DNA from: a virus
Lineage: Duplodnaviria > Caudoviricetes
Virus record (IMG/VR): IMGVR_UViG_3300042519_000334
Location: 1 to 61,636 of that record
Length of the DNA: 61,636 nucleotides
Strand: one strand, 5' to 3'
Shown here: positions 1-61,636 of the stretch, one piece after another
Position numbering within the stretch: the first letter of the stretch is position 1
Layout: the number at the start of each line of letters is the position of its first letter
The notes under the pieces: model-generated
Told to the model about the DNA's origin: nothing
What the model saw: only the letters and a program-made list of their open reading frames with translations
Databases searched by the model: none
Made by a program: the position numbers and the translations under genes

Positions 1-127
1 TACTACCTTGTTGACGCTATGGAATCAGGTGGGTACATCACCTACGAGGACGGAGAGATAACGGCACACGAAATCCATATCTCGCCAAATGTGCAGTAAA
101 AACATAGTTTTGGCAGATTATACAACA
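1..127. repeat. Terminal direct repeat of the contig, identical to 61510-61636; circular assembly overlap
   Basis: Bases 1-127 (tactaccttg...tacaaca) recur at 61510-61636; the repeat lies inside the metallophosphoesterase ORF and 127 is a common assembler k-mer. Confidence 0.95.
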
Positions 128-133
128 CAAAAT

Positions 134-445
134 ATGGCAAAGAGACTAACCAAACAAGAGAAGTGGAACAAGGCAAGTGAAGACCTCATCAACAAGATGT
201 TTGAGATTGCTGGCCACAACGTAACCTATGACGACATCAAGGGACGAACAGATGATTGGTACACAGACTGGACTATGACCGTTGCTCAGGCAGAGCAGTG
301 GAAAGAGTGGGGTATGGAGTACCTACAAAAGAATATGAAGTTCACGAAGCACTACGCTGAGCTTGAGATGAGAATGTTTAATGTAATGTATGGACTTAAA
401 TACAGTGATTGGTATGGAACCGAAGAACAAACGCCTACTACTTGA
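134..445 (+). CDS. Hypothetical phage protein
   Basis: ORF; ATG at 134 after an A-rich leader is preferred over GTG at 89. Confidence 0.75.
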   Translation: MAKRLTKQEKWNKASEDLINKMFEIAGHNVTYDDIKGRTDDWYTDWTMTVAQAEQWKEWGMEYLQKNMKFTKHYAELEMRMFNVMYGLKYSDWYGTEEQTPTT

Positions 446-566
446 GCAATACAAGAAGGCACAATACAACCGCAACGTATGCCTATACAGCCGCCGAGAC
501 ACGGAGGCTAAGTATTGGGAGGGATACGTCAATGCACTCAGTCTAATCTTAGAAACACAACAATGA
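414..566 (+). CDS. Small hypothetical protein, 50 aa (MEPKNKRLLL...); not in ORF track
   Basis: Fills the gap; its stop overlaps the next ATG (ATGA at 563-566). Confidence 0.6.
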   Translation: MEPKNKRLLLEQYKKAQYNRNVCLYSRRDTEAKYWEGYVNALSLILETQQ

Positions 567-868
567 GCGATTCAAGTGTAGAACTAAAGCTCGTGAAGCT
601 ACTAATCATTATGCAGGTTCACCTTGAACTGCTTGATGAATTGCAGACAACACCGCTATATCGTCACAATATCAAACGAGCAGTTAATAACCTTATTAAG
701 GACCTCGAGGCACAGCTTCACATACTATACAAGAATATGAAGACTGACAACGACATTGAGGACGCATACAATGCGGTTAAGCACGGAGTGGAAGTACTTT
801 TGGCGGCAGATACAGATACGCTATACAACATAGGATATCGACCAACCAACAACGCAACCAAAGAATGA
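563..868 (+). CDS. Hypothetical protein
   Basis: ORF with ATGA coupling at both ends. Confidence 0.7.
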   Translation: MSDSSVELKLVKLLIIMQVHLELLDELQTTPLYRHNIKRAVNNLIKDLEAQLHILYKNMKTDNDIEDAYNAVKHGVEVLLAADTDTLYNIGYRPTNNATKE

Positions 869-939
869 AACCATCTGACCACCTCGCGTACTTCGCAGAA
901 CACCCGATAATTAAAAACAAAAACAATAAAAAGAAGAAA

Positions 940-1242
940 ATGGACAGCATCATTGACTTAGAGATGAAGGTCGTAGAGTGGGCACACCGCCGAGACCTAG
1001 TGAAGCCTGAGAACGCCAATCGGCAAATGCTCAAGGTGATGGAGGAAGTAGGTGAGCTCGCATCTGCAATTGCAAAAAACAAAGAGGCGGAGACAATCGA
1101 TGCTATCGGTGATGTACTCGTCACTATCATCATCCTGTCGGCTCAGCTAGAACTCAGTCCGTGGGAGTGTTTAGAGCAAGCCTACGGAGAGATTGCCAAT
1201 CGTAAAGGTCAAACAATTAACGGAGTATTCGTAAAGGAATGA
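940..1242 (+). CDS. MazG-like nucleotide pyrophosphohydrolase
   Basis: KVMEEVGEL...DAIGDVLV acidic motifs and the C-terminal RKG..INGVFVKE of the phage MazG-like family; start could be 865. Confidence 0.85.
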   Translation: MDSIIDLEMKVVEWAHRRDLVKPENANRQMLKVMEEVGELASAIAKNKEAETIDAIGDVLVTIIILSAQLELSPWECLEQAYGEIANRKGQTINGVFVKE

Positions 1243-1448
1243 AGACACCAATGCAAATGATTGAGGATAAACTCAACGAATCAGATGGACGAGAGTTCTA
1301 TCGTTGGGCTGTAATCAATCTACCTATGCTCATAAAGAGAGAGAAGATGTTTATCAATGTAGAGAAGAATCGATTATCAAAGAATAACGATGAGAAAGTC
1401 GTAATCAGCGGTAATTATTCTAGAACAATTTGCATTTCTGATAAATAA
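1239..1448 (+). CDS. Hypothetical protein (MKTP.Q N-terminus shared with 59681)
   Basis: ATGA-coupled ORF. Confidence 0.55.
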   Translation: MKTPMQMIEDKLNESDGREFYRWAVINLPMLIKREKMFINVEKNRLSKNNDEKVVISGNYSRTICISDK

Positions 1449-1460
1449 TTTATATTTTTG
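1428..1460 (+). promoter_or_regulatory. Bacteroidota-type housekeeping promoter
   Basis: TTTG at 1429-1432 and TATTTTTG at 1453-1460 (TAnnTTTG -7 element), upstream of the recombination genes. Confidence 0.75.
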
Positions 1461-1483
1461 TTCAAGTAATTCAATTCAAACCT

Positions 1484-2020
1484 ATGTCTAATTACAAATT
1501 CAAGACAACCAACATAAAGGGTAAGGACTACGTTGAGGTTAACCAACGCGTGCTTTACTTCCGTAACGAACCTAAGTTCGAAGGTTGGACAATCGAGAAC
1601 GAGCTCGTCGTAATCGACAGCGACACTTGCATCGTCAAGTCAACCATCAAGGATACGGCAATGCGTGTCGTCGCAAGCGCCCACGCTCAGGAGGACCGCA
1701 CATCCTCTATGATTAACAAGACATCGTATGTAGAGAACTGCGAAACGTCGGCCGTGGGTCGTGCTCTCGCAATGCTTGGCATCGGTATCGAGACTTCAAT
1801 CGCATCGTCAAACGAGGTCGCTATGGCAATCGCTAAGCAGGACGCTCCCGCATCCGAGACGCAGAAAGTTGAAATTCCTAACAACGATGTGTTTCAGTCA
1901 GCGATTGACTTTATGAAGAAGGACGGAACAGCCGCTGGCCTCGAGAAGATTATTGCCAAGTATGGCTCTAAGTTCTCTGACGGGCAGAAAAATGCTCTGT
2001 CTAAGTTCGTTAAGAAGTAA
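1484..2020 (+). CDS. Putative single-strand annealing protein (Sak/Rad52-like)
   Basis: IKGKDYVEV..R and ENCETSAVGRAL motifs; directly upstream of an exonuclease, as in SSAP/exonuclease pairs. Confidence 0.65.
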   Translation: MSNYKFKTTNIKGKDYVEVNQRVLYFRNEPKFEGWTIENELVVIDSDTCIVKSTIKDTAMRVVASAHAQEDRTSSMINKTSYVENCETSAVGRALAMLGIGIETSIASSNEVAMAIAKQDAPASETQKVEIPNNDVFQSAIDFMKKDGTAAGLEKIIAKYGSKFSDGQKNALSKFVKK

Positions 2021-2811
2021 TGGAAATCCAGCTTCTTGACGGAAGTACTTGGCATCGTAGCGACTTGCTCTCTGCGATGGCCGATGACGACTTCTACTAT
2101 GGGTACTTGGGGAAGGCAGTTCTGTCTTCCTCGAGTCTCAAGAAGATTAACGACTCACCACGTGAGTACGCACGCTACTTGAAGTATGGAGAGGAAGGCG
2201 ACACGACGGCTCTTGTCGCAGGCAACCTTATACATACTCTCTTGTTAGAGCCACACCTCCAAGACAACTTCATACCTGTGGAATGTTCCAATAAGAACAC
2301 GAACATATGGAAACAAGCAGTTGCCGATAACGAGGGTACGGGCAAGAAGTTGCTTCTTCAGAAGGACTTCGATAATTGCCACTATGTAGTTGATGCACTG
2401 CTCAAGAACAAGATTGTTCAGGGTGCACTCATCGACGCTGATTACGAACTTCCTGAGATTGGTCTACTCTACGGCGTGCCGTTTCGAGCTAAGGCTGATA
2501 TCAAGAAGAGGGGTCAAAAGTATATCTATGACCTTAAGACAACATCAAACATCGATGACTTTTACCACAGCGCACGCAAGTATGGTTATGCCGCACAAGC
2601 ATACATCTACTGCACTCTGTTTGATGTTCCGTTTGAGAACTTTAAGTTTATCGTTGTAGATAAGAATAAGAAAGACATCGGCGTTTTTTCCGTGTCGGAG
2701 ACTTTCTTTATGTTAGGCAAGCGGTTGGTAGAGCAAGGTGTATCTGATTACATCAAGTTCTTTATTGACGGTGAGGACCTAAACCAATATGTGATTTACG
2801 GAGAACTTTAA
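2020..2811 (+). CDS. PD-(D/E)XK exonuclease (RecE/ExoVIII-like, DUF3799)
   Basis: LSSSSLK, G.LIH..LLEP, KAD...YDLKTT and Y..QA.IY motifs. Confidence 0.85.
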   Translation: MEIQLLDGSTWHRSDLLSAMADDDFYYGYLGKAVLSSSSLKKINDSPREYARYLKYGEEGDTTALVAGNLIHTLLLEPHLQDNFIPVECSNKNTNIWKQAVADNEGTGKKLLLQKDFDNCHYVVDALLKNKIVQGALIDADYELPEIGLLYGVPFRAKADIKKRGQKYIYDLKTTSNIDDFYHSARKYGYAAQAYIYCTLFDVPFENFKFIVVDKNKKDIGVFSVSETFFMLGKRLVEQGVSDYIKFFIDGEDLNQYVIYGEL

Positions 2812-2822
2812 TTCAATTAGTT

Positions 2823-3110
2823 ATGTCAGACAAGACAAAACCCAACTACTTCGGTAGCACTTGGTACAACGAGTACAAAGGAGAATTCAATGGTTACACT
2901 CTCTACCTAACTGCGGCCGAGCTTCAAGAGGCTGCTCGTTACATCAACGAGGAAAGCGGTAAGGTTAAGATTTTAATCAAGCAAGGTCGCGACCCCAAGA
3001 AGCCTTACAGCGTTATCGAGTCTCCTCAGGAGACCGCAATGCGCCGTCAGAACGCTCAGGCGGCTTCCAACGCTAAACCTACTCCATCACTGAACGACTT
3101 GCCGTTCTAA
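2823..3110 (+). CDS. Putative ssDNA-binding protein
   Basis: Follows SSAP/exonuclease; flexible tail ending in DLPF as in SSBs. Confidence 0.55.
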   Translation: MSDKTKPNYFGSTWYNEYKGEFNGYTLYLTAAELQEAARYINEESGKVKILIKQGRDPKKPYSVIESPQETAMRRQNAQAASNAKPTPSLNDLPF

Positions 3111-3509
3111 ATGGAAAAGGCAATCGCGGCACTGCTGTGCTTCGAGTGGGGGCTCGGATTCTTAGAGTCCGGCCCCCTTTTCTTTAAGCACACAACGAGA
3201 AACGACGGCCCAACTCAGACTCAGATAATCTTCGCTAAGATTAGCGACGGTAAGTTTGAGCTAGATGTCAAGCCTGTAGAATATGTAGCTAAGCACTCCG
3301 TGGTTGTCATCCCCGAAAAGAACGGCAACAACGTGGTTCTTGTTGATTCATCCAAGCTGTATGCGGCATTAGACGGATTCTTTGTCGATGCCTCAGCTCT
3401 TGGTGAAATGATTATGTGGAAAACCGAAATGAGATTTAGCGATGCATCCGATTTATTTTCTAGAGATAGAGGTGTCCTTCAAGAAGGGGAAGCTCAATCA
3501 GAGTCGTAA
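3111..3509 (+). CDS. Hypothetical protein
   Basis: ORF abutting the previous stop. Confidence 0.55.
   Translation: MEKAIAALLCFEWGLGFLESGPLFFKHTTRNDGPTQTQIIFAKISDGKFELDVKPVEYVAKHSVVVIPEKNGNNVVLVDSSKLYAALDGFFVDASALGEMIMWKTEMRFSDASDLFSRDRGVLQEGEAQSES
3148..3186 (+). terminator. Intrinsic terminator-like hairpin inside the 3111 ORF
   Basis: GGGGGCTCGGA...TCCGGCCCCC followed by TTTTCTTT. Confidence 0.5.
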
Positions 3510-3681
3510 GGAGTGGGCAGTGTCAAAGCACGACACTCCATCAGGCATTATGATGCACGACAACAAAACAATCGATAGCCTTCGTGAACGACTGTTCGGT
3601 AACAACTACAAGGGTGACAAATCGCTTGTCATCACTAAAGTATTAGAAAAAAAGATAGTAGGCTATGCCGAGAATAAATAA
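3442..3681 (+). CDS. Hypothetical protein
   Basis: ORF in the operon. Confidence 0.6.
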   Translation: MHPIYFLEIEVSFKKGKLNQSRKEWAVSKHDTPSGIMMHDNKTIDSLRERLFGNNYKGDKSLVITKVLEKKIVGYAENK

Positions 3682-3880
3682 CGAAGAAGAAGCCCTAGAT
3701 ATCATTAGGGTTCTTACTGATGACTTTGGGGTTAGTAAGACTGCTCTTTCCAAAGGGTTACATATAAGTAGAGTGTCTCTAAATAATGTAATCAATGGGA
3801 AGACAATCGTAACCAAGAAGTTCATCATCCGACTGAACAACCACATTGACAAACTCAAAACAGCAATTAACTATGAATGA
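3665..3880 (+). CDS. XRE/Cro-type HTH DNA-binding protein
   Basis: SKTALSKGLHISRVSLNNVING helix-turn-helix pattern. Confidence 0.7.
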   Translation: MPRINNEEEALDIIRVLTDDFGVSKTALSKGLHISRVSLNNVINGKTIVTKKFIIRLNNHIDKLKTAINYE

Positions 3881-4301
3881 ATTTATCTACTGGGACGACC
3901 CGGGCGATAGCCAAGATGTCGTTGATAATCAAACAGAGAAGAACAACCTTGTAGCTGTCTACGGTACACTCAAGATTGGTAAAGGCAACCATAGCCTTCT
4001 AAGTAGCTCCATCTATATGGGGACTGCTCGAACCAAAGACCTAATGCGTCTATGTGTCGTATCTCTCCCATACTTAGTTAGAGGTGAGTCTGAGGAAGGC
4101 AAGAATGTACTTGTTGAACTGTACTATGTTGACGACAGCACTTTAGCATCTCTTGACCGACTTGAGGGACATCCTGTTCACTACAAGCGTGAGATGATGA
4201 AGTTTACACCTGAAGAGTCAATCTTCTCTAACGAAGTAGAGGCTTGGGTGTATATGGTTGACGAACGCTACGATAATAAAAAATACTACGATGAATTCTA
4301 G
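3873..4301 (+). CDS. Gamma-glutamylcyclotransferase (AIG2-like)
   Basis: VAVYGTLK.G..NH, LDRLEGHP..Y.R and AWVY motifs. Confidence 0.9.
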   Translation: MNEFIYWDDPGDSQDVVDNQTEKNNLVAVYGTLKIGKGNHSLLSSSIYMGTARTKDLMRLCVVSLPYLVRGESEEGKNVLVELYYVDDSTLASLDRLEGHPVHYKREMMKFTPEESIFSNEVEAWVYMVDERYDNKKYYDEF

Positions 4302-4692
4302 AGACAAGATTATTCAAGAGACAACAAGGGTAGAGAATCTACTACTTCGTAAGAACGCATCATACGGAGACAGCGCACTGAAGCCTGCCAACGTATTTGC
4401 TAAAGGCTCCGCAGTGGAGAACCTTTGCTCACGTATCGACGATAAGTTGATGCGTATCAAAAACAAGGGAATCAACGTAAACACTACGGATACGATTGAT
4501 GACCTAATCGGCTATCTAATTTTATTAAATATCGCACTTAAAGATGCTGAACCCACAAATTCTACAGAGACAGGTAACGATGTTCAGGAGCGTGACAACT
4601 CCGACGGAACCGTTCCTAGTGACAGTCGAGAAAGTTATTGGGCGAATCCAGTCCCCCCCGCCAAGTACACTTGGCCTGATATCGAAGATTAG
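4291..4692 (+). CDS. DUF1599 / nucleotide-modification-associated domain 1 protein
   Basis: KN.SYGDS, RIDDKL.RI and DT..DLIGYLIL motifs. Confidence 0.8.
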   Translation: MNSRDKIIQETTRVENLLLRKNASYGDSALKPANVFAKGSAVENLCSRIDDKLMRIKNKGINVNTTDTIDDLIGYLILLNIALKDAEPTNSTETGNDVQERDNSDGTVPSDSRESYWANPVPPAKYTWPDIED

Positions 4693-6391
4693 GGAGGGAA
4701 AATCCAATAAGCAACTCAAGCAGGAGCTCCCAGTCATTCTATGGTCTGGGATTTTTTCTGCCAGAAGCGACAGCTCCATTGAGGAGCACTCTGGACTGTT
4801 CGTAATAGACATCGATGGGCTAGACAACCCTGAAGAGCTTAAGTCAACGCTTGCTCACGATGACTATACGTTAATCTGTTTCACGTCTCCTAGTGGTAAC
4901 GGACTAAAGGTTGTAGTTCAGATTAGCAATCCTGAGCGACACAGAGACCACTACAGAGCTTTTGTCAAGTACTATGACAATCAGTACGGACTAACTGTTG
5001 ATTCGACAAGCATTAACGAGTCTCGTGCGTGCTACGAGTCATATGACCCAGACATTATCTACAAGCCAAGCGCTAAGGTCTTCGGCGCTATGCTCAGTGA
5101 GCAGGCCGAAAGGCAGGAGGTCAAGGTAAGCGATGCTCCGTTCACTGATTACGAGCAGTTGAATATCGCAGCTCGTATGATTAGGAAGGCGGACGACGGA
5201 GAGAAGCATCAGACGCTACTTCGAGCTTCACGGCTGTGCGGTGGATTTATATCTGCCGGACGGATGGAGGATTCAGAGGTTCGCCGTGTACTACTTAGAG
5301 AGATAGAGAAGCGAGACATCGATTCCGTTGACAACGCCAAGAAAACGATTGACGACGGGATAGAGCAGGGTAAGCTTATGCCTATCAAGGAGATGATGGA
5401 GGAGAAGAACAAGGCCGAGCGTGAGATGAAAATCAACGACGGCGATATGTCCTTCATATCATCAGACGATGAAGACTTTAGGTGGATTAACGACTTCGCT
5501 GAAGGTCGCATCAAGATGGGATTGGATACTGGCGTTGATATTCTCGACGAACACTTTCGATTCAAGAAGAACTTCACAGTCATCAACGGTCACTCAAACA
5601 TTGGTAAGACTACATTCGCTACATATCTTCAGACCGCATCGTCTATGCGGCACGGATGGAAGTGGCTTATGTATACCAGTGAGAACAAGACCGCATCACA
5701 GAAGATGAAGATTATGGCATTCGCTATGGGTAAGCCAGTGAACGAGATGTCTTACTCTGAGAGAGTTGAAGCATTCAATTGGGTTAATAAGCACTACACG
5801 TTTATCGACAACAAGTCTGTCTATTCTTTCTCAGACATACTTCTGTTCGCTGAGAAGGTAAAGCGTAACCAAGACCTAGACGGAATCTTTATCGACCCAT
5901 ACAACGCACTGCGTAGGGACATTGGTTTCGGTAGTAAGCTTGGTGTTCACGAGCACGACTATGAGGCTATGAGTGAAATGCTTACATTCTCTAACGCTAA
6001 CAATGTGGCACTGTGGCTTAACGCTCACGCAGTCACTGAGGCTCAGCGTATGAAGGGTGATGACGGATTGCCTATCGCTCCGTTTGCTGAGCAGACTGAG
6101 GGTGGCGGTAAGTTCGTTAACAGGGCCGATGACTTCCTTACGTTTCACAGGAAGATTCAGCACCCTGAGCGAGATATGAGACGAACAGTTGAGTTGCACG
6201 TTCGTAAGGTTCGTGAGACTGAGACTGGAGGCTCTCCTACTCCGTTGGATTCCCCTGTACTGTTTGAAATGTCATCTAATGGCGCTACGTTTTACCACAA
6301 GACATCTGCGAGTAAAATGTTTACACCGCTATGTGAACGACAGATTCAGACTACGATTATTCAACCAAGTAGTGTAGACGAGGCGTTCTAA
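4544..6391 (+). CDS. Primase-helicase (BT4734/VirE-N-like primase domain plus DnaB-like helicase)
   Basis: HSGLFVIDID and FTSPSGNGLK primase motifs; Walker A GHSNIGKT, Walker B IFIDPYN. Confidence 0.85.
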   Translation: MLNPQILQRQVTMFRSVTTPTEPFLVTVEKVIGRIQSPPPSTLGLISKIREGKSNKQLKQELPVILWSGIFSARSDSSIEEHSGLFVIDIDGLDNPEELKSTLAHDDYTLICFTSPSGNGLKVVVQISNPERHRDHYRAFVKYYDNQYGLTVDSTSINESRACYESYDPDIIYKPSAKVFGAMLSEQAERQEVKVSDAPFTDYEQLNIAARMIRKADDGEKHQTLLRASRLCGGFISAGRMEDSEVRRVLLREIEKRDIDSVDNAKKTIDDGIEQGKLMPIKEMMEEKNKAEREMKINDGDMSFISSDDEDFRWINDFAEGRIKMGLDTGVDILDEHFRFKKNFTVINGHSNIGKTTFATYLQTASSMRHGWKWLMYTSENKTASQKMKIMAFAMGKPVNEMSYSERVEAFNWVNKHYTFIDNKSVYSFSDILLFAEKVKRNQDLDGIFIDPYNALRRDIGFGSKLGVHEHDYEAMSEMLTFSNANNVALWLNAHAVTEAQRMKGDDGLPIAPFAEQTEGGGKFVNRADDFLTFHRKIQHPERDMRRTVELHVRKVRETETGGSPTPLDSPVLFEMSSNGATFYHKTSASKMFTPLCERQIQTTIIQPSSVDEAF

Positions 6392-6405
6392 TGGTACATT
6401 TGGTA

Positions 6406-6849
6406 ATGCCACGAAAGAAAACAGGCGCCGTAAGGAGTAAGAAGAAGACCGTTGATGGGATAACTTTCGAGTCTATGCTCGAAGCTTATTGCTATGCTTC
6501 GCTTCAACTTAAGGGATTAGATTTTAAATATGAAGGCGAATCGATAACGCTTCTTCCCTCCTTTAGGTCTGTTGATACATACTATAAGTCAGTGCCTAAG
6601 ACGAAATCACTGGTCGCATACGGGGGTAAGACTCAGCGACCGATTACGTATAAGCCTGACTTCGTATCACACACCCATAAGTTTTACATTGAGACGAAAG
6701 GGTTTGTGCCATCACAGCACACGTTCACCGTTAGGTGGAAGCTGTTTCTTAAGTGGTTAAATGATAACGGCAAGTCAGACTATAAGATTTTCTTAGTTAA
6801 GAATCAATCTCAAGTCGATGAAGCCATAAACATTATACTGAATGGATAA
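6406..6849 (+). CDS. Endonuclease (T7 endonuclease I / DUF1064-like)
   Basis: VDGITFES.LE, ITYKPDF and IETKG motifs; ATG 6406 follows TACATTTG (6395-6402). Confidence 0.8.
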   Translation: MPRKKTGAVRSKKKTVDGITFESMLEAYCYASLQLKGLDFKYEGESITLLPSFRSVDTYYKSVPKTKSLVAYGGKTQRPITYKPDFVSHTHKFYIETKGFVPSQHTFTVRWKLFLKWLNDNGKSDYKIFLVKNQSQVDEAINIILNG

Positions 6850-7051
6850 TAAGAAACTATCTCAGCTATACTTTATGTTCTGCGAGCGTATGCACGTCGA
6901 AACTACAAATCTGTACGAGTCGTTGCACGACTATGCAGGTGACGCAGTTGAGCGAGAGGACTTGGTCCGACACTTGTGTTCTAACTTCACCCTAAGGATG
7001 AGGTCGGAAATTGACGGAATTAAGTCTTCTTGCAAGGAGTTCAACGAATGA
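6842..7051 (+). CDS. Hypothetical protein
   Basis: Overlap-coupled ORF. Confidence 0.65.
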   Translation: MDNKKLSQLYFMFCERMHVETTNLYESLHDYAGDAVEREDLVRHLCSNFTLRMRSEIDGIKSSCKEFNE

Positions 7052-7530
7052 ATCACTCCGGAAAAATAGGAGAGGAGCTTTGGGCGGACTATATGTCTTC
7101 TAAGGGTTACTTAATAATAACAGCGCCTAACGGTCCGTTCTACGACTGGGATATTAAAGCAACCAAAGAAGATAAGGTCGTTACGTTCGAAGTTAAGTAC
7201 GATGAGAAAGCTTACTGGTGGGCTAAGCGCCGAGGTAAGCCTTCAGAGCCGAACTTATACATAGAATTCAAGAACACAAACAAAGGAGCCGACAGTGGGA
7301 TACTAGCCTCTAAAGCTGACTACTACATATACATTATGAAGGAGGACAGCAATAGGGCCTACGTTTTTGACAGAGTGTCTCTATGCAATTTGTGCATAAC
7401 GTCAAACTTTAAGGTTGTCGGAAACTCCTCCACTGGAGACGACAATGCTGAAGGATGGATACCACCATTAAGCGAAGTAGTGGCTGATGAAAAAGTTTTC
7501 ATAAAGTCTATTTTGTTAAGTGATTTTTGA
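7048..7530 (+). CDS. PD-(D/E)XK family nuclease
   Basis: GKIGE, WDI...FEVKYD, NLYIE and SGI..SKADY motifs. Confidence 0.7.
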   Translation: MNHSGKIGEELWADYMSSKGYLIITAPNGPFYDWDIKATKEDKVVTFEVKYDEKAYWWAKRRGKPSEPNLYIEFKNTNKGADSGILASKADYYIYIMKEDSNRAYVFDRVSLCNLCITSNFKVVGNSSTGDDNAEGWIPPLSEVVADEKVFIKSILLSDF

Positions 7531-7608
7531 TTAGCGAACCATATATTCGCAATCCGATTTGGGCCGCCTTGTGTGGCCCATTTTTGTCTAACATAAAAAC
7601 CAGAGGCT

Positions 7609-8598
7609 ATGCTATTTGATGAACGCATCCCCTACAAACCATTCGAATATCCAATCTATTACACCGAGGGCTGGCTCAAGCAAGCACAAGCGTTCTGGCT
7701 CCACACGGAGATTTCTATGCAGAACGACGTGAAGGACTTCAGAGAGAACCTGAGTGATAGTGAACGCAATCTCGTGGGAAATATCCTATTGGGTTTCGCT
7801 CAGACCGAGACAGCAGTTGGCGACTATTGGACTAGTATGGTGACTAAGTGGTTCCCCAAACACGAGATTAAGCAGATGGCTATGATGTTCGGCTCACAGG
7901 AGACAATCCACGCCGCAGCATACAGCTACCTGAACGAAACACTCGGTCTTGAGGACTTTGAAGCGTTCCTTCACGAGCCTTCAACTGCCGCTCGCTTTGA
8001 GAATCTCGTCAACACTAAGGCAGGATACGACCACCACATCCTTAAGATTAGCCCAAAAGCTCGTCAGGATGTAGCTCGTTCCATTGCCGTGTTCTCTGCG
8101 TTCGCTGAAGGTGTAGCCCTGTACTCTTCGTTCGCTGTACTATACTCGTTCCAAATGCGTAATCTCCTCAAGGGAATAGGTCAACAGATGAAATGGTCAG
8201 TTCGCGACGAGTCTCTGCACTCTAAGATGGGCTGTGCACTGTTCAACCACCTATGTGAGGAGCATCCAGAAATTCGCGTTGCTGTACGTAAGCAAATCGA
8301 AGATGCGGCTCGCGTAGCCGTAGATATGGAGATTAACTTCATTGATAAGATGTTCGAGATGGGAGACCTTGAGAATCTGAAATCGGACGACCTTAAGGAG
8401 TTCATCAAGAAAAGAGCTAACGAAAAGTTGCAAGAGTTGGGATACGAAAGTATCTTTGAGTATGACAACGCTAAGGCTTCAGAGCTTGATTGGTTCTATC
8501 ACCTCACTGGTGGTCACACTCATACTGACTTCTTTGCTATCCGTCCTACTGACTACTCAAAGGCCAACGAAGGCGAAGACTTTGAGGATATTTGGTAA
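7609..8598 (+). CDS. nrdB: Ribonucleotide reductase class Ia beta subunit
   Basis: FW...EI, ETIHAAAYS, EGVALYSSF and RDESLH di-iron motifs; C-terminal DFF...TDY. Confidence 0.95.
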   Translation: MLFDERIPYKPFEYPIYYTEGWLKQAQAFWLHTEISMQNDVKDFRENLSDSERNLVGNILLGFAQTETAVGDYWTSMVTKWFPKHEIKQMAMMFGSQETIHAAAYSYLNETLGLEDFEAFLHEPSTAARFENLVNTKAGYDHHILKISPKARQDVARSIAVFSAFAEGVALYSSFAVLYSFQMRNLLKGIGQQMKWSVRDESLHSKMGCALFNHLCEEHPEIRVAVRKQIEDAARVAVDMEINFIDKMFEMGDLENLKSDDLKEFIKKRANEKLQELGYESIFEYDNAKASELDWFYHLTGGHTHTDFFAIRPTDYSKANEGEDFEDIW

Positions 8599-8609
8599 AA
8601 ATTAAATTT

Positions 8610-8915
8610 ATGACAAACAATGAAATTGCGGCCATCGTTTTCAACGAGGTCAAGAACGAGTACGGAGTTACTGCGTTCCAACTGTATAGTAAGACAAGAC
8701 TTCTCCATATCCGCGAGTCTCGTCAGGTGTTTTCACATCTTATGCGTAAACATACTGATATGACGCTACTGGAAATAGGTAAGCTCATCAATAGAGACCA
8801 CTCAACTGTAATACATTCTTGCAAGGTAGTGGACTCTGACATCTCATCTAACCAGAAGTTTCGTAAGCGATACGACAGAATTAATAACAACGTAACTGAT
8901 AAAATCTATGTCTAA
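8610..8915 (+). CDS. DnaA C-terminal (domain IV)-like HTH protein
   Basis: RQVFSHL...TLLEIGKLINRDHSTVIHS matches the Bac_DnaA_C signature. Confidence 0.85.
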   Translation: MTNNEIAAIVFNEVKNEYGVTAFQLYSKTRLLHIRESRQVFSHLMRKHTDMTLLEIGKLINRDHSTVIHSCKVVDSDISSNQKFRKRYDRINNNVTDKIYV

Positions 8916-10686
8916 GAATTTTGCTGAACACCTAGGTTGGGAAATCGGTGTAGACTTCCCAGATTGGGGTAACACGGAGGAGTACGTAAAGACTATATCT
9001 CGTGGTTACTTAATCAACAACGAGAAGCCTCGTGATGCCTACTGGCGTGTCGCTAATGCGGCAGCTAATCGACTTAATCGTGCTGATTTAGCTCCTAAGT
9101 TCTTTGAGTACATCTGGAACAACTGGCTCGGTTTGGCCACCCCTGTGTTAGCTAATATGGGGACAGACCGTGGACTGCCAATCTCTTGTTTCGGTGTCGA
9201 TGTGGGTGACAGCATCCACGACATCGGTATGAAGAATCTCGAGACTATGCTGCTTGCAAAGCACGGTGGAGGTGTGGGTATTGGAGTTAATATGCTGCGT
9301 GCGGCAGGCTCTCCTATCTCCAATAGCAACGGCACAACTGATGGTGTAGTTCCATTCTGTAAGATTTACGATTCTACAATTCTTGCTACATCGCAAGGCA
9401 ACGTGCGTCGTGGTGCGGCATCAGTTAACCTAAACATTGAGCACGGAGACTTCTGGGAGTGGATTGAAATCCGAGAGCCAAAAGGTGACGTGAACCGTCA
9501 ATGTCTAAACCTGCATCAGTGTGTTGTTGTGTCCGATAAGTTTATGCGTAAGCTTCAAGACGGAGACGACGAGGCACGCCGACGATGGTCTAAGGTCATC
9601 CAGAAGCGTAAGGCTACAGGTGAGCCATACATTATGTATCGTGGCAACGTAAACAAGCAGAACCCAGAGATGTACAAGCACAACGGGCTGAAGGTCTTTA
9701 TGACTAACATCTGCTCTGAGATTACGTTGTACACTGACGAATCACATAGTTTCGTTTGCTGTCTATCTTCACTCAACCTCGCTAAGTACGATGAGTGGAA
9801 GGACACTGACGTAGTATACTATTCCACGTTCTTCTTGGACGGTGTGTTAGAGGAGTTCATCCAGAAAGCCAAGAATATGAAGGGCTTCGAAAATTCGGTT
9901 CGCTCCGCTGAAAAGGGACGGGCACTTGGTCTGGGCGTACTCGGATGGCATACTTACTTGCAGCAACGTGGAATCCCATTCGAAGGATTGCAGTCTCAGA
10001 TTGAGACACGCAGAATCTTCTCGCACATTAAGATGGAGTCTGAGCGTGCTAGCCGTGATATGGCCAAGCTGTTCGGGGAGCCATTATGGTGTCGTGGATT
10101 CGGTATGCGTAACACGCACCTTCGAGCTATCGCCCCAACTGTTTCTAATTCTAAGCTTAGCGGAAACGTGAGCGCAGGAATCGAACCGTGGGCTGCTAAC
10201 GTATTCACCGAGCAATCCGCTAAGGGTACATTCATTCGTAAGAACCCAACACTTGAGAGGGTACTTCGTCGAGTTGGAATCAACAACAAGGAGACTTGGG
10301 ACCAGATTCTAGCCGATGGTGGTTCAGTTCAGAACATCAGTGGACTCGACGGTTGGTTTTATCAGAAGGGTAAGCTTGTGTCTCAAGAGGACCTAGACCC
10401 TATGATTGACAGCGTAACTGTTAAGGATGTGTACAAGACGTTCAAGGAAATCAATCAGTTGGACCTAGTGTATCAAGCTGGCATTCGTCAGCAGTACATC
10501 GACCAGTCTGTGTCGTTGAACTTAGCATTCCCAACAGAGGCTACACCAAAGTGGATTAACCAAGTCCATATGGAGGCGTGGAATCAAGGAATCAAGACCT
10601 TGTACTATATGCGTACAGAGTCAGTTCTTCGTGGAGATATTGCAGTGCAAGCTATGAATCCTGACTGTTTGAGTTGCGATGGCTAG
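8908..10686 (+). CDS. nrdA: Ribonucleotide reductase class Ia alpha subunit
   Basis: PISCF, GGGVG, TNICSEI, AIAPTVS, KTLYY and C-terminal CLSCDG. Confidence 0.97.
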   Translation: MSKNFAEHLGWEIGVDFPDWGNTEEYVKTISRGYLINNEKPRDAYWRVANAAANRLNRADLAPKFFEYIWNNWLGLATPVLANMGTDRGLPISCFGVDVGDSIHDIGMKNLETMLLAKHGGGVGIGVNMLRAAGSPISNSNGTTDGVVPFCKIYDSTILATSQGNVRRGAASVNLNIEHGDFWEWIEIREPKGDVNRQCLNLHQCVVVSDKFMRKLQDGDDEARRRWSKVIQKRKATGEPYIMYRGNVNKQNPEMYKHNGLKVFMTNICSEITLYTDESHSFVCCLSSLNLAKYDEWKDTDVVYYSTFFLDGVLEEFIQKAKNMKGFENSVRSAEKGRALGLGVLGWHTYLQQRGIPFEGLQSQIETRRIFSHIKMESERASRDMAKLFGEPLWCRGFGMRNTHLRAIAPTVSNSKLSGNVSAGIEPWAANVFTEQSAKGTFIRKNPTLERVLRRVGINNKETWDQILADGGSVQNISGLDGWFYQKGKLVSQEDLDPMIDSVTVKDVYKTFKEINQLDLVYQAGIRQQYIDQSVSLNLAFPTEATPKWINQVHMEAWNQGIKTLYYMRTESVLRGDIAVQAMNPDCLSCDG

Positions 10687-10819
10687 ACCTTGTAGTAATC
10701 ACGCTCGTGAACTGGATTGGGCCGAAGAAGAGGAGGCGCTAAATAAGCGTATCGACATCATCGGTCAGAACGGAAACACTGGGGAACACTACCCTGAGTA
10801 CGAGCAGTACGATAAATAG
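10679..10819 (+). CDS. Small phage protein, 46 aa, with RIDIIGQNGNTGEHY motif; not in ORF track
   Basis: ATG overlaps the nrdA end; the motif is recalled from other small phage proteins. Confidence 0.6.
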   Translation: MARPCSNHARELDWAEEEEALNKRIDIIGQNGNTGEHYPEYEQYDK

Positions 10820-10936
10820 TGGGCTAATTGAATGTTCATAAGCTTCGGATGTCTTCGAAGTAATGGGCTATCCTCCCTCGTAGGGCAACACTGTTTCAAT
10901 TTAAGCCCATAAAGAGTATTTACAGTTAAGGATAGC
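10820..10936 (+). ncRNA. Candidate pseudoknotted RNA upstream of tRNA-Arg
   Basis: Nested stems 10820-10836/10887-10909 plus crossing pairing GCTATCCT (10867-74) with AGGATAGC (10929-36). Confidence 0.5.
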
Positions 10937-10965
10937 AAAGACTGACCACTCGGAAAGACGAGTAT

Positions 10966-11039
10966 GTCCCCATAGCTCAACTGGACAGAGCAACGCACTT
11001 CTAATGCGTAGGTTGCAGGTTCGACTCCTGCTGGGGATA
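10966..11039 (+). tRNA. tRNA-Arg (anticodon TCT)
   Basis: Acceptor GTCCCCA/TGGGGAT, D arm GCTC..GAGC, anticodon arm ACGCA-CTTCTAA-TGCGT, T arm GCAGG-TTCGACT-CCTGC; CCA not encoded. Confidence 0.95.
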
Positions 11040-11042
11040 CTA

Positions 11043-11073
11043 TTGCGTATGTCGACTACGCTTACTATCTTTG
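11043..11073 (+). promoter_or_regulatory. Bacteroidota-type promoter
   Basis: TTG at 11043 and TATCTTTG at 11066-11073. Confidence 0.7.
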
Positions 11074-11097
11074 TAAACAACTGTAGAATAGTTGATT

Positions 11098-11307
11098 ATG
11101 AAGACGTGCAATAAGTGTAAGCAAGAACGACGCAATGAGTTCTTCGCTTGGAAGAACAAAGAAGAAGGCTTACGCCACTCTACCTGCAAATTCTGCTACG
11201 CGGAGTTCTCTCGTCAGTGGAGAAAGAAGCGCAAGCAAGAGTTTGAAGAAGAGGTGAACTCACCTACCTTTTGGGAGCGAGTTGTCTCTTTCATTACAGG
11301 TTCCTAA
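11098..11307 (+). CDS. Small zinc-finger protein
   Basis: CNKC...CKFC, resembling the zinc-binding N-terminus of phage HNH/EndoVII proteins. Confidence 0.7.
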   Translation: MKTCNKCKQERRNEFFAWKNKEEGLRHSTCKFCYAEFSRQWRKKRKQEFEEEVNSPTFWERVVSFITGS

Positions 11308-11386
11308 GCAATTGTAGCGACACTCAGTAGGTCTTACTGAGCAGTACCGAATAGGCCCCTCATAGTGGGGCTCTTCGTGTTTGGGC

Positions 11387-11527
11387 CTAACCCTGCCCAC
11401 GACTCAACTTCTTGTATAACTTAGAAGATTTGAGTTGTGAGTTTTTAGTTTTGGCGTGTACTCCGGGACGCTTTCTCTTTGGCTTTGCTTGGAATACAGC
11501 AGCAGTTTGCGCTTTTAGTTTTGCCAT
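11387..11527 (-). CDS. Small basic protein, 46 aa (KRPGVHAK...RGQG); not in ORF track
   Basis: Abuts the stop of the lipoprotein gene; highly basic. Confidence 0.7.
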   Translation of the reverse strand: MAKLKAQTAAVFQAKPKRKRPGVHAKTKNSQLKSSKLYKKLSRGQG

Positions 11528-11953
11528 CTATTTGGTGAATCTGTATATGAACATCATTATAACAAGCGCTGAAGCTAAGAACACAAGTAAATAATTCTTT
11601 ACTTTGTCCGCCATACCAACGCTCTTCTCGACAAACTGAGGAGGGCAGTCTACCTGCACCTCTCTTGGGACTTCAATTTCCTTGACTTTCGTTTTAACGA
11701 TAATCTTGTCTTGGAACTTCGTGATTACGACACGAACAGTATCGTTGTCTATTACCGATGAATCTCCTGCCTCTGGGACGCTTACTGTGTCAACCAGATA
11801 TACTGGTGGAGTCACAATCGTATCCCATATCGTAACAACCGTGGGCTTCAAAATCGAAGGGTCTTTCTGGACCGCTTTCTTTAGATGCCATCCTGCTGAG
11901 CATCCACTGAGCAAAAGGACTGATAGACAAATCAAACATAACTTATTGAACAT
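11528..11953 (-). CDS. Lipoprotein with C-terminal TM helix, spanin-like
   Basis: Lipobox LLLSG-C and a C-terminal hydrophobic helix give unimolecular-spanin-like topology. Confidence 0.6.
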   Translation of the reverse strand: MFNKLCLICLSVLLLSGCSAGWHLKKAVQKDPSILKPTVVTIWDTIVTPPVYLVDTVSVPEAGDSSVIDNDTVRVVITKFQDKIIVKTKVKEIEVPREVQVDCPPQFVEKSVGMADKVKNYLLVFLASALVIMMFIYRFTK

Positions 11954-11970
11954 AAGCAAATTTACGAATT

Positions 11971-14900
11971 TTACTTCTTTCTTAATCTGTCGTACTCGTA
12001 CTTGAACTTAGCAGAGAAACTGTATCCAGACTCTTGATAGATTTGTTTTCTAAGGTCTAGTAGCTCATCATCGCTCATATCTCCGTAAAGCAAGTAAACT
12101 TTTTTCGCTCTAGCTTCTTCATCTTTTGAGTATATAATCTCATTAGTATTTTGAGACGCTGAACGCTTCTTAGCAGCAGTTAAGAACGAATCTCTATAGT
12201 ACATTGCATCAACAACATTAGACTTCTTAACTTCTTCCACTTGAAGCTTAGCCTTATTAAGGATAGCTTTTTTATCAGCTTCAGTTTCAGCTTTAATGTA
12301 ATCCAGACCAAGTTCCTGAGCTGAGTCTCTAATTTTCATACGCTTACTTCCTGACTCTTGGTCGATACGCATAAGGTCTTCCTTTTGATTGTATACCTTC
12401 CAGTCTGGGTTTGTCTCACCCCATAGGGATTTACTTACCGACATTCCATTTTTTCCAAGAGCAGCTACGACTTTAGATGCGGCTGACTTGCTTTCTGCGG
12501 CAGACATATCATTGTCGAGTGGCACAACTGATGTAATAATATCTAGCAGTCCGTATGTAGCACCAACAACTAACGACGAGCTTGGGCTAGTTATAACTTT
12601 CTCAACTGACGCCTTAAGTCGAGCAGGTGATACACCGCTCTTCTCTCCAGTGGTTAACTCTTGAAGCTCCCCAGTAACCTTTCCGATAACTTTGTAGAAT
12701 CTCTCTACATTGGGGTCATTGATGCCCTCGTCCATAGGTAGAATCTCGTTGAAGTCCATAGTGACAGCACGGTCCCTGAATAGGTCGTAGTTGGTTAGAT
12801 AGGTCAGCGCCATACTGATAGATGGGACTGATGATGTAATCTCAGACAGTGATGCTCCAGTAGGCATAGCACTCTTAACAGAGTTTAACGCATAACCAAG
12901 CAAGTCATCAGACGGAGAATACTTATCGTTACCCGTAATAGATGCAAGAGCATAACCATTCATAATGTCCATCAGTGCGAAGAATGGGACCATCTGTTGT
13001 GGCTTAGCAATCTTTATGTATGCCCTTCTCTCTTTGCCCTTCTCGTCAGTGTACTTGGTTGGAAGCATAATAATGAAGTAGCGAAGCTTAACTTCATCTG
13101 GAATTTCATCCATATCGTCATCACCTACGAGAGCATTAACCATAGCAAGTATCATCATACCAGCCTGAGCCTGCAAGAACTTAGAAGCAAACTTTTTTGG
13201 GTTGGCTCTAATGTAGTCAGCAGATACTCTGAAGCCTTGGAAGGCAGAGTTGATGTATGGCTTGAATACCTCAAGTCCCTTAGTAAGGTTACCTCCTTGA
13301 GCGAAGTCAATGATAGAACGAGCTTTGTTTACTGCCTTAGCCTTGATTAGTTCTAGGTCGTCACCAGTAGGCTCCTGACCGTACTTGCTTTCAAACTCAG
13401 CTGCTGCGTCGTCTCTGAATTTCTTGTATACAGCTACACGGAATCCAACTTCGGAAATCTCACCTATACTAGACAGTCTGTCTACGAACTTATCCAGCTT
13501 GCCCTTGTCTGCTCGGAGTGAACCCGGACGGCCATCAGTTGATAGGAAGTCCATACCGCCACCCATCTCCATATATTCTTGGAAGTACTTGTCGTCAGCC
13601 TTAAACGACTTAACTCCCTTAAGGAAATCCCTCATAAGGTTGTACGAACCAAAGTAGATATTCTGATTATCGTAAACATCAGTGAAGAACAAGATGTGTC
13701 CGAAGTCACGAGGTAAGTTCCTCACAATGAACAATGGGTTGGCACGTGTAGCCAATAGCTTCAACAGTGCAGAACCAGTGATGTAACTGATTGCCTTAGT
13801 TGTCTTAGGTCCAAACTCTAAGAGTCTGTTGGCTCCATCCCACTCACGCTTAAGGTCAGTACGAAGCTGGAACTTGGACTGCGCGCCATTCTCGTAGAAA
13901 TATACAGTCTCAAAACCAGTTGACGCATCACCGCTAGGGTCTTGCGGTTTCACCCACTCCCTATTTGTGTTATCTAGGGCAGCCTTAAACAACGCCTTAT
14001 TTGCTCGGTTCTTTAGGATTCTAGACGATGCTGAGGCAGCGTATGCAGCAAGCAAGAATCTAGAGTCCATAATCGTATCGTCAGCACTACCTTCTCTGAT
14101 GGCCTTAACTTGGTCTCCACTCAATCCGTAATCACGTACTGATACATCGTTATCACCGAAGTCAAATGCGTGGTTCAGGAACACACGTGGAGAGTAGTCA
14201 AAGTCTTTAATCTTGTCGTACAACTCTTTAGTGATGAGACCATTCTTGTATACGTCGTCAAGGATGCTTCTAAACTCAGCGAAGTATGCATCAGCACGCT
14301 TGTTAAGCTCCTCGAAGTTTGCAACTTCTCTAGATAGTCTGCTAAGTTCTGCAATCGCTCCCTCTTTGTCGATGTATGAATTGTTCTTTCTATCCTGAGT
14401 GTGGCGAGGACGATTCGTTTCAGCAAGCAAACCTTGAAGTCTCTCGAATTCAGCAGTTGCTTTCTCGAGTTCAGCCTTAAGCTTATTCTTCTTCTCTACG
14501 TTTACGTTGCTAGCTAGCGATGCCACTCTAGATGAGGCATAGTCCATATCGACCTTAGCCTGAGCCAACTGCTCGGTAATACTAGCTCTCCTGTCGTCAA
14601 ACGACTGGTCAACCTCGATTACACGACGAAGGAATACAATCTTATTGAGAGCCTTAACGGCATCCTCAGATAGTCCTCCGAAAATCTTTCTATCGGCTTT
14701 GTTTACAGAATACTTTGCACGAGCACTTGCTCCAGCCTTGTTCACAAGAAAATCATAGGCTCCGTCAACTCTTGCGTTCAGAAGCTCACGCTTGATGTTA
14801 GACTGCCTATCAAACAGTGCATTGCGAAGCTTTCTTACATTGAATACGCTCTTGTACCAAGGCTCTTCGTAAACCCTGTCCTCGAACTGCTTGTAGATGT

Positions 14901-17900
14901 TGTCAATGTTTGCGGCAGCAACTCTCTTGGGTCCCATACTGCCGTCCAAGAAGTCATTGTATACTTCTCTAGCTGAGTAGTCAGATACTCCGAGCTGAGA
15001 CATTAGGTTAACAAACTCATCCTCAGAGATGCGAGGCACGAGTCTTCCATTAGTATAATCAGATACACTCTTTAGGTAATCGTACTCGTTGCCTCCAGCT
15101 TGCAGGCGGCTCATACCTTTCTGCATAGCCTCTGGAGTAATCGTGAATCCGAAGTTGCGAAGAGTCTCTACTACCTTTTTGAATGTTTCTGGACTCCAAG
15201 CGTTCAAGTAGTGAATCTTGTGGACTCTATCTACCTTATATCCATCGTCAGTAAACAGTTTTGCATCCTCGCTACCTTTCTTCTTGGTGTGGTCAGCGAA
15301 TCGAACCTCAAATGTTCTAGCAATCTCCTTGTCTGCGTCTCCACCTTTAAACTTTAAGTATCTACCAGAGCTTGCGTCTGAGTCATTCTTTACTACATCA
15401 GTGTACTCGAGCAAGAAGCGCATATTCTTCTTTGGCTCGTTCTGTAGCGAGTTATAGATTGCGTTAAACGCATTGAAGGAGTTAAGGTTAGACTTGTCTA
15501 CAAGCTGATATTTCTCCTTAAGCTTGGCTTTGTTGCTTATTTTTTCTTCGGCTTCGGAAAGAAGTCGATGTAGGTTTTCCCAAGATTTTCCTTTGTAGCG
15601 TTGCGAATTCCGTGCTTCGCCAATAATTCGTCCATAGTCAGACTCTTGGATGAATCTGACGTCGGCTTGTTGGGTTGTGAGTTCTGCATCTTTAGTTAGA
15701 TTGTTTTCTTTTACGAAGTTAAAGAACTTGCTTATGTTTTCCAAGTATTCATCAAGAGAAAGTCCCCAAGATTCTATTTGAGTATTCCAAGCGAATGATA
15801 TTCTGTTCTTTCCTGACTCGATGGTGTACGAGAATCCAGCGTTGAGACCCATCTCGTCAATCTTGTCGAGTAGTGACTTCTGAGCCTTAGTCTCAAGGTT
15901 GATTTCAGTGAGAAGACCAGTTCCTTTCTCGTCTACTCTTGAGATGAGTGCTGAGTTTTGAATCTCTTTAGCCAATGCCCCGTTAAGTGCCGCAATCAGT
16001 TCAGCATCATCCATAGAGATAGAAGCTTCAATTCGACTTGAAGTCTCTACGGTAACTCTACCTGTTTCGAAGTTTCTGTATCCACCGATGTTATCGTACT
16101 GCTTGATTGTCTCAGCGAGGTTAGGGTCGAAAGCATCTACGATTCTAGTCTGCTCTTTCTTTAGGGCCACGTATGCTTCATCACTCTTAAATGCGGCCTT
16201 AGCTTCATCTACGTTTGTAATCTTAGTCTCAACATATGGCGCGGCACTGATTGAGAACGCCCTAAGGCTGTTAGCAACCTTAGCTTTACGTCTAACCTCA
16301 GTAATGGCTTGAGCTTGCTCTTCTTTGGTTCTAGTACTCTTTTTAGACTTAGCAGAACTCACATACATAGAGCCAGCAACAGATGTGGCAACAGACGTAG
16401 GGCTACCCGAGGCAGAAACAAACTGTTGCTCTGAAAATATCTTATCTACGTAATATTTACCATCAAGTAAGAATGGGTCCTCACCGTGGAACTTACTGTT
16501 GAACTGCGGGTGTACGAATTTACCATCCTTACTCTTAGACAGGTATTCTTGTGCGCCCATATACGGGTCATTCACAAAGAACCCACTCAATGAGTACCCA
16601 CTGTCTCCGTCACCCTTAAGGTTGTCAACGATATTCTTATCTAAGTACTCGCTAAAGAACGCCTTATTATTGAATCCAGCTCTAAGTAGTGCATTTCTAG
16701 CAGCTGCGCCCGGACCAGATACCGCCTGTACTCCCGGGATGAAATTCTCAAGGAAATCACGACGAGTCTTGAAGTCCATCTTATCGTTTGAAGAAACCAA
16801 GCGCTGTAGCGCATCGTGTCCTTCTTTAGTCGTGAAGTCACTGCTTTGAACAGCTTCAGAAAGCATTCTAATCTTTTTGATTGTAGCTTGTCTGATGGCC
16901 TTGTTTTTCTCGTAATCGCTTTTGCCTTCCTTGCTGGCGATGTTCTTCTCAAGCTTGGCCACTTCCTTCTCAACGAAGTCGTTAAGCGAGCTCTTGAATT
17001 CTGACTGAGAAATATCTCCAGACTCAATAGCCTTAGAGATTCCATCAGCAAAGAACTTAGCCCCGTATGCGTTACCAAAGGCAGCACCCGGAGATTGAAT
17101 CATAACGAATACAGATACTGGCTTTCCAACGTGTTCTGGATTAGAAGCATCTCGCTCTTCGGCTACACGCTTGATAAGGTCACCGAGCTCAGTAACCTTG
17201 TTATCCGCCGATGCAGCGAAGCCAATTTTATCGTCAATGTTCTGCTTGATAAATGAGTATCCAAAACCTCCGTAAACATCTTGACCGTCAGCCGCGTGAC
17301 GGATGGCTGTTCCGTCTGAGTTGATGATTACGAATGCACCGCCTGAACGCTCAAGGACAGAGTCCATAGATAGTTTGTCTTTAACATCGACAACCTCTAC
17401 GTTCTTAGGCATTTCATCATTGAACGAGATATCTACAGGCGTGAACTGCTGCTTCTTATTTGTGGGTCCTCCATCGTATACGCCTCGTGCTATTACAGAG
17501 CCGAGCTCTAGGTCTTCCACGTTAACTGCTACACCACCGCCAAGCGAGTTAGAGATTGAACGCATAGCATCAATCAGTTGGGCGCTAGTGGGGGCTACAT
17601 TGAACTTAGTGCCGAGAAACTTATTGATTATCTCAAGGAACTTAGTGGCGAGCGAGCGCTTAACCTCAATGTCAATCTGATTTGACGCAATGAGTGATGA
17701 CAGCTCAGTAACAAACTCATCGTCTAGTTCTGCCTCAGAAGCACCCATAGCTTGATACTTCTCAATGAAGTTACCCATATACTGGGTAAGCGCCTTGTCT
17801 TTGAGTATAGCACTACGAAGCGTCTTAGCTAACTTCTTGGTCCCTTCTACTCCGAGTATATCTGGTGCTACTTCGTGGACTGCTTCGTGGTAAACAGTGT

Positions 17901-20064
17901 TTGAAGCGATGGCTGGTACGAACAAGTGAATCTCGCTAATGCCACCTTCTTCTTTGACGTGCATACCTCTAGCAAGCACGTTGTCTCCAGATGCCTTCTT
18001 AAATGACTCAGCGTTAGTATGGGATACTACACGTACATCTCTACCAGACTTGGACAGTGAATCAATCACGTTCTGGATAGACTGAACGCCAGACAGAACG
18101 TCCTGCTTGGTTGTACCAGATAATGCGAAGAAGTCGTCTGCCTTTTCGTTTACGTAGTTAGACAGCCAGTCAATAGCATTGCCAGCAGTTGATTGGTTAA
18201 TCTTGAGGCTACGAACCTTAGGACCTAACTCCTGCTCAACTGCTTGCGTTACTTCTTGAGGTGTTTGAAGAACTCCACCTGCCTGAGTCGTTTGAGCGCC
18301 TGCTCCTTCGATAGGTTGGGCTTGCTGAGTGGCTTGCCCTGCTTGGATAGGACTTGATACTTGTTGTTGCGCTTGGCTATCATACTTCTGTTCGATTTTG
18401 GCTTTCTCTGCTAGAGCATTCTTAATGTCCGAAACTAACTGAGCCTTAGCCTCAGAGCTAGTGAGCTTACTGTAGTTCTTCATCCCATTAGAGATGGTCT
18501 GGTCAAGTTTTATTGTTTTCGTAAGGTCCTCTGCCGAGTAGTTAGAATAGAATGCCTCTGCATCCTGCTGCATTTTCTTTTCTTTTTTCCTAAACTCTTC
18601 CAGCCTCGGCTCTAGCAACTTCTTTTCTTCTACAGATACACTAGGGTCATTTTTGATATTTTGGATTTCTTGAATCTTATTACGAACCTCAACTCTGTCG
18701 CCAAATATTGGGGTACGAAGCATTGCAGATGGACCTTTGGTTGCTACATATTGAAGACCGCCGACTCCACCACCCATAGCCGCACCAACGAATACAGACT
18801 CAGCAATATTCATATAGTCAACCTTGTCTCCAGCAAGTACTTTCTGTAATACTTCTTGAGTTACACCAACAATACCTTCTTCAAGTCCCTCCTCTAAAGG
18901 CTGTCTAGCTATCTGTGGTAATTTACCGAACAGCATATCACCAAACTCTTTCTTTGGCATTTTAGCCACGTCTTCAGCTGTGCCAAAGATTGCACGAACT
19001 GCTTTAATATCAGATGCAAACAGTTTCTCAGTTGCATACTCAGCAAGACCTACTCCTGTAGCGTATATTACCTTCTCTATGTCATTATACCTGTCGTCAT
19101 TTACTACCTCGTTAAACGCGCTACCTGAAGAAATAACACCAAGTGCGGCGGGGCCAGCTATAACTCCAGCAGCTAGATTCATACTCTGGTCAAGCATATC
19201 CATACCAAGCAGAGTGAGGTCCCCCTCAAGAGCCATACCTAATGAGCCCTTCTCTATCTGTTCATCTGTGTATCCAAGATTAAATCTAGATGCATACGTT
19301 TGTATCGATACAAGTTTAGCTGCATCTGTACTTGCTCTCTGAAAAATGTTTCCTTCCAAGAACTTATCTGCATCAGCGCCGACTAAGTAGTATGGAACTC
19401 TAGCTGCCATATCTACAAATCCAGTAACTCCCGAAATAAGAGAGTTGAATCCTCTACTTAGGAAACTACTTTCTTCAGCGATTTTCTTCTGCTCTTTAGC
19501 AAACAGTTCGATTTGAGACTTCATATCTGCATCTATAGAAGACACAGCAGCTGGGTTTATTGAACCGTTTTCATTGAATAGAGACGTGGGAGCGAGATTA
19601 TCCTCATCCAACTCCTTATATGCTACGTATGTTTTTTCAAGCTCTGGACGTATCTTTTCAAAGTCTTCAGCTGTTTTGACTGATGACAACTTCATTGCCA
19701 ATTCAGTACCAGCTTCTGCTCTTTGAGTTGTAAGCCAGTCTCGTCTTACGTTTTTAGTTTCCTCCTTTGGGTCTTGAGCTCCCTGAAAACCAACACCTTG
19801 AGCCTGACGGAATCCAGTAGGGCCCCAAGTTACTTGCTGACCAAGTTGATTAGTTTTCTGAGAATCCGAAGAAGAAGGCCCTTGAGCCTGCGTGGATTGT
19901 GATTCCGAACCGGAAGGTCTTTTTTTTTTACTGCCGTAGAAGTTAGCCGCTAACGCAATATCGTCGTCGGCGTAACCATTCTTTTTCATTGCGGCAGAGA
20001 CCTCGTCAATTGACTTCCCACTGGCGTAGGCCTTCTCAAGAATTGCCTTAAGTTCTTCGTTCAT
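11971..20064 (-). CDS. Giant polyvalent, probably ejected virion protein (2697 aa)
   Basis: Zincin-like YHEAVHE; C-terminal LPD38-like region (IIDFAQGG...PYINSAFQG); lies after the tail genes. Confidence 0.7.
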   Translation of the reverse strand: MNEELKAILEKAYASGKSIDEVSAAMKKNGYADDDIALAANFYGSKKKRPSGSESQSTQAQGPSSSDSQKTNQLGQQVTWGPTGFRQAQGVGFQGAQDPKEETKNVRRDWLTTQRAEAGTELAMKLSSVKTAEDFEKIRPELEKTYVAYKELDEDNLAPTSLFNENGSINPAAVSSIDADMKSQIELFAKEQKKIAEESSFLSRGFNSLISGVTGFVDMAARVPYYLVGADADKFLEGNIFQRASTDAAKLVSIQTYASRFNLGYTDEQIEKGSLGMALEGDLTLLGMDMLDQSMNLAAGVIAGPAALGVISSGSAFNEVVNDDRYNDIEKVIYATGVGLAEYATEKLFASDIKAVRAIFGTAEDVAKMPKKEFGDMLFGKLPQIARQPLEEGLEEGIVGVTQEVLQKVLAGDKVDYMNIAESVFVGAAMGGGVGGLQYVATKGPSAMLRTPIFGDRVEVRNKIQEIQNIKNDPSVSVEEKKLLEPRLEEFRKKEKKMQQDAEAFYSNYSAEDLTKTIKLDQTISNGMKNYSKLTSSEAKAQLVSDIKNALAEKAKIEQKYDSQAQQQVSSPIQAGQATQQAQPIEGAGAQTTQAGGVLQTPQEVTQAVEQELGPKVRSLKINQSTAGNAIDWLSNYVNEKADDFFALSGTTKQDVLSGVQSIQNVIDSLSKSGRDVRVVSHTNAESFKKASGDNVLARGMHVKEEGGISEIHLFVPAIASNTVYHEAVHEVAPDILGVEGTKKLAKTLRSAILKDKALTQYMGNFIEKYQAMGASEAELDDEFVTELSSLIASNQIDIEVKRSLATKFLEIINKFLGTKFNVAPTSAQLIDAMRSISNSLGGGVAVNVEDLELGSVIARGVYDGGPTNKKQQFTPVDISFNDEMPKNVEVVDVKDKLSMDSVLERSGGAFVIINSDGTAIRHAADGQDVYGGFGYSFIKQNIDDKIGFAASADNKVTELGDLIKRVAEERDASNPEHVGKPVSVFVMIQSPGAAFGNAYGAKFFADGISKAIESGDISQSEFKSSLNDFVEKEVAKLEKNIASKEGKSDYEKNKAIRQATIKKIRMLSEAVQSSDFTTKEGHDALQRLVSSNDKMDFKTRRDFLENFIPGVQAVSGPGAAARNALLRAGFNNKAFFSEYLDKNIVDNLKGDGDSGYSLSGFFVNDPYMGAQEYLSKSKDGKFVHPQFNSKFHGEDPFLLDGKYYVDKIFSEQQFVSASGSPTSVATSVAGSMYVSSAKSKKSTRTKEEQAQAITEVRRKAKVANSLRAFSISAAPYVETKITNVDEAKAAFKSDEAYVALKKEQTRIVDAFDPNLAETIKQYDNIGGYRNFETGRVTVETSSRIEASISMDDAELIAALNGALAKEIQNSALISRVDEKGTGLLTEINLETKAQKSLLDKIDEMGLNAGFSYTIESGKNRISFAWNTQIESWGLSLDEYLENISKFFNFVKENNLTKDAELTTQQADVRFIQESDYGRIIGEARNSQRYKGKSWENLHRLLSEAEEKISNKAKLKEKYQLVDKSNLNSFNAFNAIYNSLQNEPKKNMRFLLEYTDVVKNDSDASSGRYLKFKGGDADKEIARTFEVRFADHTKKKGSEDAKLFTDDGYKVDRVHKIHYLNAWSPETFKKVVETLRNFGFTITPEAMQKGMSRLQAGGNEYDYLKSVSDYTNGRLVPRISEDEFVNLMSQLGVSDYSAREVYNDFLDGSMGPKRVAAANIDNIYKQFEDRVYEEPWYKSVFNVRKLRNALFDRQSNIKRELLNARVDGAYDFLVNKAGASARAKYSVNKADRKIFGGLSEDAVKALNKIVFLRRVIEVDQSFDDRRASITEQLAQAKVDMDYASSRVASLASNVNVEKKNKLKAELEKATAEFERLQGLLAETNRPRHTQDRKNNSYIDKEGAIAELSRLSREVANFEELNKRADAYFAEFRSILDDVYKNGLITKELYDKIKDFDYSPRVFLNHAFDFGDNDVSVRDYGLSGDQVKAIREGSADDTIMDSRFLLAAYAASASSRILKNRANKALFKAALDNTNREWVKPQDPSGDASTGFETVYFYENGAQSKFQLRTDLKREWDGANRLLEFGPKTTKAISYITGSALLKLLATRANPLFIVRNLPRDFGHILFFTDVYDNQNIYFGSYNLMRDFLKGVKSFKADDKYFQEYMEMGGGMDFLSTDGRPGSLRADKGKLDKFVDRLSSIGEISEVGFRVAVYKKFRDDAAAEFESKYGQEPTGDDLELIKAKAVNKARSIIDFAQGGNLTKGLEVFKPYINSAFQGFRVSADYIRANPKKFASKFLQAQAGMMILAMVNALVGDDDMDEIPDEVKLRYFIIMLPTKYTDEKGKERRAYIKIAKPQQMVPFFALMDIMNGYALASITGNDKYSPSDDLLGYALNSVKSAMPTGASLSEITSSVPSISMALTYLTNYDLFRDRAVTMDFNEILPMDEGINDPNVERFYKVIGKVTGELQELTTGEKSGVSPARLKASVEKVITSPSSSLVVGATYGLLDIITSVVPLDNDMSAAESKSAASKVVAALGKNGMSVSKSLWGETNPDWKVYNQKEDLMRIDQESGSKRMKIRDSAQELGLDYIKAETEADKKAILNKAKLQVEEVKKSNVVDAMYYRDSFLTAAKKRSASQNTNEIIYSKDEEARAKKVYLLYGDMSDDELLDLRKQIYQESGYSFSAKFKYEYDRLRKK

Positions 20065-20099
20065 AGCATTGTATATCTGCGATATGCAAATATACTAAA

Positions 20100-21455
20100 C
20101 TATTCCACGCCGAGGTCGCCCTTCAGGCCAGACGAGTTTGGAACTGCAATGTTAGAAGCAATAGACCTCATATTGTCATACATACCTCTAGATATCAACT
20201 CAGACTCAATCCCACGCCTTTGCTCACCATTTATCGTTCCAGTATATGACTCCTTCTTTGTTTCGGCCATATCTAATGGTCCAGTCGCTTTTATGATTTT
20301 GTAACTAACTATTGTTCCATTGGGCGCAATAGATAAATCAGTTAAATACAAATCGTCTTCTCCTGTTATTTTTATAGGATTATTAGATAAAGCGAAGGTC
20401 GCAGCCTTTCTCTGCTTGCCAGTTATCTTGTCGGTAACTGTCTCAATCTTTGACGTTCTAATTACCCCAGCAACCTCGAGCTCTGCTTTTGTAGGCTTGG
20501 ATTTTCCGCCACCGCCGCCGCCGCCTCCAGTGACCTGAGCAGATGGACGCTGAGACTTAATGGCCTCTGAGTATGTTTTCTCAAAATCCTGAAGTGCGGC
20601 CTCCATAAATGCGGGCTCTTCTTTCATTCTGCGCTCGATTTCGGCAGCATCAGCGAATCCCAATCTATTCTTGTCAAGGTTGTTAGTTTGTGCATACCAA
20701 CGAGTAGCAATCATACGCTTGATTTCTGGGTCGGACTCATAGCGCATTTTGAGTTGTGCTACGCCCTTCTCTACGGCAACATTCTCGTTATATGTAGTGC
20801 CATTGGCACCATCAATACGGACACCAGCTAACGTGTAGATATTCTTGGCGTCTTGCTGTGCTACTGCTACTGGGTCGACAAACTTGATGTTCGGGTCAAC
20901 TTTGTCTAGGGAGAACGAGTTGTATGGGTTCTGCTCTTGCTTAAAATAAACTGATTGAGACAATGGAACCATAGCCCCGTCTGGCTCCTTAACCATAACG
21001 ATACCGTTCTCAATCTTAGTCTCCATACGTCCGCTAGTAAATTCAGAATACTTCTGCTTAGCAATATCTGGTGTATCTAAGTATCCCACACCCTTAGATG
21101 CGTTCATTCTGTTAATCTCATCTGTGGCAGTTGCTGACACACTAAGACCTATTCCTAAGGCTTGATTAAACTGAGCTCTGGTTGCCTCCATCTTGGCCTT
21201 AGCTTCCTGAGAGCCACTCGTCTCAAATTCAATGGCAGACTCCTTCCAAGCGTTGTACGATGCTTGTGTAGCATCCTTGTACTTACCAGCAAGCTTGTAT
21301 TGGTTCTCGACGAACTGTTTGTCAATACCCATAGCCTCCGTCAACTTCTGCCGCTTCTCTGCCTCCTGCTTACGCTTCTCGGCAGCTTGGGCTTCCATTG
21401 CGGCTCCTTGAGCCGCCCATTCGGGTACTTTGAATACTGTAGTGCTTAGAGCCAT
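20100..21455 (-). CDS. Putative internal/ejected virion protein
   Basis: Helical Ala/Glu/Lys-rich sequence with a poly-Gly linker; located in the cargo cluster. Confidence 0.55.
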   Translation of the reverse strand: MALSTTVFKVPEWAAQGAAMEAQAAEKRKQEAEKRQKLTEAMGIDKQFVENQYKLAGKYKDATQASYNAWKESAIEFETSGSQEAKAKMEATRAQFNQALGIGLSVSATATDEINRMNASKGVGYLDTPDIAKQKYSEFTSGRMETKIENGIVMVKEPDGAMVPLSQSVYFKQEQNPYNSFSLDKVDPNIKFVDPVAVAQQDAKNIYTLAGVRIDGANGTTYNENVAVEKGVAQLKMRYESDPEIKRMIATRWYAQTNNLDKNRLGFADAAEIERRMKEEPAFMEAALQDFEKTYSEAIKSQRPSAQVTGGGGGGGGKSKPTKAELEVAGVIRTSKIETVTDKITGKQRKAATFALSNNPIKITGEDDLYLTDLSIAPNGTIVSYKIIKATGPLDMAETKKESYTGTINGEQRRGIESELISRGMYDNMRSIASNIAVPNSSGLKGDLGVE

Positions 21456-22273
21456 TACTTCTCGAACTTCTTAATTAAACTCTTCACGTATGCGTGAAGT
21501 TTCTCTTTATCTCCTGCGCTTGTAAACTTCTTGATGTTAGACATCTGAGTAGGGTTGAAGATGTATTCTCCACCAGTCATCTCGCCAATCTTGGCTCCGT
21601 CCTTCATAATATCGATAGGATTCTCTTTGTGAGAGAACTTACCCGGGGTCTTCTCAATCTTTCCGCCTTTAGCATTGATAGGGGTTGAAGGGGTTGGAGT
21701 GGTTTTGTCACCACCTAATTTAGCACCAGCTAATGACATACCAGCACTACCTAGCGCACTAATGCCTCCAGCGATGTTTTGCACAGCCGCCTCCTTAGCA
21801 GCTTGAGCGAAGCCAAGCTCCTGCTGGTATCTTCCCTCTTTGCGACCCATAGTTGCTTCCTGAGCGCCAGCAAGCTGAGATAGCGCTGCGGTTTGACGCT
21901 GCTGTTGCATATCAGCCATACTCTGCTGCTGTTGAGCCGCACCCTCAGTAAGGGCTCCGAGACCGCCAAGCAGTGCACGCCCACCTGCCGCGCCAAGAGC
22001 TTGAGTTCCACCAGCTAGAGCACGATTCACGTTCTCCATCTGACGGTTCATAATGTTTTGGTCGTAAGACTCTTTGTAAGCCTTAAAGTATTCAGATGGA
22101 GTGTCGAGTGATGGTGCCGACGCTTTAACTCGCTCTAGCTCTTTATTGGCCTTTTTGTTTGCGGCAATACCGTAAATCATTTGGCCAATACCAGCAGCAC
22201 CCTGAAGGGCTGCCCCAGCGATGGCGGCTCCACCGACTGCGTAAATCTTCTTATTTGACTTCTTGGACTTCAT
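21455..22273 (-). CDS. Putative ejection (pilot-like) protein
   Basis: Gly/Ala-rich hydrophobic segments, Gln-rich coil, and TPG.FSH..NPI and GGEY motifs. Confidence 0.6.
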   Translation of the reverse strand: MKSKKSNKKIYAVGGAAIAGAALQGAAGIGQMIYGIAANKKANKELERVKASAPSLDTPSEYFKAYKESYDQNIMNRQMENVNRALAGGTQALGAAGGRALLGGLGALTEGAAQQQQSMADMQQQRQTAALSQLAGAQEATMGRKEGRYQQELGFAQAAKEAAVQNIAGGISALGSAGMSLAGAKLGGDKTTPTPSTPINAKGGKIEKTPGKFSHKENPIDIMKDGAKIGEMTGGEYIFNPTQMSNIKKFTSAGDKEKLHAYVKSLIKKFEK

Positions 22274-22289
22274 AATACAAAGATACCTA

Positions 22290-25200
22290 TTAGTTAACTA
22301 ATTCGTTGTGAAGCATCGAGCGGTTGAATACCGCGTTGAATGCGTAAGTTTCGACTGCCGAAGACAGTCCATTTGTGAATGTGAACACCGCGTAAGGGCC
22401 ACGCATCTTATCTCCATCAACAGCGGAGTTGGACGTTACGGCAATTATTTGACCCACCGACACAGTACTAGTACCTAAAACAGTCATCGTGTTTCTAGAT
22501 GTTACTTGTGATATAGTTAAGTCAGTGTTTGCAAAAACTCCACCAGAAACAACTTTGACAGCTCCATTCAGAGGGAACGGTAGATTGGCGATGTTATTCT
22601 GCATAGTGAACGTGAATCCACCAGTGATTGCATTAACTGCCGTTACAACCCCGAGAGGGACTATGTTCGAAGTAGATGATGTAGCAGTTGGGATAGATGA
22701 ATAGTACATACCCTCACGCTTGTCCATACTAGATATAGTAACAGTTGATTGGTCTCTTGTCTCAACAGAGAACGACCAAGGCTGATTGCCCTCTACACTA
22801 ACTGCTTCGAAAGTCTTAACCATAGAGTTGTTCTGTGCTGATACAACCTTCAACATACTGGCAGTGAATACTCCGTAGAACGTGTTTCTAGTTGACGCAT
22901 CAGTGTGCTCCCAAGCCGCTCCATTCTTGAAGGTAATCATTACGTTGTCAACGTAAACTCCAGACTCAGGCGTGAATGAGTATCTAGTTCTCCATACTCC
23001 GGACTTAGTATCGAATGCGATTGTTTCATCGGTGTATGAACCACCACCAAGTCTTTTCTGGAATGATAGGATGTATTCGGAACGCTCTGGGTCAAATACA
23101 GCAACAAACTTAAAGTTTGAATCACCGAGCTTAACAGCACTTCCAAATTTACCCTGAATGTATGTGTCAACACCCTCTTCGCTAATCGGAGTGATTCCGT
23201 CGGGACCGAGTCTAATCACTTTACCAGTGTTAGCATCGGCGAAGTAAACTCTACCAAAGTTGTTTACTACAGACTCTGGGTGCTTCCCAACTCCATAATC
23301 TCCAGCGTAGAAGCTTTGGCTTCCGATGAAGTTGGTTGATACGGTAACTCCTGCACCTCCACTGATGTACTCGATGAGGTTTCTGTTGATTGGTGCAACT
23401 GAACACTTACGTTCCTGAAGAATAGTAATTGAGTCTCCTCCATCTACGATGTACTGAATAGCCCCGTATACTGGTGAGAAGTCAACAAAGTTTGCCTGAC
23501 TAAGATTGAATGATGATAGTGACAACACCTGCGAGTCAAGAACGTAAGGTTCTGAGTACGTAATAGTTGCCTTCCTATATACCTGTCCAGCAGTTGGGGC
23601 AGGTGCATTCGGTCGACCTACACTGGTGAACTTAGAGTCAGCGTAATCCGTGATTGAGTTATCCTCCACGAACGTATCCTCGAAAACGGTTGTAATCAGA
23701 GGAGTAGATGAGTAGTTGGTTACTACATTCATCTTACGCAATCGGTAGTATGCATCACCGTTAAACGTCTCAATTACAGCGTCAGATAGATTCGTAATGT
23801 TGGCGAGCGAATAGCTTCCGTTAGGTGGAACCTCAACGCCAATAAGCCCTACCCTGTTAGCGTCCGTAACTGAGAATATAGTACTAGTACCAGAACGCTT
23901 AACGGTAGACACTCTAACCTCGTATGAGGTTGGTATACCTAGAATTGTTGTGCTAATAACTAGTGCATCACCAGCCTTGATGTCAAGATTGGTTGTGGCA
24001 AATCCGTTGGATACAGAAATGTTAGAAGGTCCAGAGGTCCACGTGTAAGAGTAGTCTCTCTCTCCCTTGTGTCTGTATGTTCCGGAAGCATTAACCACAT
24101 CATAAACCTCAGAAATCTCTCTGTAGATGTTTACATCAGTCTGCTTGATTGGTCTGTAGATTTCAATCTCAGTGTTCTTATTCCAAAGGTCGGTGTCAGC
24201 GATTACCTCTGTCTTAGTAAATCCAGATGCGTCAGGGTTCTCTCTAAGCTTCAGGAACCATCCGATTCTTCTGTCGGCTGGAGTAATTGATGAAGACACT
24301 GGAGAATCAGTTGCATCGAAGTACTCATATCCAAGCACATCAAAAGTATAATCGATATACACTGGGTCTCCGTTGGGTAGAGTTCCGTTCTCGTATTTGA
24401 CTAGACGAACTTTATCCCCCTCGGCGAACACATACTCAACCTTAGCATTCTTAGCGTCAATGTATGAGTAAGTCTTACCCTCAAGGGTACTCATAGACAC
24501 GTATATAGTGTCATCTTTATCGTTGGCAAACGCCTCACCTACGGTGTACTGAAGTGAGTAGTTGTACGAAGTAAACGGAGAGTATACAAGTTGCCACTTA
24601 GAGGCCCACGATGGAGCGTTATGCTTTACTCTGAACTGAAACGAAGTAGGACCTCTTCCGTCGGTGTTTCTCTCTGAGTACCACGATACGTCCTTTGCAC
24701 CTATCTCGTTAACTGCTCCACTTCTGTTGAACTTGTCATAGTAAACCACACCGAACTTGTGAGTCTGACCAGACTTAAATGAACGATTAGATGCAGTATA
24801 GTTCTGTCTAGAGTTGTAGTTCTTGTACGTTCTAAAACCTATGAACTGAGTTGAGTATGAGTTGGCTAATAGAGTAGGATTCAGAGTGATAGACAGAAAC
24901 TCTGAAGAGTCCATAGGGGCCCCAGTAGATGAGTCGAATCCGCTAGTACTCTCGAGTGATACAGCCACAATCTTAACCAAGAACGAAATCTGAGTTGAGC
25001 CGTAGTTTACTGCATCGAGGGAGATGTTTACAGTGGCAGTTCCTTTGAAGTTGTGAGTCCACCCAGAAGGTTGAAGTGTAGCCTGAGCTTCGGTGATTGG
25101 GATAACATAGTTACCCGAGATGTTGCTGATGAATCTTGCGTAAACGTCTGGGCTACCGCTGGTAAGGCTATCGTACGCAGGCAGCGTGAACTGCTTGGAG

Positions 25201-26528
25201 ATATTCAGTGCAATCTCACCAAGAGTTAGGTCAGTAGTTGCCTCAGTGGCAGTAAAGTCGATGGCGCCAGAGCTTCCGGGAAGTATCGACACATTCGCAT
25301 ACACCTGAAAGTCTAGAATTACTTGGCTGTCGAACGAAGTGCTATCGATAGTGTCTCCAGCGACTAGGTTGAACTTAGAGGTTATTACACTTCCGGACGG
25401 GTTGTAGTACTTTATAGACCCGGTCGTGGGGTTTACACTGATGTACTTACTCTGACCTTCTGGATTGTTAATCTCAGTAATCGAGACATTAGTAGATACT
25501 CCGTTGTAGAACTCAGTATATCCACCGAACATCAATCTGTTACCGGAGATAGCCTGTGCGTTCGCCTTCTGAGGTACGTTGTCGTACATCTTGTTCTGCT
25601 CAATCGATGAGATGTATGAGCGAAGTTTACTGTTGGTGAACGTAATTACTGACGTAGTTGAAGCTCTGTTGTTTGCGATTTCATCTGCAACAAAGAACCC
25701 AAGAGTGTCAGCTGACTTTGCAAGCAGTCTAATCTTAGATACATCCGCACGGCTATGCTTAACTGTTACGTTGATTGCGTTGAACAAATCCTTAGCCGAT
25801 TCAGTGATGTAGCCATCCAGCAACTGATATACGTTCACTCCAATCTCGCTGTAAGGAGACAGGGCAGATACTTCACCGTCTTCGTAGACATATTGGTAAG
25901 CGAACTGGAAGTACTCGTCATAGACGAAGTTGTCTTGGTTAGCTACGTTGGTGAACGATAACGTCGGAGAGTCTAATGGGGGCTGCTTAGCGGTCGTGAT
26001 GCAGACAAGCTTCTCGTCATCCGTGTAGTTGTATCCTCCAGATAACTTGTATGGGTATCCAGTACCGAGCAGTGCCTTAGTTACATTTATCTTCTTAGGG
26101 TCTGTTACTCCGTCAGTGAAGTAAGCTAGTGTGTCTCCATTCTCCTTTACGATGAAGTCGAACTTAACGAAGCTAGAGGCAGTGAAACCGAGTACTGAAT
26201 CACGGTAAACAAGCTTGAGCTGGTTGGACTGAGTAGAGTAGTGATAGATGCTGTGGCTTCCGGCTGAATTGTAAACAGCGAATAGAATCTCACTCTTCTC
26301 TACGTTGAGGCCAGAACCTACCACGAGGTGAGTACCAGAGATTGGTAACTCTGAACCGCTAGCGAATGGAATCTGAGAATTGCCACGACTGTTCTTGAGA
26401 ACGTCAGCATTGCCCTCGTCGTTGTCGCCAACGTGTACGTTGATTGCATCAATCATCTCGACTGACTTCACAACCAAGAAGTCGTCGTCCTTGTTTAGGT
26501 AACGAGGGGTTAGCTTATCTATTGGCAT
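22290..26528 (-). CDS. Tail stabilization/muzzle protein (crAss Tstab-like)
   Basis: 1412 aa; LNKDDD...DAIN, FTDG..PKKIN, FAYQYVYEDGE.SALSP, GNRLMFG and GVVYYDKFNR motifs. Confidence 0.8.
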   Translation of the reverse strand: MPIDKLTPRYLNKDDDFLVVKSVEMIDAINVHVGDNDEGNADVLKNSRGNSQIPFASGSELPISGTHLVVGSGLNVEKSEILFAVYNSAGSHSIYHYSTQSNQLKLVYRDSVLGFTASSFVKFDFIVKENGDTLAYFTDGVTDPKKINVTKALLGTGYPYKLSGGYNYTDDEKLVCITTAKQPPLDSPTLSFTNVANQDNFVYDEYFQFAYQYVYEDGEVSALSPYSEIGVNVYQLLDGYITESAKDLFNAINVTVKHSRADVSKIRLLAKSADTLGFFVADEIANNRASTTSVITFTNSKLRSYISSIEQNKMYDNVPQKANAQAISGNRLMFGGYTEFYNGVSTNVSITEINNPEGQSKYISVNPTTGSIKYYNPSGSVITSKFNLVAGDTIDSTSFDSQVILDFQVYANVSILPGSSGAIDFTATEATTDLTLGEIALNISKQFTLPAYDSLTSGSPDVYARFISNISGNYVIPITEAQATLQPSGWTHNFKGTATVNISLDAVNYGSTQISFLVKIVAVSLESTSGFDSSTGAPMDSSEFLSITLNPTLLANSYSTQFIGFRTYKNYNSRQNYTASNRSFKSGQTHKFGVVYYDKFNRSGAVNEIGAKDVSWYSERNTDGRGPTSFQFRVKHNAPSWASKWQLVYSPFTSYNYSLQYTVGEAFANDKDDTIYVSMSTLEGKTYSYIDAKNAKVEYVFAEGDKVRLVKYENGTLPNGDPVYIDYTFDVLGYEYFDATDSPVSSSITPADRRIGWFLKLRENPDASGFTKTEVIADTDLWNKNTEIEIYRPIKQTDVNIYREISEVYDVVNASGTYRHKGERDYSYTWTSGPSNISVSNGFATTNLDIKAGDALVISTTILGIPTSYEVRVSTVKRSGTSTIFSVTDANRVGLIGVEVPPNGSYSLANITNLSDAVIETFNGDAYYRLRKMNVVTNYSSTPLITTVFEDTFVEDNSITDYADSKFTSVGRPNAPAPTAGQVYRKATITYSEPYVLDSQVLSLSSFNLSQANFVDFSPVYGAIQYIVDGGDSITILQERKCSVAPINRNLIEYISGGAGVTVSTNFIGSQSFYAGDYGVGKHPESVVNNFGRVYFADANTGKVIRLGPDGITPISEEGVDTYIQGKFGSAVKLGDSNFKFVAVFDPERSEYILSFQKRLGGGSYTDETIAFDTKSGVWRTRYSFTPESGVYVDNVMITFKNGAAWEHTDASTRNTFYGVFTASMLKVVSAQNNSMVKTFEAVSVEGNQPWSFSVETRDQSTVTISSMDKREGMYYSSIPTATSSTSNIVPLGVVTAVNAITGGFTFTMQNNIANLPFPLNGAVKVVSGGVFANTDLTISQVTSRNTMTVLGTSTVSVGQIIAVTSNSAVDGDKMRGPYAVFTFTNGLSSAVETYAFNAVFNRSMLHNELVN

Positions 26529-26533
26529 CGGCC

Positions 26534-27346
26534 TTAGTATTTAGGTGACTGCTTGAAATTCTTACGAATGGTCTTAAGTGCCTCGTCTTTGTTGAAGCTC
26601 TTAAGTCTAGCGTTGGCTAGTCTTCTTTCGTTGTAGTATTCTTGTCTTGCACGTGCTTTCTCTCCGAGTGGCACGGTGTTTTTGCGCTCCACCAACCGAT
26701 AGTAGATGTATGAGCGCAGGGCAGGCTCTGCATAGATGTGTACTGATGGATTCGAGCTTCTAGCTTCGTCAGCTACGTACTCGATTACAACGAAGTCGAT
26801 GTTATCACCGACTGACAACTCGATTCTGTTCTGTTCGTTGTTAACTCTGTACTCGCCATTATAGTGTCCACCACCAAGTCCGTAAACGGCCCCGTATGAG
26901 TTATCGTACAGGAAGTTTCTAAAGATGTATTGGTCGTACCCCTTAACTGATTGAGTCAGTTCAATGGTACCCTTGTCATCTACCCTATCGTACACACCGT
27001 CTCCGTCAGTGTCAATGGGGTTGCCATTCGCATCATTTACGTAGACCTGCGAGTAGTTGATGTTCTTATTGTGACCGAAGATGTACACTAGGCCATCGCT
27101 TCCGACGTATCCAATCTTAACGATGTCAACGTAATCATCTGGGAGGTTAACAGTTCGGAGCGCAGAGTTTACTGGCAGCTTGATACTCTTAACGATTTTA
27201 AGCATATCAAACCCAAATTCACGCAAACCACGCAGAGCTAGGTTACGCACGAGGGTATCGGTAGCATCAGAGGCGAAATCGTCCTGTCCTACAGTTAAGA
27301 TGAAGTCATTAACTACTTCGTCGATGGTGATTAGATTCCTAGCCAT
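26534..27346 (-). CDS. Tail tubular/ring protein
   Basis: RGLREFGFD and LPDDYVDIVKI motifs; synteny between capsid and muzzle genes. Confidence 0.7.
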   Translation of the reverse strand: MARNLITIDEVVNDFILTVGQDDFASDATDTLVRNLALRGLREFGFDMLKIVKSIKLPVNSALRTVNLPDDYVDIVKIGYVGSDGLVYIFGHNKNINYSQVYVNDANGNPIDTDGDGVYDRVDDKGTIELTQSVKGYDQYIFRNFLYDNSYGAVYGLGGGHYNGEYRVNNEQNRIELSVGDNIDFVVIEYVADEARSSNPSVHIYAEPALRSYIYYRLVERKNTVPLGEKARARQEYYNERRLANARLKSFNKDEALKTIRKNFKQSPKY

Positions 27347-28077
27347 TACTGCTTAGCTTGTTCAGATGATGCGTAAGTAAACATATCGGTGTCCTTAATG
27401 TTGATTCCAATCATCTTGGCTAGTTCCATTACTAACTGCGGAGTGTAGTGCTCCGGAAGCTCGAAGTCAACACTAGTAGATGCACTGAACACCTCTTTGT
27501 TGTCCACGACAGTGTAGCCAAATCTAGGGGTGAGTGCAGTCCTTGCTCCACTAATCGGACTAAGTCCCTCCGGTTGCTTGTAGTACTTAAGCTTAACCTT
27601 CTTGATGCTGGTAGGATATACCGTGATATCCTCAGACACTACAGCCACTGGATTATTCTCAGTAGGTCTAGACAGAGTGCTTCTGAAGATATATTCAGCC
27701 TTTAGCTCGTCATAGATGAGGTCAATTGGCGTTGAGGTCGTCTGACCTAAGATGAACGTACCAAACGTCTTCAGAGAGATGATACGAGCCAAATCAGCTG
27801 GCTTATCGAACACTCCGTCAGCTTGACTAATTGTTGCTTCCTTAGAGAAGAACGATAAGTCCTCCCTCAACTGCTTGCTTAGTGCAAGGTCGCGATGCCC
27901 GTCGATGCCTCTGCTTTTAGCAGTTGCTGACAGCGAATTCTTAGAGAATAGACTGTTGAACACGTTCTGCTGAGCCAACGCGGCGAACGCATTGAAGGTT
28001 GACGGAGTGACGAACCCTCGCTCGTCTTTGTTCGCCAAATCCTTCAAAGTAGAATATACTGTGTAGACGCTAGCCAT
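27346..28077 (-). CDS. Head-tail ring/adaptor protein
   Basis: NKDERGFVTP.TFN..A..AQ and DFELP motifs typical of crAss-like ring proteins. Confidence 0.7.
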   Translation of the reverse strand: MASVYTVYSTLKDLANKDERGFVTPSTFNAFAALAQQNVFNSLFSKNSLSATAKSRGIDGHRDLALSKQLREDLSFFSKEATISQADGVFDKPADLARIISLKTFGTFILGQTTSTPIDLIYDELKAEYIFRSTLSRPTENNPVAVVSEDITVYPTSIKKVKLKYYKQPEGLSPISGARTALTPRFGYTVVDNKEVFSASTSVDFELPEHYTPQLVMELAKMIGINIKDTDMFTYASSEQAKQ

Positions 28078-28106
28078 TATACGATGTTTATGTGCAAATA
28101 TACCAA

Positions 28107-28134
28107 TAAAAAAGGGGCCACTCTCGTAGCCCCC
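28107..28134 (-). terminator. Intrinsic terminator
   Basis: GGGGC..GCCCC-type hairpin with an A-run on the plus strand (U-tract on minus). Confidence 0.6.
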
Positions 28135-28156
28135 ATACTATCAAGCAGTTAAGACA

Positions 28157-28996
28157 TTAGCCCAAGCGCTCGAGTCTGTTTAAGACTTCATCGTAAATCG
28201 GTGCGCCCTTCTCTGTCATACAGTAGCGGGTGAGCACGTCAGTCGGCTCCTGACCAGCAGGTGCAGTAATGATAAGACGGTTGGTGTCAAACCAGTAGAT
28301 TCCGTCTGGACGCTCACGAAGGATTTGGAAGTCGATAGCTTGGCGAATAGCTGAGCGAATCTTAACCATCGGATTGTCAAACATCTCAATGAACGCTTTG
28401 GGGTTAACCTTGGCCTCAGTTAGAAGCTCACGGCGAATCTCCTGATTGCGCTGCTCGATGTTAATACCTAAGTATATAGCAACAGGAAGCAGTTCATCAA
28501 TGCTCTTATCTCTAACTAGTGAGATAGCATCGTGAAGCAAGAACTCCTTGTCGAGGTCATCTTCTGCCTTCTTGCTGGTGTCAACCGCAAAGAATACGTT
28601 GCCTCCGTTTGACTTATTGTCTGGGTGTGCATCCAAGTAATCCTGAAGATTAGGCTTGTTTGCTGGAACTGCTAAATATCCATCACGGAAGACAATGTGG
28701 TCACGCATTGCGTTGATTGATTGTGCATCCACATAGATAGACGGCTCATTCGGGCAGTAGCGGATAGCACGAACTGTGTCCTTCTCTGAGTCGTAGATTG
28801 TGATGTTGTTTTGGTTCAGCTTGAACCAGATGCCTCCTCCAGTTACAACGGAGTAGACCTTTTGTTTTCTGCCCTCATTTTGTTTCTCTAACTGACGCTT
28901 AGGACGGTATGAGGTTGCAGCGGGTGCAGGTACTGCGGTGATGTTTTCTGGTGCTTCGAGGATAGCTTCCTCTCGGCGAATTGCTGGACGTGCCAT
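28157..28996 (-). CDS. Conserved protein downstream of the major capsid gene (crAss-like)
   Basis: R.IRYC.NE.SI..D.Q and IVF.DG.L.V motifs; synteny. Confidence 0.65.
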   Translation of the reverse strand: MARPAIRREEAILEAPENITAVPAPAATSYRPKRQLEKQNEGRKQKVYSVVTGGGIWFKLNQNNITIYDSEKDTVRAIRYCPNEPSIYVDAQSINAMRDHIVFRDGYLAVPANKPNLQDYLDAHPDNKSNGGNVFFAVDTSKKAEDDLDKEFLLHDAISLVRDKSIDELLPVAIYLGINIEQRNQEIRRELLTEAKVNPKAFIEMFDNPMVKIRSAIRQAIDFQILRERPDGIYWFDTNRLIITAPAGQEPTDVLTRYCMTEKGAPIYDEVLNRLERLG

Positions 28997-29017
28997 ATTG
29001 AATAGAATTAAAGCATT

Positions 29018-29059
29018 AAAAAGAAAGGGCTAGGGGGGCCCGAAGACCCCCCGTCCCTT
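29018..29059 (-). terminator. Intrinsic terminator after the capsid gene
   Basis: AAGGG-GGGGGG...CCCCC-CCCTT hairpin preceded by an A-run. Confidence 0.7.
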
Positions 29060-29069
29060 AACCTATTGA

Positions 29070-30410
29070 TTAGGCCTTCTTGAGAAGCACGTGGCGGTTA
29101 GCGCCGCGAGTTACAAGAGCGATTTCAGACAGGTAGTTGAACTGAACCAAGTCTTTGGTGTCGTTCGAAGCTCCCATAAATGAGCCAGTCAACCAGTGGT
29201 GCATCTCACGGCTAACACCGTTAGTTGCCTTGTAGTTGATTTCCAATGAAGGATTGCGGTCGCCCGACTTGGGGTCAACTACAGTCGCCATAGGAATAGC
29301 AACACCAGCGAAGTTAGCTTCAGCCAACAAAGTGGGGTCGTTCAGAAGCTTCCAATCGTGCTTGTGGAAGGTGTAACCACCACGGCCGAATGATTTGAAG
29401 CCAAGCTTGATAGCCATATCAGCACTGTTATTGAATGCTCCGAATTGCGTAGCAACACCAGCAGTCAATGAGTTACCTACACCCTTGGCGACTAAGTCGT
29501 CAATCAATAGGTCTTGCGTGCGGTCAACGTACAGAGCGTACTCGGGAGAAGCACCCTGCTTGTCAAGCTCCTTGATGATGAGGTCAAGGTCAGACAACTC
29601 AGTGATGTAACCATTGGTAACCAAACCACGATTCTCGATAGCGGCGAAGTAACCTTCAGAACCTTCTACAGATACGTTAGCGGTGTTAGTAACCTTCTGG
29701 CCCAACAACATCATCATCTCACGCTTGTCGAGGAAGCGCTGACGAGTGTCGGCCTCACCCTTCATAAACCAACGGTAATCACCATTGCCGAGGTCAATCC
29801 ATCCGAGGTTGGTAGCCTGTGAGCCGGTCACCTTGAAGATTTCCTTAACAATCATATATGGGTTAGTGCGCTTAACCACGTTAGACTCGAGGTACTCGGT
29901 CGGTTGGTCAGTGCCCTGTCCGTACAGGTTACCGATGATAGGAAGCTCGTACGTGCCAATAGCGATAACTGACAGGTTAGCATCTTCCAAGTTAGCAACA
30001 GTGAAGCTGGTAGTTCCAGTGATAGCGGTAACGATAGCACGCTCCTTGCCACCAAGCAGAACAACGTCGTTCAAGCGAACAACAACAGGCTGAGAACCGA
30101 AGGCAATAACCATCGTCTTTCCAGCAGTCGTAGCAGCAGCAAGAACTACTTTCTGGTTTTGGTGCAGGCGAACTTCTTCCCACCACTGAACTTGGTCAGC
30201 AGTTCCTGCGCTTTTAACAGCTCCTACCATCTGGAGGAAGCCAGTGATGCCTTGTGCACCGAAAGCCTTTACAAGGGCGTCGCGGTTGTCGGGCTTGTTA
30301 ACCTCGTTGAAGTAGTCACCAAGAGCGACGTACTTAGCAGGGTCAAGACGCTTTACAGCGTTTGCTCCAGAGAAAAAAGTTCCCTGAGTAGCAGAAGTCA
30401 TATTTGCCAT
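29070..30410 (-). CDS. Major capsid protein
   Basis: 446 aa after the scaffold gene; W.EE.RLH, GSEGYFAAIENRG and GF..F.RGGYTFHK.DWK.LND motifs of crAss-like capsids. Confidence 0.85.
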   Translation of the reverse strand: MANMTSATQGTFFSGANAVKRLDPAKYVALGDYFNEVNKPDNRDALVKAFGAQGITGFLQMVGAVKSAGTADQVQWWEEVRLHQNQKVVLAAATTAGKTMVIAFGSQPVVVRLNDVVLLGGKERAIVTAITGTTSFTVANLEDANLSVIAIGTYELPIIGNLYGQGTDQPTEYLESNVVKRTNPYMIVKEIFKVTGSQATNLGWIDLGNGDYRWFMKGEADTRQRFLDKREMMMLLGQKVTNTANVSVEGSEGYFAAIENRGLVTNGYITELSDLDLIIKELDKQGASPEYALYVDRTQDLLIDDLVAKGVGNSLTAGVATQFGAFNNSADMAIKLGFKSFGRGGYTFHKHDWKLLNDPTLLAEANFAGVAIPMATVVDPKSGDRNPSLEINYKATNGVSREMHHWLTGSFMGASNDTKDLVQFNYLSEIALVTRGANRHVLLKKA

Positions 30411-30435
30411 TTTAGTATATGTTAGGCGTTAGACG

Positions 30436-31611
30436 TTAAAATCGAAATCGCATCATTGAGTCAGACTCTCCGATGATTTGGCGAAGCTGCTCCTCTACAT
30501 TGTTACCCGACTGTACGTTTCCTACGTTAGGTGTATTCACCTTCACGTTTGCGGCAGTCTCTACAACCTTGCGCTGTCCATCGCTCATACCTTGCTGATA
30601 AACAGCCTTGACAATTTCGTCAATGTTATCAACTACAGTACGATGCATATTGAACATCTCGTGGTTCCAGCTTCCGTCGCGGTCGACATACTGGTCAAAG
30701 TAACTCTCTAGATTAGCGTTTTTAGATTTGAGTGTCTCACGATACTTGTCGCCAAGTCCGAAGGTAAATGTCTTCTCGCCCGGAAGCTCGAAATCAATAC
30801 CGTCAAGAGCGTCAGCTTCTTGCATCATAGTAGATACCCACTGCTCGTCAACAAACGATTCGACTTGCGGCTCTTGCCCAGCAGTCCTTTCGACTGGCTT
30901 GAGGTAGTTGCTGCGTAGCCCATCAATCTGCTTTCTAGCGTTACCTGCGTCAATCTTTAGCTGAAGGGTCGCCATCTTCTGCTCCTTCTCATCTAGGAAT
31001 TCGCTGTCAGTCTTGTACTTCGCCGATACAAGCATTTCAACTTCATCCCGTGACAAGTCTGGAAAGTCGTTCTGCATCTGGAGCTTCACTACTGATAAGT
31101 CGTCCATTTCAGACGGATTCAGTGACTGGTATAAGAACCAATCTTGTGGGTCGCGGCCAGTTTCTTGAACAAACTTCAGAATAGGCTCAAGCCTCTCATC
31201 GATTGTCGCTGGTTGTTCTAAACGTGCGAGGATGCTATCCAAGTCAAGACCTACCTGCTCCTGCAAGTAAGAATTGACGAACTGGTTAACCTCCTCGTCC
31301 GTGAGTTCGTCGGTGGTTGATTCGTCAGAATCTCCCGTGTCTTGCTGACGATATACGTACCTACTGTCATCAGTTGGTTCTGAGTCGTCGGTAGCGACGG
31401 GCTCAGTTGGTTCTGATGGTTCGGTAACGCTTTGGTCAGCGGTAGAACCTTCGTTGCTGTCATCGGTAGCAACGTCACCGTTTGTGTTATCGGGCTCGAC
31501 AATTGTCGGCTCGATTGGTTGTTGGTCCTGAGAAGGCTCAGCGGGTTGGTCAACAATGTTGAGACCCATATCCCTCACAAGGTCCTCAAGGCTTGAAATA
31601 CCATCGGCCAT
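30436..31611 (-). CDS. Putative capsid scaffolding protein
   Basis: Very acidic disordered N-terminus, helical core; immediately upstream of the capsid gene. Confidence 0.65.
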   Translation of the reverse strand: MADGISSLEDLVRDMGLNIVDQPAEPSQDQQPIEPTIVEPDNTNGDVATDDSNEGSTADQSVTEPSEPTEPVATDDSEPTDDSRYVYRQQDTGDSDESTTDELTDEEVNQFVNSYLQEQVGLDLDSILARLEQPATIDERLEPILKFVQETGRDPQDWFLYQSLNPSEMDDLSVVKLQMQNDFPDLSRDEVEMLVSAKYKTDSEFLDEKEQKMATLQLKIDAGNARKQIDGLRSNYLKPVERTAGQEPQVESFVDEQWVSTMMQEADALDGIDFELPGEKTFTFGLGDKYRETLKSKNANLESYFDQYVDRDGSWNHEMFNMHRTVVDNIDEIVKAVYQQGMSDGQRKVVETAANVKVNTPNVGNVQSGNNVEEQLRQIIGESDSMMRFRF

Positions 31612-31658
31612 AATAAGTTGAATTAAAGTTCGTTACAAAATTATCGAGACTATCTCAC

Positions 31659-31697
31659 GCTAAAGTTTGCATATGTGAAAACTTATTCGTATATTTG
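31659..31697 (+). promoter_or_regulatory. Consensus promoter for a counter-oriented gene
   Basis: TTTG at 31666-69 and TATATTTG at 31690-97; 16-bp GCTAAAGTTTGCATAT is identical to 53175-53190. Confidence 0.75.
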
Positions 31698-31715
31698 ACT
31701 CAACAATTAAATCTA

Positions 31716-32045
31716 ATGAATATGAAAAACGCTCTTTTAACCGTCCTAGTAGCCCTATCTACTTCTGTTTTTGCTCAAGAAGCACCTACTGTGTTTCAAG
31801 GTGAAACATTTGAAAGATTAAGCGATAATCTTATTGTTTTCACAGAGAATGACGGCCGCATCTACTCAAAAATATCAGAATGCGAAGTGATTGAAACCAA
31901 AAAGTTTAAAAGACATCACTTAGTAGCTGAAACTCGAGTTATTGGTGGAGTAACTGTTGTAACGGTGATTGACACAAAAACTGGAGGCAATCCACTAGTC
32001 TTTAAATACTCTCACTACGTGGGTGAAAAAAAGAAAGGGGCTTAG
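31716..32045 (+). CDS. Secreted hypothetical protein (moron-like)
   Basis: Sec signal MKNALLTVLVALSTSVFA-Q; has its own promoter and terminator. Confidence 0.75.
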   Translation: MNMKNALLTVLVALSTSVFAQEAPTVFQGETFERLSDNLIVFTENDGRIYSKISECEVIETKKFKRHHLVAETRVIGGVTVVTVIDTKTGGNPLVFKYSHYVGEKKKGA

Positions 32046-32060
32046 GCCCCTTTTTTATTT
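32026..32060. terminator. Bidirectional intrinsic terminator
   Basis: A-run, AAAGGGG-CTTAGG-CCCCTTT hairpin, T-run, between convergent genes. Confidence 0.8.
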
Positions 32061-32394
32061 ACATTACTTTCTTAATCGTCTTTGGCTTGATTGCCGCATA
32101 CTTCCCGTGGTATTCTTCGGTTGATGCTGGTGTCTGAGTTTTACCCATTCCTCCAACAGCTTCTTGCTTAGCAGCCTTTAGGTTCGCTGCAATCTTTGCT
32201 TTCTGACGATATTCCTCGGTAGCTTGACCACTAGTGGCTCTCATATTTGGTTTACCTCCAGATGCTACAGCAACTTTATTAGCTTCTTTTGTAGCCGCCA
32301 CTTCTTTAGCGTACATTTCTTTTCTTCGTTGAGCTTTAACTTCTGCCTCAACTCTAGGTCCTTTGCCGCCTTCGGCGTATTTTCTTGCTTTCAT
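32059..32394 (-). CDS. Small basic protein
   Basis: Lys/Ala-rich; MKARKYAEGGK N-terminus. Confidence 0.7.
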   Translation of the reverse strand: MKARKYAEGGKGPRVEAEVKAQRRKEMYAKEVAATKEANKVAVASGGKPNMRATSGQATEEYRQKAKIAANLKAAKQEAVGGMGKTQTPASTEEYHGKYAAIKPKTIKKVM

Positions 32395-32430
32395 CGTTAG
32401 AAACTTTGTACAAATATAGAAATCAATCAG

Positions 32431-32715
32431 TTACCACTTCACGCGGTCAGCCCAGTAGGCTGCACTCATCTTACCCTTAGCGATGTTCTTAGCGTGACGT
32501 GCCTTAAAGCTAGCACGCTTCTTAGCTCTAGCAGCAGTAGGATTACTCTCGGTTACGGTATCAGCACCCTTCTCTCCGAAACGGATGAGCTTAGTCTTAT
32601 TCCCGTCCTTAGCTAATACGATGTGAGACTTCTTAGGATGTGAAGGCGTTGCCTTTGCCTTATTGACGCCAGCAAGGCTGTGCTTCTTAATTAGGCTCTT
32701 TACTCTATTGTCCAT
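32431..32715 (-). CDS. Conserved small basic phage protein
   Basis: KLIRFG, RASFKARH and SAAYWA..VKW motifs. Confidence 0.75.
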   Translation of the reverse strand: MDNRVKSLIKKHSLAGVNKAKATPSHPKKSHIVLAKDGNKTKLIRFGEKGADTVTESNPTAARAKKRASFKARHAKNIAKGKMSAAYWADRVKW

Positions 32716-33026
32716 TACTTACGCATTTTAAGCGCTTGATTTTCTCGCTCAAGGAAGTCAACCTTGACACGAAGCGAGTGAACTTCAGCAGTTAGGTCTA
32801 ATACTTTTTGACGTAGCTCGTCTTTCTCGTCTGCGGCTCTTGCTAGCAATTCCTCTAGGTTTCTTACTCGGTTCTTAAGGTCGTCACGGTACAGATGAGT
32901 GTCGCTATTGAACATCTCTTCTTTGCGCTCCTCAGCACGCATCTTCATCTTGTTGGTGTAAAACTGAAATGCCGCACCAGAGCCTAGTACGGTTACGATA
33001 GTGATTGCGATATTAGCAAAGTCCAT
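32715..33026 (-). CDS. Membrane-anchored coiled-coil protein (lysis-associated?)
   Basis: N-terminal TM helix followed by heptad repeats. Confidence 0.6.
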   Translation of the reverse strand: MDFANIAITIVTVLGSGAAFQFYTNKMKMRAEERKEEMFNSDTHLYRDDLKNRVRNLEELLARAADEKDELRQKVLDLTAEVHSLRVKVDFLERENQALKMRK

Positions 33027-33442
33027 TACTTAGTGCTGTATTTCTTTTTGAGTTCTTCAAGGTGTTTCTGGTTCTCCACACGGATGATGTTCCAAGCAGA
33101 GAAGATAAGTACTAGTACCCAACCCATATTAGAGCCGTGTAGCATTCCTTCCATAAAGTAATTTAGAACAGTTGCTACAGCAACCAAGAACGCAATCTTT
33201 ACAGCTAGCAGTCGAACCTTAAGGTCTCCGCTCCAAAGAACAGCATAGCCCTGATAAACTCCGCAGGCCATTGAGAAGAAGCACAGACTCGGTGAAGAGA
33301 ACATCTCCGTCCATAGGGCAACAGGTAAGATGAACGTGTGAAGAACAGACGTAAACACTTCATTTGGCTCGCTGTCGCTGTACTTGAATATGCTTACGAC
33401 TCTCTTTAGACCTTTCTCTTCCATCACGTCTGCTATGTGCAT
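33026..33442 (-). CDS. Multi-pass membrane protein
   Basis: About four hydrophobic helices. Confidence 0.65.
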   Translation of the reverse strand: MHIADVMEEKGLKRVVSIFKYSDSEPNEVFTSVLHTFILPVALWTEMFSSPSLCFFSMACGVYQGYAVLWSGDLKVRLLAVKIAFLVAVATVLNYFMEGMLHGSNMGWVLVLIFSAWNIIRVENQKHLEELKKKYSTK

Positions 33443-33445
33443 TTG

Positions 33446-33664
33446 TTATTTTTTAGCGAATTTTTCGATTGCTGTTCCGAAGAACATAGCGATTGTGATG
33501 TATTCCACTGCTTCGACAAGCTCCTTGCTCGGTGCAATGTCTTTCGGACTGAAGCTGTTTGCCACAAGTGTACCGAACAGAACGATAGCCCCAAGAATCC
33601 CAATGACTCTTTTTGAGGACACCTCATCGCCAACACCCATAAGCTTAGTCATCCACTCCTTCAT
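33446..33664 (-). CDS. Holin-like two-TM protein
   Basis: SSKRVIG followed by two TM helices and a basic C-terminus. Confidence 0.6.
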   Translation of the reverse strand: MKEWMTKLMGVGDEVSSKRVIGILGAIVLFGTLVANSFSPKDIAPSKELVEAVEYITIAMFFGTAIEKFAKK

Positions 33665-33680
33665 AGCACAAAAATAAGCC

Positions 33681-33710
33681 AAAAAGAAAAGCCCCGTAAG
33701 GGGCTCTCTA
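33681..33710 (-). terminator. Intrinsic terminator
   Basis: AGCCCC-GTAA-GGGGCT preceded by an A-run. Confidence 0.7.
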
Positions 33711-33729
33711 TCAGTAAGTTGTGGGAGAA

Positions 33730-34008
33730 TTACTTTACAACTTTCAGCTCTGGGGTAGCCTCTTGCTCTGAAACGGTGAACTCACCAGTCTCAAGGTTCA
33801 AGGTTCCGTGGCCGTGTTCGGCAGCGAGTTCCTGCATCAAAGCTTGAATCTCCTCACCGCTGGCACGCAGTTCGGTGACGAGGGTCTCCTGACGTGCTGC
33901 GAGGTCTTTCTCGCTTACGTACAGAGCGCCAAGCTCCATTTGGATTTGCTGTTGTTTAGCACGCACTTCACGTGCCTTCGTAAGTTGGTCTTCAGAAATC
34001 TGAGCCAT
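33730..34008 (-). CDS. Coiled-coil protein (tail-fibre associated?)
   Basis: Coiled coil with G.LNLETGEF; follows the fibre cluster. Confidence 0.6.
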   Translation of the reverse strand: MAQISEDQLTKAREVRAKQQQIQMELGALYVSEKDLAARQETLVTELRASGEEIQALMQELAAEHGHGTLNLETGEFTVSEQEATPELKVVK

Positions 34009-34039
34009 AGTAAATGAAATTAGAGTTAGTGATTAAAAT

Positions 34040-34420
34040 CTAGCAGTCTACAGCGTCCTCGTATCCAGCTTGAGCCTTAAGGTGGCTGTAGGCTTGAACG
34101 AGGATGTCGGCAGCTTCAGCTTCAAGGCTAGGCTCGAAGTTGAAGTGGGTGCGGTAGATGGGCTCTGCGTGTGCTTCACGGGTAACTTCCGATGCGTAGG
34201 TAGCTACTTCGAAGTGGCAGAAGTTCTTCTTAACCCAAGCTTCTACTGGAGCGACAGCTACAGGAGGTACAGGGTTTCCTTCCTCATCAACTGCGGGTGC
34301 AGTAGGGGTAGGGTAAGTGTAAGTCTTTTGGTCGGTAGACTCGTACGTAAGACGGGTTACCTTGTGGTAGGCATCGGAGAAAGTGATTCCGAACTTATCT
34401 ACAGTTGCGATTACAGCCAT
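34040..34420 (-). CDS. Tail-associated hypothetical protein
   Basis: QAY.HLK...Y.DAVDC C-terminus of a kind common after phage fibre genes. Confidence 0.6.
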   Translation of the reverse strand: MAVIATVDKFGITFSDAYHKVTRLTYESTDQKTYTYPTPTAPAVDEEGNPVPPVAVAPVEAWVKKNFCHFEVATYASEVTREAHAEPIYRTHFNFEPSLEAEAADILVQAYSHLKAQAGYEDAVDC

Positions 34421-34457
34421 TGTGATTACTAATTAGTTGGACAAATATACGAAAAGA

Positions 34458-34856
34458 TTAACATCCACGAACAGCTGTTATCTTGCCAGCACTATCAATC
34501 TCATAGACTGATGAACCAGACTTCCACCAAAGTCCACCTCCGTCAAACGAAGAAGACAGCGTGTTATCAACGTAAAGCGTTACGTTTACCGCTAGTGAAG
34601 TAGATGATGAGTACAGAGTGATTGCGTCATATGCTGAGGAACAAGCTTCGGCCCAGTCTCCGTATCCTTGCTGTCCGTCTCCCGCCAAGAACGTGTAAGC
34701 TGTCGCTGCGGAGAATCCATAGAACTCACTCATAGCGTCAGGAGAAGACTTACTAGCCAGAGAGGATAGGGTACGCAGTGAACTGTTCGCCTGCGCTTGC
34801 CCTAGCTCTACCCTGATGTCGTTGATACTTATAGCTCCACTACTTTGTAAGGCCAT
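34458..34856 (-). CDS. Fibre-tip/adhesin-like protein
   Basis: MALQSSGAISINDI..ELG...MSEFYG N-terminus typical of gp38-like fibre-tip proteins. Confidence 0.6.
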   Translation of the reverse strand: MALQSSGAISINDIRVELGQAQANSSLRTLSSLASKSSPDAMSEFYGFSAATAYTFLAGDGQQGYGDWAEACSSAYDAITLYSSSTSLAVNVTLYVDNTLSSSFDGGGLWWKSGSSVYEIDSAGKITAVRGC

Positions 34857-37800
34857 TGAGCTGAGCTTTAAGTTCTTCAATCTGTTCTTGCTGCTCCTTC
34901 ATACCTTCAATCAAGAGACCGATGAGCTTCTCGTAGCGTACTGCAAGGTAACCCGTGTCGTTAGTCCTAACGGCGGATGGCATAACGCCTAACACCTGCT
35001 GTGCTATGATACCAGTGTCGTGTCCTTCGTGTCCGTGTGCCTCCTTATGCTCTGGCTTCCAGTCAAACTCTACTCCGGTTAGTGACTTCACTTTATCAAG
35101 TGCGTTCGCTATGGGGGTGATGTTTTCTTTTAGTCGCTCATCTGATGAGGAGTACGCTACGATATCGTTGGATGCGTCAATACGTCCTGCGGTCGCTGAT
35201 GGCGCTATGTTGACACCTAGTGCCACTGCGTTTACTAATACCTTCTTGTTGAGGTTGATTTGGTCAACAGCACCTGCTGCGATAACGAGCTGGTTAGAAG
35301 AGTTCGTGAACATTGCACTAACTGATGAACCGCTAGTGTTATGAATGCGATAGCCCTTGGTATTATCAGAGTGATTGTTTACCAGTATAGTCGGAGCAGT
35401 CGTGGTATTAAATGTTACGTTATCCGAAGTGCGAACGTATTGGTTCATATTCGGTGCGTAATCATTTAAGTTTTCTGTGCTCCAGAAGGTATATGGTCCA
35501 ACAAAAGTTCCACCCTGTAGCCTTGAATACTGAGGAGCACCCCAGAACGGCATAATGATGGTCTGATTGTAGTATGTAGCACCATCGCCGTGGTTTGAGA
35601 TAAAGTATCCAGCCCAGCCACTCTGACCAGCAAATGTTCCTGACGATTGGTAATAGGTCATATTACCACTGCCATAGCCTACAATGTCAAGTGCTGATGA
35701 GCGACTAGACGAGCTAGAGCTTCCAGCACTAGTAGCATAGTTAACCGATTGGCTTCCAATGTTTCCAGAGTGAATTACTGTACGCTCAGTACCGCCACCA
35801 GTTGAATTGGCTGAAATGTACATCTCACCACCGTACCATCTAAACTGCCAGCCAGCATTATTATTGTGAAACCCTACCTCGTTGCCATTTGCCATTACAA
35901 CAACATTGCTTCCAGTAAATCGGATTCCGTGCCACCCATCTTTAGAACCAGTCACTTGAAGCGAACCGTATGAACCAGCATTCGGTTGAAGATGAACACC
36001 AACAGCCCCATCTAGATATAATGAACCCACATAATCAACAGAACCTCCATTCATATGAAGACTCTTGCTGCCTCTTGAGCGTATATATGACCCTTCCGTC
36101 ATATACCAGCCTCCGCCCCAACCGAATCCTATTTCTTCGTCGGTAAGGAATGTGGATGTACCACGTCCAATTACAATAGCATCGTTATTGTTTGTGAGCT
36201 GTATAGAGCCATTGATGAACACACGGTTGTTCGTTGTTGTTCCGTGAACAACACTACCATTGTCGTTTACGGTATGCTCAGTAGCTCCATTTACGTTTAC
36301 AAATCCATCTACTTTTAAGTTGCCAGATGAATAAGAGTTTCCTCTAACATCTAATGTGTATGCTGGCTCAATAACCGTTGGATAAGTTCCAAGGCTACCA
36401 ATGGCAACGCCTGTGCTAGTCATACGAACTAACGTCTTACCATTGTATCCACCTATGCCATTGTGCGGATTATAGCTAGTGTTACCAAATTCTGCGGTAT
36501 TAGAGAATCCAATGTCTAATCTAGTACCAGGTCCATTCGTTCCGATTACCCATTGATTGCCTTGATATCCATTGTGAACAAACTGAATAGTCGGACCGTG
36601 TACTCCGTTGCTAGTTACAGTATGGTCAAGCGTTAATACTGGATATTGACCACGTTGATATATTACTGGTCTCTTATTAGAGTCAATAAGAGTATATGGA
36701 GTTGTAGTTACGTTTTCACCAACGATGAATCTACTACCATTAGTCGAATCCCATCTAAATGCACCAATGGTTGTGTCGTTTGATACAAAGTCTATGGCGC
36801 CGCCGCTTGTGGCCATTGAAAGTGTTGAGCTGGCATACACACCTCCCCTGCTCCAGGCCGCACCAAGTCTGACCTCACCAGTGTAAGACTCTGGGTTGTT
36901 TACATAAAGGTTTCTTGTGCCGTCAAAGTATGCAACCTTATTAGTTGTATTGCCTCGACCAAAACCACCTAATGTGCTAGCGTCTCCAGCAGAAGCAGCA
37001 TAGTTTACCGATTGAGAACCGATATTTCCAGTGGTAATCATCTCAACCCATCCAGATGTAGTCGTATCCCACTTACCTCTGAGCCAGTATCTGTTATCGG
37101 TGGCGTTGGCCGCACCGACCATCATCCAACCATAACCAACGCTTGATGTTGCATAATGTTGACCAGAAACAATACCCTGTGCGTGAACATATCCAGCACC
37201 TTGAGGGTGGTCGGTTCCCTCACCCCAGATGTCCCAACCAGAAAAGCCACCTTGCCAAGCATTCGCCCAAGTTCCGTGGTCTTTTGCCCATCCATTTGTA
37301 CCAGTCCAATATCCTTGGTCTGAAGAATAACTAGTTCTATTTGTCCAGTACCTTGGCATATTCCATCTAGCCCTTGTAGCAGTGTTTAATTGATTAAGGT
37401 TAGATGTACCGTTAGGGTCTAAGTAATATCCAGTATCATTAGAGTCGTAGAATATGGGTGCTCGCAATGAACCAGATGCGATAACGGTTCCTGCCGTATC
37501 TACAGTTAGTTTACCAGCTCCAACATTAAAGTTCCCACCAGAGCCGTTGTGATATTGTACATATAGCGTTGCTGAACCAGAACCATAATATGTATTTAAT
37601 TGGTCTCCACCAATAAATGATGTCTTATAGTTTAAGTCTGGCGCATATGTTCGGAACGCTACTTCTCCAGCGTTAAACCAGTGTCTCTTTATTGAGTTGG
37701 TTGTAATATAAAATGTACCAGCTCCAGCAACATACATTGTAATATCAGCAGCACTTCCGCTATGAGCCCAGTCATCAAGACCAAGACCTCCACGGAATGT

Positions 37801-37902
37801 TGTTCCATCATAAAAACGAAAAGCTGCACCATTGACATTAGTGTCAACATATCCAGATGTATACAGTCTACCGCTTACGTTGGTACTTAAAAGATTTGCC
37901 AT
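34840..37902 (-). CDS. Tail fibre with C-terminal peptidase S74 intramolecular chaperone
   Basis: Gly/Ser/Asn/Trp-rich body; SSDERLKENI...GIIAQQV...VRYEKL. Confidence 0.85.
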   Translation of the reverse strand: MANLLSTNVSGRLYTSGYVDTNVNGAAFRFYDGTTFRGGLGLDDWAHSGSAADITMYVAGAGTFYITTNSIKRHWFNAGEVAFRTYAPDLNYKTSFIGGDQLNTYYGSGSATLYVQYHNGSGGNFNVGAGKLTVDTAGTVIASGSLRAPIFYDSNDTGYYLDPNGTSNLNQLNTATRARWNMPRYWTNRTSYSSDQGYWTGTNGWAKDHGTWANAWQGGFSGWDIWGEGTDHPQGAGYVHAQGIVSGQHYATSSVGYGWMMVGAANATDNRYWLRGKWDTTTSGWVEMITTGNIGSQSVNYAASAGDASTLGGFGRGNTTNKVAYFDGTRNLYVNNPESYTGEVRLGAAWSRGGVYASSTLSMATSGGAIDFVSNDTTIGAFRWDSTNGSRFIVGENVTTTPYTLIDSNKRPVIYQRGQYPVLTLDHTVTSNGVHGPTIQFVHNGYQGNQWVIGTNGPGTRLDIGFSNTAEFGNTSYNPHNGIGGYNGKTLVRMTSTGVAIGSLGTYPTVIEPAYTLDVRGNSYSSGNLKVDGFVNVNGATEHTVNDNGSVVHGTTTNNRVFINGSIQLTNNNDAIVIGRGTSTFLTDEEIGFGWGGGWYMTEGSYIRSRGSKSLHMNGGSVDYVGSLYLDGAVGVHLQPNAGSYGSLQVTGSKDGWHGIRFTGSNVVVMANGNEVGFHNNNAGWQFRWYGGEMYISANSTGGGTERTVIHSGNIGSQSVNYATSAGSSSSSSRSSALDIVGYGSGNMTYYQSSGTFAGQSGWAGYFISNHGDGATYYNQTIIMPFWGAPQYSRLQGGTFVGPYTFWSTENLNDYAPNMNQYVRTSDNVTFNTTTAPTILVNNHSDNTKGYRIHNTSGSSVSAMFTNSSNQLVIAAGAVDQINLNKKVLVNAVALGVNIAPSATAGRIDASNDIVAYSSSDERLKENITPIANALDKVKSLTGVEFDWKPEHKEAHGHEGHDTGIIAQQVLGVMPSAVRTNDTGYLAVRYEKLIGLLIEGMKEQQEQIEELKAQLNGLTK

Positions 37903-37903
37903 A

Positions 37904-40900
37904 TTACTTGTTTTCTAACTTGTTTACTCGTTCCGTTAACTCTTGAACAGCCTTCAGCAAAATTACGCTTAGGCGTTGGTATTGGATACCTTGAGGCTGC
38001 CCTGTCTCGTTGTACGTTACAACCTCTGGGAACAGCTCTGCTACCTCTTCTGCAATCAAACCAATCTCCTCCTCTTGTGAGGCAATCTTGGTGTAGGTCA
38101 CAGGATTCAACTGCTCGACCTTAGCGAGTGCTGGTTCAAGCGGTTGGATGTTCTCCTTGAAGCGTATAGACGAGTTCTCCGTGAACGTACCACCGATTGT
38201 GAGATTTCCTCTAAAGTATGCGTTTCCATTTGCTAGGCTTATGTATGCCTGAAGAACAGATGAGCCACCACCAACAAAGCCAATACTATTAGCGGGAATA
38301 TCTCCCACTGCTGAGTCTATTTGACGATGATAAATACCCCAGTTACTTCCAGTATCTGCGCTGTCTAAGAATATCCAAGCATCTCTGTCGTTAGGTTGAC
38401 TATACAGGAATACATTCGAGGATGGGTTTACGGTAGTGTAGTTGTTTAACACTAATGAATTACTCCCAATAAATCTATTAGCAGTAACAGAGCCACCCGT
38501 TAAAACATTACCACTTGAATATTCTACGCCAAAATATTCATTATTTCCACCGTCAACAAATTGCCATCTCCAACCCCCATTTTCATTAGTTCTAATCCTA
38601 TATCCGAGATTCCCAGTTCCTGCAGTATTGTAAACTTGAAATCTTCCTTGAGTAGTTCTTACGTCAACATTGGCAGCTGTAACAGTTACTCCACCAACGG
38701 AAATTGCGTTAGCGGTTGTTGCCCCCCGGCCAGTTACTGAGTTTAGTGTATCCGTTTCGGTATACCCAGTAATGTATCCAGCTGGGTTAGAATCAGAGTA
38801 TGCGTTTCTCCAAACTACAGTATCTCTGTTCGAGTAAGAAGAAACATCATTTGTCCCAGTAATAGACCAACCTTCGCCATATGAGCCGCCATCAGTTGAA
38901 TTATATCCTAACCATAGGTCTCTTGCAACAATTATGGGATATTGCCAAGAAACACCAGAAATAATAAATGCGGTATTACCAATACTGTTTCTTGAAACCT
39001 GAATTGTTGGCTTATACTGAGGGTTAGTTCCGTGAGCTTCAAATCCTTCAAATCCACCGTTTGATTCTGGATTCCAGTACCCGCCTAGGTCAACCTTTGT
39101 TTTGCTATTCTTATCGTAATAATTACCAAATATCTCGATGGTAAAACCACCCATTTGATACTCATCCTGAGGTACATTAGTCTCAATAATGTAGTATGTG
39201 TATCCTGAACCATTGTCTGATTTTGCTGCCAAAACACCAGAAGCTGTTTTTACAGGATTAAAACCATCAGACGTAATTCTTTTTTTAATTACAGCAGCCG
39301 CATCAAACGACAAACTACCGCTCATCGTATCTCCAGATGCGTTTACAAACCTAGAATCAGATTCTGTTTCGGTGTAATACCTATCATCGTGGTTGTGTGA
39401 AGCCGCAGCGTAAGTACCAGATGTAACACTAAATGTTGTTCCTGTAAGAGTAAGGCCAGTACCTGCTGAATAAGTAGTGTTGGTATCAGTGTCGGTGGAA
39501 GAAATAGTTATAGTTCCTCCCGACTTAGTAATCGTTGTTGCACCGCCTCCCCTGAGTTCAATATTTCCGGTTGATAAATCACCGTCTATGCCCACTGAGG
39601 TTACAGTATCGGTGTCGGTTGCACTTAGCACCCCGTTGCTGATGCTCAGATTAGTTCCTACTTTGATTCCTCCCAAAACCGTTGAAGTTGCTGTAGGTAA
39701 AGACTCAAGATAGCGACCATCAAGGTCTACCGTTACAGTTCCTAGGTCTTGCTGTGTTAACGTGAGTACACCAGTAGTGGTATTAAAAGATGCGCTATTA
39801 ATCTTGTCGTTGTACGCAGCATCCCAGTTAGATTTATTGTAACCACCAATAGCTTCAGCACCGCTAAAGAAGTCATCAATCTCTCCCTCGTTGTAGAAGT
39901 TTGCATTAACCCAAGTCTCAGTGGCGTATCCATTAAGAGCAGTTGAAGTAACATATGTGTTTGAGTCAACTGTTCCGTTAGCCTTTAAGAACTGAGATGA
40001 TGTTCCAGCCGGAGTCTTGAATCCAGCGAACGTAATCTTAGCATCAGTATCAATATAACCCTGCTCATTCCCCCCCCATCTAAAAGAGTAAATCTTATTG
40101 GCTGGGTCTCCTTGGTCTGGTTGTAGGCTACTGCTTGTGTCTGCGTTTGTAATCAACAACGCTGTTGACGAAAATGATGTGGCGTTGGCTGCTCCGTTTA
40201 CGTCAAGTTTTGCCAATGGACTAGTCGTCCCAATACCGACTCTTCCATCCCCCCTGATAAACATTAATGCATTAGAATTGTATCCGGAATTGTAAAGACT
40301 TCCGAATACCATACTAGTCATAGTGCTTCCGTTGTATTCTGTATGGATTTTACCAGTTACATTCGCAGTGTCGTGCCAAACTATACCACCCCTAGGAGTT
40401 GTGCCTGTATAAGAAACGCTAAGTCTTACCAATTCATCAGTAGTTGTGCTGCCTTGACCTACTTGAAGCAATGCCCCCGGCGCCGCCGTACCAATGCCGA
40501 CTCTATTGTTTATTGCATCCACAACAAGCGTATTAGTGTCTACAGTAAGACCTCCAACTGTAATAGCATTCGTGGTGGTTGCCCCCCTCACCGTAATAGA
40601 GTCCAGCGTATCAGCCTCAGCAGTCAGGAAGTTCGGGGTCCAGTTCTTCCAGTAACCATCCGTGTCCCTACGAAGAAGCTGTCCAGTGGCGGGAGATGAA
40701 ATCTGAACATCGTGAATCTCATCTATCTCAATACCATTCTGAACCTTAACGAAAATCTCTCCGTTGTTCTGCTGAACTCTAGTTACCACACCGAGGTATA
40801 CCAAGTGCAATGGTGACGTTGGCTTGTTTAGCAATCCAAAGATTAGGTTGCCGTTAGCACCGAGCCATACGGGGTCACCAGCGGTTGCCGTGGACGTGTT

Positions 40901-41491
40901 TAGGCCAGCGAGCAATCCCTCCGTTACAACAAAGATTTGGTCGTTGATAGCCGCAGTAGATGCAGCGAGACCCATAACCTTAGATGATGTAGCCTCCGAT
41001 GCGTTAGACGCAAGGCCAACAATCATATTAGTTCCATCAGCTCCAGTCACATAGACCGCCTGACCTTTTGTAATCGCAACTCCAGCCTTAACTAAGTGCT
41101 GAACCTTAGACACGTACTCAACGGTAGACAGCGTGGTGTTTACCCAAGCGGTTCCGTTGTACTGAAGAATCTGTCCTGCCGTTGCGGTGGTAATCGTAAC
41201 GTCACCTAATGCGTCAATAGATGAACCAGTCGTAAGATAGTTGGGGCTCCAGTTATACCACACCGGGTTAGGGTCCTCTGACCCTACGGGAATGCCGTAG
41301 CGAAGCAACTGACCAGTGGATGGTGAGCTGATTACAACGTCAGTTAGTGCGTTTAAGTTTGTTGAGCCAGCACTAACACTACCCCAGTAGACGGCACCAT
41401 TGCCATCAGTCGTCAACACCTGACCATTTGCTCCATCAACAAACGGCAGGGTGTATTCCGTGTTGACGTTAATCTGAGATAAAAACTTCAT
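37904..41491 (-). CDS. Tail fibre with C-terminal peptidase S74 intramolecular chaperone
   Basis: RVGIGT..P repeats and HNHDDRYYTE; SSIRFKENI...IGLIAEEV. Confidence 0.85.
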   Translation of the reverse strand: MKFLSQINVNTEYTLPFVDGANGQVLTTDGNGAVYWGSVSAGSTNLNALTDVVISSPSTGQLLRYGIPVGSEDPNPVWYNWSPNYLTTGSSIDALGDVTITTATAGQILQYNGTAWVNTTLSTVEYVSKVQHLVKAGVAITKGQAVYVTGADGTNMIVGLASNASEATSSKVMGLAASTAAINDQIFVVTEGLLAGLNTSTATAGDPVWLGANGNLIFGLLNKPTSPLHLVYLGVVTRVQQNNGEIFVKVQNGIEIDEIHDVQISSPATGQLLRRDTDGYWKNWTPNFLTAEADTLDSITVRGATTTNAITVGGLTVDTNTLVVDAINNRVGIGTAAPGALLQVGQGSTTTDELVRLSVSYTGTTPRGGIVWHDTANVTGKIHTEYNGSTMTSMVFGSLYNSGYNSNALMFIRGDGRVGIGTTSPLAKLDVNGAANATSFSSTALLITNADTSSSLQPDQGDPANKIYSFRWGGNEQGYIDTDAKITFAGFKTPAGTSSQFLKANGTVDSNTYVTSTALNGYATETWVNANFYNEGEIDDFFSGAEAIGGYNKSNWDAAYNDKINSASFNTTTGVLTLTQQDLGTVTVDLDGRYLESLPTATSTVLGGIKVGTNLSISNGVLSATDTDTVTSVGIDGDLSTGNIELRGGGATTITKSGGTITISSTDTDTNTTYSAGTGLTLTGTTFSVTSGTYAAASHNHDDRYYTETESDSRFVNASGDTMSGSLSFDAAAVIKKRITSDGFNPVKTASGVLAAKSDNGSGYTYYIIETNVPQDEYQMGGFTIEIFGNYYDKNSKTKVDLGGYWNPESNGGFEGFEAHGTNPQYKPTIQVSRNSIGNTAFIISGVSWQYPIIVARDLWLGYNSTDGGSYGEGWSITGTNDVSSYSNRDTVVWRNAYSDSNPAGYITGYTETDTLNSVTGRGATTANAISVGGVTVTAANVDVRTTQGRFQVYNTAGTGNLGYRIRTNENGGWRWQFVDGGNNEYFGVEYSSGNVLTGGSVTANRFIGSNSLVLNNYTTVNPSSNVFLYSQPNDRDAWIFLDSADTGSNWGIYHRQIDSAVGDIPANSIGFVGGGSSVLQAYISLANGNAYFRGNLTIGGTFTENSSIRFKENIQPLEPALAKVEQLNPVTYTKIASQEEEIGLIAEEVAELFPEVVTYNETGQPQGIQYQRLSVILLKAVQELTERVNKLENK

Positions 41492-41530
41492 AGTTTACCA
41501 ACCTAATACAGTATAAGCAAAAGTACAAAA

Positions 41531-41560
41531 TAAAAGAGGGGGCCAATGACCCCCACCCTT
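41531..41560 (-). terminator. Probable intrinsic terminator
   Basis: AAAAGAGGGGG...CCCC hairpin between the 41580 and 41491 genes. Confidence 0.5.
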
Positions 41561-41579
41561 ACTGCTATTCACCTATATA

Positions 41580-42746
41580 TTAATCGTTGGATGTGATAGG
41601 AGCATCGCCTTCCACTGAGCCTGCTATTGTATCACCAGAGCGTTTTGACGCCTGCAGTACAACGTAGTGTGTGTTGTCCGTCACTGCGGAACCAAATGTA
41701 ACTACAATAGCATTACCTGTGGGTCTGGTAATATCAACAATAACAGTCTCTTGAGTTGCGTATGAAATAACCTCAGCCATAACAGCCTTAGTCCCAAAGT
41801 TGTGGGTTACCGTGTATGCGTTGCCTGTTTTTGATACATTTCCCTGAAGAGCGTCAAGTGAGAAGTGTATGGGAAGACCGAGATAGTTAGCAACCGCAGT
41901 AAACGTAGCCAAGCGAAGAACTCCAGCTTGACCATCTGCATTGCTCTGCATAATGAAGTGGTCGGTAGTTGTTACACTAGGGCTTAGTGAAGGTAGGCTA
42001 CCGACGTGCAATGGCTGGTCTACGGTGGTGAAGCGGTCGTTTGTCTCGTCCCATAAGAACGATACGGCTGCTGCATTACCACGCTTTACAGAGAATCCAC
42101 CGTTCTCAGTTGGTGGAGTGCTGACACTAATGTCAGAGTTCAACAGGATGATGCTGTCTCCGATGTTTACCTCGTTAGAAGTGATAGAAGTCAACTGACC
42201 ATTTACAGTGAGGTTACCACTGATTACCGTATTTTCTGCGTCGATGGTTACGGTGTATGACGTTCCACCACCCTGAAGAGATACGGCCTCCTGTAGAATC
42301 TTAGCGTTCTCAAGTTGAGTGTTAAGGTCATTCCACATCATCAGTCTTCCCTCAGAAAGACCAGTGGCATTCTTAAATCTTACATTGTCGCCAGTGAGTT
42401 CAAGGCCATCGCTTACTCCTACGTTAAGGATTCCAGTTGTGGTTCCGTCCCAAGTAAGACCGTTACCAGCAATGGTTGAAGCGACACTGATGGTTACCTC
42501 GCCGTCACTACCGCCTCCGGTGAGACCAAGACCAGCGGTTACGCTGCGGATGTCACCAGTGATGTCGTGCCAAGCGGTTCCATCATAGTATTTTACTTTG
42601 TTAACCGTAGAGTCGTATACGATTCTACCAGTGTAAAGATTGCCACCAGCTAATGCAGTAATCTGCACAGTAGATAGGTGCTCGGGACGAAGACCTAATA
42701 CGGGGAATCCGTTGAGCTGAAGAGAAACTAAATGACTTAGTGCCAT
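41580..42746 (-). CDS. Tail fibre base/structural protein
   Basis: VTAGLGLTGGG, ISGNLTVNG and THNFGT repeats typical of fibre proteins. Confidence 0.65.
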   Translation of the reverse strand: MALSHLVSLQLNGFPVLGLRPEHLSTVQITALAGGNLYTGRIVYDSTVNKVKYYDGTAWHDITGDIRSVTAGLGLTGGGSDGEVTISVASTIAGNGLTWDGTTTGILNVGVSDGLELTGDNVRFKNATGLSEGRLMMWNDLNTQLENAKILQEAVSLQGGGTSYTVTIDAENTVISGNLTVNGQLTSITSNEVNIGDSIILLNSDISVSTPPTENGGFSVKRGNAAAVSFLWDETNDRFTTVDQPLHVGSLPSLSPSVTTTDHFIMQSNADGQAGVLRLATFTAVANYLGLPIHFSLDALQGNVSKTGNAYTVTHNFGTKAVMAEVISYATQETVIVDITRPTGNAIVVTFGSAVTDNTHYVVLQASKRSGDTIAGSVEGDAPITSND

Positions 42747-42753
42747 ATCATTC

Positions 42754-43080
42754 TTAGTTTAGGTACGCCTTCCCGCTAAATGGGTCGACGAAGGTTATGG
42801 TTAGGGTGTTTAAAGAGTTATATTGGATGTCTCCTACTACAACATTTTCTGTGGAATCAACAACTACTGCGGCTGGTTTCTTGCCTAGGTTATGGTTAAT
42901 GACCCAAGTAGCTGACGGCATATTCTGCTCGTAAACAAAGTGAGCGTCTCCGCCTCCACCAGTAACACCACGGATTGAAAGGCTAGTGGTTGGTCTTGGG
43001 ATGACAATAGTATTCTGAAGCGTCGGCTGTTGTACGCTTACATTGATTTGTTCTCCGCTATTGATGGTTATATCACTCAT
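42754..43080 (-). CDS. Small tail structural protein
   Basis: W.INHNLGK.P...FSGKAYLN motif. Confidence 0.65.
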   Translation of the reverse strand: MSDITINSGEQINVSVQQPTLQNTIVIPRPTTSLSIRGVTGGGGDAHFVYEQNMPSATWVINHNLGKKPAAVVVDSTENVVVGDIQYNSLNTLTITFVDPFSGKAYLN

Positions 43081-43436
43081 AGCGTAACGTCCTCATTTAC
43101 TTTGAAGATTCCGTACAACCACGTCTTAACGGCGCCAGAGTTTGTACTCTGAAGGTCGTACACATAAAGACCACCGCTAACGGCGGACATAGTGACCGGA
43201 GGTGCGGTAATAGTCAGCACACCAAGAGTGGTGCCACTGTAAGTGAACGCATCATCCTCAAGGATGGCAGAGGCGGAAGTATCCGTCTCACGAACATCTA
43301 GCTTCCACGTGTATCCGGTGAGGTTGATTACAGCCCCAGTGTCGTCCTTAAACGTGAGTTCAAGACGGAAAGAGTCACCCTTTCTACAGGTGATGTCTAC
43401 TCTTTGTGCTGTATCTAAGTTAATCTGGGCGGCCAT
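43077..43436 (-). CDS. BppU-like fibre attachment protein
   Basis: GDSF.L.L...INLTGY...YVYDLQ...G.F.V..DVT. Confidence 0.7.
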   Translation of the reverse strand: MAAQINLDTAQRVDITCRKGDSFRLELTFKDDTGAVINLTGYTWKLDVRETDTSASAILEDDAFTYSGTTLGVLTITAPPVTMSAVSGGLYVYDLQSTNSGAVKTWLYGIFKVNEDVTL

Positions 43437-43453
43437 AGTGCAAATATACCAAC

Positions 43454-45886
43454 TTATTGATTGCCAAGAATTTGAGAGAGAAGGTTGGTCTCTTCGTCAG
43501 TGAGCTCTCCACGTTCTCCCTTACGCTGAGAGATTAGCTTTGACTGCTCGACTGCCTGCTTCTTAACACGCTCGTCCTTAGCCATTTCACGCTTATCCTC
43601 CACGCTCATACGGAATTGTCTATCCTCCTGATTAACCTGCATACGTCCCTCAGACTCAACTTTAGCCAATTCAATCTTCAACTGATATTCTCTCTCGAGT
43701 AGCTGCATCTTGATTTCGGCTTCCATCTGTAGCTTCTGCATTTCAAGCTGTGACTTAACCTGCTCTGTCTGAGCCTCGGCTTGAGCACTAGCTTGAGCAG
43801 TCTGCTGGTTTACTTGAGCCTGCATCTGGCTGTTCTGGGCTGCAATCTCTTGCTTCTGCTTAATACGCTTCTTCCGGCGAACAATCAATAATTGCTCAGC
43901 TTGGTCTACGTCCTTAAGTCTGCGGATGGCCATAGCATCCTCTAAGTCAATCTCCCCTTGTGCAATGGACTGCTGAATGTTAGCCTCTAAGTAAGCCTTG
44001 TCGGTGTCAGACATCTCAGGTACTACACGCACACCGAAGTTGTACATAGGTAGGTCCTTAAATGATGCGAGGACATCCATATTAGCCTTACCGATTGCGT
44101 TCTCGTACACTCTGTAGATAACAGACTGAGGAGGCACGATTTGGAGGCATTTAACGACGTATTCCACGACTTTCTTGTAGAGCATCATAGATGCGTGAGT
44201 AATGTCGTAGGTGGCGTTATTTGATGCCTCAATGGCCTGCTGGCGCACACCAACCAATGCGTCACCCTTAGGAGTGGATGCGTCAACTACTTCGTTGATA
44301 CCCGTAGCGTCACGAATCATACGCAGGTAATGGTTGTATGTATTCACATACGCCTCGATGTTGCGGATGGCGTTACCAATCTCACGGATGGGTGGGTTCT
44401 GAAATCCTCCCTCTGGGTTCTTAGAGCGATAGTAGAAAATACCAGTCTGCTCGTAGATATCTTGAATCTCCAAAGGTTGAAGCTCTCCACCAGAACCGAG
44501 CTGTACGTTCTCCAATCCCTCGATGTCGATGATGAGTCCGTCAGGCTTAGCCTTAGCGATTGACTGCTGAATCTTCAGGTGAGTAATTTGCAGTTGGTCA
44601 GCGAATCCTACGATGCCGCTTACCATAGACTTAGGAATCATACGGCGCATATTCACCGCAACTGCACTGTACGACAGGCGAGTTCTGGTGATATCGTGGA
44701 TGTTGCGTGGCTGGTTGTTCTTCATCCCATAGCCGTACATCTTGTTCGTACCTACAATGTAGCTACCTCCGTAAAGTGTAACGAATGACATACGTACTGG
44801 CTTGCGGTCGAACACGCTCTCCTTGGGTGGCTGATACACCATACCCTTGTAGTAGAATCCTACGTTACCGAAGCGAGACTCCTTAGACTCGTAGAAGATG
44901 TCATCAACTGATAGGAACTCGAAGTCCATAACCTCAACGATGTACTCGTCGTATCCGAAGATTGTTCGCTGTAGGTTTCTGTCGTAGTAAGAGTGAGACA
45001 GCTTGTTTGGGTCGTTGGCGTACTTATTCTGTACGTTGCGAGCCATCTGGTCGTACTCCTGCTCAGTGAACTCATCACCAGCCAGACGCTTAAGCTCCGA
45101 AATGGTGATGCGCTTAACGTGACCAGCGTAGGTCAGGTCGTTCATCAGTGGGTCCTCGGTGTACGAGTGGATGAAGTATGCCGGGTCAACGTACTTGGCT
45201 ACGAGTCCGTAGTTGGGGTCGTACTCGTTTTTGGTTACGCCCATACCTACCTGAACCAAATCGTTCACGCATCTGCGGTGTACGGTGTGGTTGTATTCGT
45301 TCCACTCAAGTGTGAGGTTGGCTGCAATCTGCGCGGCAATCTCAGCGTTGGTCTTGATGTTTGACTCTAGGAAAATCTCAGCTTCTTCCGGGGTGTCGGG
45401 GATTTTCTCTAGGTTAGTACCGATGTCAAGTCCAGCCTGCTGAGCCTGCTGTAGCATATCTCTGTTGTTCACGTTGAACTTGAGCTCAGCCTTCTTGCGC
45501 TCCTTCTCGGTGATGCTAAGTGGGTCGATTGCCTCTACGTTGGGGTATGGATTCTTAGAGAGAATCTTATTTACTACAATCTTAACGAACTTGGGGATGA
45601 TGGGGACCGGAGACCAGTCGATGTTGAGCAACGAACCGTCTCCGTTGTTCGGGTCAAGCGAGTTTAGAATCTGCTTGTAAATCTTTGTGTCTTGAGTTCC
45701 GTTGGCGTAGTCTCTGTATCGCTCGAACTCGTCGAGACGCTTACGGAAGATACTTCCGTGGTCGTCTGTATGTCCCCACTGCGACTCGATGGCCTTAGCG
45801 TACTTCAGTCCGTAGGACTTGGCAGCCTTAGCATCGGGAGAAGCTAGTGGGTCAGGGAAGTTCCCTTGCTTGTTATTGCTTTCCAT
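43454..45886 (-). CDS. Portal protein
   Basis: 810 aa directly after the large terminase; LNIDWSPVPIIPKFV.IVVN and IRD.TGINE motifs; Gln-rich C-terminal barrel. Confidence 0.85.
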   Translation of the reverse strand: MESNNKQGNFPDPLASPDAKAAKSYGLKYAKAIESQWGHTDDHGSIFRKRLDEFERYRDYANGTQDTKIYKQILNSLDPNNGDGSLLNIDWSPVPIIPKFVKIVVNKILSKNPYPNVEAIDPLSITEKERKKAELKFNVNNRDMLQQAQQAGLDIGTNLEKIPDTPEEAEIFLESNIKTNAEIAAQIAANLTLEWNEYNHTVHRRCVNDLVQVGMGVTKNEYDPNYGLVAKYVDPAYFIHSYTEDPLMNDLTYAGHVKRITISELKRLAGDEFTEQEYDQMARNVQNKYANDPNKLSHSYYDRNLQRTIFGYDEYIVEVMDFEFLSVDDIFYESKESRFGNVGFYYKGMVYQPPKESVFDRKPVRMSFVTLYGGSYIVGTNKMYGYGMKNNQPRNIHDITRTRLSYSAVAVNMRRMIPKSMVSGIVGFADQLQITHLKIQQSIAKAKPDGLIIDIEGLENVQLGSGGELQPLEIQDIYEQTGIFYYRSKNPEGGFQNPPIREIGNAIRNIEAYVNTYNHYLRMIRDATGINEVVDASTPKGDALVGVRQQAIEASNNATYDITHASMMLYKKVVEYVVKCLQIVPPQSVIYRVYENAIGKANMDVLASFKDLPMYNFGVRVVPEMSDTDKAYLEANIQQSIAQGEIDLEDAMAIRRLKDVDQAEQLLIVRRKKRIKQKQEIAAQNSQMQAQVNQQTAQASAQAEAQTEQVKSQLEMQKLQMEAEIKMQLLEREYQLKIELAKVESEGRMQVNQEDRQFRMSVEDKREMAKDERVKKQAVEQSKLISQRKGERGELTDEETNLLSQILGNQ

Positions 45887-45940
45887 ACCTATTGTTTATC
45901 CCCAGTTTATGTGCAAATATACCGAATAATGTGTTGCAGG

Positions 45941-48067
45941 TTAGCGAGTTATGTCCTTGAATCGCCTGAGGAATACTTTTGATGACATATCTGCCGACTT
46001 ACGCTCCTGTTTTACACGCTGTGCTGCGAGCAGTGCAAGACCTGAACTGATGGTCAAGTCAAACTTAGTTCGGTCGTCGATTCGGTAACCAATCCAGTCT
46101 TCGAGGGTCTTATCTAGATACATACGTCCGTATTCACCACTCTCTGCGTTAAGACCCACGTGCTCGTGTACGTACGCCTCAATAGCCTGTGCGTGGGCCT
46201 GTATCACGTCCTGTGAGTTAGATGGGATACCCTTGGTCTTGACGTTGGAACTAGAACCGGGGGCCCTTAGGTGCTCGGGTCTATCCATAATGTATCCGTC
46301 GTATCCTCTCGATTCGAAGTATCGTACTATCCCATACTTGTTGTTCTCTATGAGCAGTGGATATCCATAGAACACTGCGGCCATCAGTACATCCTCATAG
46401 AAGATTCTGGCTAGCGGAGGTCTATTGGCATACTCAGCCACGAACATATTCGACGGATAGCTCATATTGAACTTATTGTAGATGTGGCAGGCCCCCTTAG
46501 AGCCACGTCCGTCCATCGTATTGTCGAGGTCATAGGAGTCAACTCCGCCAGTACCTAGGTGGTCGTTCGCCGGGAACACCTTGCCAAACTCCGTCTTTCG
46601 TTTGTTTCGAATATCGTCTGGTGGTAGCCACGTAACCGTCCAGCGACCGTTGGCATCTGGGTTCCATAGAACCTCGGTGTCTGGCTTGCCGTCCTTCCAC
46701 ACGAAGTTGCCTTTGATTACAGGGCTTGGGTATAACTCTCTGTTGTGCTGCAACTGCTCGTATATCTTTCCCACGTTGAAGTGAGATGACTTGGTGGAGT
46801 CACGGAATGCCTCCTCCTCGCTCCACGGGAACTGACGGATAACCTCATTGAGTTCATACGGGTCGTGCATCAGTGCCTTACGTTCGTTCGATAGATACGT
46901 CTTAGCTCCGATGCTGATGATGTCTCCATCCATCGTAAGCGTTGGCTCCGCTGGGTCCTCAACCACGGGCATACCGTACACGTCGAAGAATCCTTCAAGC
47001 GCCTCATAGGCTGGAATGAACAGCTTGTAGAGTCCACTCTTGGTGCGCCCGTTCTCGTTACGCTTGGTGGGGTCCGAGTCGTAGTACAGCTTCTTGTAGT
47101 TGGCTCCGCCCTTATCTAGAGGATTAACAGTTGAGCCGACCATAGCCTTACCTACAATCTTCTTACCTACCAGCAGACAGGTCCTGTGTACACGCCAAAC
47201 TTCATTGATATCGAGCGGATTCTCCCACTTTCCGGCCTCATCGAGGTATAGATAGTGTAGTTTCTCACCGTCGTATGCGTTGGCCACTGAGTTCTTCCAA
47301 TTGATTACCGTATCAAGAGCTTCGGTCTGCCCACTGACTTTGTTGGTCTTTGTGATTCGTTTTGCTGGCTCACGGAATGCGAGCTCCACACGTGGGTTGG
47401 TCGTACCATCCTGAATCGGCTTGAAGAAGAATGGGTAGGAACGGAACATCGGGAGTAGTTTCTTCATAAAGATGTTCTCTTGTGCGTCCTTACCTGTCTT
47501 GGACATAATGCCTAGCACCTTATTGGATACCTGCGTACCCTCGTCAGCCAGTGCTGAGCCACAGATGTTGGTGTAACCTGAGCGTCGACACTTGGTGTAT
47601 ATCTGTCCCACGCACCTAGGGTCCTGCTTGCACGCCTCTAGATGCAGGAAGATTGTCCGCTGGAAGTCTAGGAAGCTGGCGTAACCGATGTCCATCTGGC
47701 TCCACTGGAGTAGCATATAATGATGCCCGGTAATATATGTTGGAACACCGTTATTGTAGAACCACACACCGTTCCTACGACGGTGAAACTCCTGCTCGAT
47801 GTAAGCATTATGTTTTATACGGAACTCCTTGGGCTGCTCCATCCACTCATCCATAGAGCGTACACGCACTAAGTCCTGAGGTACTGGCAATCTCTTCCAC
47901 ATCTGCTCCTCACGTTTCTTGTCGTGGAACAGAATATCCGTCTTGGCTGGTTGTTTGGGTAGTTGGATGAAGATATCGGATATCTCAATAACATCTCCCT
48001 GCGAATCATCCGGACAGATGTTCACTAAGAAGTCTTTATACCCGTCTATCTTCTTTAGCCCAGCCAT
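45941..48067 (-). CDS. terL: Terminase large subunit
   Basis: YITG.HY, KCRRSGYT (Walker A), LDEAGKW (Walker B), G.DSYD and ENNK nuclease motifs. Confidence 0.92.
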   Translation of the reverse strand: MAGLKKIDGYKDFLVNICPDDSQGDVIEISDIFIQLPKQPAKTDILFHDKKREEQMWKRLPVPQDLVRVRSMDEWMEQPKEFRIKHNAYIEQEFHRRRNGVWFYNNGVPTYITGHHYMLLQWSQMDIGYASFLDFQRTIFLHLEACKQDPRCVGQIYTKCRRSGYTNICGSALADEGTQVSNKVLGIMSKTGKDAQENIFMKKLLPMFRSYPFFFKPIQDGTTNPRVELAFREPAKRITKTNKVSGQTEALDTVINWKNSVANAYDGEKLHYLYLDEAGKWENPLDINEVWRVHRTCLLVGKKIVGKAMVGSTVNPLDKGGANYKKLYYDSDPTKRNENGRTKSGLYKLFIPAYEALEGFFDVYGMPVVEDPAEPTLTMDGDIISIGAKTYLSNERKALMHDPYELNEVIRQFPWSEEEAFRDSTKSSHFNVGKIYEQLQHNRELYPSPVIKGNFVWKDGKPDTEVLWNPDANGRWTVTWLPPDDIRNKRKTEFGKVFPANDHLGTGGVDSYDLDNTMDGRGSKGACHIYNKFNMSYPSNMFVAEYANRPPLARIFYEDVLMAAVFYGYPLLIENNKYGIVRYFESRGYDGYIMDRPEHLRAPGSSSNVKTKGIPSNSQDVIQAHAQAIEAYVHEHVGLNAESGEYGRMYLDKTLEDWIGYRIDDRTKFDLTISSGLALLAAQRVKQERKSADMSSKVFLRRFKDITR

Positions 48068-48363
48068 TACTTCCTGAATTTCTCAGCGAAGCCACCTGCG
48101 AAGTCAACCTGCTCACCCATACTTCCGTTCTCGGATAGCATCTTAATCATCTCCTCCAACCGTTGCCTTTCTTGCAGAAGCTCACGAGCATCAACTGCCG
48201 TCTGTTTGATTGACTGGAGCTCAGCCTTGCGTGCCGACCCGTTGATTTCAGGGTCGACTGGCTTCTTAATCTCCTCAATCATATTGTTGATGGCGACCTC
48301 CATCGACTCCATAAGTCTGATGGCCGCATCAATGGTGGTGAATTCAGACTTCTTCCTTGACAT
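48067..48363 (-). CDS. Putative terminase small subunit
   Basis: Small helical protein coupled to terL, ending GGFAEKF. Confidence 0.5.
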   Translation of the reverse strand: MSRKKSEFTTIDAAIRLMESMEVAINNMIEEIKKPVDPEINGSARKAELQSIKQTAVDARELLQERQRLEEMIKMLSENGSMGEQVDFAGGFAEKFRK

Positions 48364-48919
48364 ACAGCAGGTCGTTAGGTGTCATTCTCCAGAGTTTTTC
48401 ACCGTTCACATCCATCGTATAGTCAGATTCTTTGCTGAAGCCTACTCTGTCGCCAGCCTTAACTCCCATCTCAAGCAGTTCGGGGGTATCGAAGCGAATG
48501 ACTCCCTCCATCTTGACTTCCTTCTTTGTAGAGATAATCAGTCCAGAGTCAGATGTTGGTTCTTCGGCCTCCTCCGGTATGAGAAACACCCATCCAGTGA
48601 GAACCTTCACTTCTCCGTCATCACCCTTGTAGGCGTAAGCCTGTGAGCCATAACCTCCGTCTGGGTCGAACTTCACTCTGTACAGCTCCTTGTCGATTTC
48701 TGCACGTTTGTCGAGCACCACGTGGTGGTGGAAGTACAGCGTATCGCCCTCCTTGGCTCCGGTTGGGAACTTTATCGGGGTTGCGACAATCTCAGCCTCA
48801 GAGATTCGGTTGGCAAACTCGTCGAATCTAGAGTCCAAGAAAATCTCAGTATCACCGAACTTAATGGTGTCCTTGAACTTCTTGGGCATACGTACGATAA
48901 ACTCGTGTAGAACCTTCAT
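48344..48919 (-). CDS. GroES-like co-chaperonin (tandem domains)
   Basis: EGDTLYFHH, SGLII and GVKAGDRVGF...VNGEKLWRM. Confidence 0.7.
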   Translation of the reverse strand: MKVLHEFIVRMPKKFKDTIKFGDTEIFLDSRFDEFANRISEAEIVATPIKFPTGAKEGDTLYFHHHVVLDKRAEIDKELYRVKFDPDGGYGSQAYAYKGDDGEVKVLTGWVFLIPEEAEEPTSDSGLIISTKKEVKMEGVIRFDTPELLEMGVKAGDRVGFSKESDYTMDVNGEKLWRMTPNDLLYVKEEV

Positions 48920-49149
48920 TAGAACTTACAGTCGTTTTCGATTACCACTGGCATACCGATGATTTCCTTCCAAGGCATCGTGCCGTCACCGTTCTGGATG
49001 TAGATGGTGTAATCCTTGCGCCCGTACTTTGCGAATGTGCGCTCGTCAAGCTCGATGGCTACGATGGTTCCGTCGCTTCCGGCGTTATTGCCTACGACGT
49101 ATGCTAGGGCGTCCTTAGGATTCGTCCCTACAATAATCTTTCTAATCAT
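48919..49149 (-). CDS. Conserved hypothetical protein
   Basis: IRKI.VG...K.A..Y.VG and WK....MPV.IE motifs. Confidence 0.7.
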   Translation of the reverse strand: MIRKIIVGTNPKDALAYVVGNNAGSDGTIVAIELDERTFAKYGRKDYTIYIQNGDGTMPWKEIIGMPVVIENDCKF

Positions 49150-49154
49150 ATTGT

Positions 49155-49475
49155 TTAGTTTGAGTCTGAACTTCCCCCTCCCATACGGCGCAGCCAGTAA
49201 TCTACGCTGCTGGTATCGTTGCGCTGCTGGTGCTGGTATCCTTCGATGATGAAGCCCACGATTTCGTCAAGCTCTTCCTCGTCGTTCACGTTAACTGAGA
49301 ACGCAAGGTCCATCTCCGGCTCGTCGTCCTCATCAGATGGAGATACTACCCCAATGGCTGCAACAACAAATCCATAGTCTTCGAGGCCGTGCTTAATGAT
49401 AAGGCCGTTCATCTGCGCTACAAGGCCAGTAAACTCCTCGTAAAGCTCGTCTCTAATTTCTTTTGGGATGCTCAT
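49155..49475 (-). CDS. Acidic hypothetical protein
   Basis: ORF in the operon. Confidence 0.65.
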   Translation of the reverse strand: MSIPKEIRDELYEEFTGLVAQMNGLIIKHGLEDYGFVVAAIGVVSPSDEDDEPEMDLAFSVNVNDEEELDEIVGFIIEGYQHQQRNDTSSVDYWLRRMGGGSSDSN

Positions 49476-49526
49476 TGTAATGAAAAATGTATGAAATTTG
49501 CTACGAATTTACAAAACAAATACAAT

Positions 49527-49967
49527 ATGAGACGTGGAGCCAACTCCAGACGTATGCGGGAGTATGCGATTCTACCGGCCAGAGATATAGCACGTAACTA
49601 TCTCAAGTACCTCCGTCACGTACAGTCTGATGTATGTCAGAAGTTTGAACTCACTCCAAGTCAGTTTCAGTTCCTGCTATTCATCTATGACCTAGAGTTC
49701 TTCACTCTGATGTATGCCAGAACACACTTTGCGGCCATATCAGACAACAAGATGCGACTTCTCTACACTAAGCCACTGCTGGATGCTGGTATTATAGATG
49801 TGTACGTCAATAAGCACAGCCTTAAGAGTGACGTACGTCAGATGTTCGGGATATCGAGCAGTGAGGGATACGCCGCTAGGTATGCGCTCACCCAGAAGGG
49901 GAGACTGCTCGTTCAGAAGATTTACAGGAAGCTGGAGGGCCGTGAGGCTATCAATGCTGACGAATGA
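49527..49967 (+). CDS. MarR-like winged-helix regulator, counter-oriented
   Basis: LTPSQFQFLLFIYD...YALTQKGRLLV winged-HTH pattern. Confidence 0.7.
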   Translation: MRRGANSRRMREYAILPARDIARNYLKYLRHVQSDVCQKFELTPSQFQFLLFIYDLEFFTLMYARTHFAAISDNKMRLLYTKPLLDAGIIDVYVNKHSLKSDVRQMFGISSSEGYAARYALTQKGRLLVQKIYRKLEGREAINADE

Positions 49968-50127
49968 CCTTGAATGGCATCTCCATCGCAGCGTCGGTGT
50001 GCGGGACGAACTCGCCCGTGTGCTCCATCAGGAAGTAGCGTCCACCCTTACTCATCCAGTGGTAGCCCTTCGGTGCTTTAACCATAACCTCATTGGGTCT
50101 CTTCAGGTCTGTACGCTTAGCTTTCAT
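49951..50127 (-). CDS. Small protein, 58 aa (KAPKGYHWM); not in ORF track
   Basis: Start overlaps the stop of the 50127-50510 gene. Confidence 0.65.
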   Translation of the reverse strand: MKAKRTDLKRPNEVMVKAPKGYHWMSKGGRYFLMEHTGEFVPHTDAAMEMPFKVIRQH

Positions 50128-50510
50128 CAATTACGGAATTTAGCCGCCCACTCGGCGATTTTCTTGGGTTGTGGTACGAACTGTTTACCGGACTTGTTAC
50201 CCTTAGCTTTTGCACGGTTGGTTGCGGCCTTATCTGCGGCACTCATCGCACTCCACGCAGCCTTGGGCAGGTATCTCTTCTTACCTTCACTTGGCTTGCC
50301 GTCGGAGGTCGTCCAGTCTTGCTTGGTCCACTTAGATAGGCTCGTCTCCTTCTTGGGTCCTGAGTATCCTCCGCCTGACTTCTTGTATCTAAGTACGGCC
50401 AGCTGTGCCTTACGGGCTGACCACTCGCCGGGGTCTCCTCCCTTAGAGCCTGCCTTCACGCTAGCAACGATGCGCTTCCACTTTGCTGGGTCCTTCTTCT
50501 TAGCTTCCAC
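50127..50510 (-). CDS. Conserved small basic phage protein
   Basis: WSARKAQL...YKKSGGGY, LSKWTKQDW and RYLP motifs. Confidence 0.75.
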   Translation of the reverse strand: MEAKKKDPAKWKRIVASVKAGSKGGDPGEWSARKAQLAVLRYKKSGGGYSGPKKETSLSKWTKQDWTTSDGKPSEGKKRYLPKAAWSAMSAADKAATNRAKAKGNKSGKQFVPQPKKIAEWAAKFRN

Positions 50511-50622
50511 TTCCTAAACGGTTGATAATCTCAAAATTACGAACACCAACAGTTGCTCTGTCGGCACTCACACGCTTGACACCCTTGGTGTTGTTGCCTC
50601 TCTTCTTCAGTGACTTAGCCAT
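50500..50622 (-). CDS. Small basic protein, 40 aa
   Basis: MAKSLKKRG...; overlaps its neighbours. Confidence 0.45.
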   Translation of the reverse strand: MAKSLKKRGNNTKGVKRVSADRATVGVRNFEIINRLGSGS

Positions 50623-50794
50623 TCCAGTTGATGTAATGTAGGATAATCTTGATGTCTTTGCTCTGGAGGTACTTCCCCTGTGGGATTTCCACCCCGTTGA
50701 AGTAATCATTCGAGTAATCACGAGTGAATGCATTCCACGTATCCTCGTATGGGTTATAGTGGAACAGCCAATCGTTGAATGCTTCGTTCTTCAT
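50615..50794 (-). CDS. Small protein, 59 aa (DWLFHYNPY...W.AF.RD); not in ORF track
   Basis: ATGA coupling with the upstream gene. Confidence 0.65.
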   Translation of the reverse strand: MKNEAFNDWLFHYNPYEDTWNAFTRDYSNDYFNGVEIPQGKYLQSKDIKIILHYINWNG

Positions 50795-51024
50795 TTCTTG
50801 CTTCTGTTGCGTCTGGCCATAATCATACGTGCCTCGTCGTGGTCGTAATCCTTCCCGTCTCCGTTCCCGTATGTCCCGGCGTCTCTATTCTTCTTATTCA
50901 GGAACGCACGGTACTTCTTCCGCTCTTCAGTTGAGTGGTACTTAGTATCGTACGCCTTCTTCTTATCTCTAGCCTCTGGGCTATTGGCGTAGAACTCTGC
51001 GCTCTTACTCTTCCTTGCTTTCAC
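50791..51024 (-). CDS. Small basic protein with degenerate HNH-like motif
   Basis: GNGDGKDYDH...NR; GTG start assumed. Confidence 0.6.
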   Translation of the reverse strand: MKARKSKSAEFYANSPEARDKKKAYDTKYHSTEERKKYRAFLNKKNRDAGTYGNGDGKDYDHDEARMIMARRNRSKK

Positions 51025-51226
51025 CTTTACCGTTGTGTTTGATGTAATCTTCAACAGCTTCAATGCTGTGCTCCATTACGGAAATCTTAGATGCCATCCA
51101 CGGGTCTAGATTAGACTTAGCGTCGATGTTCTCTAGGATGTCCTCAATACAGTCCTTGATGCTCATAAGCTGGGTGATAATCATCTCACCGTTCGGCTCC
51201 TTAGATGTATACTTCCTAGGTTTCAC
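51005..51226 (-). CDS. Hypothetical protein
   Basis: L..WMASKI...H.I.AV.DY helical protein. Confidence 0.65.
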   Translation of the reverse strand: MKPRKYTSKEPNGEMIITQLMSIKDCIEDILENIDAKSNLDPWMASKISVMEHSIEAVEDYIKHNGKGESKEE

Positions 51227-51342
51227 TTCTTCTTCTTTTTAGAAATTTTACTCCAATCAAACTTAACCAACTTCGCTCTGTTGTCAGGGCGAACCTCAGC
51301 CTTCTGGCCTACGGGGTCAACTGGTCGTTTAACTGCTATCAT
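51223..51342 (-). CDS. Small basic protein, 39 aa; not in ORF track
   Basis: Fills the gap between the amidase and the 51226 gene with stop/start coupling. Confidence 0.5.
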   Translation of the reverse strand: MIAVKRPVDPVGQKAEVRPDNRAKLVKFDWSKISKKKKK

Positions 51343-51343
51343 C

Positions 51344-52012
51344 TTACAGTCCCTTAAGCATTTGAATCATCTCGGGCTGTGGGAAGATATCAATCTTATC
51401 CTTACGTACTGAGTTGTGCGTATATACTCCTGCGACACCATTCAGTGCATTCATAGATACATCCCACATATCCTCCTCACGATAGTCCAGCGGGATATCA
51501 TAAATCTCATTCCAGTACTTCAAGAGATTCTCAACACTGCGAATCTGCTCATCGGTGTATCTGTGGAAGTGGATATGCTTCTTGTACGGGGAATCAAGGG
51601 TACATACATCCTCCTTGGCCACCTCACGATTGACGTAGTTGTAGTACTTACCGCCACGCTCCTCTAGCTGTCCCCAAGCACAAATCTCAATACCGATAGA
51701 AATCTTATCGAGCACCTTGTGTGGGACACCGTACCCCTTGAAGATTTCAGCCTTAGCACCTAAGTGGTAGGCCCAGTACTTAGATGGGAATCCCTGCACG
51801 ATGCGTCCATCTCCTTCCTTAGCTCCCTTTCCGCTGATACAAACACACGTTGCGATACGACCTCTTGAGTCGGTATCCCACTGCTTGAATGTAGATACCC
51901 CACTTGAGTTACCTGCGGTGTGGTGTAGGTAAATCTGCTTCTTCGGAGCAGCCTCCTTGATGTACTCGGTAGGTGAAAACTCTACCTGCAAGATGTCCTT
52001 GAGAAATTCCAT
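51344..52012 (-). CDS. N-acetylmuramoyl-L-alanine amidase (endolysin)
   Basis: IYLHHTAG, WAYH.G, SIGIEI and THNSVR.DK.D Amidase_2 motifs. Confidence 0.9.
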   Translation of the reverse strand: MEFLKDILQVEFSPTEYIKEAAPKKQIYLHHTAGNSSGVSTFKQWDTDSRGRIATCVCISGKGAKEGDGRIVQGFPSKYWAYHLGAKAEIFKGYGVPHKVLDKISIGIEICAWGQLEERGGKYYNYVNREVAKEDVCTLDSPYKKHIHFHRYTDEQIRSVENLLKYWNEIYDIPLDYREEDMWDVSMNALNGVAGVYTHNSVRKDKIDIFPQPEMIQMLKGL

Positions 52013-52016
52013 AGAA

Positions 52017-52024
52017 CAAAGATA
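52017..52024 (-). promoter_or_regulatory. Late promoter -7 element, one of at least 12 minus-strand TAnnTTTG sites
   Basis: CAAAnnTA on the plus strand just upstream of minus-strand genes at 11957, 20087, 22278, 28095, 31636, 32411, 33669, 34442, 41518, 43441, 45914 and 52017. Confidence 0.8.
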
Positions 52025-52096
52025 ATGATTGTATACGATAGGTGATTATGTCGGTACTATGTATTACACACTATTGATTATGTCATTTTTTTTGTG

Positions 52097-52270
52097 TAAC
52101 TTTGCCCCTGTAGTGCAAGGGCACGCAGACGAACAATAGTATACGCAACGTAACATAGACGTAACTACGGACCGATGCATAGGCGGACAGCCCAAAAGCG
52201 ACAGTCCGCCTCTGCAAAAATAGGGCGACAGCCACTACGCAAAGCACTTGAATACAGGAGGCGTGTGTCC
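52097..52270 (+). ncRNA. Candidate promoter-driven small structured RNA
   Basis: TAACTTTG at 52097-52104 with no credible ORF downstream; stems TGCA-AGGCGGAC/GTCCGCCT-TGCA and GTAGTG/CACTAC. Confidence 0.45.
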
Positions 52271-52874
52271 AAGCAGTTCCTATCCACAAGAATACTCATT
52301 TAACTGCTCGTATACAGTATTCTACTGTTGTTTTCACGTTTTAGAAACACATATAGTAGTAGGTGGGTGATGGATACTTTTTTAATTCGTACGAGTTCTA
52401 GGTACCGTGGGGAGAATTATACAAGAGCGACGCTGACGAACCAACTCCGAAACCGAATCGCAAACCCAACCCCCTCGTAATCAGCGCGTTACGTTCAAAC
52501 TTTTTAGCGTTTTGTCTATAGGTAGGCGCTCAAGTAGAGTATCTATTCTATGTCGGCTAGGCGTTCGTTTACTGAACGTATTCAGGTCGTTTGCTGTAGA
52601 AAAAGGTAAACTTTTCGTGTACTGAACGTATGCTTTTTTTCGTGGGTGTGGTCGGTCGTAGACCTGCATCAATCCCCTCTCTACTTTTCCCCACTTTTCA
52701 CCACTCGTTCCCTTCATCTTTCTTAGTACGTTTCGCTGTATGTTTCGTGTATGTTTATTTAGTATACTATAGTAGACAGGGCCTCAGTTAACGATTACGG
52801 CAGGAATTATACTAATAGTTTAAACAGCGGAAAAAGTATGCTTTTGCCCGTATTTGGTACATATTGGGTCGGGT

Positions 52875-53126
52875 TAGGCCGTTGGTGTTCAGTCAGTTAG
52901 GTGCTGAATTACGTACATACGATTTCTTAAATGACGCTGATTATCAGGTAGTTACGTTAACTCGTTGTGTTTCAGTATGTTGTAACTTGCTGAGTTTTAG
53001 CCTGTTAGTAACTAATTGATTCTCAGCGGTTTACTAACTCGTTGATTATCAGGTAGTATTATTTAGAACGATTCTAAATTTCATCTCGAAGCAACTTTTT
53101 TTTTGGTGCTGATTATCAAGCAGTTA
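52875..53126. repeat. Array of seven degenerate 25-bp palindromes TAAC-N4-TGA-N3-TCA-N4-GTTA
   Basis: Copies start at 52875, 52930, 52958, 52983, 53009, 53035 and 53102. Confidence 0.8.
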
Positions 53127-53174
53127 GCCCTATATATTCCTATAAGGGGCGTGGGCTCCTCGAAATTTCTCTTG

Positions 53175-53212
53175 GCTAAAGTTTGCATATTTGTAAAGCC
53201 GCAGTATATTTG
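53175..53212 (+). promoter_or_regulatory. Major early promoter
   Basis: TTTG at 53182-85 and TATATTTG at 53205-12; first consensus promoter in front of the early gene block. Confidence 0.8.
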
Positions 53213-53216
53213 TGGA

Positions 53217-53835
53217 GTCGAAAGGCCAACGGGCCACCACCACTCGACGAAGTTTTTTGAAATATCAACCGAAACGCGAACTCAGAGTCGGAGACAAGAG
53301 CAGAGCGCGGTAGGCAGGAAAGTCCCAAGTGACGATAGACGAACGGATGTTGGCGAAAACGCCTCTCCAATTTCTGAAACCCACCTTGTGAACCTTGTAC
53401 GATTGAGTCAGTGAGCCACGGCCACTTTCTCTCGGGCGTTAAGGAGCGGAGTAGCAGGTCAGGTCAGAATAGTAGAGTGATGTAAGCAGAAAGCGTAGCG
53501 CAAGTAAGCCAACACAGGTCGATTGAAAGTAGCGAGGGCAGGTAGACAAGACAAGCAAAGCCAAGTACGGCGGCCGTAAGAAACACGAGTCCAAACCTAA
53601 TGAAGCAAAGCGCCGTGGCGCGGAGCGACAAGCAGTGCGGAGGAGTCCAATGAACGCCACCTGAACACCTGAGTGAATCGAGTCAAACAAAGCCGAGAAC
53701 AACATCAAGCGAAAGACAGGATATGCGGTGCGTAAACAGCGCCGCCAAAGGATAGCAGATGTGGTCGAACTAACAGCATATGCGGTCAACAGGCTCACGC
53801 CACAGGCCGCCAAAAAAGTTCACCTGTTCAAGGCA
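53217..53835 (+). ncRNA. Candidate large structured non-coding RNA
   Basis: Follows the promoter; no credible plus-strand ORF; purine-rich and T-poor; several 6-8 bp long-range complementarities. Confidence 0.55.
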
Positions 53836-53839
53836 CACT

Positions 53840-53891
53840 ACTGCCGCTTGGAGTGCACATCGTGCATAGGGTTCGAGTCCCTACGGCAGTC
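53840..53891 (+). ncRNA. Minimal tRNA-like element (acceptor stem plus T arm, no D stem or anticodon loop)
   Basis: ACTGCCG/CGGCAGT 7 bp, TAGGG-TTCGAGT-CCCTA T arm contiguous with the acceptor 3' strand, TGCAC/GTGCA mini-hairpin, TGG linker. Confidence 0.7.
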
Positions 53892-53923
53892 AAACTTTAA
53901 CCACTAATCTAAAATCAATCACT

Positions 53924-54133
53924 ATGAAAATTAAAGAAATCGCCATTTTATTTCTTCAATTCTTATTCGTAACCACCATAATCCTACTTCCATTTGTTAT
54001 TGTCTTTTCGTTGGCAGACGAAGACCCGCGTGAGAGAATAGAAATAGAAGATGGAACGAGAGTAATTACAATGGACGGAGACACAATCGAAGTTCACGCA
54101 TACAAATTTTTGTACGCATACAAGGTTAACTGA
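53924..54133 (+). CDS. Small membrane protein
   Basis: N-terminal TM helix; its stop TGA lies in the hammerhead core. Confidence 0.7.
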   Translation: MKIKEIAILFLQFLFVTTIILLPFVIVFSLADEDPRERIEIEDGTRVITMDGDTIEVHAYKFLYAYKVN

Positions 54134-54174
54134 TGAGCGCTTTAATAGCCGAAACGTCGTGAGACGTCTTAACC
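54124..54174 (+). ncRNA. Type I hammerhead ribozyme (HHR1)
   Basis: GGTTAA-CTGATGA-stem II-GAAA-CGTC GTGA GACG-TC-TTAACC; predicted GUC cleavage after 54168. Confidence 0.9.
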
Positions 54175-54198
54175 AAAAACAATTTAATTCTTTTCGTT

Positions 54199-55722
54199 AT
54201 GAGAGTTACCAATATCGTATCAGGCCGTCAGATTGAAATCCGCCGCTCTTACTACAACGAGCAGTTCAACTTCTACTTCGGTATCAACAACGACTTCTTT
54301 GTGTACACCTACGCCAACAACGAAGGTGAACTTAACCGCACTCGTTTCCCTCGCGCACTCAACGCCGCTGAGTGGGGCATCGACCTTCGTACGGGCACTC
54401 ACTCGTCAGCAACATTCGAACTGCGCGGTCAACAAATTCTGCGAGGTCGCTACTTCCGTAGCGAGCAGGTATCTGAGCAACGCATCTTAGGTATTCCGCA
54501 CGTTACGCTAACTAATGATGAGAAGGCCAACTTCGCTGTTCGTGTGGCAGAGTCAAGCGGACACAACTCAAACGTGTTTGTATCACTGCTCATCGGGGAA
54601 GTACTGCATACAACTGACCTTGTCGTTCGTAATTACTCAACTACTTCGGCGAAGTTCTACGATGCGAACGGAGTGTCTCACGTGCTAAATTTCCAAGACA
54701 ACGAGTACGGCCACGTTATGTCTGCAATTCGTGAAGGTCGCACTGAGTACTTAACAGGTCGCGACCTGTTAGGCAATACGTCAATCTTCGCCAACGCTGA
54801 GATTCAGGAGCGCTTCGGTGCAGCCCCTGAACTTAGCGGTTACCACGGCCCATCACGCAACACCGAAATCTTCAACGATTCATCAGTTGAGTGGTTCGTA
54901 GGTTTCGAGGTCGAGAAGGAGGACCTGAATGTTCGCAACCGCTGCGCTCGTGCTAACTGCAACTTGGGTGACGGATGGATTGCAGAACGCGACGGCTCAC
55001 TCGATTCATCGACAGGTGTCGAGGTCGTGTCACCTGTACTCAACCTGTTCGATACGAAGACATTGTTCGAGCAGTTCGAGAAGTACGATTGGGTTATGAA
55101 CGCAGAGTACTCACGCCGCTGTGGTGGCCACATCACCATCAGCCGTCGTGGAATTTCAGCCGATGACCTCGTCGACAAGTTGGCTCCGTTCGTGCCTATG
55201 CTTTTCTCGCTATACGAAGGCCGCCTGTCCAATCAGTACAGCGGAGTTCAGAGCAAGGACGAAATCAAGCGAGGTTCACGCCGCGCCATCAACAACTGCT
55301 CACGTGCATACAATAACCGCAAGGAGGCAGTTGAGATTCGCATCTTCAGCGCAGTATCTACGCTCGAGTCAATTAAGTTCCGCACGAAGTTGGTTCAGTG
55401 GATATGCGCTCACATCGACAAGGGCACGTTCACCACGTTCACTCAGGTGGCCGATGCTATGTTCAACGACAAGAAGTTGAACAAGTTACTTCGTCAGCAG
55501 TACAGCGCTGAGAAGTTAGCACGTAAGCAGGCACTCACCTACGTGTTCGGCGGATGTCTCGAAGGTCAGTCACCGAGCGAGTTTCTCACCGATGCTGACA
55601 ACTACGACCGCACCATCGAGCGTATGAAGCGAGCCTACGACAGCGTACAGGGCTACGTTCGCCGCGAGGTCGAGAGCAAGTTCGGTACTTACTCAGTCAA
55701 TAAGGCCGCAGGTAAGTTGTAA
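54199..55722 (+). CDS. Putative amidoligase (COOH-NH2 ligase, Amidoligase_2-like)
   Basis: GFEVE, ERDGSL, GVEVVSP, CGGHI and VEIRIF motifs. Confidence 0.8.
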   Translation: MRVTNIVSGRQIEIRRSYYNEQFNFYFGINNDFFVYTYANNEGELNRTRFPRALNAAEWGIDLRTGTHSSATFELRGQQILRGRYFRSEQVSEQRILGIPHVTLTNDEKANFAVRVAESSGHNSNVFVSLLIGEVLHTTDLVVRNYSTTSAKFYDANGVSHVLNFQDNEYGHVMSAIREGRTEYLTGRDLLGNTSIFANAEIQERFGAAPELSGYHGPSRNTEIFNDSSVEWFVGFEVEKEDLNVRNRCARANCNLGDGWIAERDGSLDSSTGVEVVSPVLNLFDTKTLFEQFEKYDWVMNAEYSRRCGGHITISRRGISADDLVDKLAPFVPMLFSLYEGRLSNQYSGVQSKDEIKRGSRRAINNCSRAYNNRKEAVEIRIFSAVSTLESIKFRTKLVQWICAHIDKGTFTTFTQVADAMFNDKKLNKLLRQQYSAEKLARKQALTYVFGGCLEGQSPSEFLTDADNYDRTIERMKRAYDSVQGYVRREVESKFGTYSVNKAAGKL

Positions 55723-55754
55723 GATGTCCCCTCCGTGTAAGGGTGGTTAAGGTG

Positions 55755-55786
55755 AGCAGGCGTTGCACGGAGCGCCCTGCTTTTTT
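55755..55786 (+). terminator. Intrinsic terminator whose loop is complementary to upstream sequence
   Basis: AGCAGGCG...CGCCCTGCT followed by TTTTT; loop TTGCACGGAG pairs with CTCCGTGTAA (55731-40). Confidence 0.6.
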
Positions 55787-55805
55787 CACTATCACGAATC
55801 AAATT

Positions 55806-56006
55806 ATGAAACACGAACTAAACGAAATGATGCGAGCCTACGAAAACTACCTGAGTAAGGTATCGAGGTTCATCGAAGCAACCGACGAAACCGAACGCTA
55901 CAAGTTGATTGCGTTCGATATAATCGAGCGGCAAAGTATCGACCTCGAAGAAAACTTGGAGGCCGCATACGAAACGCTAACGCAATATCTAGAAGAACGA
56001 GGTTAA
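55806..56006 (+). CDS. Small acidic helical protein
   Basis: ATG after an A-rich leader; its stop TAA lies in HHR2 stem I. Confidence 0.7.
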   Translation: MKHELNEMMRAYENYLSKVSRFIEATDETERYKLIAFDIIERQSIDLEENLEAAYETLTQYLEERG

Positions 56007-56051
56007 CTGACGATGGCTTGAGTAGCCGAAACGCTGTGAAGCGTCTTAACC
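56001..56051 (+). ncRNA. Type I hammerhead ribozyme (HHR2)
   Basis: GGTTAA-CTGACGA-T-GGCT TGAGT AGCC-GAAA-CGCT GTGA AGCG-TC-TTAACC; predicted GUC cleavage after 56045. Confidence 0.92.
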
Positions 56052-56065
56052 ATAAACTAATTAAG

Positions 56066-56467
56066 ATGAACGCTTACAAATTCACCCTTACAATCACAAA
56101 TTCTAACACCTTCATTATTAACGCAGAAAACTATAAGGAGGCGATGAAACTTGCTTACGACAATGGTTTTGCAGATAGAAATGCAGTTAAAGACCTTTGC
56201 GTTCCAACCGAAGTTTACTCAGAACTAACTTGTACTGAAAGCGAAACACCTGAGGGACTAATTCGTGTTTGGACATATTTTAACGCATCGGAAGAAACAG
56301 AGATAGAAGAATTCACGAGTGAGTGGTCTACGTTATTAGGTACGGAAGTCACTTACGACCTCGACCTATCCAACACCGATGAAGATTCTTGGTACTGCGA
56401 AACATTCGTAACGCAAGCGCAAATCGATGAGTTCAATATGAGCGAAGATTGGTTCACCATTCAATAA
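56066..56467 (+). CDS. Acidic hypothetical early protein
   Basis: ATG 20 nt after the HHR2 cleavage site. Confidence 0.7.
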   Translation: MNAYKFTLTITNSNTFIINAENYKEAMKLAYDNGFADRNAVKDLCVPTEVYSELTCTESETPEGLIRVWTYFNASEETEIEEFTSEWSTLLGTEVTYDLDLSNTDEDSWYCETFVTQAQIDEFNMSEDWFTIQ

Positions 56468-56486
56468 TCAGTAAAAAAAAATTAAG

Positions 56487-56609
56487 ATGTACGAACTATC
56501 TATTTCAATCGCACCTACCTACGGCATACTAATCGGAGCCGCAGGTTCAATCGCCGTCGTTATCGTGTCGGCAGTTTTGTCAACCATTCAATTCAAGCAA
56601 AATGTTTAA
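56487..56609 (+). CDS. Small membrane peptide, 40 aa; not in ORF track
   Basis: A-rich leader and a single hydrophobic helix. Confidence 0.5.
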   Translation: MYELSISIAPTYGILIGAAGSIAVVIVSAVLSTIQFKQNV

Positions 56610-56763
56610 AGATATTTTTCTACCACCACCTACTACTTTATTCAAGGTATTCGCACACTACGGAGGCGAGTATCCGTCACGAGTTATGCTGTTCAAGAGT
56701 TATGAGTCAGCAGTTCAGTTCGCACAAGGTGCAGAACAATACGAAATCATTCAAGTAAAATAA
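56602..56763 (+). CDS. Small protein, 53 aa; not in ORF track
   Basis: Fills the gap and overlaps the upstream stop. Confidence 0.55.
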   Translation: MFKDIFLPPPTTLFKVFAHYGGEYPSRVMLFKSYESAVQFAQGAEQYEIIQVK

Positions 56764-56765
56764 TT

Positions 56766-56966
56766 ATGAGCCAAATCGACTTAATCATTCAGTACGAAAG
56801 CGGAGAACTTGACGACCAACAGGTCGTGTTCTTATTTGCCGACCTCGTCCGCACAGGACAGGCTTGGATTCTACAGGGCCACTACGGCCGCACTGCTCAA
56901 CGACTAATTGAGGCAGGATGGATTGACAAAAAAGGTAATGTATCACTTGAAGTATTTGAACTATGA
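56766..56966 (+). CDS. Conserved small phage protein
   Basis: YESGEL...LF..LV.TG.AW.LQGHYGRTA..LIEAG motif. Confidence 0.8.
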   Translation: MSQIDLIIQYESGELDDQQVVFLFADLVRTGQAWILQGHYGRTAQRLIEAGWIDKKGNVSLEVFEL

Positions 56967-57151
56967 ACTTAGAAAACGATAAATCATTCTTTCGTGCAGG
57001 TATGTACCTGTCGACAATTATGCTCGTGATTGGCACAACGGCACGTATCACGCAAGGCCACCCAAGCGAGTCCACAGGAACGCTTATAGTGGGTGGCATC
57101 TTAATCTTCCTAATCTCAGCCTTCGGCTACATCGTTAACTACAACAAATAA
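56963..57151 (+). CDS. Small two-TM membrane protein
   Basis: Two hydrophobic helices; ATGA coupling. Confidence 0.65.
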   Translation: MNLENDKSFFRAGMYLSTIMLVIGTTARITQGHPSESTGTLIVGGILIFLISAFGYIVNYNK

Positions 57152-57163
57152 TCTATTTCAATT

Positions 57164-57967
57164 ATGTGTATTGCAATTGTAAACCAACCAAACTACTTCA
57201 TACCTAAGCAACAACTAAAGAATGCTTGGGACAACAACAACCACGGAGCAGGTATCGCCTACGTCGACAACGGCAGGGTTATGACCTACCACGAGCCGTA
57301 TAGTTTCGAGGACTTCTTCGAGGAGTACGAGTTCATTCGTGAATTGACTGACACGCCCATACTGATTCACTTCCGCATCGCCACGCACGGCAAAGGCATC
57401 GATATGCTCCACCCGCACAGCGTAACCGAAGGTCGTGTATCTCTGATTCACAACGGAGTTATCAGCGGTCTCGGCAACACTATCGTGAGCGACACTCGTG
57501 AGTTCGCAGAAATGCTCAGTAAGTTCTACCCTGACAACGTCGACTTCATCGACCACGTAGGCATCGAGGCTATGGCCCTCGCACTACTCGGTAAATCCAA
57601 CAAGGTCGCGTTACTCGATTGGCGCGGTGAGGTTCGTATCCTCAACGCACACTTGGGTCACTACGACGATTACGGCAATTGGTTCAGTAACACATCGTAC
57701 AAGCAGTTGAATACCTACGTATGGGAGGGGAGCAAGAAGGTCTACAAAAGCCTTACGAAAAGCGCTGTCAAAAACGCTTACCCTGCTCAGCCGACTATTT
57801 GGGATTCAGAACGTAAGGTCGCTGTGCCGGCAATACCTAAGGCTCCCGCGTCAGATTGGCTCGACGAGGATTGGGATGACGAACCATCGTACAAATGGAA
57901 CGCATCACGTGACGAGTTACGTAGCGAGACATTCAGTGCATTCCTTGACGACGACGGACAAATCTAA
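57164..57967 (+). CDS. Class II (Ntn) glutamine amidotransferase
   Basis: N-terminal MC nucleophile; N.HGAG, HFRIATHG, HP, HNGVI and SDT motifs. Confidence 0.9.
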   Translation: MCIAIVNQPNYFIPKQQLKNAWDNNNHGAGIAYVDNGRVMTYHEPYSFEDFFEEYEFIRELTDTPILIHFRIATHGKGIDMLHPHSVTEGRVSLIHNGVISGLGNTIVSDTREFAEMLSKFYPDNVDFIDHVGIEAMALALLGKSNKVALLDWRGEVRILNAHLGHYDDYGNWFSNTSYKQLNTYVWEGSKKVYKSLTKSAVKNAYPAQPTIWDSERKVAVPAIPKAPASDWLDEDWDDEPSYKWNASRDELRSETFSAFLDDDGQI

Positions 57968-58515
57968 TGTTGTACAAGTATGACAAGGTGAACCTCGTGT
58001 TTCGCCCTATCGTAACCACAAGAGGAGTCGCTTCGGGATTGGCCTTAGCGACTGCCCTCTTTGGTTTCGGCCTTTATGGAGTTGACAACGTAGACGAACG
58101 TATCTACGAGAGCATACTTAACGTGAACGTGACGGATGCCGCATTCACGGAAGACCGACTGATTGAGAAATTCAAGCAGTTAAACATCAAGTACCCGCAC
58201 ATCGCATTGGCTCAGGCTAAGTTAGAGAGCGGTAACTTCAGGTCGGACATCTTCAGCGAGAACAACAACCTGTTCGGTATGAAACAGGCACGTGTTCGTG
58301 TGAACTTGGCCGCAGGTACGAAACGTGGGCACGCATACTATGCGACGTGGGAGGACAGCGTCCTCGACTACGCGTATTGGTGCGCTACATATGCAAGCAG
58401 TTGCAGAAGCGAAGACGAGTTCTACGCCCTGCTATCACGTTACGCAGAGGATTCACTCTACGAAACGAAACTTCGCGAGGTCATCGAGCGCGACAGCCTG
58501 CGCGAACTTTTTTAG
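57967..58515 (+). CDS. Membrane-anchored GH73-like glucosaminidase
   Basis: AQAKLESG, NNLFGMK, Y..WEDSV.DY and YA.D..Y motifs; N-terminal hydrophobic segment. Confidence 0.85.
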   Translation: MLYKYDKVNLVFRPIVTTRGVASGLALATALFGFGLYGVDNVDERIYESILNVNVTDAAFTEDRLIEKFKQLNIKYPHIALAQAKLESGNFRSDIFSENNNLFGMKQARVRVNLAAGTKRGHAYYATWEDSVLDYAYWCATYASSCRSEDEFYALLSRYAEDSLYETKLREVIERDSLRELF

Positions 58516-58569
58516 CGTTCACTATCATCGAGAGCATTCGAAACGCAAAACTTCTAAACTTCACTAATT

Positions 58570-58749
58570 ATGGAAAGTAAATTCATCAAAACATCAGTTG
58601 TGTACGTATCCAAACTTGGATTCAAGACACCCGCCCTACTCGTTGACATCAAGACCGACAATCGTTGCCTCGGCAACCATCGTGTCAGGATTATCGACGC
58701 ATACGGCAAAAGCAAATTCACTCCAATTCGTAACATCCAATTCGTATGA
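58570..58749 (+). CDS. Small protein, 59 aa; not in ORF track
   Basis: AT-rich leader; ATGA coupling to 58746. Confidence 0.55.
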   Translation: MESKFIKTSVVYVSKLGFKTPALLVDIKTDNRCLGNHRVRIIDAYGKSKFTPIRNIQFV

Positions 58750-58928
58750 CCTACAACCAAGATATGATTATCTACCTACAGCAACGCATCCAAGCGCTGT
58801 CTAACGAGGTAGAAGAACGAGGCAAGCAGTTGAATAAACTGCAAGAGAGATGCGACTATCTCGAGGCTGAACGTCAACACTTACTTGACCAACTGCTCGA
58901 TAAGCCGTACGTGACTACGTTACGTTGA
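58746..58928 (+). CDS. Small coiled-coil protein
   Basis: Heptad pattern. Confidence 0.65.
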   Translation: MTYNQDMIIYLQQRIQALSNEVEERGKQLNKLQERCDYLEAERQHLLDQLLDKPYVTTLR

Positions 58929-58953
58929 GTTATCAACACTTGTTTACAAAGCA

Positions 58954-58984
58954 TTGATTGTCTCACTAACGAGCGCTAACTTCG
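58954..58984 (+). promoter_or_regulatory. Variant promoter
   Basis: TTG at 58954 and TAACTTCG at 58977-84; same spacing as the 52074/52097 pair. Confidence 0.5.
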
Positions 58985-59144
58985 CCCTATCGGCTTTGCC
59001 GTAACAGACAACACGATAAGCGGCTATGGGGGCTTTGAAGGGCCCCCTCGCCGCCGACTCGGTAAGACGAACGACTACTCGGTAGTATACGAGCGCAATA
59101 CAGGCGCAATGTGTCAAATAAACAAATAGTGTAATTAACTGAAA

Positions 59145-59288
59145 ATGAGCACAAAAGAGTTACGAGAGCAGTTTATGCGTATTGCAACTGCTCGTCTAAA
59201 GAGCGACTATCCGTTCCTGCCTCAACGCATAGCGGTGGCCGCATCAATGTATCGCAGATGGTATGAACGTAAAAACAACACGCAATGA
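59145..59288 (+). CDS. Small protein, 47 aa; not in ORF track
   Basis: ATGA coupling to 59285. Confidence 0.6.
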   Translation: MSTKELREQFMRIATARLKSDYPFLPQRIAVAASMYRRWYERKNNTQ

Positions 59289-59524
59289 CAACAGAAGTAG
59301 GATACCAAGAGTATAGCGTAAAACAGGATTGCCTTCATTTCAACCAACTGCATAATGGAAAACTTAACCACATCAAAAGAAAAGATTGGGCAGTTATTGG
59401 ACTATGCACAATTGATGCATCAATGCATATCGCAATGTATTGTGATGATGTAAAGAGCAGAAAAGGATATTTTGATATTAGAGATGTCAAGATTGCATAC
59501 GAACTATATAAAGACATCAAATAA
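59285..59524 (+). CDS. Hypothetical protein
   Basis: ORF. Confidence 0.6.
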   Translation: MTTEVGYQEYSVKQDCLHFNQLHNGKLNHIKRKDWAVIGLCTIDASMHIAMYCDDVKSRKGYFDIRDVKIAYELYKDIK

Positions 59525-59537
59525 TTCTAATTGAGCA

Positions 59538-59684
59538 ATGAAAATAGAACTAACAATGACCGAGCTGTTGCTAATCGTTGATATGATTAAGAACGGCACT
59601 GAGCAAGACAACGAGGGAGATGACTTCTACCTGATGCAGGACTTCCTTGATGGAAAGGATGACCCTAAATCAAAAAAGAAATGA
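59538..59684 (+). CDS. Small protein, 48 aa; not in ORF track
   Basis: ATGA coupling to 59681. Confidence 0.55.
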   Translation: MKIELTMTELLLIVDMIKNGTEQDNEGDDFYLMQDFLDGKDDPKSKKK

Positions 59685-59932
59685 AGACACCGATTCAAGA
59701 GTTGATGGATGAGTTTGCAAAGAAAGCGGACTCACTACCAGACACGTTAGATGCGAACGTAGCATACTTAGCATTCCAAGAATGCTACGATATTGCAAAG
59801 TCAATGCTCAATAAAGAAATGACTGTAATTATAGAAGCATTCCACGAGGGTATGCGCTGTCAGGGCTGGGACCCGAACAGAGGCATCGCTGAGGAATACT
59901 ACAACGAAACCTTTAACACCAAAGAGAAATGA
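59681..59932 (+). CDS. Hypothetical protein (MKTP...II.AF...AEEYYNETF family)
   Basis: Motif pattern recalled from small Bacteroidota-phage proteins. Confidence 0.7.
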   Translation: MKTPIQELMDEFAKKADSLPDTLDANVAYLAFQECYDIAKSMLNKEMTVIIEAFHEGMRCQGWDPNRGIAEEYYNETFNTKEK

Positions 59933-60117
59933 AACAAGGAACATTAGTTTGGGTACTTGCTGAAGTAAGCGAATACCAAGAGACCAACACTATGGAGGAT
60001 ACTATCATTGTAGAGCCTCAAGGAACGAAGGCATTGCCTTACTACGCTCCTGCTGAGGTGGTCATAAGGCTCACGGATGATGAGATTTGCGACCTAGAGA
60101 TGAAAGAAATTATTTAA
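59929..60117 (+). CDS. Hypothetical protein
   Basis: ATGA-coupled ORF. Confidence 0.6.
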   Translation: MKQGTLVWVLAEVSEYQETNTMEDTIIVEPQGTKALPYYAPAEVVIRLTDDEICDLEMKEII

Positions 60118-60226
60118 CACCAACAAGGAATTAGAACTCCGCCCGCTTATGGCGCATTAGGTTTCAGCAAGCGGCAAGCTACCGCACTGATTAACGGAGT
60201 CTTTTTTCTTTAACGCCAAATGAAAT

Positions 60227-60356
60227 GAGGGAGTGGTGAGTGAAGCTGTAGTTAGCACACCACTGATAAAGGTGACTATACTGAAAAAGGGTTTAGACTA
60301 AGTATAGGTGAAATCAGGCTAACCAGAAACCTTGAGAGACCCGAAGCCACTCCTTC
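60227..60356 (+). ncRNA. Candidate multi-stem structured RNA
   Basis: 11-bp closing stem plus GTTAGC/GCTAAC, CACC/GGTG and CTATACT/AGTATAG. Confidence 0.5.
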
Positions 60357-60388
60357 TATTTCATATCCAATAAATCATTTACAACCCT

Positions 60389-60859
60389 ATGAACAACTTT
60401 AGTTTCCTTAAGATATACAACTCACCGTTCAAGCGGCCACGTATAAACATATACTTCGGTAAGATTGTCGTAGGTACTCCGTACTTCCCCCCTCGCCGCA
60501 AGGTCAAGTCTAAGACGAAAGATGGATGGATTGAGTTCAAACCAAAGTACTTCGGATTTGACTTCGTTGACCTTGGTTGGAAGACCAAATGGAGCGACAC
60601 CGACTATCGCCACGAGTGGAATCCAAGATGGTCGTTCGTGTTCTGGAAGTGGCAGCTTGCCGTCATCTTCTCTTCTCCAGCATTAGACTCTCTCTCTGCC
60701 TATTGGGAGGCTTGGCTGTACTACAGATACGACACGGTTGGAACGATGGAACAGCGAGTGGCTCAGTGCAAAGAAAAAAACCCGATGAGTTCAACTAGTT
60801 ATCCAAGCCTCAAACACACGAATCACTACGATGAAATACTTAAAAATAAGTACCTATGA
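60389..60859 (+). CDS. Hypothetical aromatic-rich protein
   Basis: LGWKTKW...R.EW.P..SFVF.KWQ and YWEAWL.Y motifs. Confidence 0.75.
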   Translation: MNNFSFLKIYNSPFKRPRINIYFGKIVVGTPYFPPRRKVKSKTKDGWIEFKPKYFGFDFVDLGWKTKWSDTDYRHEWNPRWSFVFWKWQLAVIFSSPALDSLSAYWEAWLYYRYDTVGTMEQRVAQCKEKNPMSSTSYPSLKHTNHYDEILKNKYL

Positions 60860-61608
60860 AAACACTAATCTTAGGGGACACCCACGGACGCACCAACTGG
60901 AAGCAAGCGATTGACGCACACCAAGACGCAGGGCGTATCATCTTTATGGGTGACTACTTTGATTCGTTTGACATCAGCGGTGTTGAGCAGTTGCACAACT
61001 TCAATGAAATCATTCGCTTCAAGGAGTCCACCGACAAGGAGGTTGTGATGCTCATAGGCAACCACGACCACCACTACCTTGATGTAGGCGAGACCTACAG
61101 CGGGTACAAGGCCGCACACAAGTGGGACTTTCAGGATGCACTGACCAAGAATATGCATCACATTCAGATTGCATACTCGCTTGATGAACTGCTGTTCTCT
61201 CACGCAGGTGTAAGCCCTATGTGGATGGACAACACGTTTGGGTTGGAGTGGAACGTAGACAACTTGGTTGAACTGCTCAACGATAAGTACAAGCATCAGC
61301 CAAATGCATTCAACTTCAGCCAAGACAGCTTTGACCCATACGGAGACTCACCGAAGCAGGGACCGCTTTGGATACGGCCCCGCTCGCTGATGGGATGCAA
61401 CAGAGGTGAGAACGGCCTGAAGAAGATGTTCATTCAGATTGTTGGACACACCCAAGTGAAGAATATCTTCGACAGCATCGTAGCCTGCAACAAGTCTATG
61501 GGTGGACGATACTACCTTGTTGACGCTATGGAATCAGGTGGGTACATCACCTACGAGGACGGAGAGATAACGGCACACGAAATCCATATCTCGCCAAATG
61601 TGCAGTAA
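60856..61608 (+). CDS. Calcineurin-like metallophosphoesterase
   Basis: GDTHG, GDYFD, GNHD, SHAG and VGHT motifs. Confidence 0.92.
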   Translation: MKTLILGDTHGRTNWKQAIDAHQDAGRIIFMGDYFDSFDISGVEQLHNFNEIIRFKESTDKEVVMLIGNHDHHYLDVGETYSGYKAAHKWDFQDALTKNMHHIQIAYSLDELLFSHAGVSPMWMDNTFGLEWNVDNLVELLNDKYKHQPNAFNFSQDSFDPYGDSPKQGPLWIRPRSLMGCNRGENGLKKMFIQIVGHTQVKNIFDSIVACNKSMGGRYYLVDAMESGGYITYEDGEITAHEIHISPNVQ

Positions 61609-61636
61609 AAACATAGTTTTGGCAGATTATACAACA

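Follow-up and report, generated by a model that had tools for sequence, protein, structure and literature searches.

Is the early operon of this phage organised as an RNA-processing cascade, in which cis-acting elements cut one primary transcript into separate units with no need for a phage nuclease? This had been proposed in a first-pass annotation of positions 53175 to 57967 of the window, i.e. of the whole stretch of DNA that was analysed, which is a complete podophage genome of 61,636 bp whose kin are Flavobacterium and Cellulophaga phages. The phage was of freshwater source. The open reading frames and the order of the elements (promoter, large RNA, tRNA mimic, membrane-segment ORF, hammerhead, amidoligase, terminator, ORF, second hammerhead, small ORFs and glutamine amidotransferase) were found to be as described in that annotation.

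Promoter and long structured RNA

A Bacteroidota-type promoter was identified on the + strand at 53182–53212, with TTTG at 53182–53185 (−33) and the −7 box TATATTTG at 53205–53212, using what we take to be the Bacteroidota promoter consensus (TTTG / TAnnTTTG). The idea that one promoter serves the whole block was supported, in that the + strand carries a single copy of TAnnTTTG from 53205 to 61614, the promoter box itself, at the head of the ~8.4-kb rightward gene block. The same octamer TATATTTG also immediately precedes several late genes of the − strand, and the box is kept as GTAT(A/G)TTTG in the relatives that were located together with it. Transcription of the rightward (early) block thus presumably starts at 53182–53212; the probable host, and hence the promoter type, was deduced solely from the relatives of the terminase. 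A sigma-70 promoter scan was uninformative (four promoters found versus 8.9 expected), and blastn of 52000–58000 against named phages gave no match.

The promoter is directly followed by a non-coding stretch of ~620 nt on the + strand, with predicted ends at about 53218 and 53839. Thirteen distinct homologous sequences were collected, which represent only about four lineages; in all 13 the long RNA lies directly after the promoter and ahead of the amidoligase-like gene, and is accompanied by the tRNA-like element described below. The 5′ ~110 nt differ between lineages, and the other ~510 nt are conserved. The consensus fold comprises 161 pairs, with 96% of cells paired versus 29–38% when the partners were slid, and 28 pairs changed on both sides versus 3–6 with slid partners. 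When the columns were shuffled (40 shuffles), 30 pairs changed on both sides were counted against 10.5 ± 3.2 (maximum 16) in the null, and the consensus energy was −267 against −202 ± 9. The large RNA of the earlier proposal is therefore confirmed as a ~620-nt non-coding stretch whose compensatory pairs lie far above both nulls. The minimum free energy of the single sequence (−181.8 versus a shuffle mean of −193.8; z +2.19) gave no thermodynamic support, all 20 shuffles folding at least as well as the native sequence. A 17-mer of the long RNA retrieved 14 stretches from viral contigs, five of them by chance (four in a terminase gene and one unrelated), and an 18-mer retrieved 34 stretches from metagenome contigs, just six of which were homologues.

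The 5′ hairpin that had been noticed at the start of the transcript is present at 53225–53236 (+ strand; 4 bp, loop AACG) and in nine of the 13 sequences; in L149 both sides have changed and the hairpin is still formed, and the L135-type 5′ domain has it replaced. Because 1-nt indels occur between close relatives, coding is ruled out for the long RNA, and both the minus-strand 124-aa ORF at 53439–53813 and the short + strand ORFs within the long RNA were ruled out as genes. Rfam, searched at gathering and at E up to 10 with three nested stretches, reported no family for the long RNA, which also ruled out an RNase P RNA, a reading suggested by a GGAAAGUCC-like motif.

Contigs from the RNA libraries of three metatranscriptome studies cover the long RNA (53231–53780, 53230–53697, 53230–53451 and 53502–53687), with a shared start at 53230/53231, 18 nt past the promoter box. 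They end at 53780, 53697 and 53687, none at the RNase P site predicted below, and contigs of this kind cannot reveal the true ends or the strand of a transcript. The X15 and X19 contigs contain nothing but the long RNA, X15 having just one contig on the window, and in X17 pieces of mRNA and the long RNA occur at similar contig depth. An X18 contig spans the long RNA and the tRNA-like element and runs into the amidoligase-like gene; since X18 also covers the untranscribed upstream region, this contig may derive from DNA or from RNA that escaped processing. No weight was given to stretches without RNA-contig cover, nor to the RNA runs X16 and X20, which showed small word shares only.

According to a recent report, the phage-encoded GOLLD and ROOL RNAs measure 600–800 nt, have elaborate covarying folds of unknown function, and adjoin or are covalently linked with tRNAs (10.1101/2024.12.08.627333). 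Judged against that description, our RNA resembles both in being a large phage RNA with an elaborate covarying fold and a linkage to a tRNA(-like) element, and resembles GOLLD in its conserved 3′ part and variable 5′ part. Unlike GOLLD and ROOL as described there, it occupies the 5′ end of an early operon and not a tRNA island, it matched no Rfam model (those of GOLLD and ROOL included, in a 696-nt scan at E up to 10), and it is known from one freshwater phage clade only. Literature searches found no paper describing it; the long RNA appears to be new, whereas the hammerhead idea discussed below was already known. Since large structured phage RNAs are few and of unknown function, a further class would provide an independent case to compare.

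tRNA-like element and its predicted processing

The tRNA mimic that had been proposed stands as a 52-nt tRNA-like element at 53840–53891 (+ strand), directly after the long RNA. It comprises a 7-bp acceptor stem, a short variable hairpin, a 5-bp T arm with a canonical T loop and a discriminator C, and it has neither a D arm nor an encoded CCA; the phage's own tRNA-Arg (10966–11040), the only tRNA found in the window by ARAGORN and Rfam, also lacks an encoded CCA. The minimum-free-energy fold of 53840–53891 yields this tRNA-like shape, which is of the mascRNA type, and forcing the fold on the consensus costs <1 kcal. The pairing of the variable hairpin is retained with three different sequences in the relatives. 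The acceptor and T arm (a 7-bp + 5-bp stack with a UUCGAGU loop) are invariant and are beyond covariation testing because they never vary. ARAGORN called no tRNA at 53840–53891, nor any in L001 or L002, and the Rfam tRNA model (RF00005) had no match at 53840–53891. With the mascRNA-menRNA model (RF01684; gathering score 42.5 bits), the window element scored 19.6 bits; in L002 the model aligns over its full length and reaches 31.7 bits (E 0.009).

In MALAT1/mascRNA and MEN-beta/menRNA (RF01684), the 3′ end of a long non-coding RNA is formed by RNase P. As in these systems, the phage long RNA is directly followed by a D-arm-less tRNA-like element made of an acceptor stem, a T arm and a short hairpin; unlike them, the phage element scores under gathering, and the known family is vertebrate and nuclear. 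By analogy, we propose that the phage element works like mascRNA-menRNA without being a member of that family, and we imply no common descent. RNase P is predicted to cut between 53839 and 53840, and RNase Z after 53891. It is worth noting that tRNA folds are also used as punctuation, RNase P cleaving bacterial operon mRNAs and the precursor of the C4 RNA of phages P1 and P7. Here too a tRNA(-like) fold marks the predicted point of separation by host RNase P within a polycistronic transcript; in contrast with these cases, the separated part would be a large structured RNA, and hammerheads occupy other junctions. Processing purely in cis, as first proposed, does not agree with this picture, in that the tRNA mimic would require host RNase P and RNase Z. 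The position of the long RNA as the first transcribed sequence of the early operon, its tRNA-like handle and its traces in metatranscriptomes make its maturation directly testable.

Hammerheads and competing readings of the locus

The two hammerheads that had been claimed were both found on the + strand, each of type I with three stems, the full core CUGANGA ... GAAA ... UH and the cleavage-site GUC. HHR1 (54124–54174) has a 6-bp stem I, a stem III with a GUGA loop and one bulged C in stem II, and is predicted to be cut between 54168 and 54169. HHR2 (56001–56051), with a predicted cut between 56045 and 56046, has one extra U after A9, as do 16 of the 132 family members, and its stem III U-A pair is C-G in L001 and L002. 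The base of stem II, which is canonical in 109 of the 132 members, is irregular by 1 nt in both motifs. A stricter descriptor retrieved HHR2 only in the window, and nothing in 200 shuffles of the window. Rfam hammerhead models reported neither motif at gathering nor at E up to 10 on 6.6 kb, nor HHR2 in an 81-nt scan. One hammerhead-like regex match, within the L076 glucosaminidase gene, was dismissed as spurious.

These motifs belong to a type I family of which 132 distinct members were found in viral contigs. Stems II and III are both formed in 124 of the 132, versus 0.9 after shuffling of the stem regions. The outer pairs of stem I covary (GG/CC, GA/TC, GC/GC), and stem I is otherwise nearly invariant in sequence (GGUUAA/UUAACC), the search pattern having forced four of its six pairs. 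In 145 of 184 cases, an ORF of at least 40 aa has its stop codon within the 5′ arm or immediately ahead of it; 81 of these 145 stops are inside the motif itself (52 as the TAA of stem I, 29 as the TGA of the core). The next ATG follows the cut by 20–29 nt in 133 of 181. In the window, the predicted cuts lie 30 and 20 nt ahead of the next start codon. The 69-aa ORF (53924–54133, + strand) ends with a TGA inside the HHR1 core; in agreement with the membrane-segment ORF annotated earlier, it has one hydrophobic N-terminal segment, and it matched no protein family. Similarly, the 66-aa ORF (55806–56006, + strand), whose homologues are 76–98% identical, ends with a TAA inside HHR2 stem I; a 93-aa extended form spanning the terminator-like hairpin was rejected, the frame being closed in the window.

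Perreault et al. (2011, PMC3088659) describe clustered hammerheads of phages and prophages that border individual genes or short gene blocks and share one orientation. In their proposal, such clusters cut long phage transcripts down to mRNAs of gene length, and for other clustered phage hammerheads they report cleavage in vitro and in E. coli. Compared with the clusters described there, the present motifs are of type I, have a near-invariant GGUUAA/UUAACC stem I, are fused to the upstream stop codon, lie 20–29 nt ahead of the next ATG and leave the Rfam models silent. With 132 distinct members, the stop-codon fusion, the fixed distance to the start codon and its escape from the Rfam models, the family offers a large natural data set on why phages cut their mRNAs.

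From these data we propose, with moderate confidence, a pathway in which one promoter serves the block, host RNase P and RNase Z release the long RNA, and optional hammerheads cut the mRNA. The early block would be transcribed from the Bacteroidota-type promoter at 53182–53212, and its first ~620 nt would fold into an elaborate conserved RNA ending in the tRNA-like element. As in MALAT1/mascRNA, host RNase P would most likely cut between 53839 and 53840, with a further cut after 53891 by RNase Z or by an activity that trims 3′ ends, thereby freeing the long RNA as a separate molecule, presumably stable and functional, and giving the remaining downstream mRNA a short A-rich leader. Further cuts in the polycistronic mRNA, at 54168/54169 and 56045/56046, would be made by the type I hammerheads, each of which is fused to the stop codon of a small ORF. 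As far as genome comparison can tell, they are dispensable, because one was lost in L076, one is mutated at the core U4 in L136, and none occurs at position 1 in L001; we regard them as probable optional add-ons that move with small-ORF cassettes and not as obligatory parts of a cascade.

That all elements form one obligatory, undescribed, RNA-only early processing cascade is very unlikely in our view. The element order is indeed as claimed, and the predicted cuts coincide with the unit boundaries, where the self-cleaving motifs and the tRNA-like element sit exactly; moreover, among + strand leaders, TTAACC followed by an A-rich leader occurs only after the tRNA-like element, HHR1 and HHR2. 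Against this, the elements do not all co-occur in the relatives: the long RNA, the tRNA-like element, the amidoligase-like gene and the amidotransferase-like gene are constant, whereas the number of hammerheads ranges from zero to three per relative in the clade, some copies being decayed or deleted. The hammerhead family is present in at least 118 viral contigs, only three of which also carry the long RNA, and MW202828.1, the closest named phage with an amidoligase-like gene, has neither the long RNA nor the hammerhead pattern. The tRNA-like element requires host enzymes, and hammerhead processing of long phage transcripts was already published (PMC3088659). The hammerheads could instead be scars left at the junctions of mobile small-ORF cassettes, or selfish passengers on such cassettes, and affect expression little, the GGUUAA/UUAACC stem I serving cassette exchange or supplying stop codons. 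This possibility, which we judge rather unlikely, draws on the 69-aa ORF and HHR1 forming an indel relative to L001 and L002, where the tRNA-like element directly precedes the amidoligase-like gene, on the same short form in an X18 contig, and on TTAACC at both edges of the inserted block. Other lineages (L039/L128/L016 and L137) have different small ORFs before a hammerhead at the same place, and the nearly constant stem I (with four of its pairs forced by the pattern) and the frequent stop codons inside the motif point the same way. In opposition, covariation maintains stems II and III in 124 of the 132 members, which argues for selection on the fold, and the tight spacing of the next ATG suggests that the motif matters for the downstream gene.

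The long RNA might alternatively be a cis-acting leader that governs processive antitermination or translation/stability, with the tRNA-like part as a structural module, a reading that we consider doubtful. The put RNA of phage HK022 and the boxA/Nus systems modify the transcribing polymerase in this manner (processive antitermination), and the position of the long RNA at the extreme 5′ end of a ~8.4-kb single-promoter block would suit such a role, as would the terminator-like element found, as predicted, after the amidoligase-like gene, the first large gene. This conserved element (55729–55786, + strand) consists of a hairpin at 55729–55743, a GC-rich hairpin at 55756–55780 and a U6 tract at 55781–55786, and a terminator scan predicted an intrinsic terminator there (GC-rich hairpin 55759–55776 plus tail); L076, L136 and L137 retain the GC-rich stem with another sequence and a weaker U tract (UUUCUUUCC). 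Terminator-like sites are nevertheless not enriched in 51500–59000 (6 versus 6.4 expected). The boxA-like site reported earlier was not recovered, the + strand of 53213–53900 having no match with up to three mismatches to what we take to be the E. coli boxA consensus, which may not be that of the host; the alternative 5′ domain of L135, L137, L161 and L159 carries CGCTCTTTAAAA, which differs from it at two of 12 positions. To our knowledge, antiterminator RNAs are far smaller than 620 nt, and the X15 and X19 contigs, with no sequence other than the long RNA, also speak against a leader acting in cis. Still less credible, and highly improbable, is that 53213–53839 functions at the DNA level, as a replication origin or as a packaging or regulatory site, with an incidental RNA fold. 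In its favour, a non-coding control region of 1.2 kb that contains three iteron-like repeats lies next to this stretch, and the single-sequence fold of the stretch is not unusually stable. Against it, the compensatory changes are far above the column-shuffle null, a tRNA-like element is attached, and the stretch occurs in RNA libraries of three studies, with a common start 18 nt past the promoter box. Going beyond our preferred pathway of host-released long RNA and optional hammerheads, we find it conceivable, though unlikely, that the long RNA represents a new ornate class that is matured by RNase P and acts in trans, and that the hammerheads are swap junctions for the exchange of small early-gene cassettes between phages. 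Such an RNA may be the first product of infection and may, e.g., assemble itself into a scaffold or modify the host polymerase or ribosomes.

Amidoligase-like and amidotransferase-like genes

The gene at 54199–55722 (+ strand) encodes a 507-aa protein that is distantly Amidoligase_2-like, i.e. resembles ligases of the glutamine-synthetase type. The amidoligase assignment holds as a distant relationship, seven of 32 aligned homologues matching PF12224 (Amidoligase_2; best E 2e-4); the window protein itself has no Pfam match. The residues E237, E239, E263, D265, S267, E275, H311, R342, E379 and R381 are invariant in the alignment, an acidic/His/Arg set that presumably fits the motif of the amidoligase fold, and comparison of the profile with PDB sequences gave nothing meaningful. 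The gene occurs in all relatives with enough sequence.

Five small ORFs follow HHR2 at 56066–57151 on the + strand (133, 40 and 53 aa, a DUF7417 protein of 66 aa and a hydrophobic protein of 62 aa). Next to them, at 57164–57967 (+ strand), lies the gene of a 267-aa protein that is 77–100% identical in relatives and resembles class II glutamine amidotransferases. This earlier assignment is retained as a distant likeness, based on the N-terminal cysteine (MC..., Cys2), on GATase_6 (E 0.004; 17.6 bits, cut-off 27) and on the N-terminal part only of glmS (E 6e-7; 28.3 bits versus a cut-off of 418), all scores being sub-threshold, including that of EgtC (E 0.0025, far under cut-off). Its comparison with PDB sequences gave nothing meaningful.

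Phage gene pairs of an amidoligase and a class II amidotransferase were reportedly described by Iyer et al. in 2009. Similarly, the present operon combines an Amidoligase_2-like ligase with an amidotransferase-like protein bearing an N-terminal cysteine, both of which, unlike the known pairs, are too divergent for curated cut-offs. In the related phage MW202828.1, the ligase gene is adjoined by a gene annotated as a gamma-glutamyl cyclotransferase.

A long RNA with a tRNA-like end leading the plus-strand genes

The plus-strand gene block of this phage is headed by a structured RNA of ~620 nt (about 53218-53839) that carries a tRNA-like element at its end, a combination that appears to be new and is constant among relatives. 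No credible ORF was found between the promoter and position 53923. Homologues of the long RNA were gathered by searching with the protein encoded next to it, by scanning for a hammerhead pattern and by scanning for exact words; after removal of chance matches and duplicates they amount to 13 distinct sequences from about four lineages. Close relatives that share just 92% identity in the neighbouring protein have an RNA region that hardly varies, and what differences there are consist of single-base indels. The 5′ ~90-110 nt are swapped for unrelated sequence in one lineage (contigs L135, L137, L161 and L159); the other ~570 nt, tRNA-like element included, are conserved throughout the 13 sequences.

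The large RNA proposed by the first-pass annotation is well supported by covariation. The RNAalifold consensus of the 13 sequences, computed with the tRNA-like fold enforced, comprises 161 pairs, with standard pairs in 96.0% of the cells and double-sided changes that keep the pairing at 28 pairs (111 cells); when the 3′ partners were slid by 1-3 columns, the corresponding values were 29-38% of cells, 3-6 pairs and 8-20 cells. Because the fold was derived from the same alignment, we added a column-shuffle null (40 shuffles, each refolded): the unconstrained fold of the real alignment has 30 double-change pairs versus 10.5 ± 3.2 in the shuffles (maximum 16), and a consensus energy of −267 kcal/mol versus −202 ± 9 for shuffled columns. 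Folded alone, the window sequence shows no exceptional stability (z-score +2.19; each of 20 shuffles reaches an equal or better fold), and the case for the fold therefore stands on covariation, not on energy. Rfam scans, down to one of 696 nt at E up to 10, gave no match of the long RNA to any family, with GOLLD, ROOL, RNase P RNA and introns among those that did not match.

The tRNA-like element (53840-53891), hereafter the mimic, combines an acceptor stem of 7 bp with a short hairpin and with a T arm of 5 bp that ends in a canonical T loop; the discriminator C follows, and both a D arm and an encoded CCA are missing. The acceptor and T arm are invariant, the short hairpin occurs in three forms that are all paired, and enforcing the tRNA-like fold costs less than 1 kcal/mol in the consensus. 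The Rfam mascRNA-menRNA model scores 19.6 bits in the window and 31.7 bits (E 0.009, full model) in the relative L002, both below the gathering threshold, and ARAGORN does not call a tRNA at the mimic. As the acceptor/T-arm stack is the minimal RNase P signal, cuts would be expected between 53839 and 53840, and after 53891. The real tRNA-Arg of the phage is likewise without encoded CCA, so that precursors lacking CCA have to be matured by the host. The long RNA itself is most likely matured by the host's tRNA-processing enzymes.

A small fraction of the sequence words of the window is present in six RNA runs, and for four of them (from four studies) we compared the contigs with the window, knowing that strand, true ends and usable depth are not readable from such contigs. 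Run X15 gave a single contig of 550 nt (53231-53780), X17 a 468-nt contig (53230-53697), and X19 two contigs (53230-53451 and 53502-53687). The common left end, 18 nt past the promoter box in three studies, is a weak hint of a 5′ end. Short pieces of three further places occur in X17 at a comparable contig depth. Contigs of X18 fall in many parts of the window, the non-transcribed upstream region among them, so that DNA may be present in this run; one contig extends from the long RNA across the mimic and into the following gene.

Genome setting and promoter region

The 61,636-bp window corresponds to a complete virus record, bounded by direct terminal repeats. Its large terminase shares 48% identity with the one encoded by the uncultured podovirus MW202828.1 and ~40% with the terminases of Flavobacterium phages; matches to Cellulophaga phages were also obtained. 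The portal, virion and tail-fibre proteins are encoded on the minus strand at about 11.5-52 kb, a structural block that includes a 2,697-aa ORF (11971-20064, minus strand) without PHROG match at E 1e-5. The genes of the plus strand begin near 53.2 kb, extend to the end of the window and resume at 1-11 kb (primase/helicase, ribonucleotide reductase), and it is reasonable to regard this block as early from the gene layout. The RNA-element region lies at its head and directly follows 1.2 kb of non-coding DNA, beyond which lies the divergent late/lysis block.

A sigma-70 promoter scan was uninformative (4 sites versus 8.9 expected). The −7 motif of Bacteroidota has the consensus TAnnTTTG, which is matched by the box TATATTTG at 53205-53212 (plus strand; TTTG at 53182-53185), conserved in the relatives located together with it. 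Past this box, the next TAnnTTTG of the plus strand occurs only at 61614. As far as the sequence can tell, this lone box fits the earlier proposal of one promoter heading the block, to which non-consensus promoters might be added. The exact octamer TATATTTG is found again on the minus strand at 20087, 28095, 32411, 34442, 43441 and 45914, just 5′ of late structural genes, and these copies are probably the late promoters of the phage.

A 19-nt repeat whose core is palindromic (GCTGATTATCAGGTAGTTA type) occurs three times at 90-270 nt upstream of the promoter (52936-52954, 53041-53059 and 53108-53126); the copies are kept in relatives and may be operator or iteron sites. The non-coding stretch 52040-52520, with a 13-bp hairpin at 52176-52216, is also conserved in relatives, and two otherwise unrelated hammerhead loci (L123 and L086) give weak nhmmer matches to it; it could contain a further RNA or a DNA site.

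A hammerhead subfamily between phage genes

Both hammerheads reported earlier, HHR1 (54124-54174) and HHR2 (56001-56051), were confirmed on the plus strand as motifs in which the core is complete, stem I is open and 6 bp long, and stems II and III are capped. A strict descriptor matched HHR2 and missed HHR1 (0 matches in 200 window shuffles), and the Rfam hammerhead models reported neither of them. In HHR2, A9 is followed by an additional U, a feature of 16 of the 132 family members among the matches listed, and the bulged HHR1 is one of 7 irregular members among these matches.

A search pattern in which the core and four pairs of stem I are constant matches at least 118 viral contigs. Among the matches listed, stems II and III are both formed in 124 of the 132 distinct pattern matches (0.9 after shuffling of the stem regions), and the outer stem I pairs covary. 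A looser descriptor found 184 motifs in 117 of 122 sources among the matches listed; in 145 of these 184 motifs, an upstream ORF of at least 40 aa has its stop codon within the 5′ arm or immediately before it, and the next ATG is 20-29 nt past the predicted cut in 133 of 181, the leader downstream of the hammerheads being A-rich. Perreault et al. (2011, PMC3088659) describe, among other things, clustered hammerheads flanking phage genes, for which they propose long-transcript processing, and demonstrate cleavage for other examples. Hammerhead punctuation is a known idea, represented here by a well-defined subfamily.

In the plus-strand leaders of the window, TTAACC occurs only past the mimic (53897) and past each predicted hammerhead cut site (54169 and 56046), 20-30 nt upstream of the next ATG, and it flanks the insertion made of an ORF and HHR1 at both ends.

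The elements as independent modules

The first-pass annotation had interpreted all these elements as a single processing cascade and had named a lack of co-occurrence in related genomes as grounds against it. The promoter, the long RNA, the mimic and the amidoligase-like gene (a 507-aa protein in the window, which is a distant Amidoligase_2 relative) are common to all relatives with enough sequence, and the amidotransferase-like gene (267 aa, class II) to all those reaching that far. These elements are constant, whereas the hammerheads number 0-3 per relative: none intact in L136, one in L001, two each in the window and L137, three in L128, and one intact in L076, where a second is deleted down to its 5′ arm and a further in-gene pattern match was judged false. 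The 69-aa ORF of the window and HHR1 form an insertion relative to L001 and L002, and other lineages have a different small ORF plus hammerhead at this place. The long RNA is found in only 3 of the 118 hammerhead loci among the matches listed, and MW202828.1 has the amidoligase-like gene with both RNA elements absent. Since the hammerheads are variable and mostly occur without the long RNA, and this gene occurs without the RNA elements, the elements are independent modules. The earlier observation was largely right, and its interpretation holds only in part.

At the HHR2 position, L136 (about 3750-3800) has a hammerhead intact apart from the change of the core U4 to C, and the 5′ arm left in L076 (minus strand, downstream of a 93-aa ORF) still gives the stop codon.

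The boxA-like site claimed for the leader of the window was not found there at up to 3 mismatches to the E. coli consensus, which may not be that of the host. The swapped 5′ domain of the L135, L137, L161 and L159 lineage contains CGCTCTTTAAAA, a boxA-like sequence with two mismatches to the E. coli boxA. A terminator-like hairpin followed by U6 (55756-55786, plus strand) keeps its stem, with a different sequence and a weaker U tract, in a second lineage. Two non-coding gaps of the same gene block, for which no Rfam match was found, also contain hairpins: a GC-rich one around 59027-59048 (gap 58929-59144), and a long one followed by a T run around 60138-60209 (gap 60118-60388).

Follow-up and report, generated by a model that had tools for sequence, protein, structure and literature searches.

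A large structured non-coding RNA ahead of a tRNA-like element in the early region of a freshwater phage, likely outside the described RNA classes

Introduction

Positions 53217-53839 of a freshwater phage genome very probably encode a real structured RNA, and this RNA likely falls outside the classes described so far. An earlier note on this DNA had put forward the idea that an early promoter first yields a large, structured RNA of some 620 nt that codes for no protein, and comparison with relatives has borne this out, as the stretch is conserved, non-coding and supported by covariation. Taken jointly, the observations lead us to favour, on balance, a stable early non-coding RNA of about 620 nt, of a class that is not in Rfam, which would be released by RNase P and would act in trans as a scaffold or decoy. 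All coordinates refer to the window, i.e., the whole stretch of 61,636 nucleotides that was analyzed, and the features are collected in Table 1.

Table 1. Positions of the RNA, its domains and the adjoining elements in the window.
Feature	Positions	Strand	Description
Early promoter, Bacteroidota type	53182-53212	+	-33 TTTG at 53182-53185; -7 box TATATTTG at 53205-53212
Large non-coding RNA	53217-53839	+	About 623 nt; 5' end predicted from the promoter, 3' end predicted from an RNase P cut at the tRNA-like element
5'-terminal stem-loop	53217-53248	+	GUCGA/UCGAC around GGCC-AACG-GGCC; predicted fold
5' core domain	53318-53542	+	61 pairs in 11 helices; long irregular nested fold; internal loops highly conserved
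Loop-loop partner 1	53415-53422	+	GCCACGGC, apical hairpin loop of the 5' domain, tetraloop CACG
3' domain	53556-53817	+	39 pairs; support weaker than for the 5' domain
3' hairpin Ha	53560-53571	+	
3' hairpins Hc/Hb	53589-53641	+	Apical GCGCCGUGGCGC at 53610-53621
Loop-loop partner 2	53612-53619	+	GCCGUGGC, apical loop of hairpin Hb, tetraloop CGUG
3' hairpin Hd	53725-53745	+	
3' hairpin He	53782-53810	+	Inner hairpin at 53792-53801
tRNA-like element	53840-53891	+	7-bp acceptor stem, UGGAG spacer, 5-bp hairpin (3-nt loop), 5-bp T stem with loop UUCGAGU, discriminator C

The Phage and Its Probable Host

The window represents the IMG/VR record IMGVR_UViG_3300042519_000334 in full and carries an exact 127-base repeat at each end. 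Its gene content is that of a tailed phage (portal, large terminase, tail fibres, primase/helicase and ribonucleotide reductase). The large terminase has a length of 708 aa and is at most 48% identical to those of deposited phages, and its named relatives are mostly found in phages of Flavobacterium (68 of 119 records) and Cellulophaga (15 of 119). In MW202828.1, whose terminase is 48% identical, the gene order around the terminase differs from that of the window. Based on these terminase relatives and on the TTTG/TAnnTTTG promoter pattern described below, we infer that the host belongs to the Bacteroidota. Late genes run leftward from 52012 and early genes rightward from 53924, and the 1.9-kb gap between these divergent operons (52013-53923) contains no credible open reading frame (ORF). 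The sole tRNA called in the window by ARAGORN and the Rfam tRNA model is a tRNA-Arg at 10966. A 2697-aa protein encoded at 11971-20064 (-) belongs to no PHROGs family and shows only an LPD38 domain in Pfam.

Promoter and Predicted Transcription Start

The promoter ahead of the RNA exhibits the spacing TTTG-N19-TAnnTTTG. A consensus promoter had been placed here by the earlier note; the site does exist, is conserved in the five clades of homologues and is also picked up by a sigma-70-like scan, but it is of the Bacteroidota -33/-7 type and not a classic sigma-70 promoter. The pattern TTTG-N17-21-TAnnTTTG was found four times in the window versus 0.98 expected occurrences, a count that 3 of 100 shuffles reached, and three of the four matches begin with TTTGCAT. 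According to excerpts of a study on Flavobacterium psychrophilum, the sigma-A box TAnnTTTG is situated at -12 to -5 in this species (PMC9723704). Transcription is therefore predicted to start at about 53217, so that the RNA would be the first product of the early promoter, with a start and length that agree with the coordinates proposed earlier.

The other matches to the promoter pattern are located at 1429-1460 (+), 31666-31697 (+) and 52215-52243 (-), the last of which is directed leftward, towards the amidase gene at 52012. Just upstream of the early promoter, a 19-nt word with the palindromic core CTGATTATCAG is present in three copies (52936-52954, 53041-53059 and 53108-53126), the third of which is near-invariant across relatives. 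These repeats look like a putative operator for a dimeric DNA-binding protein.

Composition and Coding Tests

The description of the stretch as T-poor and purine-rich proved accurate: positions 53217-53835 contain 33.0% A, 24.2% C, 28.3% G and 14.5% T, versus 27.7% T in the whole window, and the AT skew rises up to +0.57. The same is true for the lack of a credible ORF, as only frames of 33 aa and 59 aa are found on the + strand and a frame of 124 aa on the - strand. All three + frames of the stretch are interrupted by several stop codons, with all three kinds present. Among the 14 homologues introduced below, open frames occur in differing frames and places and none of them is conserved. Variable sites are distributed over the three codon phases as 75/81/80, i.e., with no periodicity; for the neighboring 507-aa gene, the corresponding counts in four comparisons are 21/19/60, 53/37/116, 47/26/105 and 35/17/63, with an excess at the third position. 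In addition, the clades of the RNA differ from one another by indels of 1 and 2 nt. The search for a protein-coding signature, which the earlier note had named as grounds for refutation, found none, and the stretch 53217-53839 is non-coding.

The window sequence by itself carries little sign of a fold. Complementary 6-mers number 40 versus 31.8 +/- 7.4 in shuffled sequences (45 of 300 shuffles reach 40), longer complementary words are at chance level (seven 7-mers versus 7.2 shuffled and one 8-mer versus 1.6), and the minimum free energy of the single sequence is not below that of shuffles (z = +1.31 for the + strand and +1.65 for the - strand). As neither the complementary words nor the folding energy go beyond chance, the case must rest on the comparison of relatives.

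Homologues and Distribution

When IMG/VR was scanned with a word of 21 bases taken from the T arm and acceptor of the tRNA-like element, 11 loci were identified, all 11 of which are homologous and alignable over 52050-53930 at 74-97%. An 18-base word yielded 17 loci, 12 of them homologous; L015-L018 and L020 were discarded as chance matches inside coding DNA. A pattern scan of JGI metagenomes added nine stretches, all nine homologous. After the removal of duplicates, the IMG/VR and JGI contigs provided 14 distinct full-length sequences that fall into five clades, with RNA identities of 76-98% among clades A-D and of about 55% for clade E. A blastn search of INPHARED with 52000-54200 gave no match among deposited phages. 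A scan of GTDB, with one genome per prokaryote species, returned four pattern stretches and no homologue, the best stretch being a 12.5-bit partial match within DNA of 72% G+C.

Relatives of the terminase in IMG/VR number more than 597, and the best 80 of these were kept for the RNA search. An nhmmer search of these 80 loci (A1; 16-row alignment) matched only L021 and L024-L026, and a model of the 5' core domain 53318-53542 (R1) had no match over 76 of the loci. Thus, among the best 80 of the more than 597 relatives, the RNA is carried only by loci whose terminase is at least 78% identical, and those at 74% identity or less are without it. On whole records, R1 matched all four close relatives and none of 20 more distant records (two complete genomes among them), bar a single match of 11 bits over 44 nt. 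Gaps without ORFs in relatives were considered as an indicator of the RNA and found to be uninformative, since chance frames of at least 70 aa mask the RNA even in L021.

L093, one of the two complete genomes among the distant records, has a terminase of 66% identity. At 3971-4576 (-), in the slot that the RNA occupies elsewhere, it carries an ORF of 182 aa whose start is hydrophobic and whose body is charged, together with a tRNA-like element. This element comes directly after the ORF and is likewise built from acceptor, hairpin and T arm, with the acceptor AACAUAG/CUAUGUU and the T arm UGGGG-UUCGAUU-CCCCA (R2 E = 0.54), and a tblastn comparison of the 182-aa protein with the 14 RNAs revealed no likeness (best E 0.36). 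From the restriction of R1 matches to close relatives, together with the arrangement in L093, it follows that the RNA is lineage-specific cargo of an accessory kind, carried in a slot that tRNA-like punctuation marks out. The RNA lies directly behind the promoter in all clades, and it stays constant while the downstream gene varies among them.

Covariation in the 5' Half

RNAalifold predicted 132 pairs for the 14 sequences, of which 36 show a compensatory change, mostly in the 5' half. The inner stem of the 5'-terminal hairpin covaries, with GGCC/GGCC being replaced by GGUC/GACC in L104 and by GUUC/GAAC in clade E; the whole stem-loop is missing from clade D. In the 5' core domain, 93.7% of 730 cells are paired in the plain MAFFT alignment versus 26.2-41.1% when slid by 1-3 columns, and two-sided changes occur at 29 of the 61 pairs versus 2-8 in the slid controls; none of 500 shuffles reached the observed values. 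Covariation among homologues, which the earlier note had called for, is therefore present, its base being 14 sequences in five clades only. Several pairs of the core occur as three or four pair types, which argues for several independent events. Many pairs are G-U (for example, columns 82:126 are G-U in 10 of 12 rows and columns 7:225 U-G in 9 of 12 rows) and would be A-C on the opposite strand, which identifies the + strand as the RNA strand.

As a negative control, the conserved non-coding block 52380-52560 gave eight predicted pairs, none of them compensatory. Within it, positions 52399-52520 are conserved even in clade E (75-77%) without RNA covariation and probably represent a DNA-level signal.

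The 3' Domain

In the 3' domain, 78.8% of cells are paired in the plain MAFFT alignment versus 36-45% when slid, with 14 compensatory pairs versus 5-10. The corresponding values are 82.5% and 21 versus 6-10 in alignment A6, which was fitted to the model, is thus biased towards it and contains one row that was judged spurious, an R3 match at L096:13540-13655 (22.8 bits, 116 nt). When the clades were folded one by one, Ha, Hc/Hb, Hd and He recurred from differing sequences, clade A being without a good helix Hc. Hd and He share the same initial 14-base word, which looks like an internal duplication. A helix closing the molecule between the leader and the tail (U tract 53251-53257 with A tract 53811-53817) was rejected, as its energies are no better than those of shuffles in eight of nine representatives and its positions are unconserved.

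Proposed Pairings and a Loop-Loop Contact

The complementary words quoted in the earlier note are all present at their coordinates, with GCGGTC/GGCCGC at 53782/53805, and the eight pairings proposed from them were scored on A2, an alignment of 14 sequences. A genuine helix is formed by TGTTGGC/GCCAACA, with 92.9% of cells paired and compensatory changes at six of seven pairs. Of the other proposals, six did not survive. For GTGAAC/GTTCAC, 89.3% of cells are paired without any compensatory change, and the pairing competes with well-supported local helices; GGCGTT/AACGCC, 90.5% paired, likewise lacks compensatory changes, has one pair broken in 6 of the 14 sequences and faces well-supported local rivals. 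Only 78.6% of cells are paired for TCTCGG/CCGAGA, 67-69% for the CAGGT/ACCTG pairings, 55.1% for GTGAGCC/GGCTCAC and 46.4% for TCGATT/AATCGA, and all of these were rejected. The pseudoknot that had been envisaged in the loop of GCGGTC/GGCCGC is given up as well, since the presumed partner itself forms a local hairpin that covaries (GGC/GCC, GGG/CCC, GUUG/CAAC, GGACGC/GCGUCC and AAACGC/GCGUUU).

The remaining pairing, GCCACGGC/GCCGTGGC, was retained. It is paired in 91.1% of cells, and the rows scored as unpaired are two rows of clade E that carry the same two 8-mers with a shift by one column. In L009, an A>G change in the word at 53415-53422 is matched by a U>C change in its partner at 53612-53619, giving one compensatory change from A-U to G-C, and the other 13 sequences keep both 8-mers. 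As both words are situated at the tips of hairpins, the pairing would constitute a loop-loop contact, either within one molecule or between molecules. A real CACG/CGUG contact is supported by the alignment, through the one double change in L009.

Contigs in RNA Libraries

Four RNA-library runs from four studies were compared over 51500-55500; contigs of this kind cannot show ends, strand or level, nor are they proof of transcription. Runs X1, X3 and X5 leave parts of the interval without contig cover, which carries no weight as evidence. In three metatranscriptome studies, the only contigs over this interval fall wholly inside the RNA, at an identity of at least 95%, and span 53231-53780, 53230-53697, and 53230-53451 together with 53502-53687. 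Their common beginning at 53230/53231 without a loose end, 13-14 nt past the predicted start, is a weak hint of an RNA end. The fourth run (X7) represents a relative and contains contigs corresponding to 52921-53750 and to 53722-53908 joined to 54197. As the latter extends across the tRNA-like element and on into the following gene, it shows that there are molecules left uncut or read through, or else DNA. None of the contigs in the RNA libraries ends at 53839.

The tRNA-Like Element and the 3' End

One base past the predicted 3' end of the RNA begins a tRNA-like element that the earlier note had overlooked. It has no anticodon loop, no D stem and no encoded CCA. Counted in 7 of the 14 sequences, with one or two per clade, its pairing amounts to 99.0% versus 30-52% when slid, with 6 of 14 pairs compensatory versus 0-1. 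The element of clade E has another sequence and the same acceptor and T stems, and folding of the element yields z = -2.29. The only Rfam hit in the region is to mascRNA-menRNA (RF01684) with 19.6 bits and E 0.91 in the window, and with 30.9 bits and E 0.018 in L011/L012, in each case below the gathering score of 42.5. ARAGORN did not call the element in the window. A true tRNA was rejected for 53840-53891, given the middle hairpin loop of 3 nt, the missing D stem and the silence of both ARAGORN and the Rfam tRNA model. Likewise, no tmRNA was identified by ARAGORN in the window or in 25 loci, or by Rfam.

Most likely, it is this element that sets where the RNA ends on its 3' side. RNase P recognizes the stack of acceptor and T arm next to a spacer that bears GG. 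The element offers this target, and a cut before A53840 is accordingly the likeliest route to the 3' end; that the RNA is released by RNase P is a proposal we hold slightly more probable than its opposite. In L096, another relative, two similar elements at 2310-2700 (-) end in GGACUG...CAGUCC. One of the two has the T arm UGUGGG-UUCGAGU-CCCACA (R2 E = 0.45), and both resemble additional punctuation of the tRNA-like kind.

Ribozyme Motifs and the Early Genes

Hammerhead-type motifs are located between the early genes at 54124-54174 and 56001-56051 (+), about 15-25 nt before start codons. Their layout comprises GGUUAA, CUGA(U/C)GA, stem II, GAAA, stem III and GUC followed by UUAACC, and the 13 distinct copies found in the window and its relatives show covariation in stems II and III. 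In both motifs of the window, every core letter of the hammerhead consensus is present; an Rfam scan at E up to 5 did not call them. In the clade E locus L024, Pistol ribozymes were identified at 2193-2267 and 3732-3795 (-) with 68.1 and 51.6 bits (gathering score 34.5), downstream of the RNA and on the same strand. Judged from these motifs, the early transcript seems to be cut into pieces, which would fit a release of the large RNA.

The first large early protein (54199-55722, +) has 507 aa, belongs to no Pfam or PHROGs family and shares 92% identity with its counterparts in two relatives. Its gene comes directly after the tRNA-like element in clades B and D. A 69-aa ORF at 53924-54133 and the first hammerhead-type motif are absent from the close relatives L002 and L003 and from the metatranscriptome contig that joins 53908 to 54197. 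A scan for terminators found no terminator-like site between the RNA and the first early ORF, so that the RNA is formally also a leader of the early genes.

Discussion

The searches for known families were uniformly negative for the large RNA. A cmscan of 4227 Rfam families, as proposed in the earlier note, gave nothing on it at gathering scores. Relaxing the limit to E up to 10 for 52000-54200, and to E up to 5 for the loci of L024, L005, L011 and L012, brought no match to it either; RNase P RNA, group I and II introns, 6S RNA, pRNA and the other families of Rfam 15 are all without a match over it. Membership in GOLLD or ROOL, one of two options raised before, is therefore not upheld, as neither Rfam model matches, and the other option, a new class, gains ground. 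Short words that resemble RNase P RNA were noticed and attributed to chance, since no Rfam model matches. Word searches of the open-access literature found no such RNA in print.

Several other explanations have to be weighed. The stretch could be a cis-acting leader of the early operon that controls elongation or antitermination, mRNA stability or timing and has no role once cut off. This is unlikely in our judgement, even if the RNA lies right behind the promoter in all clades, no terminator-like site separates it from the first early ORF and a contig from the RNA library of a relative links 53722-53908 with the next gene. Known leader devices are far smaller than an RNA of about 620 nt with at least 100 supported pairs and long invariant loops, the tRNA-like element and the ribozyme motifs indicate a physical separation from the mRNAs, the downstream gene changes between clades while the RNA stays, and the contigs of three RNA libraries contain the RNA alone. 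A transcript related to a replication origin, either a primer or an activator whose structure would be incidental, might be suspected from the 1.9-kb gap between divergent operons with its direct repeats and its conserved DNA block without RNA structure; transcription is, however, directed away from the repeats, and compensatory changes spread over about 100 pairs as well as a tRNA-like processing signal are unexpected for a primer, which makes such a transcript very improbable.

Even less can be said for a divergent GOLLD or ROOL or another described large RNA (RNase P RNA, tmRNA, an intron or the phi29 pRNA), for the empty cmscan and the absence of a tmRNA in ARAGORN outweigh the similar size, the phage origin and the nearby tRNA-like element. 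Finally, a protein-coding or decayed gene, read in another code or with frameshifts, is scarcely credible. Frame 2 of the RNA sequence gives basic peptide-like stretches, and L093 places its 182-aa A-rich ORF between the early promoter region and the tRNA-like element; yet the L093 protein has no likeness to the 14 RNAs in tblastn, open frames are unconserved, and stops in every frame, even codon phases and small indels all speak against translation.

The favoured reading, a large non-coding RNA set free from the early transcript, would proceed as follows. Early transcription by host RNA polymerase would begin at the Bacteroidota-type promoter, with the RNA forming the first part of the transcript. 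Host RNase P would then cut at 53839/53840 in the fashion of a pre-tRNA, thereby creating a defined 3' end and parting the RNA from the early mRNAs, which in turn would be severed by the hammerhead-type motifs. The freed RNA would act in trans early in infection as an accessory factor. A role as scaffold or decoy for a partner from the host or the phage is tentatively suggested by three features: the RNA is made early, its distribution is accessory, and its long loops are invariant.

GOLLD and ROOL are RNAs of phages and prophages that often occur near tRNAs, according to excerpts of a recent preprint (10.1101/2024.12.08.627333). The window RNA resembles them in that it is phage-encoded, non-coding, several hundred nucleotides long, intricately folded in a conserved manner and associated with a tRNA-like structure. 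In contrast, it has no Rfam match, likely belongs to a phage of Bacteroidota, is the first product of an early promoter and is succeeded not by tRNA genes but by a tRNA-like element that does not decode. In the same preprint, as far as its excerpts go, loop-loop contacts of GOLLD and ROOL that had been found by covariation proved to be intermolecular (10.1101/2024.12.08.627333). In the window RNA, a loop-loop contact was detected by covariation too, and by analogy, self-assembly of the kind seen in GOLLD and ROOL may be open to it through the covarying complementary loops. It is a speculative and rather improbable extension of this that the RNA is a third, unrelated self-assembling large phage RNA: once released by RNase P at the tRNA-like element in the manner of MALAT1, its copies would join by intermolecular CACG/CGUG loops and build a multimer or cage made of RNA only, which would act during the first minutes after infection of a Bacteroidota host.

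The pRNA of phi29 is a phage RNA from an early promoter in which two loops, complementary over four bases, join molecules hand in hand. The early promoter and the complementary four-base loops are thus shared with the window RNA. Unlike the latter, pRNA is some 170 nt long and works in a packaging motor that has no classical large terminase, whereas the window phage encodes a portal and a large terminase of 708 aa, and its RNA has no Rfam match.

A further likeness concerns MALAT1/MEN-beta and mascRNA, where a long non-coding RNA is also followed by a tRNA-like fold with acceptor and T arm and without a working anticodon arm. The MALAT1/mascRNA system is eukaryotic and nuclear, with a 3' end made by RNase P, while the cut in the window is predicted; no triple-helix element was seen upstream in the window, and mascRNA scores below gathering. 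Any such likeness is convergent. In tRNA punctuation and t-elements, where tRNA-like structures serve as processing signals in transcripts of organelles and phages, a tRNA-shaped element similarly stands between two functional units of one transcript, as is also the case in L093 after a protein gene. The window element differs from these in parting a large structured RNA from mRNAs and in coexisting with hammerhead-type and Pistol motifs.

To our knowledge, bacterial and phage RNAs that exceed 500 nt and have intricate conserved folds number no more than a handful. Each of the earlier large RNAs opened new biology or structural work, the cages of GOLLD and ROOL being an example, and a new class would enlarge the short list of large phage RNAs. 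The present RNA offers several advantages for study: a defined promoter, a likely defined 3' end, a strongly supported core of 225 nt, a testable loop-loop contact and natural "knock-outs" in the form of relatives without it. It would also provide a case from a bacterial virus in which the end of a long non-coding RNA is formed via a tRNA look-alike. Together with an early operon that is seemingly cut by small ribozymes, the processing of early transcripts in phages of Bacteroidota is thereby made directly testable.

Follow-up and report, generated by a model that had tools for sequence, protein, structure and literature searches.

Hammerhead ribozymes have been described in phage DNA before. 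Perreault et al. (2011, PLoS Comput Biol, PMC3088659) described multiple hammerheads that flank prophage genes; the examples tested, from Clostridium, Azorhizobium and Agrobacterium, were found to self-cleave both in vitro and in E. coli. That paper proposes that such ribozymes process long transcripts into single-gene mRNAs, and also considers circular or spliced products, which were not detected. A review takes the same view of prophage hammerheads (PMC6765202), and the role of hammerheads in DNA genomes is still called largely unknown (PMC6765202, PMC13725137). Retrozymes and viroid-like RNAs (PMC7761336; PMC4918200) have a segment that is flanked by two hammerheads of the same orientation and that could rebuild a hammerhead from its ends; they are eukaryotic RNAs, either non-coding or replicons, whose circles were shown experimentally (PMC7761336), and circles from phage hammerheads are not mentioned in the accessible part of the same source. 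Type I hammerheads also occupy short intergenic stretches in fungal and plant RNA viruses, which depend on eukaryotic translation, with the cut placed a few nucleotides ahead of the start codon of the following ORF; matches in DNA phages were set aside in that work as already described (PMC13725137).

The locus studied here belongs to a 61.6-kb freshwater phage with direct terminal repeats; the whole 61,636-nt stretch of DNA that was analyzed is referred to below as the window. As in the prophages of PMC3088659, close-set hammerheads bracket a single gene or short gene block in phage DNA, although the source here is a freshwater phage and not one of the prophages tested there. Taken alone, the two window ribozymes, designated HHR1 and HHR2, are thus ordinary members of an already known phage arrangement, with the topology and core of Rfam family RF00163 (Hammerhead_1). 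Unlike in retrozymes, the segment between them is an ordinary phage coding region, and the ribozyme pair is not conserved. The region contains the following features:

53840–53890, + strand: tRNA-like minihelix of 51 nt, made up of an acceptor stem of 7 bp, a short hairpin and a T arm whose loop reads UUCGAGU
53924–54133, + strand: 69-aa ORF from the ORF list, terminated by the UGA inside the HHR1 core CUGAUGA; a swappable small-gene slot
54124–54174, + strand: HHR1, type I hammerhead read from the sequence, with a predicted cut between C54168 and U54169
54199–55722, + strand: 507-aa ORF from the ORF list, with its ATG 30 nt past the HHR1 cleavage site
55755–55791, + strand: terminator-like hairpin with a U6 run, found by a scan, between the 507-aa and 66-aa ORFs
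55806–56006, + strand: 66-aa ORF from the ORF list, whose UAA stop is the UAA in the GGUUAA of HHR2 stem I
56001–56051, + strand: HHR2, type I hammerhead read from the sequence, with a predicted cut between C56045 and U56046
56066–56467, + strand: 133-aa ORF (counted from the ATG at 56066), which starts 20 nt past the HHR2 cleavage site

Both ribozymes have the same strand order (5′ strand of stem I, core, stem II hairpin, GAAA, stem III hairpin, GUC, 3′ strand of stem I), in which stem I is an open helix and loops close stems II and III. HHR1 is composed of stem I GGUUAA, the core CUGAUGA, stem II GCGCUUUAAUAGCC, GAA, stem III ACGUC-GUGA-GACGU, C17 at position 54168 and UUAACC; in HHR2, GGUUAA is followed by the core CUGACGA, stem II UGGCUUGAGUAGCC, GAA, stem III ACGCU-GUGA-AGCGU, C17 at position 56045 and UUAACC. 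Each copy contains the full core (C3, U4, G5, A6, N7, G8, A9; G12, A13, A14; the A15.1-U16.1 pair; and C as H17), the positions of which are invariant across the alignments of the family described below. The initial annotation had proposed two type I hammerheads with identical stem I, and this description holds in full; the cleavage sites that it predicted and the 1877-nt segment between them (54169–56045) were likewise confirmed from the sequence. Stem I and the flanking A residues are the same in HHR1 and HHR2, whereas the two copies diverge in stem II, loop II and stem III; both of the stem III differences are compensatory. Stem II of HHR1 is imperfect: after a G-C pair comes a C that is bulged or mismatched, and then three base pairs. 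HHR2 carries an additional U between A9 and stem II; a comparable base is found in 22 of 125 family members and is U in 18 of them. An additional nucleotide next to stem II can be tolerated in a viroid hammerhead. The folding energy of the two window copies is ordinary (z = −0.83 and −1.77).

The window contains four occurrences of the sub-pattern CTGANGA-N8-30-CGAAAC, where 0.23 would be expected; none of 100 shuffles reached this count. Other hammerhead features are absent from the core-pattern matches at 52433 and 59889, which were dismissed as chance. We built a covariance model (R1) from 125 distinct family members, both window copies included; with it, HHR2 scored 67.0 bits and HHR1 66.1 bits, and the next-best match in the window scored 12.5 bits. 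A scanner that required at least three contiguous stem II pairs retrieved HHR2 only, and a bulge-tolerant scanner retrieved both copies. The Rfam search that had been suggested as a check recovered no hammerhead: none was reported when the whole window was scanned at the gathering score, nor at E ≤ 10 when positions 53900–56300 and 55990–56062 were scanned and RF00163 was run alone, so that neither copy was recovered even at that relaxed cutoff. Since RF00163 matches relatives of the window copies in two other loci (L148 and L033) at 19.9–30.2 bits (E down to 0.00024; gathering score 34), we take the silence of Rfam to be a limit of the model and not evidence against the motif. The relatives also matched RF03152 (RAGATH-1 hammerhead) at a sub-threshold 23–29 bits (threshold 56.3). 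The additional base beside stem II probably accounts for the window copies being missed. A blastn search of a phage database with the region gave no match, and sites retrieved by a promoter scan of the window were no commoner than expected by chance. The heptamer UUAACCA was considered as a general leader or promoter word and rejected: 21 copies are present in the window against 7.9 expected, but only those at 53897, 54169 and 56046 precede start codons. An origin of the ribozyme by insertion, with TTAAC duplicated at the target, was suggested by the palindromic GGTTAACC and by two further copies of AGGTTAACCA in the window, and was rejected because stem I is non-palindromic in most family members.

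The two copies belong to a very large, phage-borne family. Scanning of 227 sequences (226 fetched loci and the window) revealed 328 copies in 207 of them. Stem I is exactly 6 bp long in 316 of the 328, with a distal G-C pair, a conserved A on its 5′ side and an A on its 3′ side, and loop II is 5 nt long in 110 of 125 copies, with the consensus U-N-A-R-U. The fixed stem I and the loop II consensus are indirect hints of a stem I–loop II tertiary contact that may give fast cleavage at low Mg2+. The GGUUAA/UUAACC form of stem I is common to ribozymes in at least 117 viral contigs, where stems II and III are highly diverse; this sub-family is scarce in prokaryotic genomes, with nine stretches in genome contigs. 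In 125 copies of the TTAACC type, 97.8% of the cells that should pair do so, and stems II and III contain 364 double-change cells against 101.7 in shuffled alignments, a value matched in none of 500 shuffles. All six pairs of stem I covary (score 0.780 against 0.149) in a set of 113 copies that were not chosen by stem I sequence, and stem I reaches 5 bp or more in 103 of 106 pattern matches with good stems II and III that were collected with no stem I requirement. Together with the compensatory stem III changes in the window, the family covariation bears out the earlier suggestion that the structure is under selection.

Placement between genes was analyzed for 306 non-redundant copies, with 306 random positions as the control and an ORF of at least 40 aa required after the ATG. 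An ATG is located 11–25 nt past stem I in 215 of the 306 copies, as compared to 27 of the 306 controls. The upstream ORF ends at the UAA of stem I (position +3) in 82 copies, at the UGA of CUGA (position +7) in 56, and at position −2 or −3 in 67. The leaders are A-rich at their start, with 57% A in the first 12 nt as compared to 29% overall. Segments that separate neighboring ribozymes are about one small gene long (medians of 452 and 620 nt). Given the tight intergenic placement and the spacing to the start codon, the best reading is constitutive cutting of a polycistronic transcript. Segmentation of the transcript, which the initial annotation had offered as the simpler alternative to a circular product, is thus supported by the family-wide anatomy.

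We therefore think it likely that HHR1, HHR2 and their relatives are intercistronic RNA-processing modules that would cut the phage transcript into gene-sized mRNAs, and that the two window copies are, by the same estimate, active and constitutive type I hammerheads. A polycistronic transcript of the replication and small-gene block would be made from the + strand, and each ribozyme would fold meanwhile into a fixed 6-bp stem I, a stem II of about 4 bp with the U-N-A-R-U loop and a stem III of about 5 bp with the GUGA loop. Cleavage after C17, at 54168|54169 and 56045|56046, would fall about 35–40 nt past the stop codon of the upstream ORF, which lies inside the ribozyme, and 20–30 nt ahead of the start codon that follows. 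The message 5′ of the cut would retain its stop codon and end in the compact ribozyme fold with a 2′,3′-cyclic phosphate; the downstream one would begin with 5′-OH-UUAACCA, followed by a short, A-rich, unstructured leader. The weak, AU-rich stem I of 6 bp would let the products part. From the anatomy, conservation and placement of the ribozymes we infer both the cleavage and its benefit to the phage, namely that neighboring genes may be uncoupled in stability and translation and their start regions insulated from upstream context. Whether a 5′-OH end stabilizes or destabilizes an mRNA depends on host RNases. In synthetic insulators of the RiboJ type, a self-cleaving ribozyme placed before the ribosome-binding region removes upstream RNA context; RiboJ is an engineered part, and its likeness to the phage ribozymes is functional only.

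Four close relatives of the window were found (L005, L006, L240 and L241), one of which, L240, stops short of the HHR2 site. HHR1 is base-for-base identical in L240 and L241 and absent from L005 and L006. In L241, this 100% identity is seen although the neighboring gene product is 91% identical and the upstream ORF is unrelated: the slot of the 69-aa ORF is occupied by an unrelated 64-aa ORF that stops at the UAA of stem I. HHR2 is kept in L005, L006 and L241, with N7 free to vary; relative to its homologue in L005 and L006, it differs by one double change in stem III (U-A to C-G), the DNA being otherwise 98% identical. L005 and L006 lack both the 69-aa ORF and HHR1, yet contain the 507-aa gene and HHR2. 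The pair, whose conservation the initial annotation had raised as a point to be checked, is not conserved across these relatives: both ribozymes stand around the gene in L241, and HHR1 is missing from L005 and L006.

What stands directly 5′ of the 507-aa gene in L005 and L006, where HHR1 would be, is the tRNA-like minihelix. In the window, the sequence ...UUUAACCA... comes after the minihelix, and 21 nt further on the 69-aa ORF begins with its ATG. The minihelix folds with −20.9 kcal/mol (z = −2.34), is not called as a tRNA by ARAGORN or Rfam, and is kept in all four relatives, with a compensatory hairpin variant in L006; similar elements are present in other ribozyme-bearing loci. We read the minihelix as a probable further type of processing signal on this transcript, plausibly for RNase P/Z. 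Its presence in the place of HHR1 fits a need for processing at this site and not a need for a ribozyme pair.

Inside the segment between the ribozymes, the terminator-like hairpin folds with −21.9 kcal/mol (z = −2.29) and is 100% conserved in L005 and L006. It may end most transcripts, in which case HHR2 may act on read-through RNA only. The 507-aa ORF had been labeled an amidoligase gene, and this label is weakly supported: a match to PHROG 2443 was obtained at E = 0.0078, and structural look-alikes from the atlas meet the bar for PF12224, but no amidoligase was found in Pfam, where no family matched at E ≤ 0.01 and only UPF0147 appeared, at E = 0.012. A tblastn search of the phage database with the protein gave one weak match, to a hypothetical protein. 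The product is possibly a distant Amidoligase_2-like protein.

A different outcome of double cleavage, a circular mRNA, was the main proposal of the initial annotation. On this reading, the 1877-nt segment would use its 5′-OH UUAACC terminus to pair with the GGUUAA of HHR2 and rebuild a hammerhead; the reverse reaction or a host RtcB would then join the ends, leaving the 507-aa and 66-aa ORFs on a circular message that resists exonucleases. The bracket arrangement and the circle idea are both stated already in PMC3088659 and so neither is new. What speaks for such a circle is the compatibility of the ends: stem I and the flanking As are identical in HHR1 and HHR2 while the other parts differ, the two ribozymes are kept around the gene in L241, and, in a sample unselected on stem I, 16 of 35 adjacent pairs are cross-compatible against 3.9% for random pairs (about 12-fold). 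Among 54 same-locus pairs, 17 share stem I, as compared to two that share the stem II sequence and three that share stem III. On the other hand, 19 of the 35 adjacent pairs are unable to cross-pair, 134 of the 207 ribozyme-bearing loci contain one ribozyme only, and L005 and L006 retain the gene and HHR2 without HHR1; given the single-copy loci and incompatible neighbors, a ribozyme pair is not what the family needs. The proposed circle would contain the conserved terminator-like hairpin, a rebuilt hammerhead would be expected to re-cut, with the AU-rich 6-bp stem I favoring product release, and a search of the phage for RtcB (PF01139) gave no match. Perreault et al. (2011, PMC3088659) sought circular or spliced RNAs from similar prophage arrays and detected none. 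Four RNA-labelled runs (of 24) provided 19 short, low-depth contigs, which covered neither site adequately, contained no joints and lend support to neither cleavage nor circles; two runs were probably DNA. One contig from an RNA run matched only the 54-nt ribozyme stretch 54123–54176, and, its flanks being unrelated, its ribozyme belongs to another phage. Stem I cross-compatibility is thus the only point in favor of a self-excising circular mRNA as the function of the pair, and with several results against it we consider this function very improbable. We regard as just as doubtful the broader view that identical stem I is selected because processed RNAs interact, a segment closing on itself or different ends re-joining; if it were true, phages would make circular or shuffled protein-coding mRNAs using hammerheads alone.

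The sameness of stem I may have another source, compatible with cleavage, if the ribozymes and the minihelix double as standardized boundaries at which small genes are exchanged by recombination. Stem I alone has its strands at opposite ends of the element, and a hybrid arising from an internal crossover would work only if both parents had the same stem I; a standard stem I would then be favored in a recombining gene pool, and the identity of stem I in HHR1 and HHR2 would be explained without RNA ligation. This agrees with the different contents of the slot between the minihelix and the identical HHR1 (the 69-aa ORF in the window, the unrelated 64-aa ORF in L241, nothing in L005 and L006), with the wide occurrence of GGUUAA/UUAACC beside diverse stems II and III, and with stem I identity of 31% within a locus against 1.8% between loci, stems II and III being different. 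Local duplication, i.e., shared ancestry, could yield the same pattern, however, stem I differs in 37 of the 54 same-locus pairs, and the crossover argument is itself our inference; we hold this role to be possible, but less probable than not. The departures of HHR1 stem II and of the HHR2 inserted U from the canonical junction could also be taken to mean that one or both ribozymes cut slowly or conditionally, as regulated switches or relics, and neither copy is reported by Rfam; slower phage variants, perhaps regulated, are discussed in PMC3088659. Yet HHR1 is unchanged in L240 and L241, every core nucleotide is intact, and the recurrence of the additional base in the family argues for its tolerance. 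Weak, conditional or decayed ribozymes are therefore unlikely, if somewhat less so than a circular message.

Segmentation of the transcript by constitutive hammerheads thus remains our preferred reading. The within-genome enrichment of shared stem I sequences stands as a concrete observation. In the literature searched, we found no report of circular mRNAs from phage hammerheads, of the GGUUAA stem I or of fixed start-codon spacing, though the supplementary alignments of PMC3088659 may hold the sub-family. The family offers an unusually clean anatomy, with a 6-bp stem I, a stop codon in or just before the ribozyme, an ATG 11–25 nt further on, an A-rich leader and interchangeability with a tRNA-like minihelix. 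This anatomy makes the hypothesis that phage mRNAs are segmented and insulated by hammerheads directly testable in a defined system.

The virus record is complete (61,636 bp) and has direct terminal repeats. Its gene blocks and the elements considered here are as follows:

11.5-48.9 kb, minus strand: packaging and structural genes (terminase, portal, virion proteins)
~49 kb across the ends to 10.7 kb, plus strand: block with primase/helicase, ribonucleotide reductase and many small ORFs
53840-53890, plus strand: 51-nt tRNA-like minihelix: acceptor stem (7 bp), short hairpin and T arm (loop UUCGAGU); fold -20.9 kcal/mol, z = -2.34
53924-54133, plus strand: 69-aa ORF
54124-54174, plus strand: type I hammerhead HHR1
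54199-55722, plus strand: 507-aa ORF
55806-56006, plus strand: 66-aa ORF
56001-56051, plus strand: type I hammerhead HHR2

As can be seen, both ribozymes are located within the plus-strand block. The structural block includes one 2697-aa ORF (11971-20064, minus strand). At least half of the sampled words of the window were present in 14 runs, and near-identical DNA was found in many lake and freshwater metagenomes.

The initial annotation had described two hammerheads with identical stem I, a GUGA loop and a GUC site, and the bases at 54124-54174 and 56001-56051 match that description exactly. Each element starts with a 6-bp stem I (GGUUAA/UUAACC) and the core CUGA(U/C)GA, followed by a short stem II hairpin, GAAA, a 5-bp stem III with the GUGA loop, and GUC. 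From this layout, cuts are predicted between 54168 and 54169 and between 56045 and 56046, which yields the 1877-nt intervening segment noted earlier. The two copies align without gaps and differ at N7, at the base following A9, at one stem II position and at two loop II positions; two stem III pairs are changed on both sides, i.e., the changes are compensatory, as had been noted. Minimum-energy folds gave a three-way junction for both copies, with energies that are not unusual (z = -0.83 and -1.77).

The core sub-pattern occurs four times in the window versus 0.23 expected; the two further matches were rejected as hammerheads, other hammerhead features being missing. We scanned for copies of the TTAACC type with a pattern consisting of the core, 10-20 nt, CGAAAC, 10-16 nt and GTCTTAACC, which matched at least 117 viral contigs. 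GGTTAA, which is not part of the pattern, was present upstream in 145 of 149 matches in the listed loci. When 125 distinct copies are aligned, stems II and III show heavy covariation: pairing reaches 97.8% of cells (23-42% in slid controls), and double changes were counted in 364 cells versus 101.7 in shuffles, none of 500 shuffles attaining the observed value. The covariance model derived from this alignment retrieved only HHR1 and HHR2 from the window (67.0 and 66.1 bits, the next hit scoring 12.5 bits), scores that are high partly by construction because both copies were in the training set. In addition, a double change in stem III (U-A to C-G) separates HHR2 from its homologue in two loci encoding the 507-aa protein (L005 and L006), the DNA being otherwise 98% identical. 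The description in the initial annotation is confirmed, HHR1 and HHR2 being real hammerheads.

An Rfam search of the window, a check proposed in the initial annotation, returned no hammerhead family at the gathering score or at E<=10. Family members from loci L148 and L033 score 19.9-30.2 bits against RF00163 (gathering score 34) and 23-29 bits against RF03152 (gathering score 56.3); Rfam therefore detects the family below threshold only. HHR1 and HHR2 are probably missed due to an extra base after A9, found in 22 of 125 TTAACC-type copies (18 U, as in HHR2; 3 G, as in HHR1; 1 A).

A second scan, with a pattern lacking stem I, matched at least 120 stretches, 107 of those listed being new loci. 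Good stems II and III were present in 106 of the 127 matches in the listed new loci, and of these 106, 103 have a stem I of at least 5 bp and 94 one of exactly 6 bp, with very diverse sequences. About 13 of the 120 stretches among the matches listed were TTAACC loci found again; GGUUAA/UUAACC is therefore a common variant, accounting for roughly a tenth of the family, and is not universal. Covariation extends to all six pairs of stem I in 113 copies retrieved with the stem I-free pattern (score 0.780; shuffles 0.149, none of 500 reaching the observed score). A generic scanner applied to 227 sequences (226 fetched loci and the window) found 328 copies in 207 of them. Of these copies, 316 have a stem I of exactly 6 bp; stem I is nearly always preceded by A, capped by a distal G-C pair and followed by A; H17 is C in 310 and A in 18. 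Loop II is 5 nt long in 110 of the 125 TTAACC-type copies (consensus U-N-A-R-U). The fixed stem length, conserved cap and conserved loop suggest, at the level of sequence, a tertiary contact between stem I and loop II.

Some phages (viral contigs L228, L148, L033, L149, L159) carry same-strand arrays of 4-5 family hammerheads, ~250-1000 nt apart, sometimes in blocks with a common stem I; in L228, two copies with the 3′ strand TGATGC are followed by three with CAGTGC. A 182-nt contig (record 1) from the RNA-labelled wastewater run X15 matches only the 54-nt HHR1 region (54123-54176), is without the extra base and has flanks unrelated to the window, which shows a near-identical ribozyme in another phage from a different habitat. 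In prokaryotic genomes the sub-family was rare, with nine stretches, every one in a record titled metagenome-assembled genome (MAG).

The 69-aa ORF ends with the UGA of the HHR1 CUGAUGA, and the 66-aa ORF with the UAA of the HHR2 GGUUAA. The downstream ATGs lie at 54199, 30 nt past the HHR1 cut, and at 56066, 20 nt past the HHR2 cut. Of 306 non-redundant family copies, 215 are followed, 11-25 nt past stem I, by the ATG of an ORF of ≥40 aa; among random control positions the figure is 27 of 306. The stop codon of the preceding ORF is located at +3 (82 copies), +7 (56 copies) or -2/-3 (67 copies), and A makes up 57% of the first 12 nt beyond stem I versus 29% overall. The median spacing of neighbouring ribozymes is 452-620 nt. 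This anatomy is that of an intercistronic processing module, in which the cut would leave the stop codon of the preceding ORF on the 5′ fragment and would provide the next gene with a short, unstructured leader. UUAACCA follows both hammerhead cuts (54169-54175, 56046-56052) and the minihelix (53897-53903), at all three sites 14-24 nt upstream of an ATG; TTAACCA occurs 21 times in the window versus 7.9 expected, the remaining copies lying inside coding regions. The 10-mer AGGTTAACCA, a stem I without an enclosed ribozyme, has two copies within long ORFs (1536-1545, plus; 31283-31292, minus). AGGTTAAC is enriched in the window (9 versus 2.2 expected), an excess that may be compositional.

Four loci encode the 507-aa protein (91-100% identity). 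L240 is identical to the window and contains HHR1, but its sequence stops short of the HHR2 site; both ribozymes are present in L241, HHR1 being identical at every base. L005 and L006 have HHR2 and are devoid of HHR1 and of the small ORF; directly upstream of their 507-aa gene is the same 51-nt minihelix (3916-3966) that precedes the 69-aa ORF in the window. Neither ARAGORN nor Rfam called a tRNA at 53840-53890. The minihelix is kept in all four relatives, with a compensatory hairpin change in L006. Ribozyme-bearing loci (L014, L041, L044, L161 and others) were found to contain 12 distinct minihelices, 41-58 nt long; for nine of them an ATG follows after 10-40 nt. The T-arm motif of L044 occurs four times, ~500-700 nt apart. 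The minihelices resemble a further class of intercistronic processing signal, with RNase P or RNase Z as possible processing enzymes. The slot between minihelix and HHR1 holds the 69-aa ORF with its hydrophobic N-terminus in the window (53891-54123) and an unrelated 64-aa ORF in L241 (300-543); the slot after the minihelix contains no ORF in L005 (3967-4000) and L006. It looks like a hypervariable small-gene cassette site between constant RNA elements. Processing signals thus persist at these junctions; the gene enclosed by them is exchangeable, and so is the type of signal itself.

Type I hammerheads are established in bacteria and phages (PMC13725137 and PMC7761336). PMC3088659 (Perreault et al. 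2011) describes multi-hammerhead brackets around prophage genes, with cleavage in vitro and in vivo, and already holds both ideas on their role, transcript segmentation and circle formation; a review (PMC6765202) repeats segmentation and calls for more work. HHR1 and HHR2 are further members of this known arrangement. Our literature search, with supplementary alignments outside its scope, found nothing on a GGUUAA stem I, fixed start-codon spacing or phage-hammerhead circles in the parts of the sources available. The initial annotation had put forward a circular mRNA made from the segment between the ribozymes. HHR1 and HHR2 do have the same stem I, and in a sample not selected on stem I it is common to 17 of 54 same-locus pairs versus 1.8% of pairs between loci, while only 2 of 54 have a common stem II sequence and 3 of 54 a common stem III sequence; full cross-compatibility is seen in 16 of 35 adjacent pairs versus 3.9% of random pairs. 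However, it is absent in the other 19, the HHR1-HHR2 pair, whose conservation the annotation had proposed to check, is missing in two of four relatives (HHR1 is absent from L005 and L006), and 134 of 207 loci, which are partial genomes only, have a single ribozyme. The segment contains a fully conserved terminator-like hairpin with a U6 run, RtcB was not found in the phage genome, and a rebuilt ribozyme would re-cut itself. According to PMC3088659, circular or spliced products were not detected when the same idea was considered there; contigs of RNA runs gave 0 joints at a coverage far too sparse to count. We regard the circular mRNA as unsupported and very improbable. Segmentation of the transcript, the simpler alternative in the annotation, is likely the mechanism and is the best supported one, through the family-wide placement of stops and starts.

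The shared stem I may have another origin. Stem I is the sole helix with strands at opposite ends of the element; therefore, a DNA crossover within a ribozyme gives a working hybrid only if both parents have the same stem I. The swapped ORF beside the unchanged HHR1 suggests that ribozymes may serve as cassette junctions; in that case, phages recombining within one gene pool would come to use a standard stem I, with the local hairpins free to drift. The same pattern could also result from duplication history. What is worth pursuing is the regularity seen across the family and the sameness of stem I within genomes.
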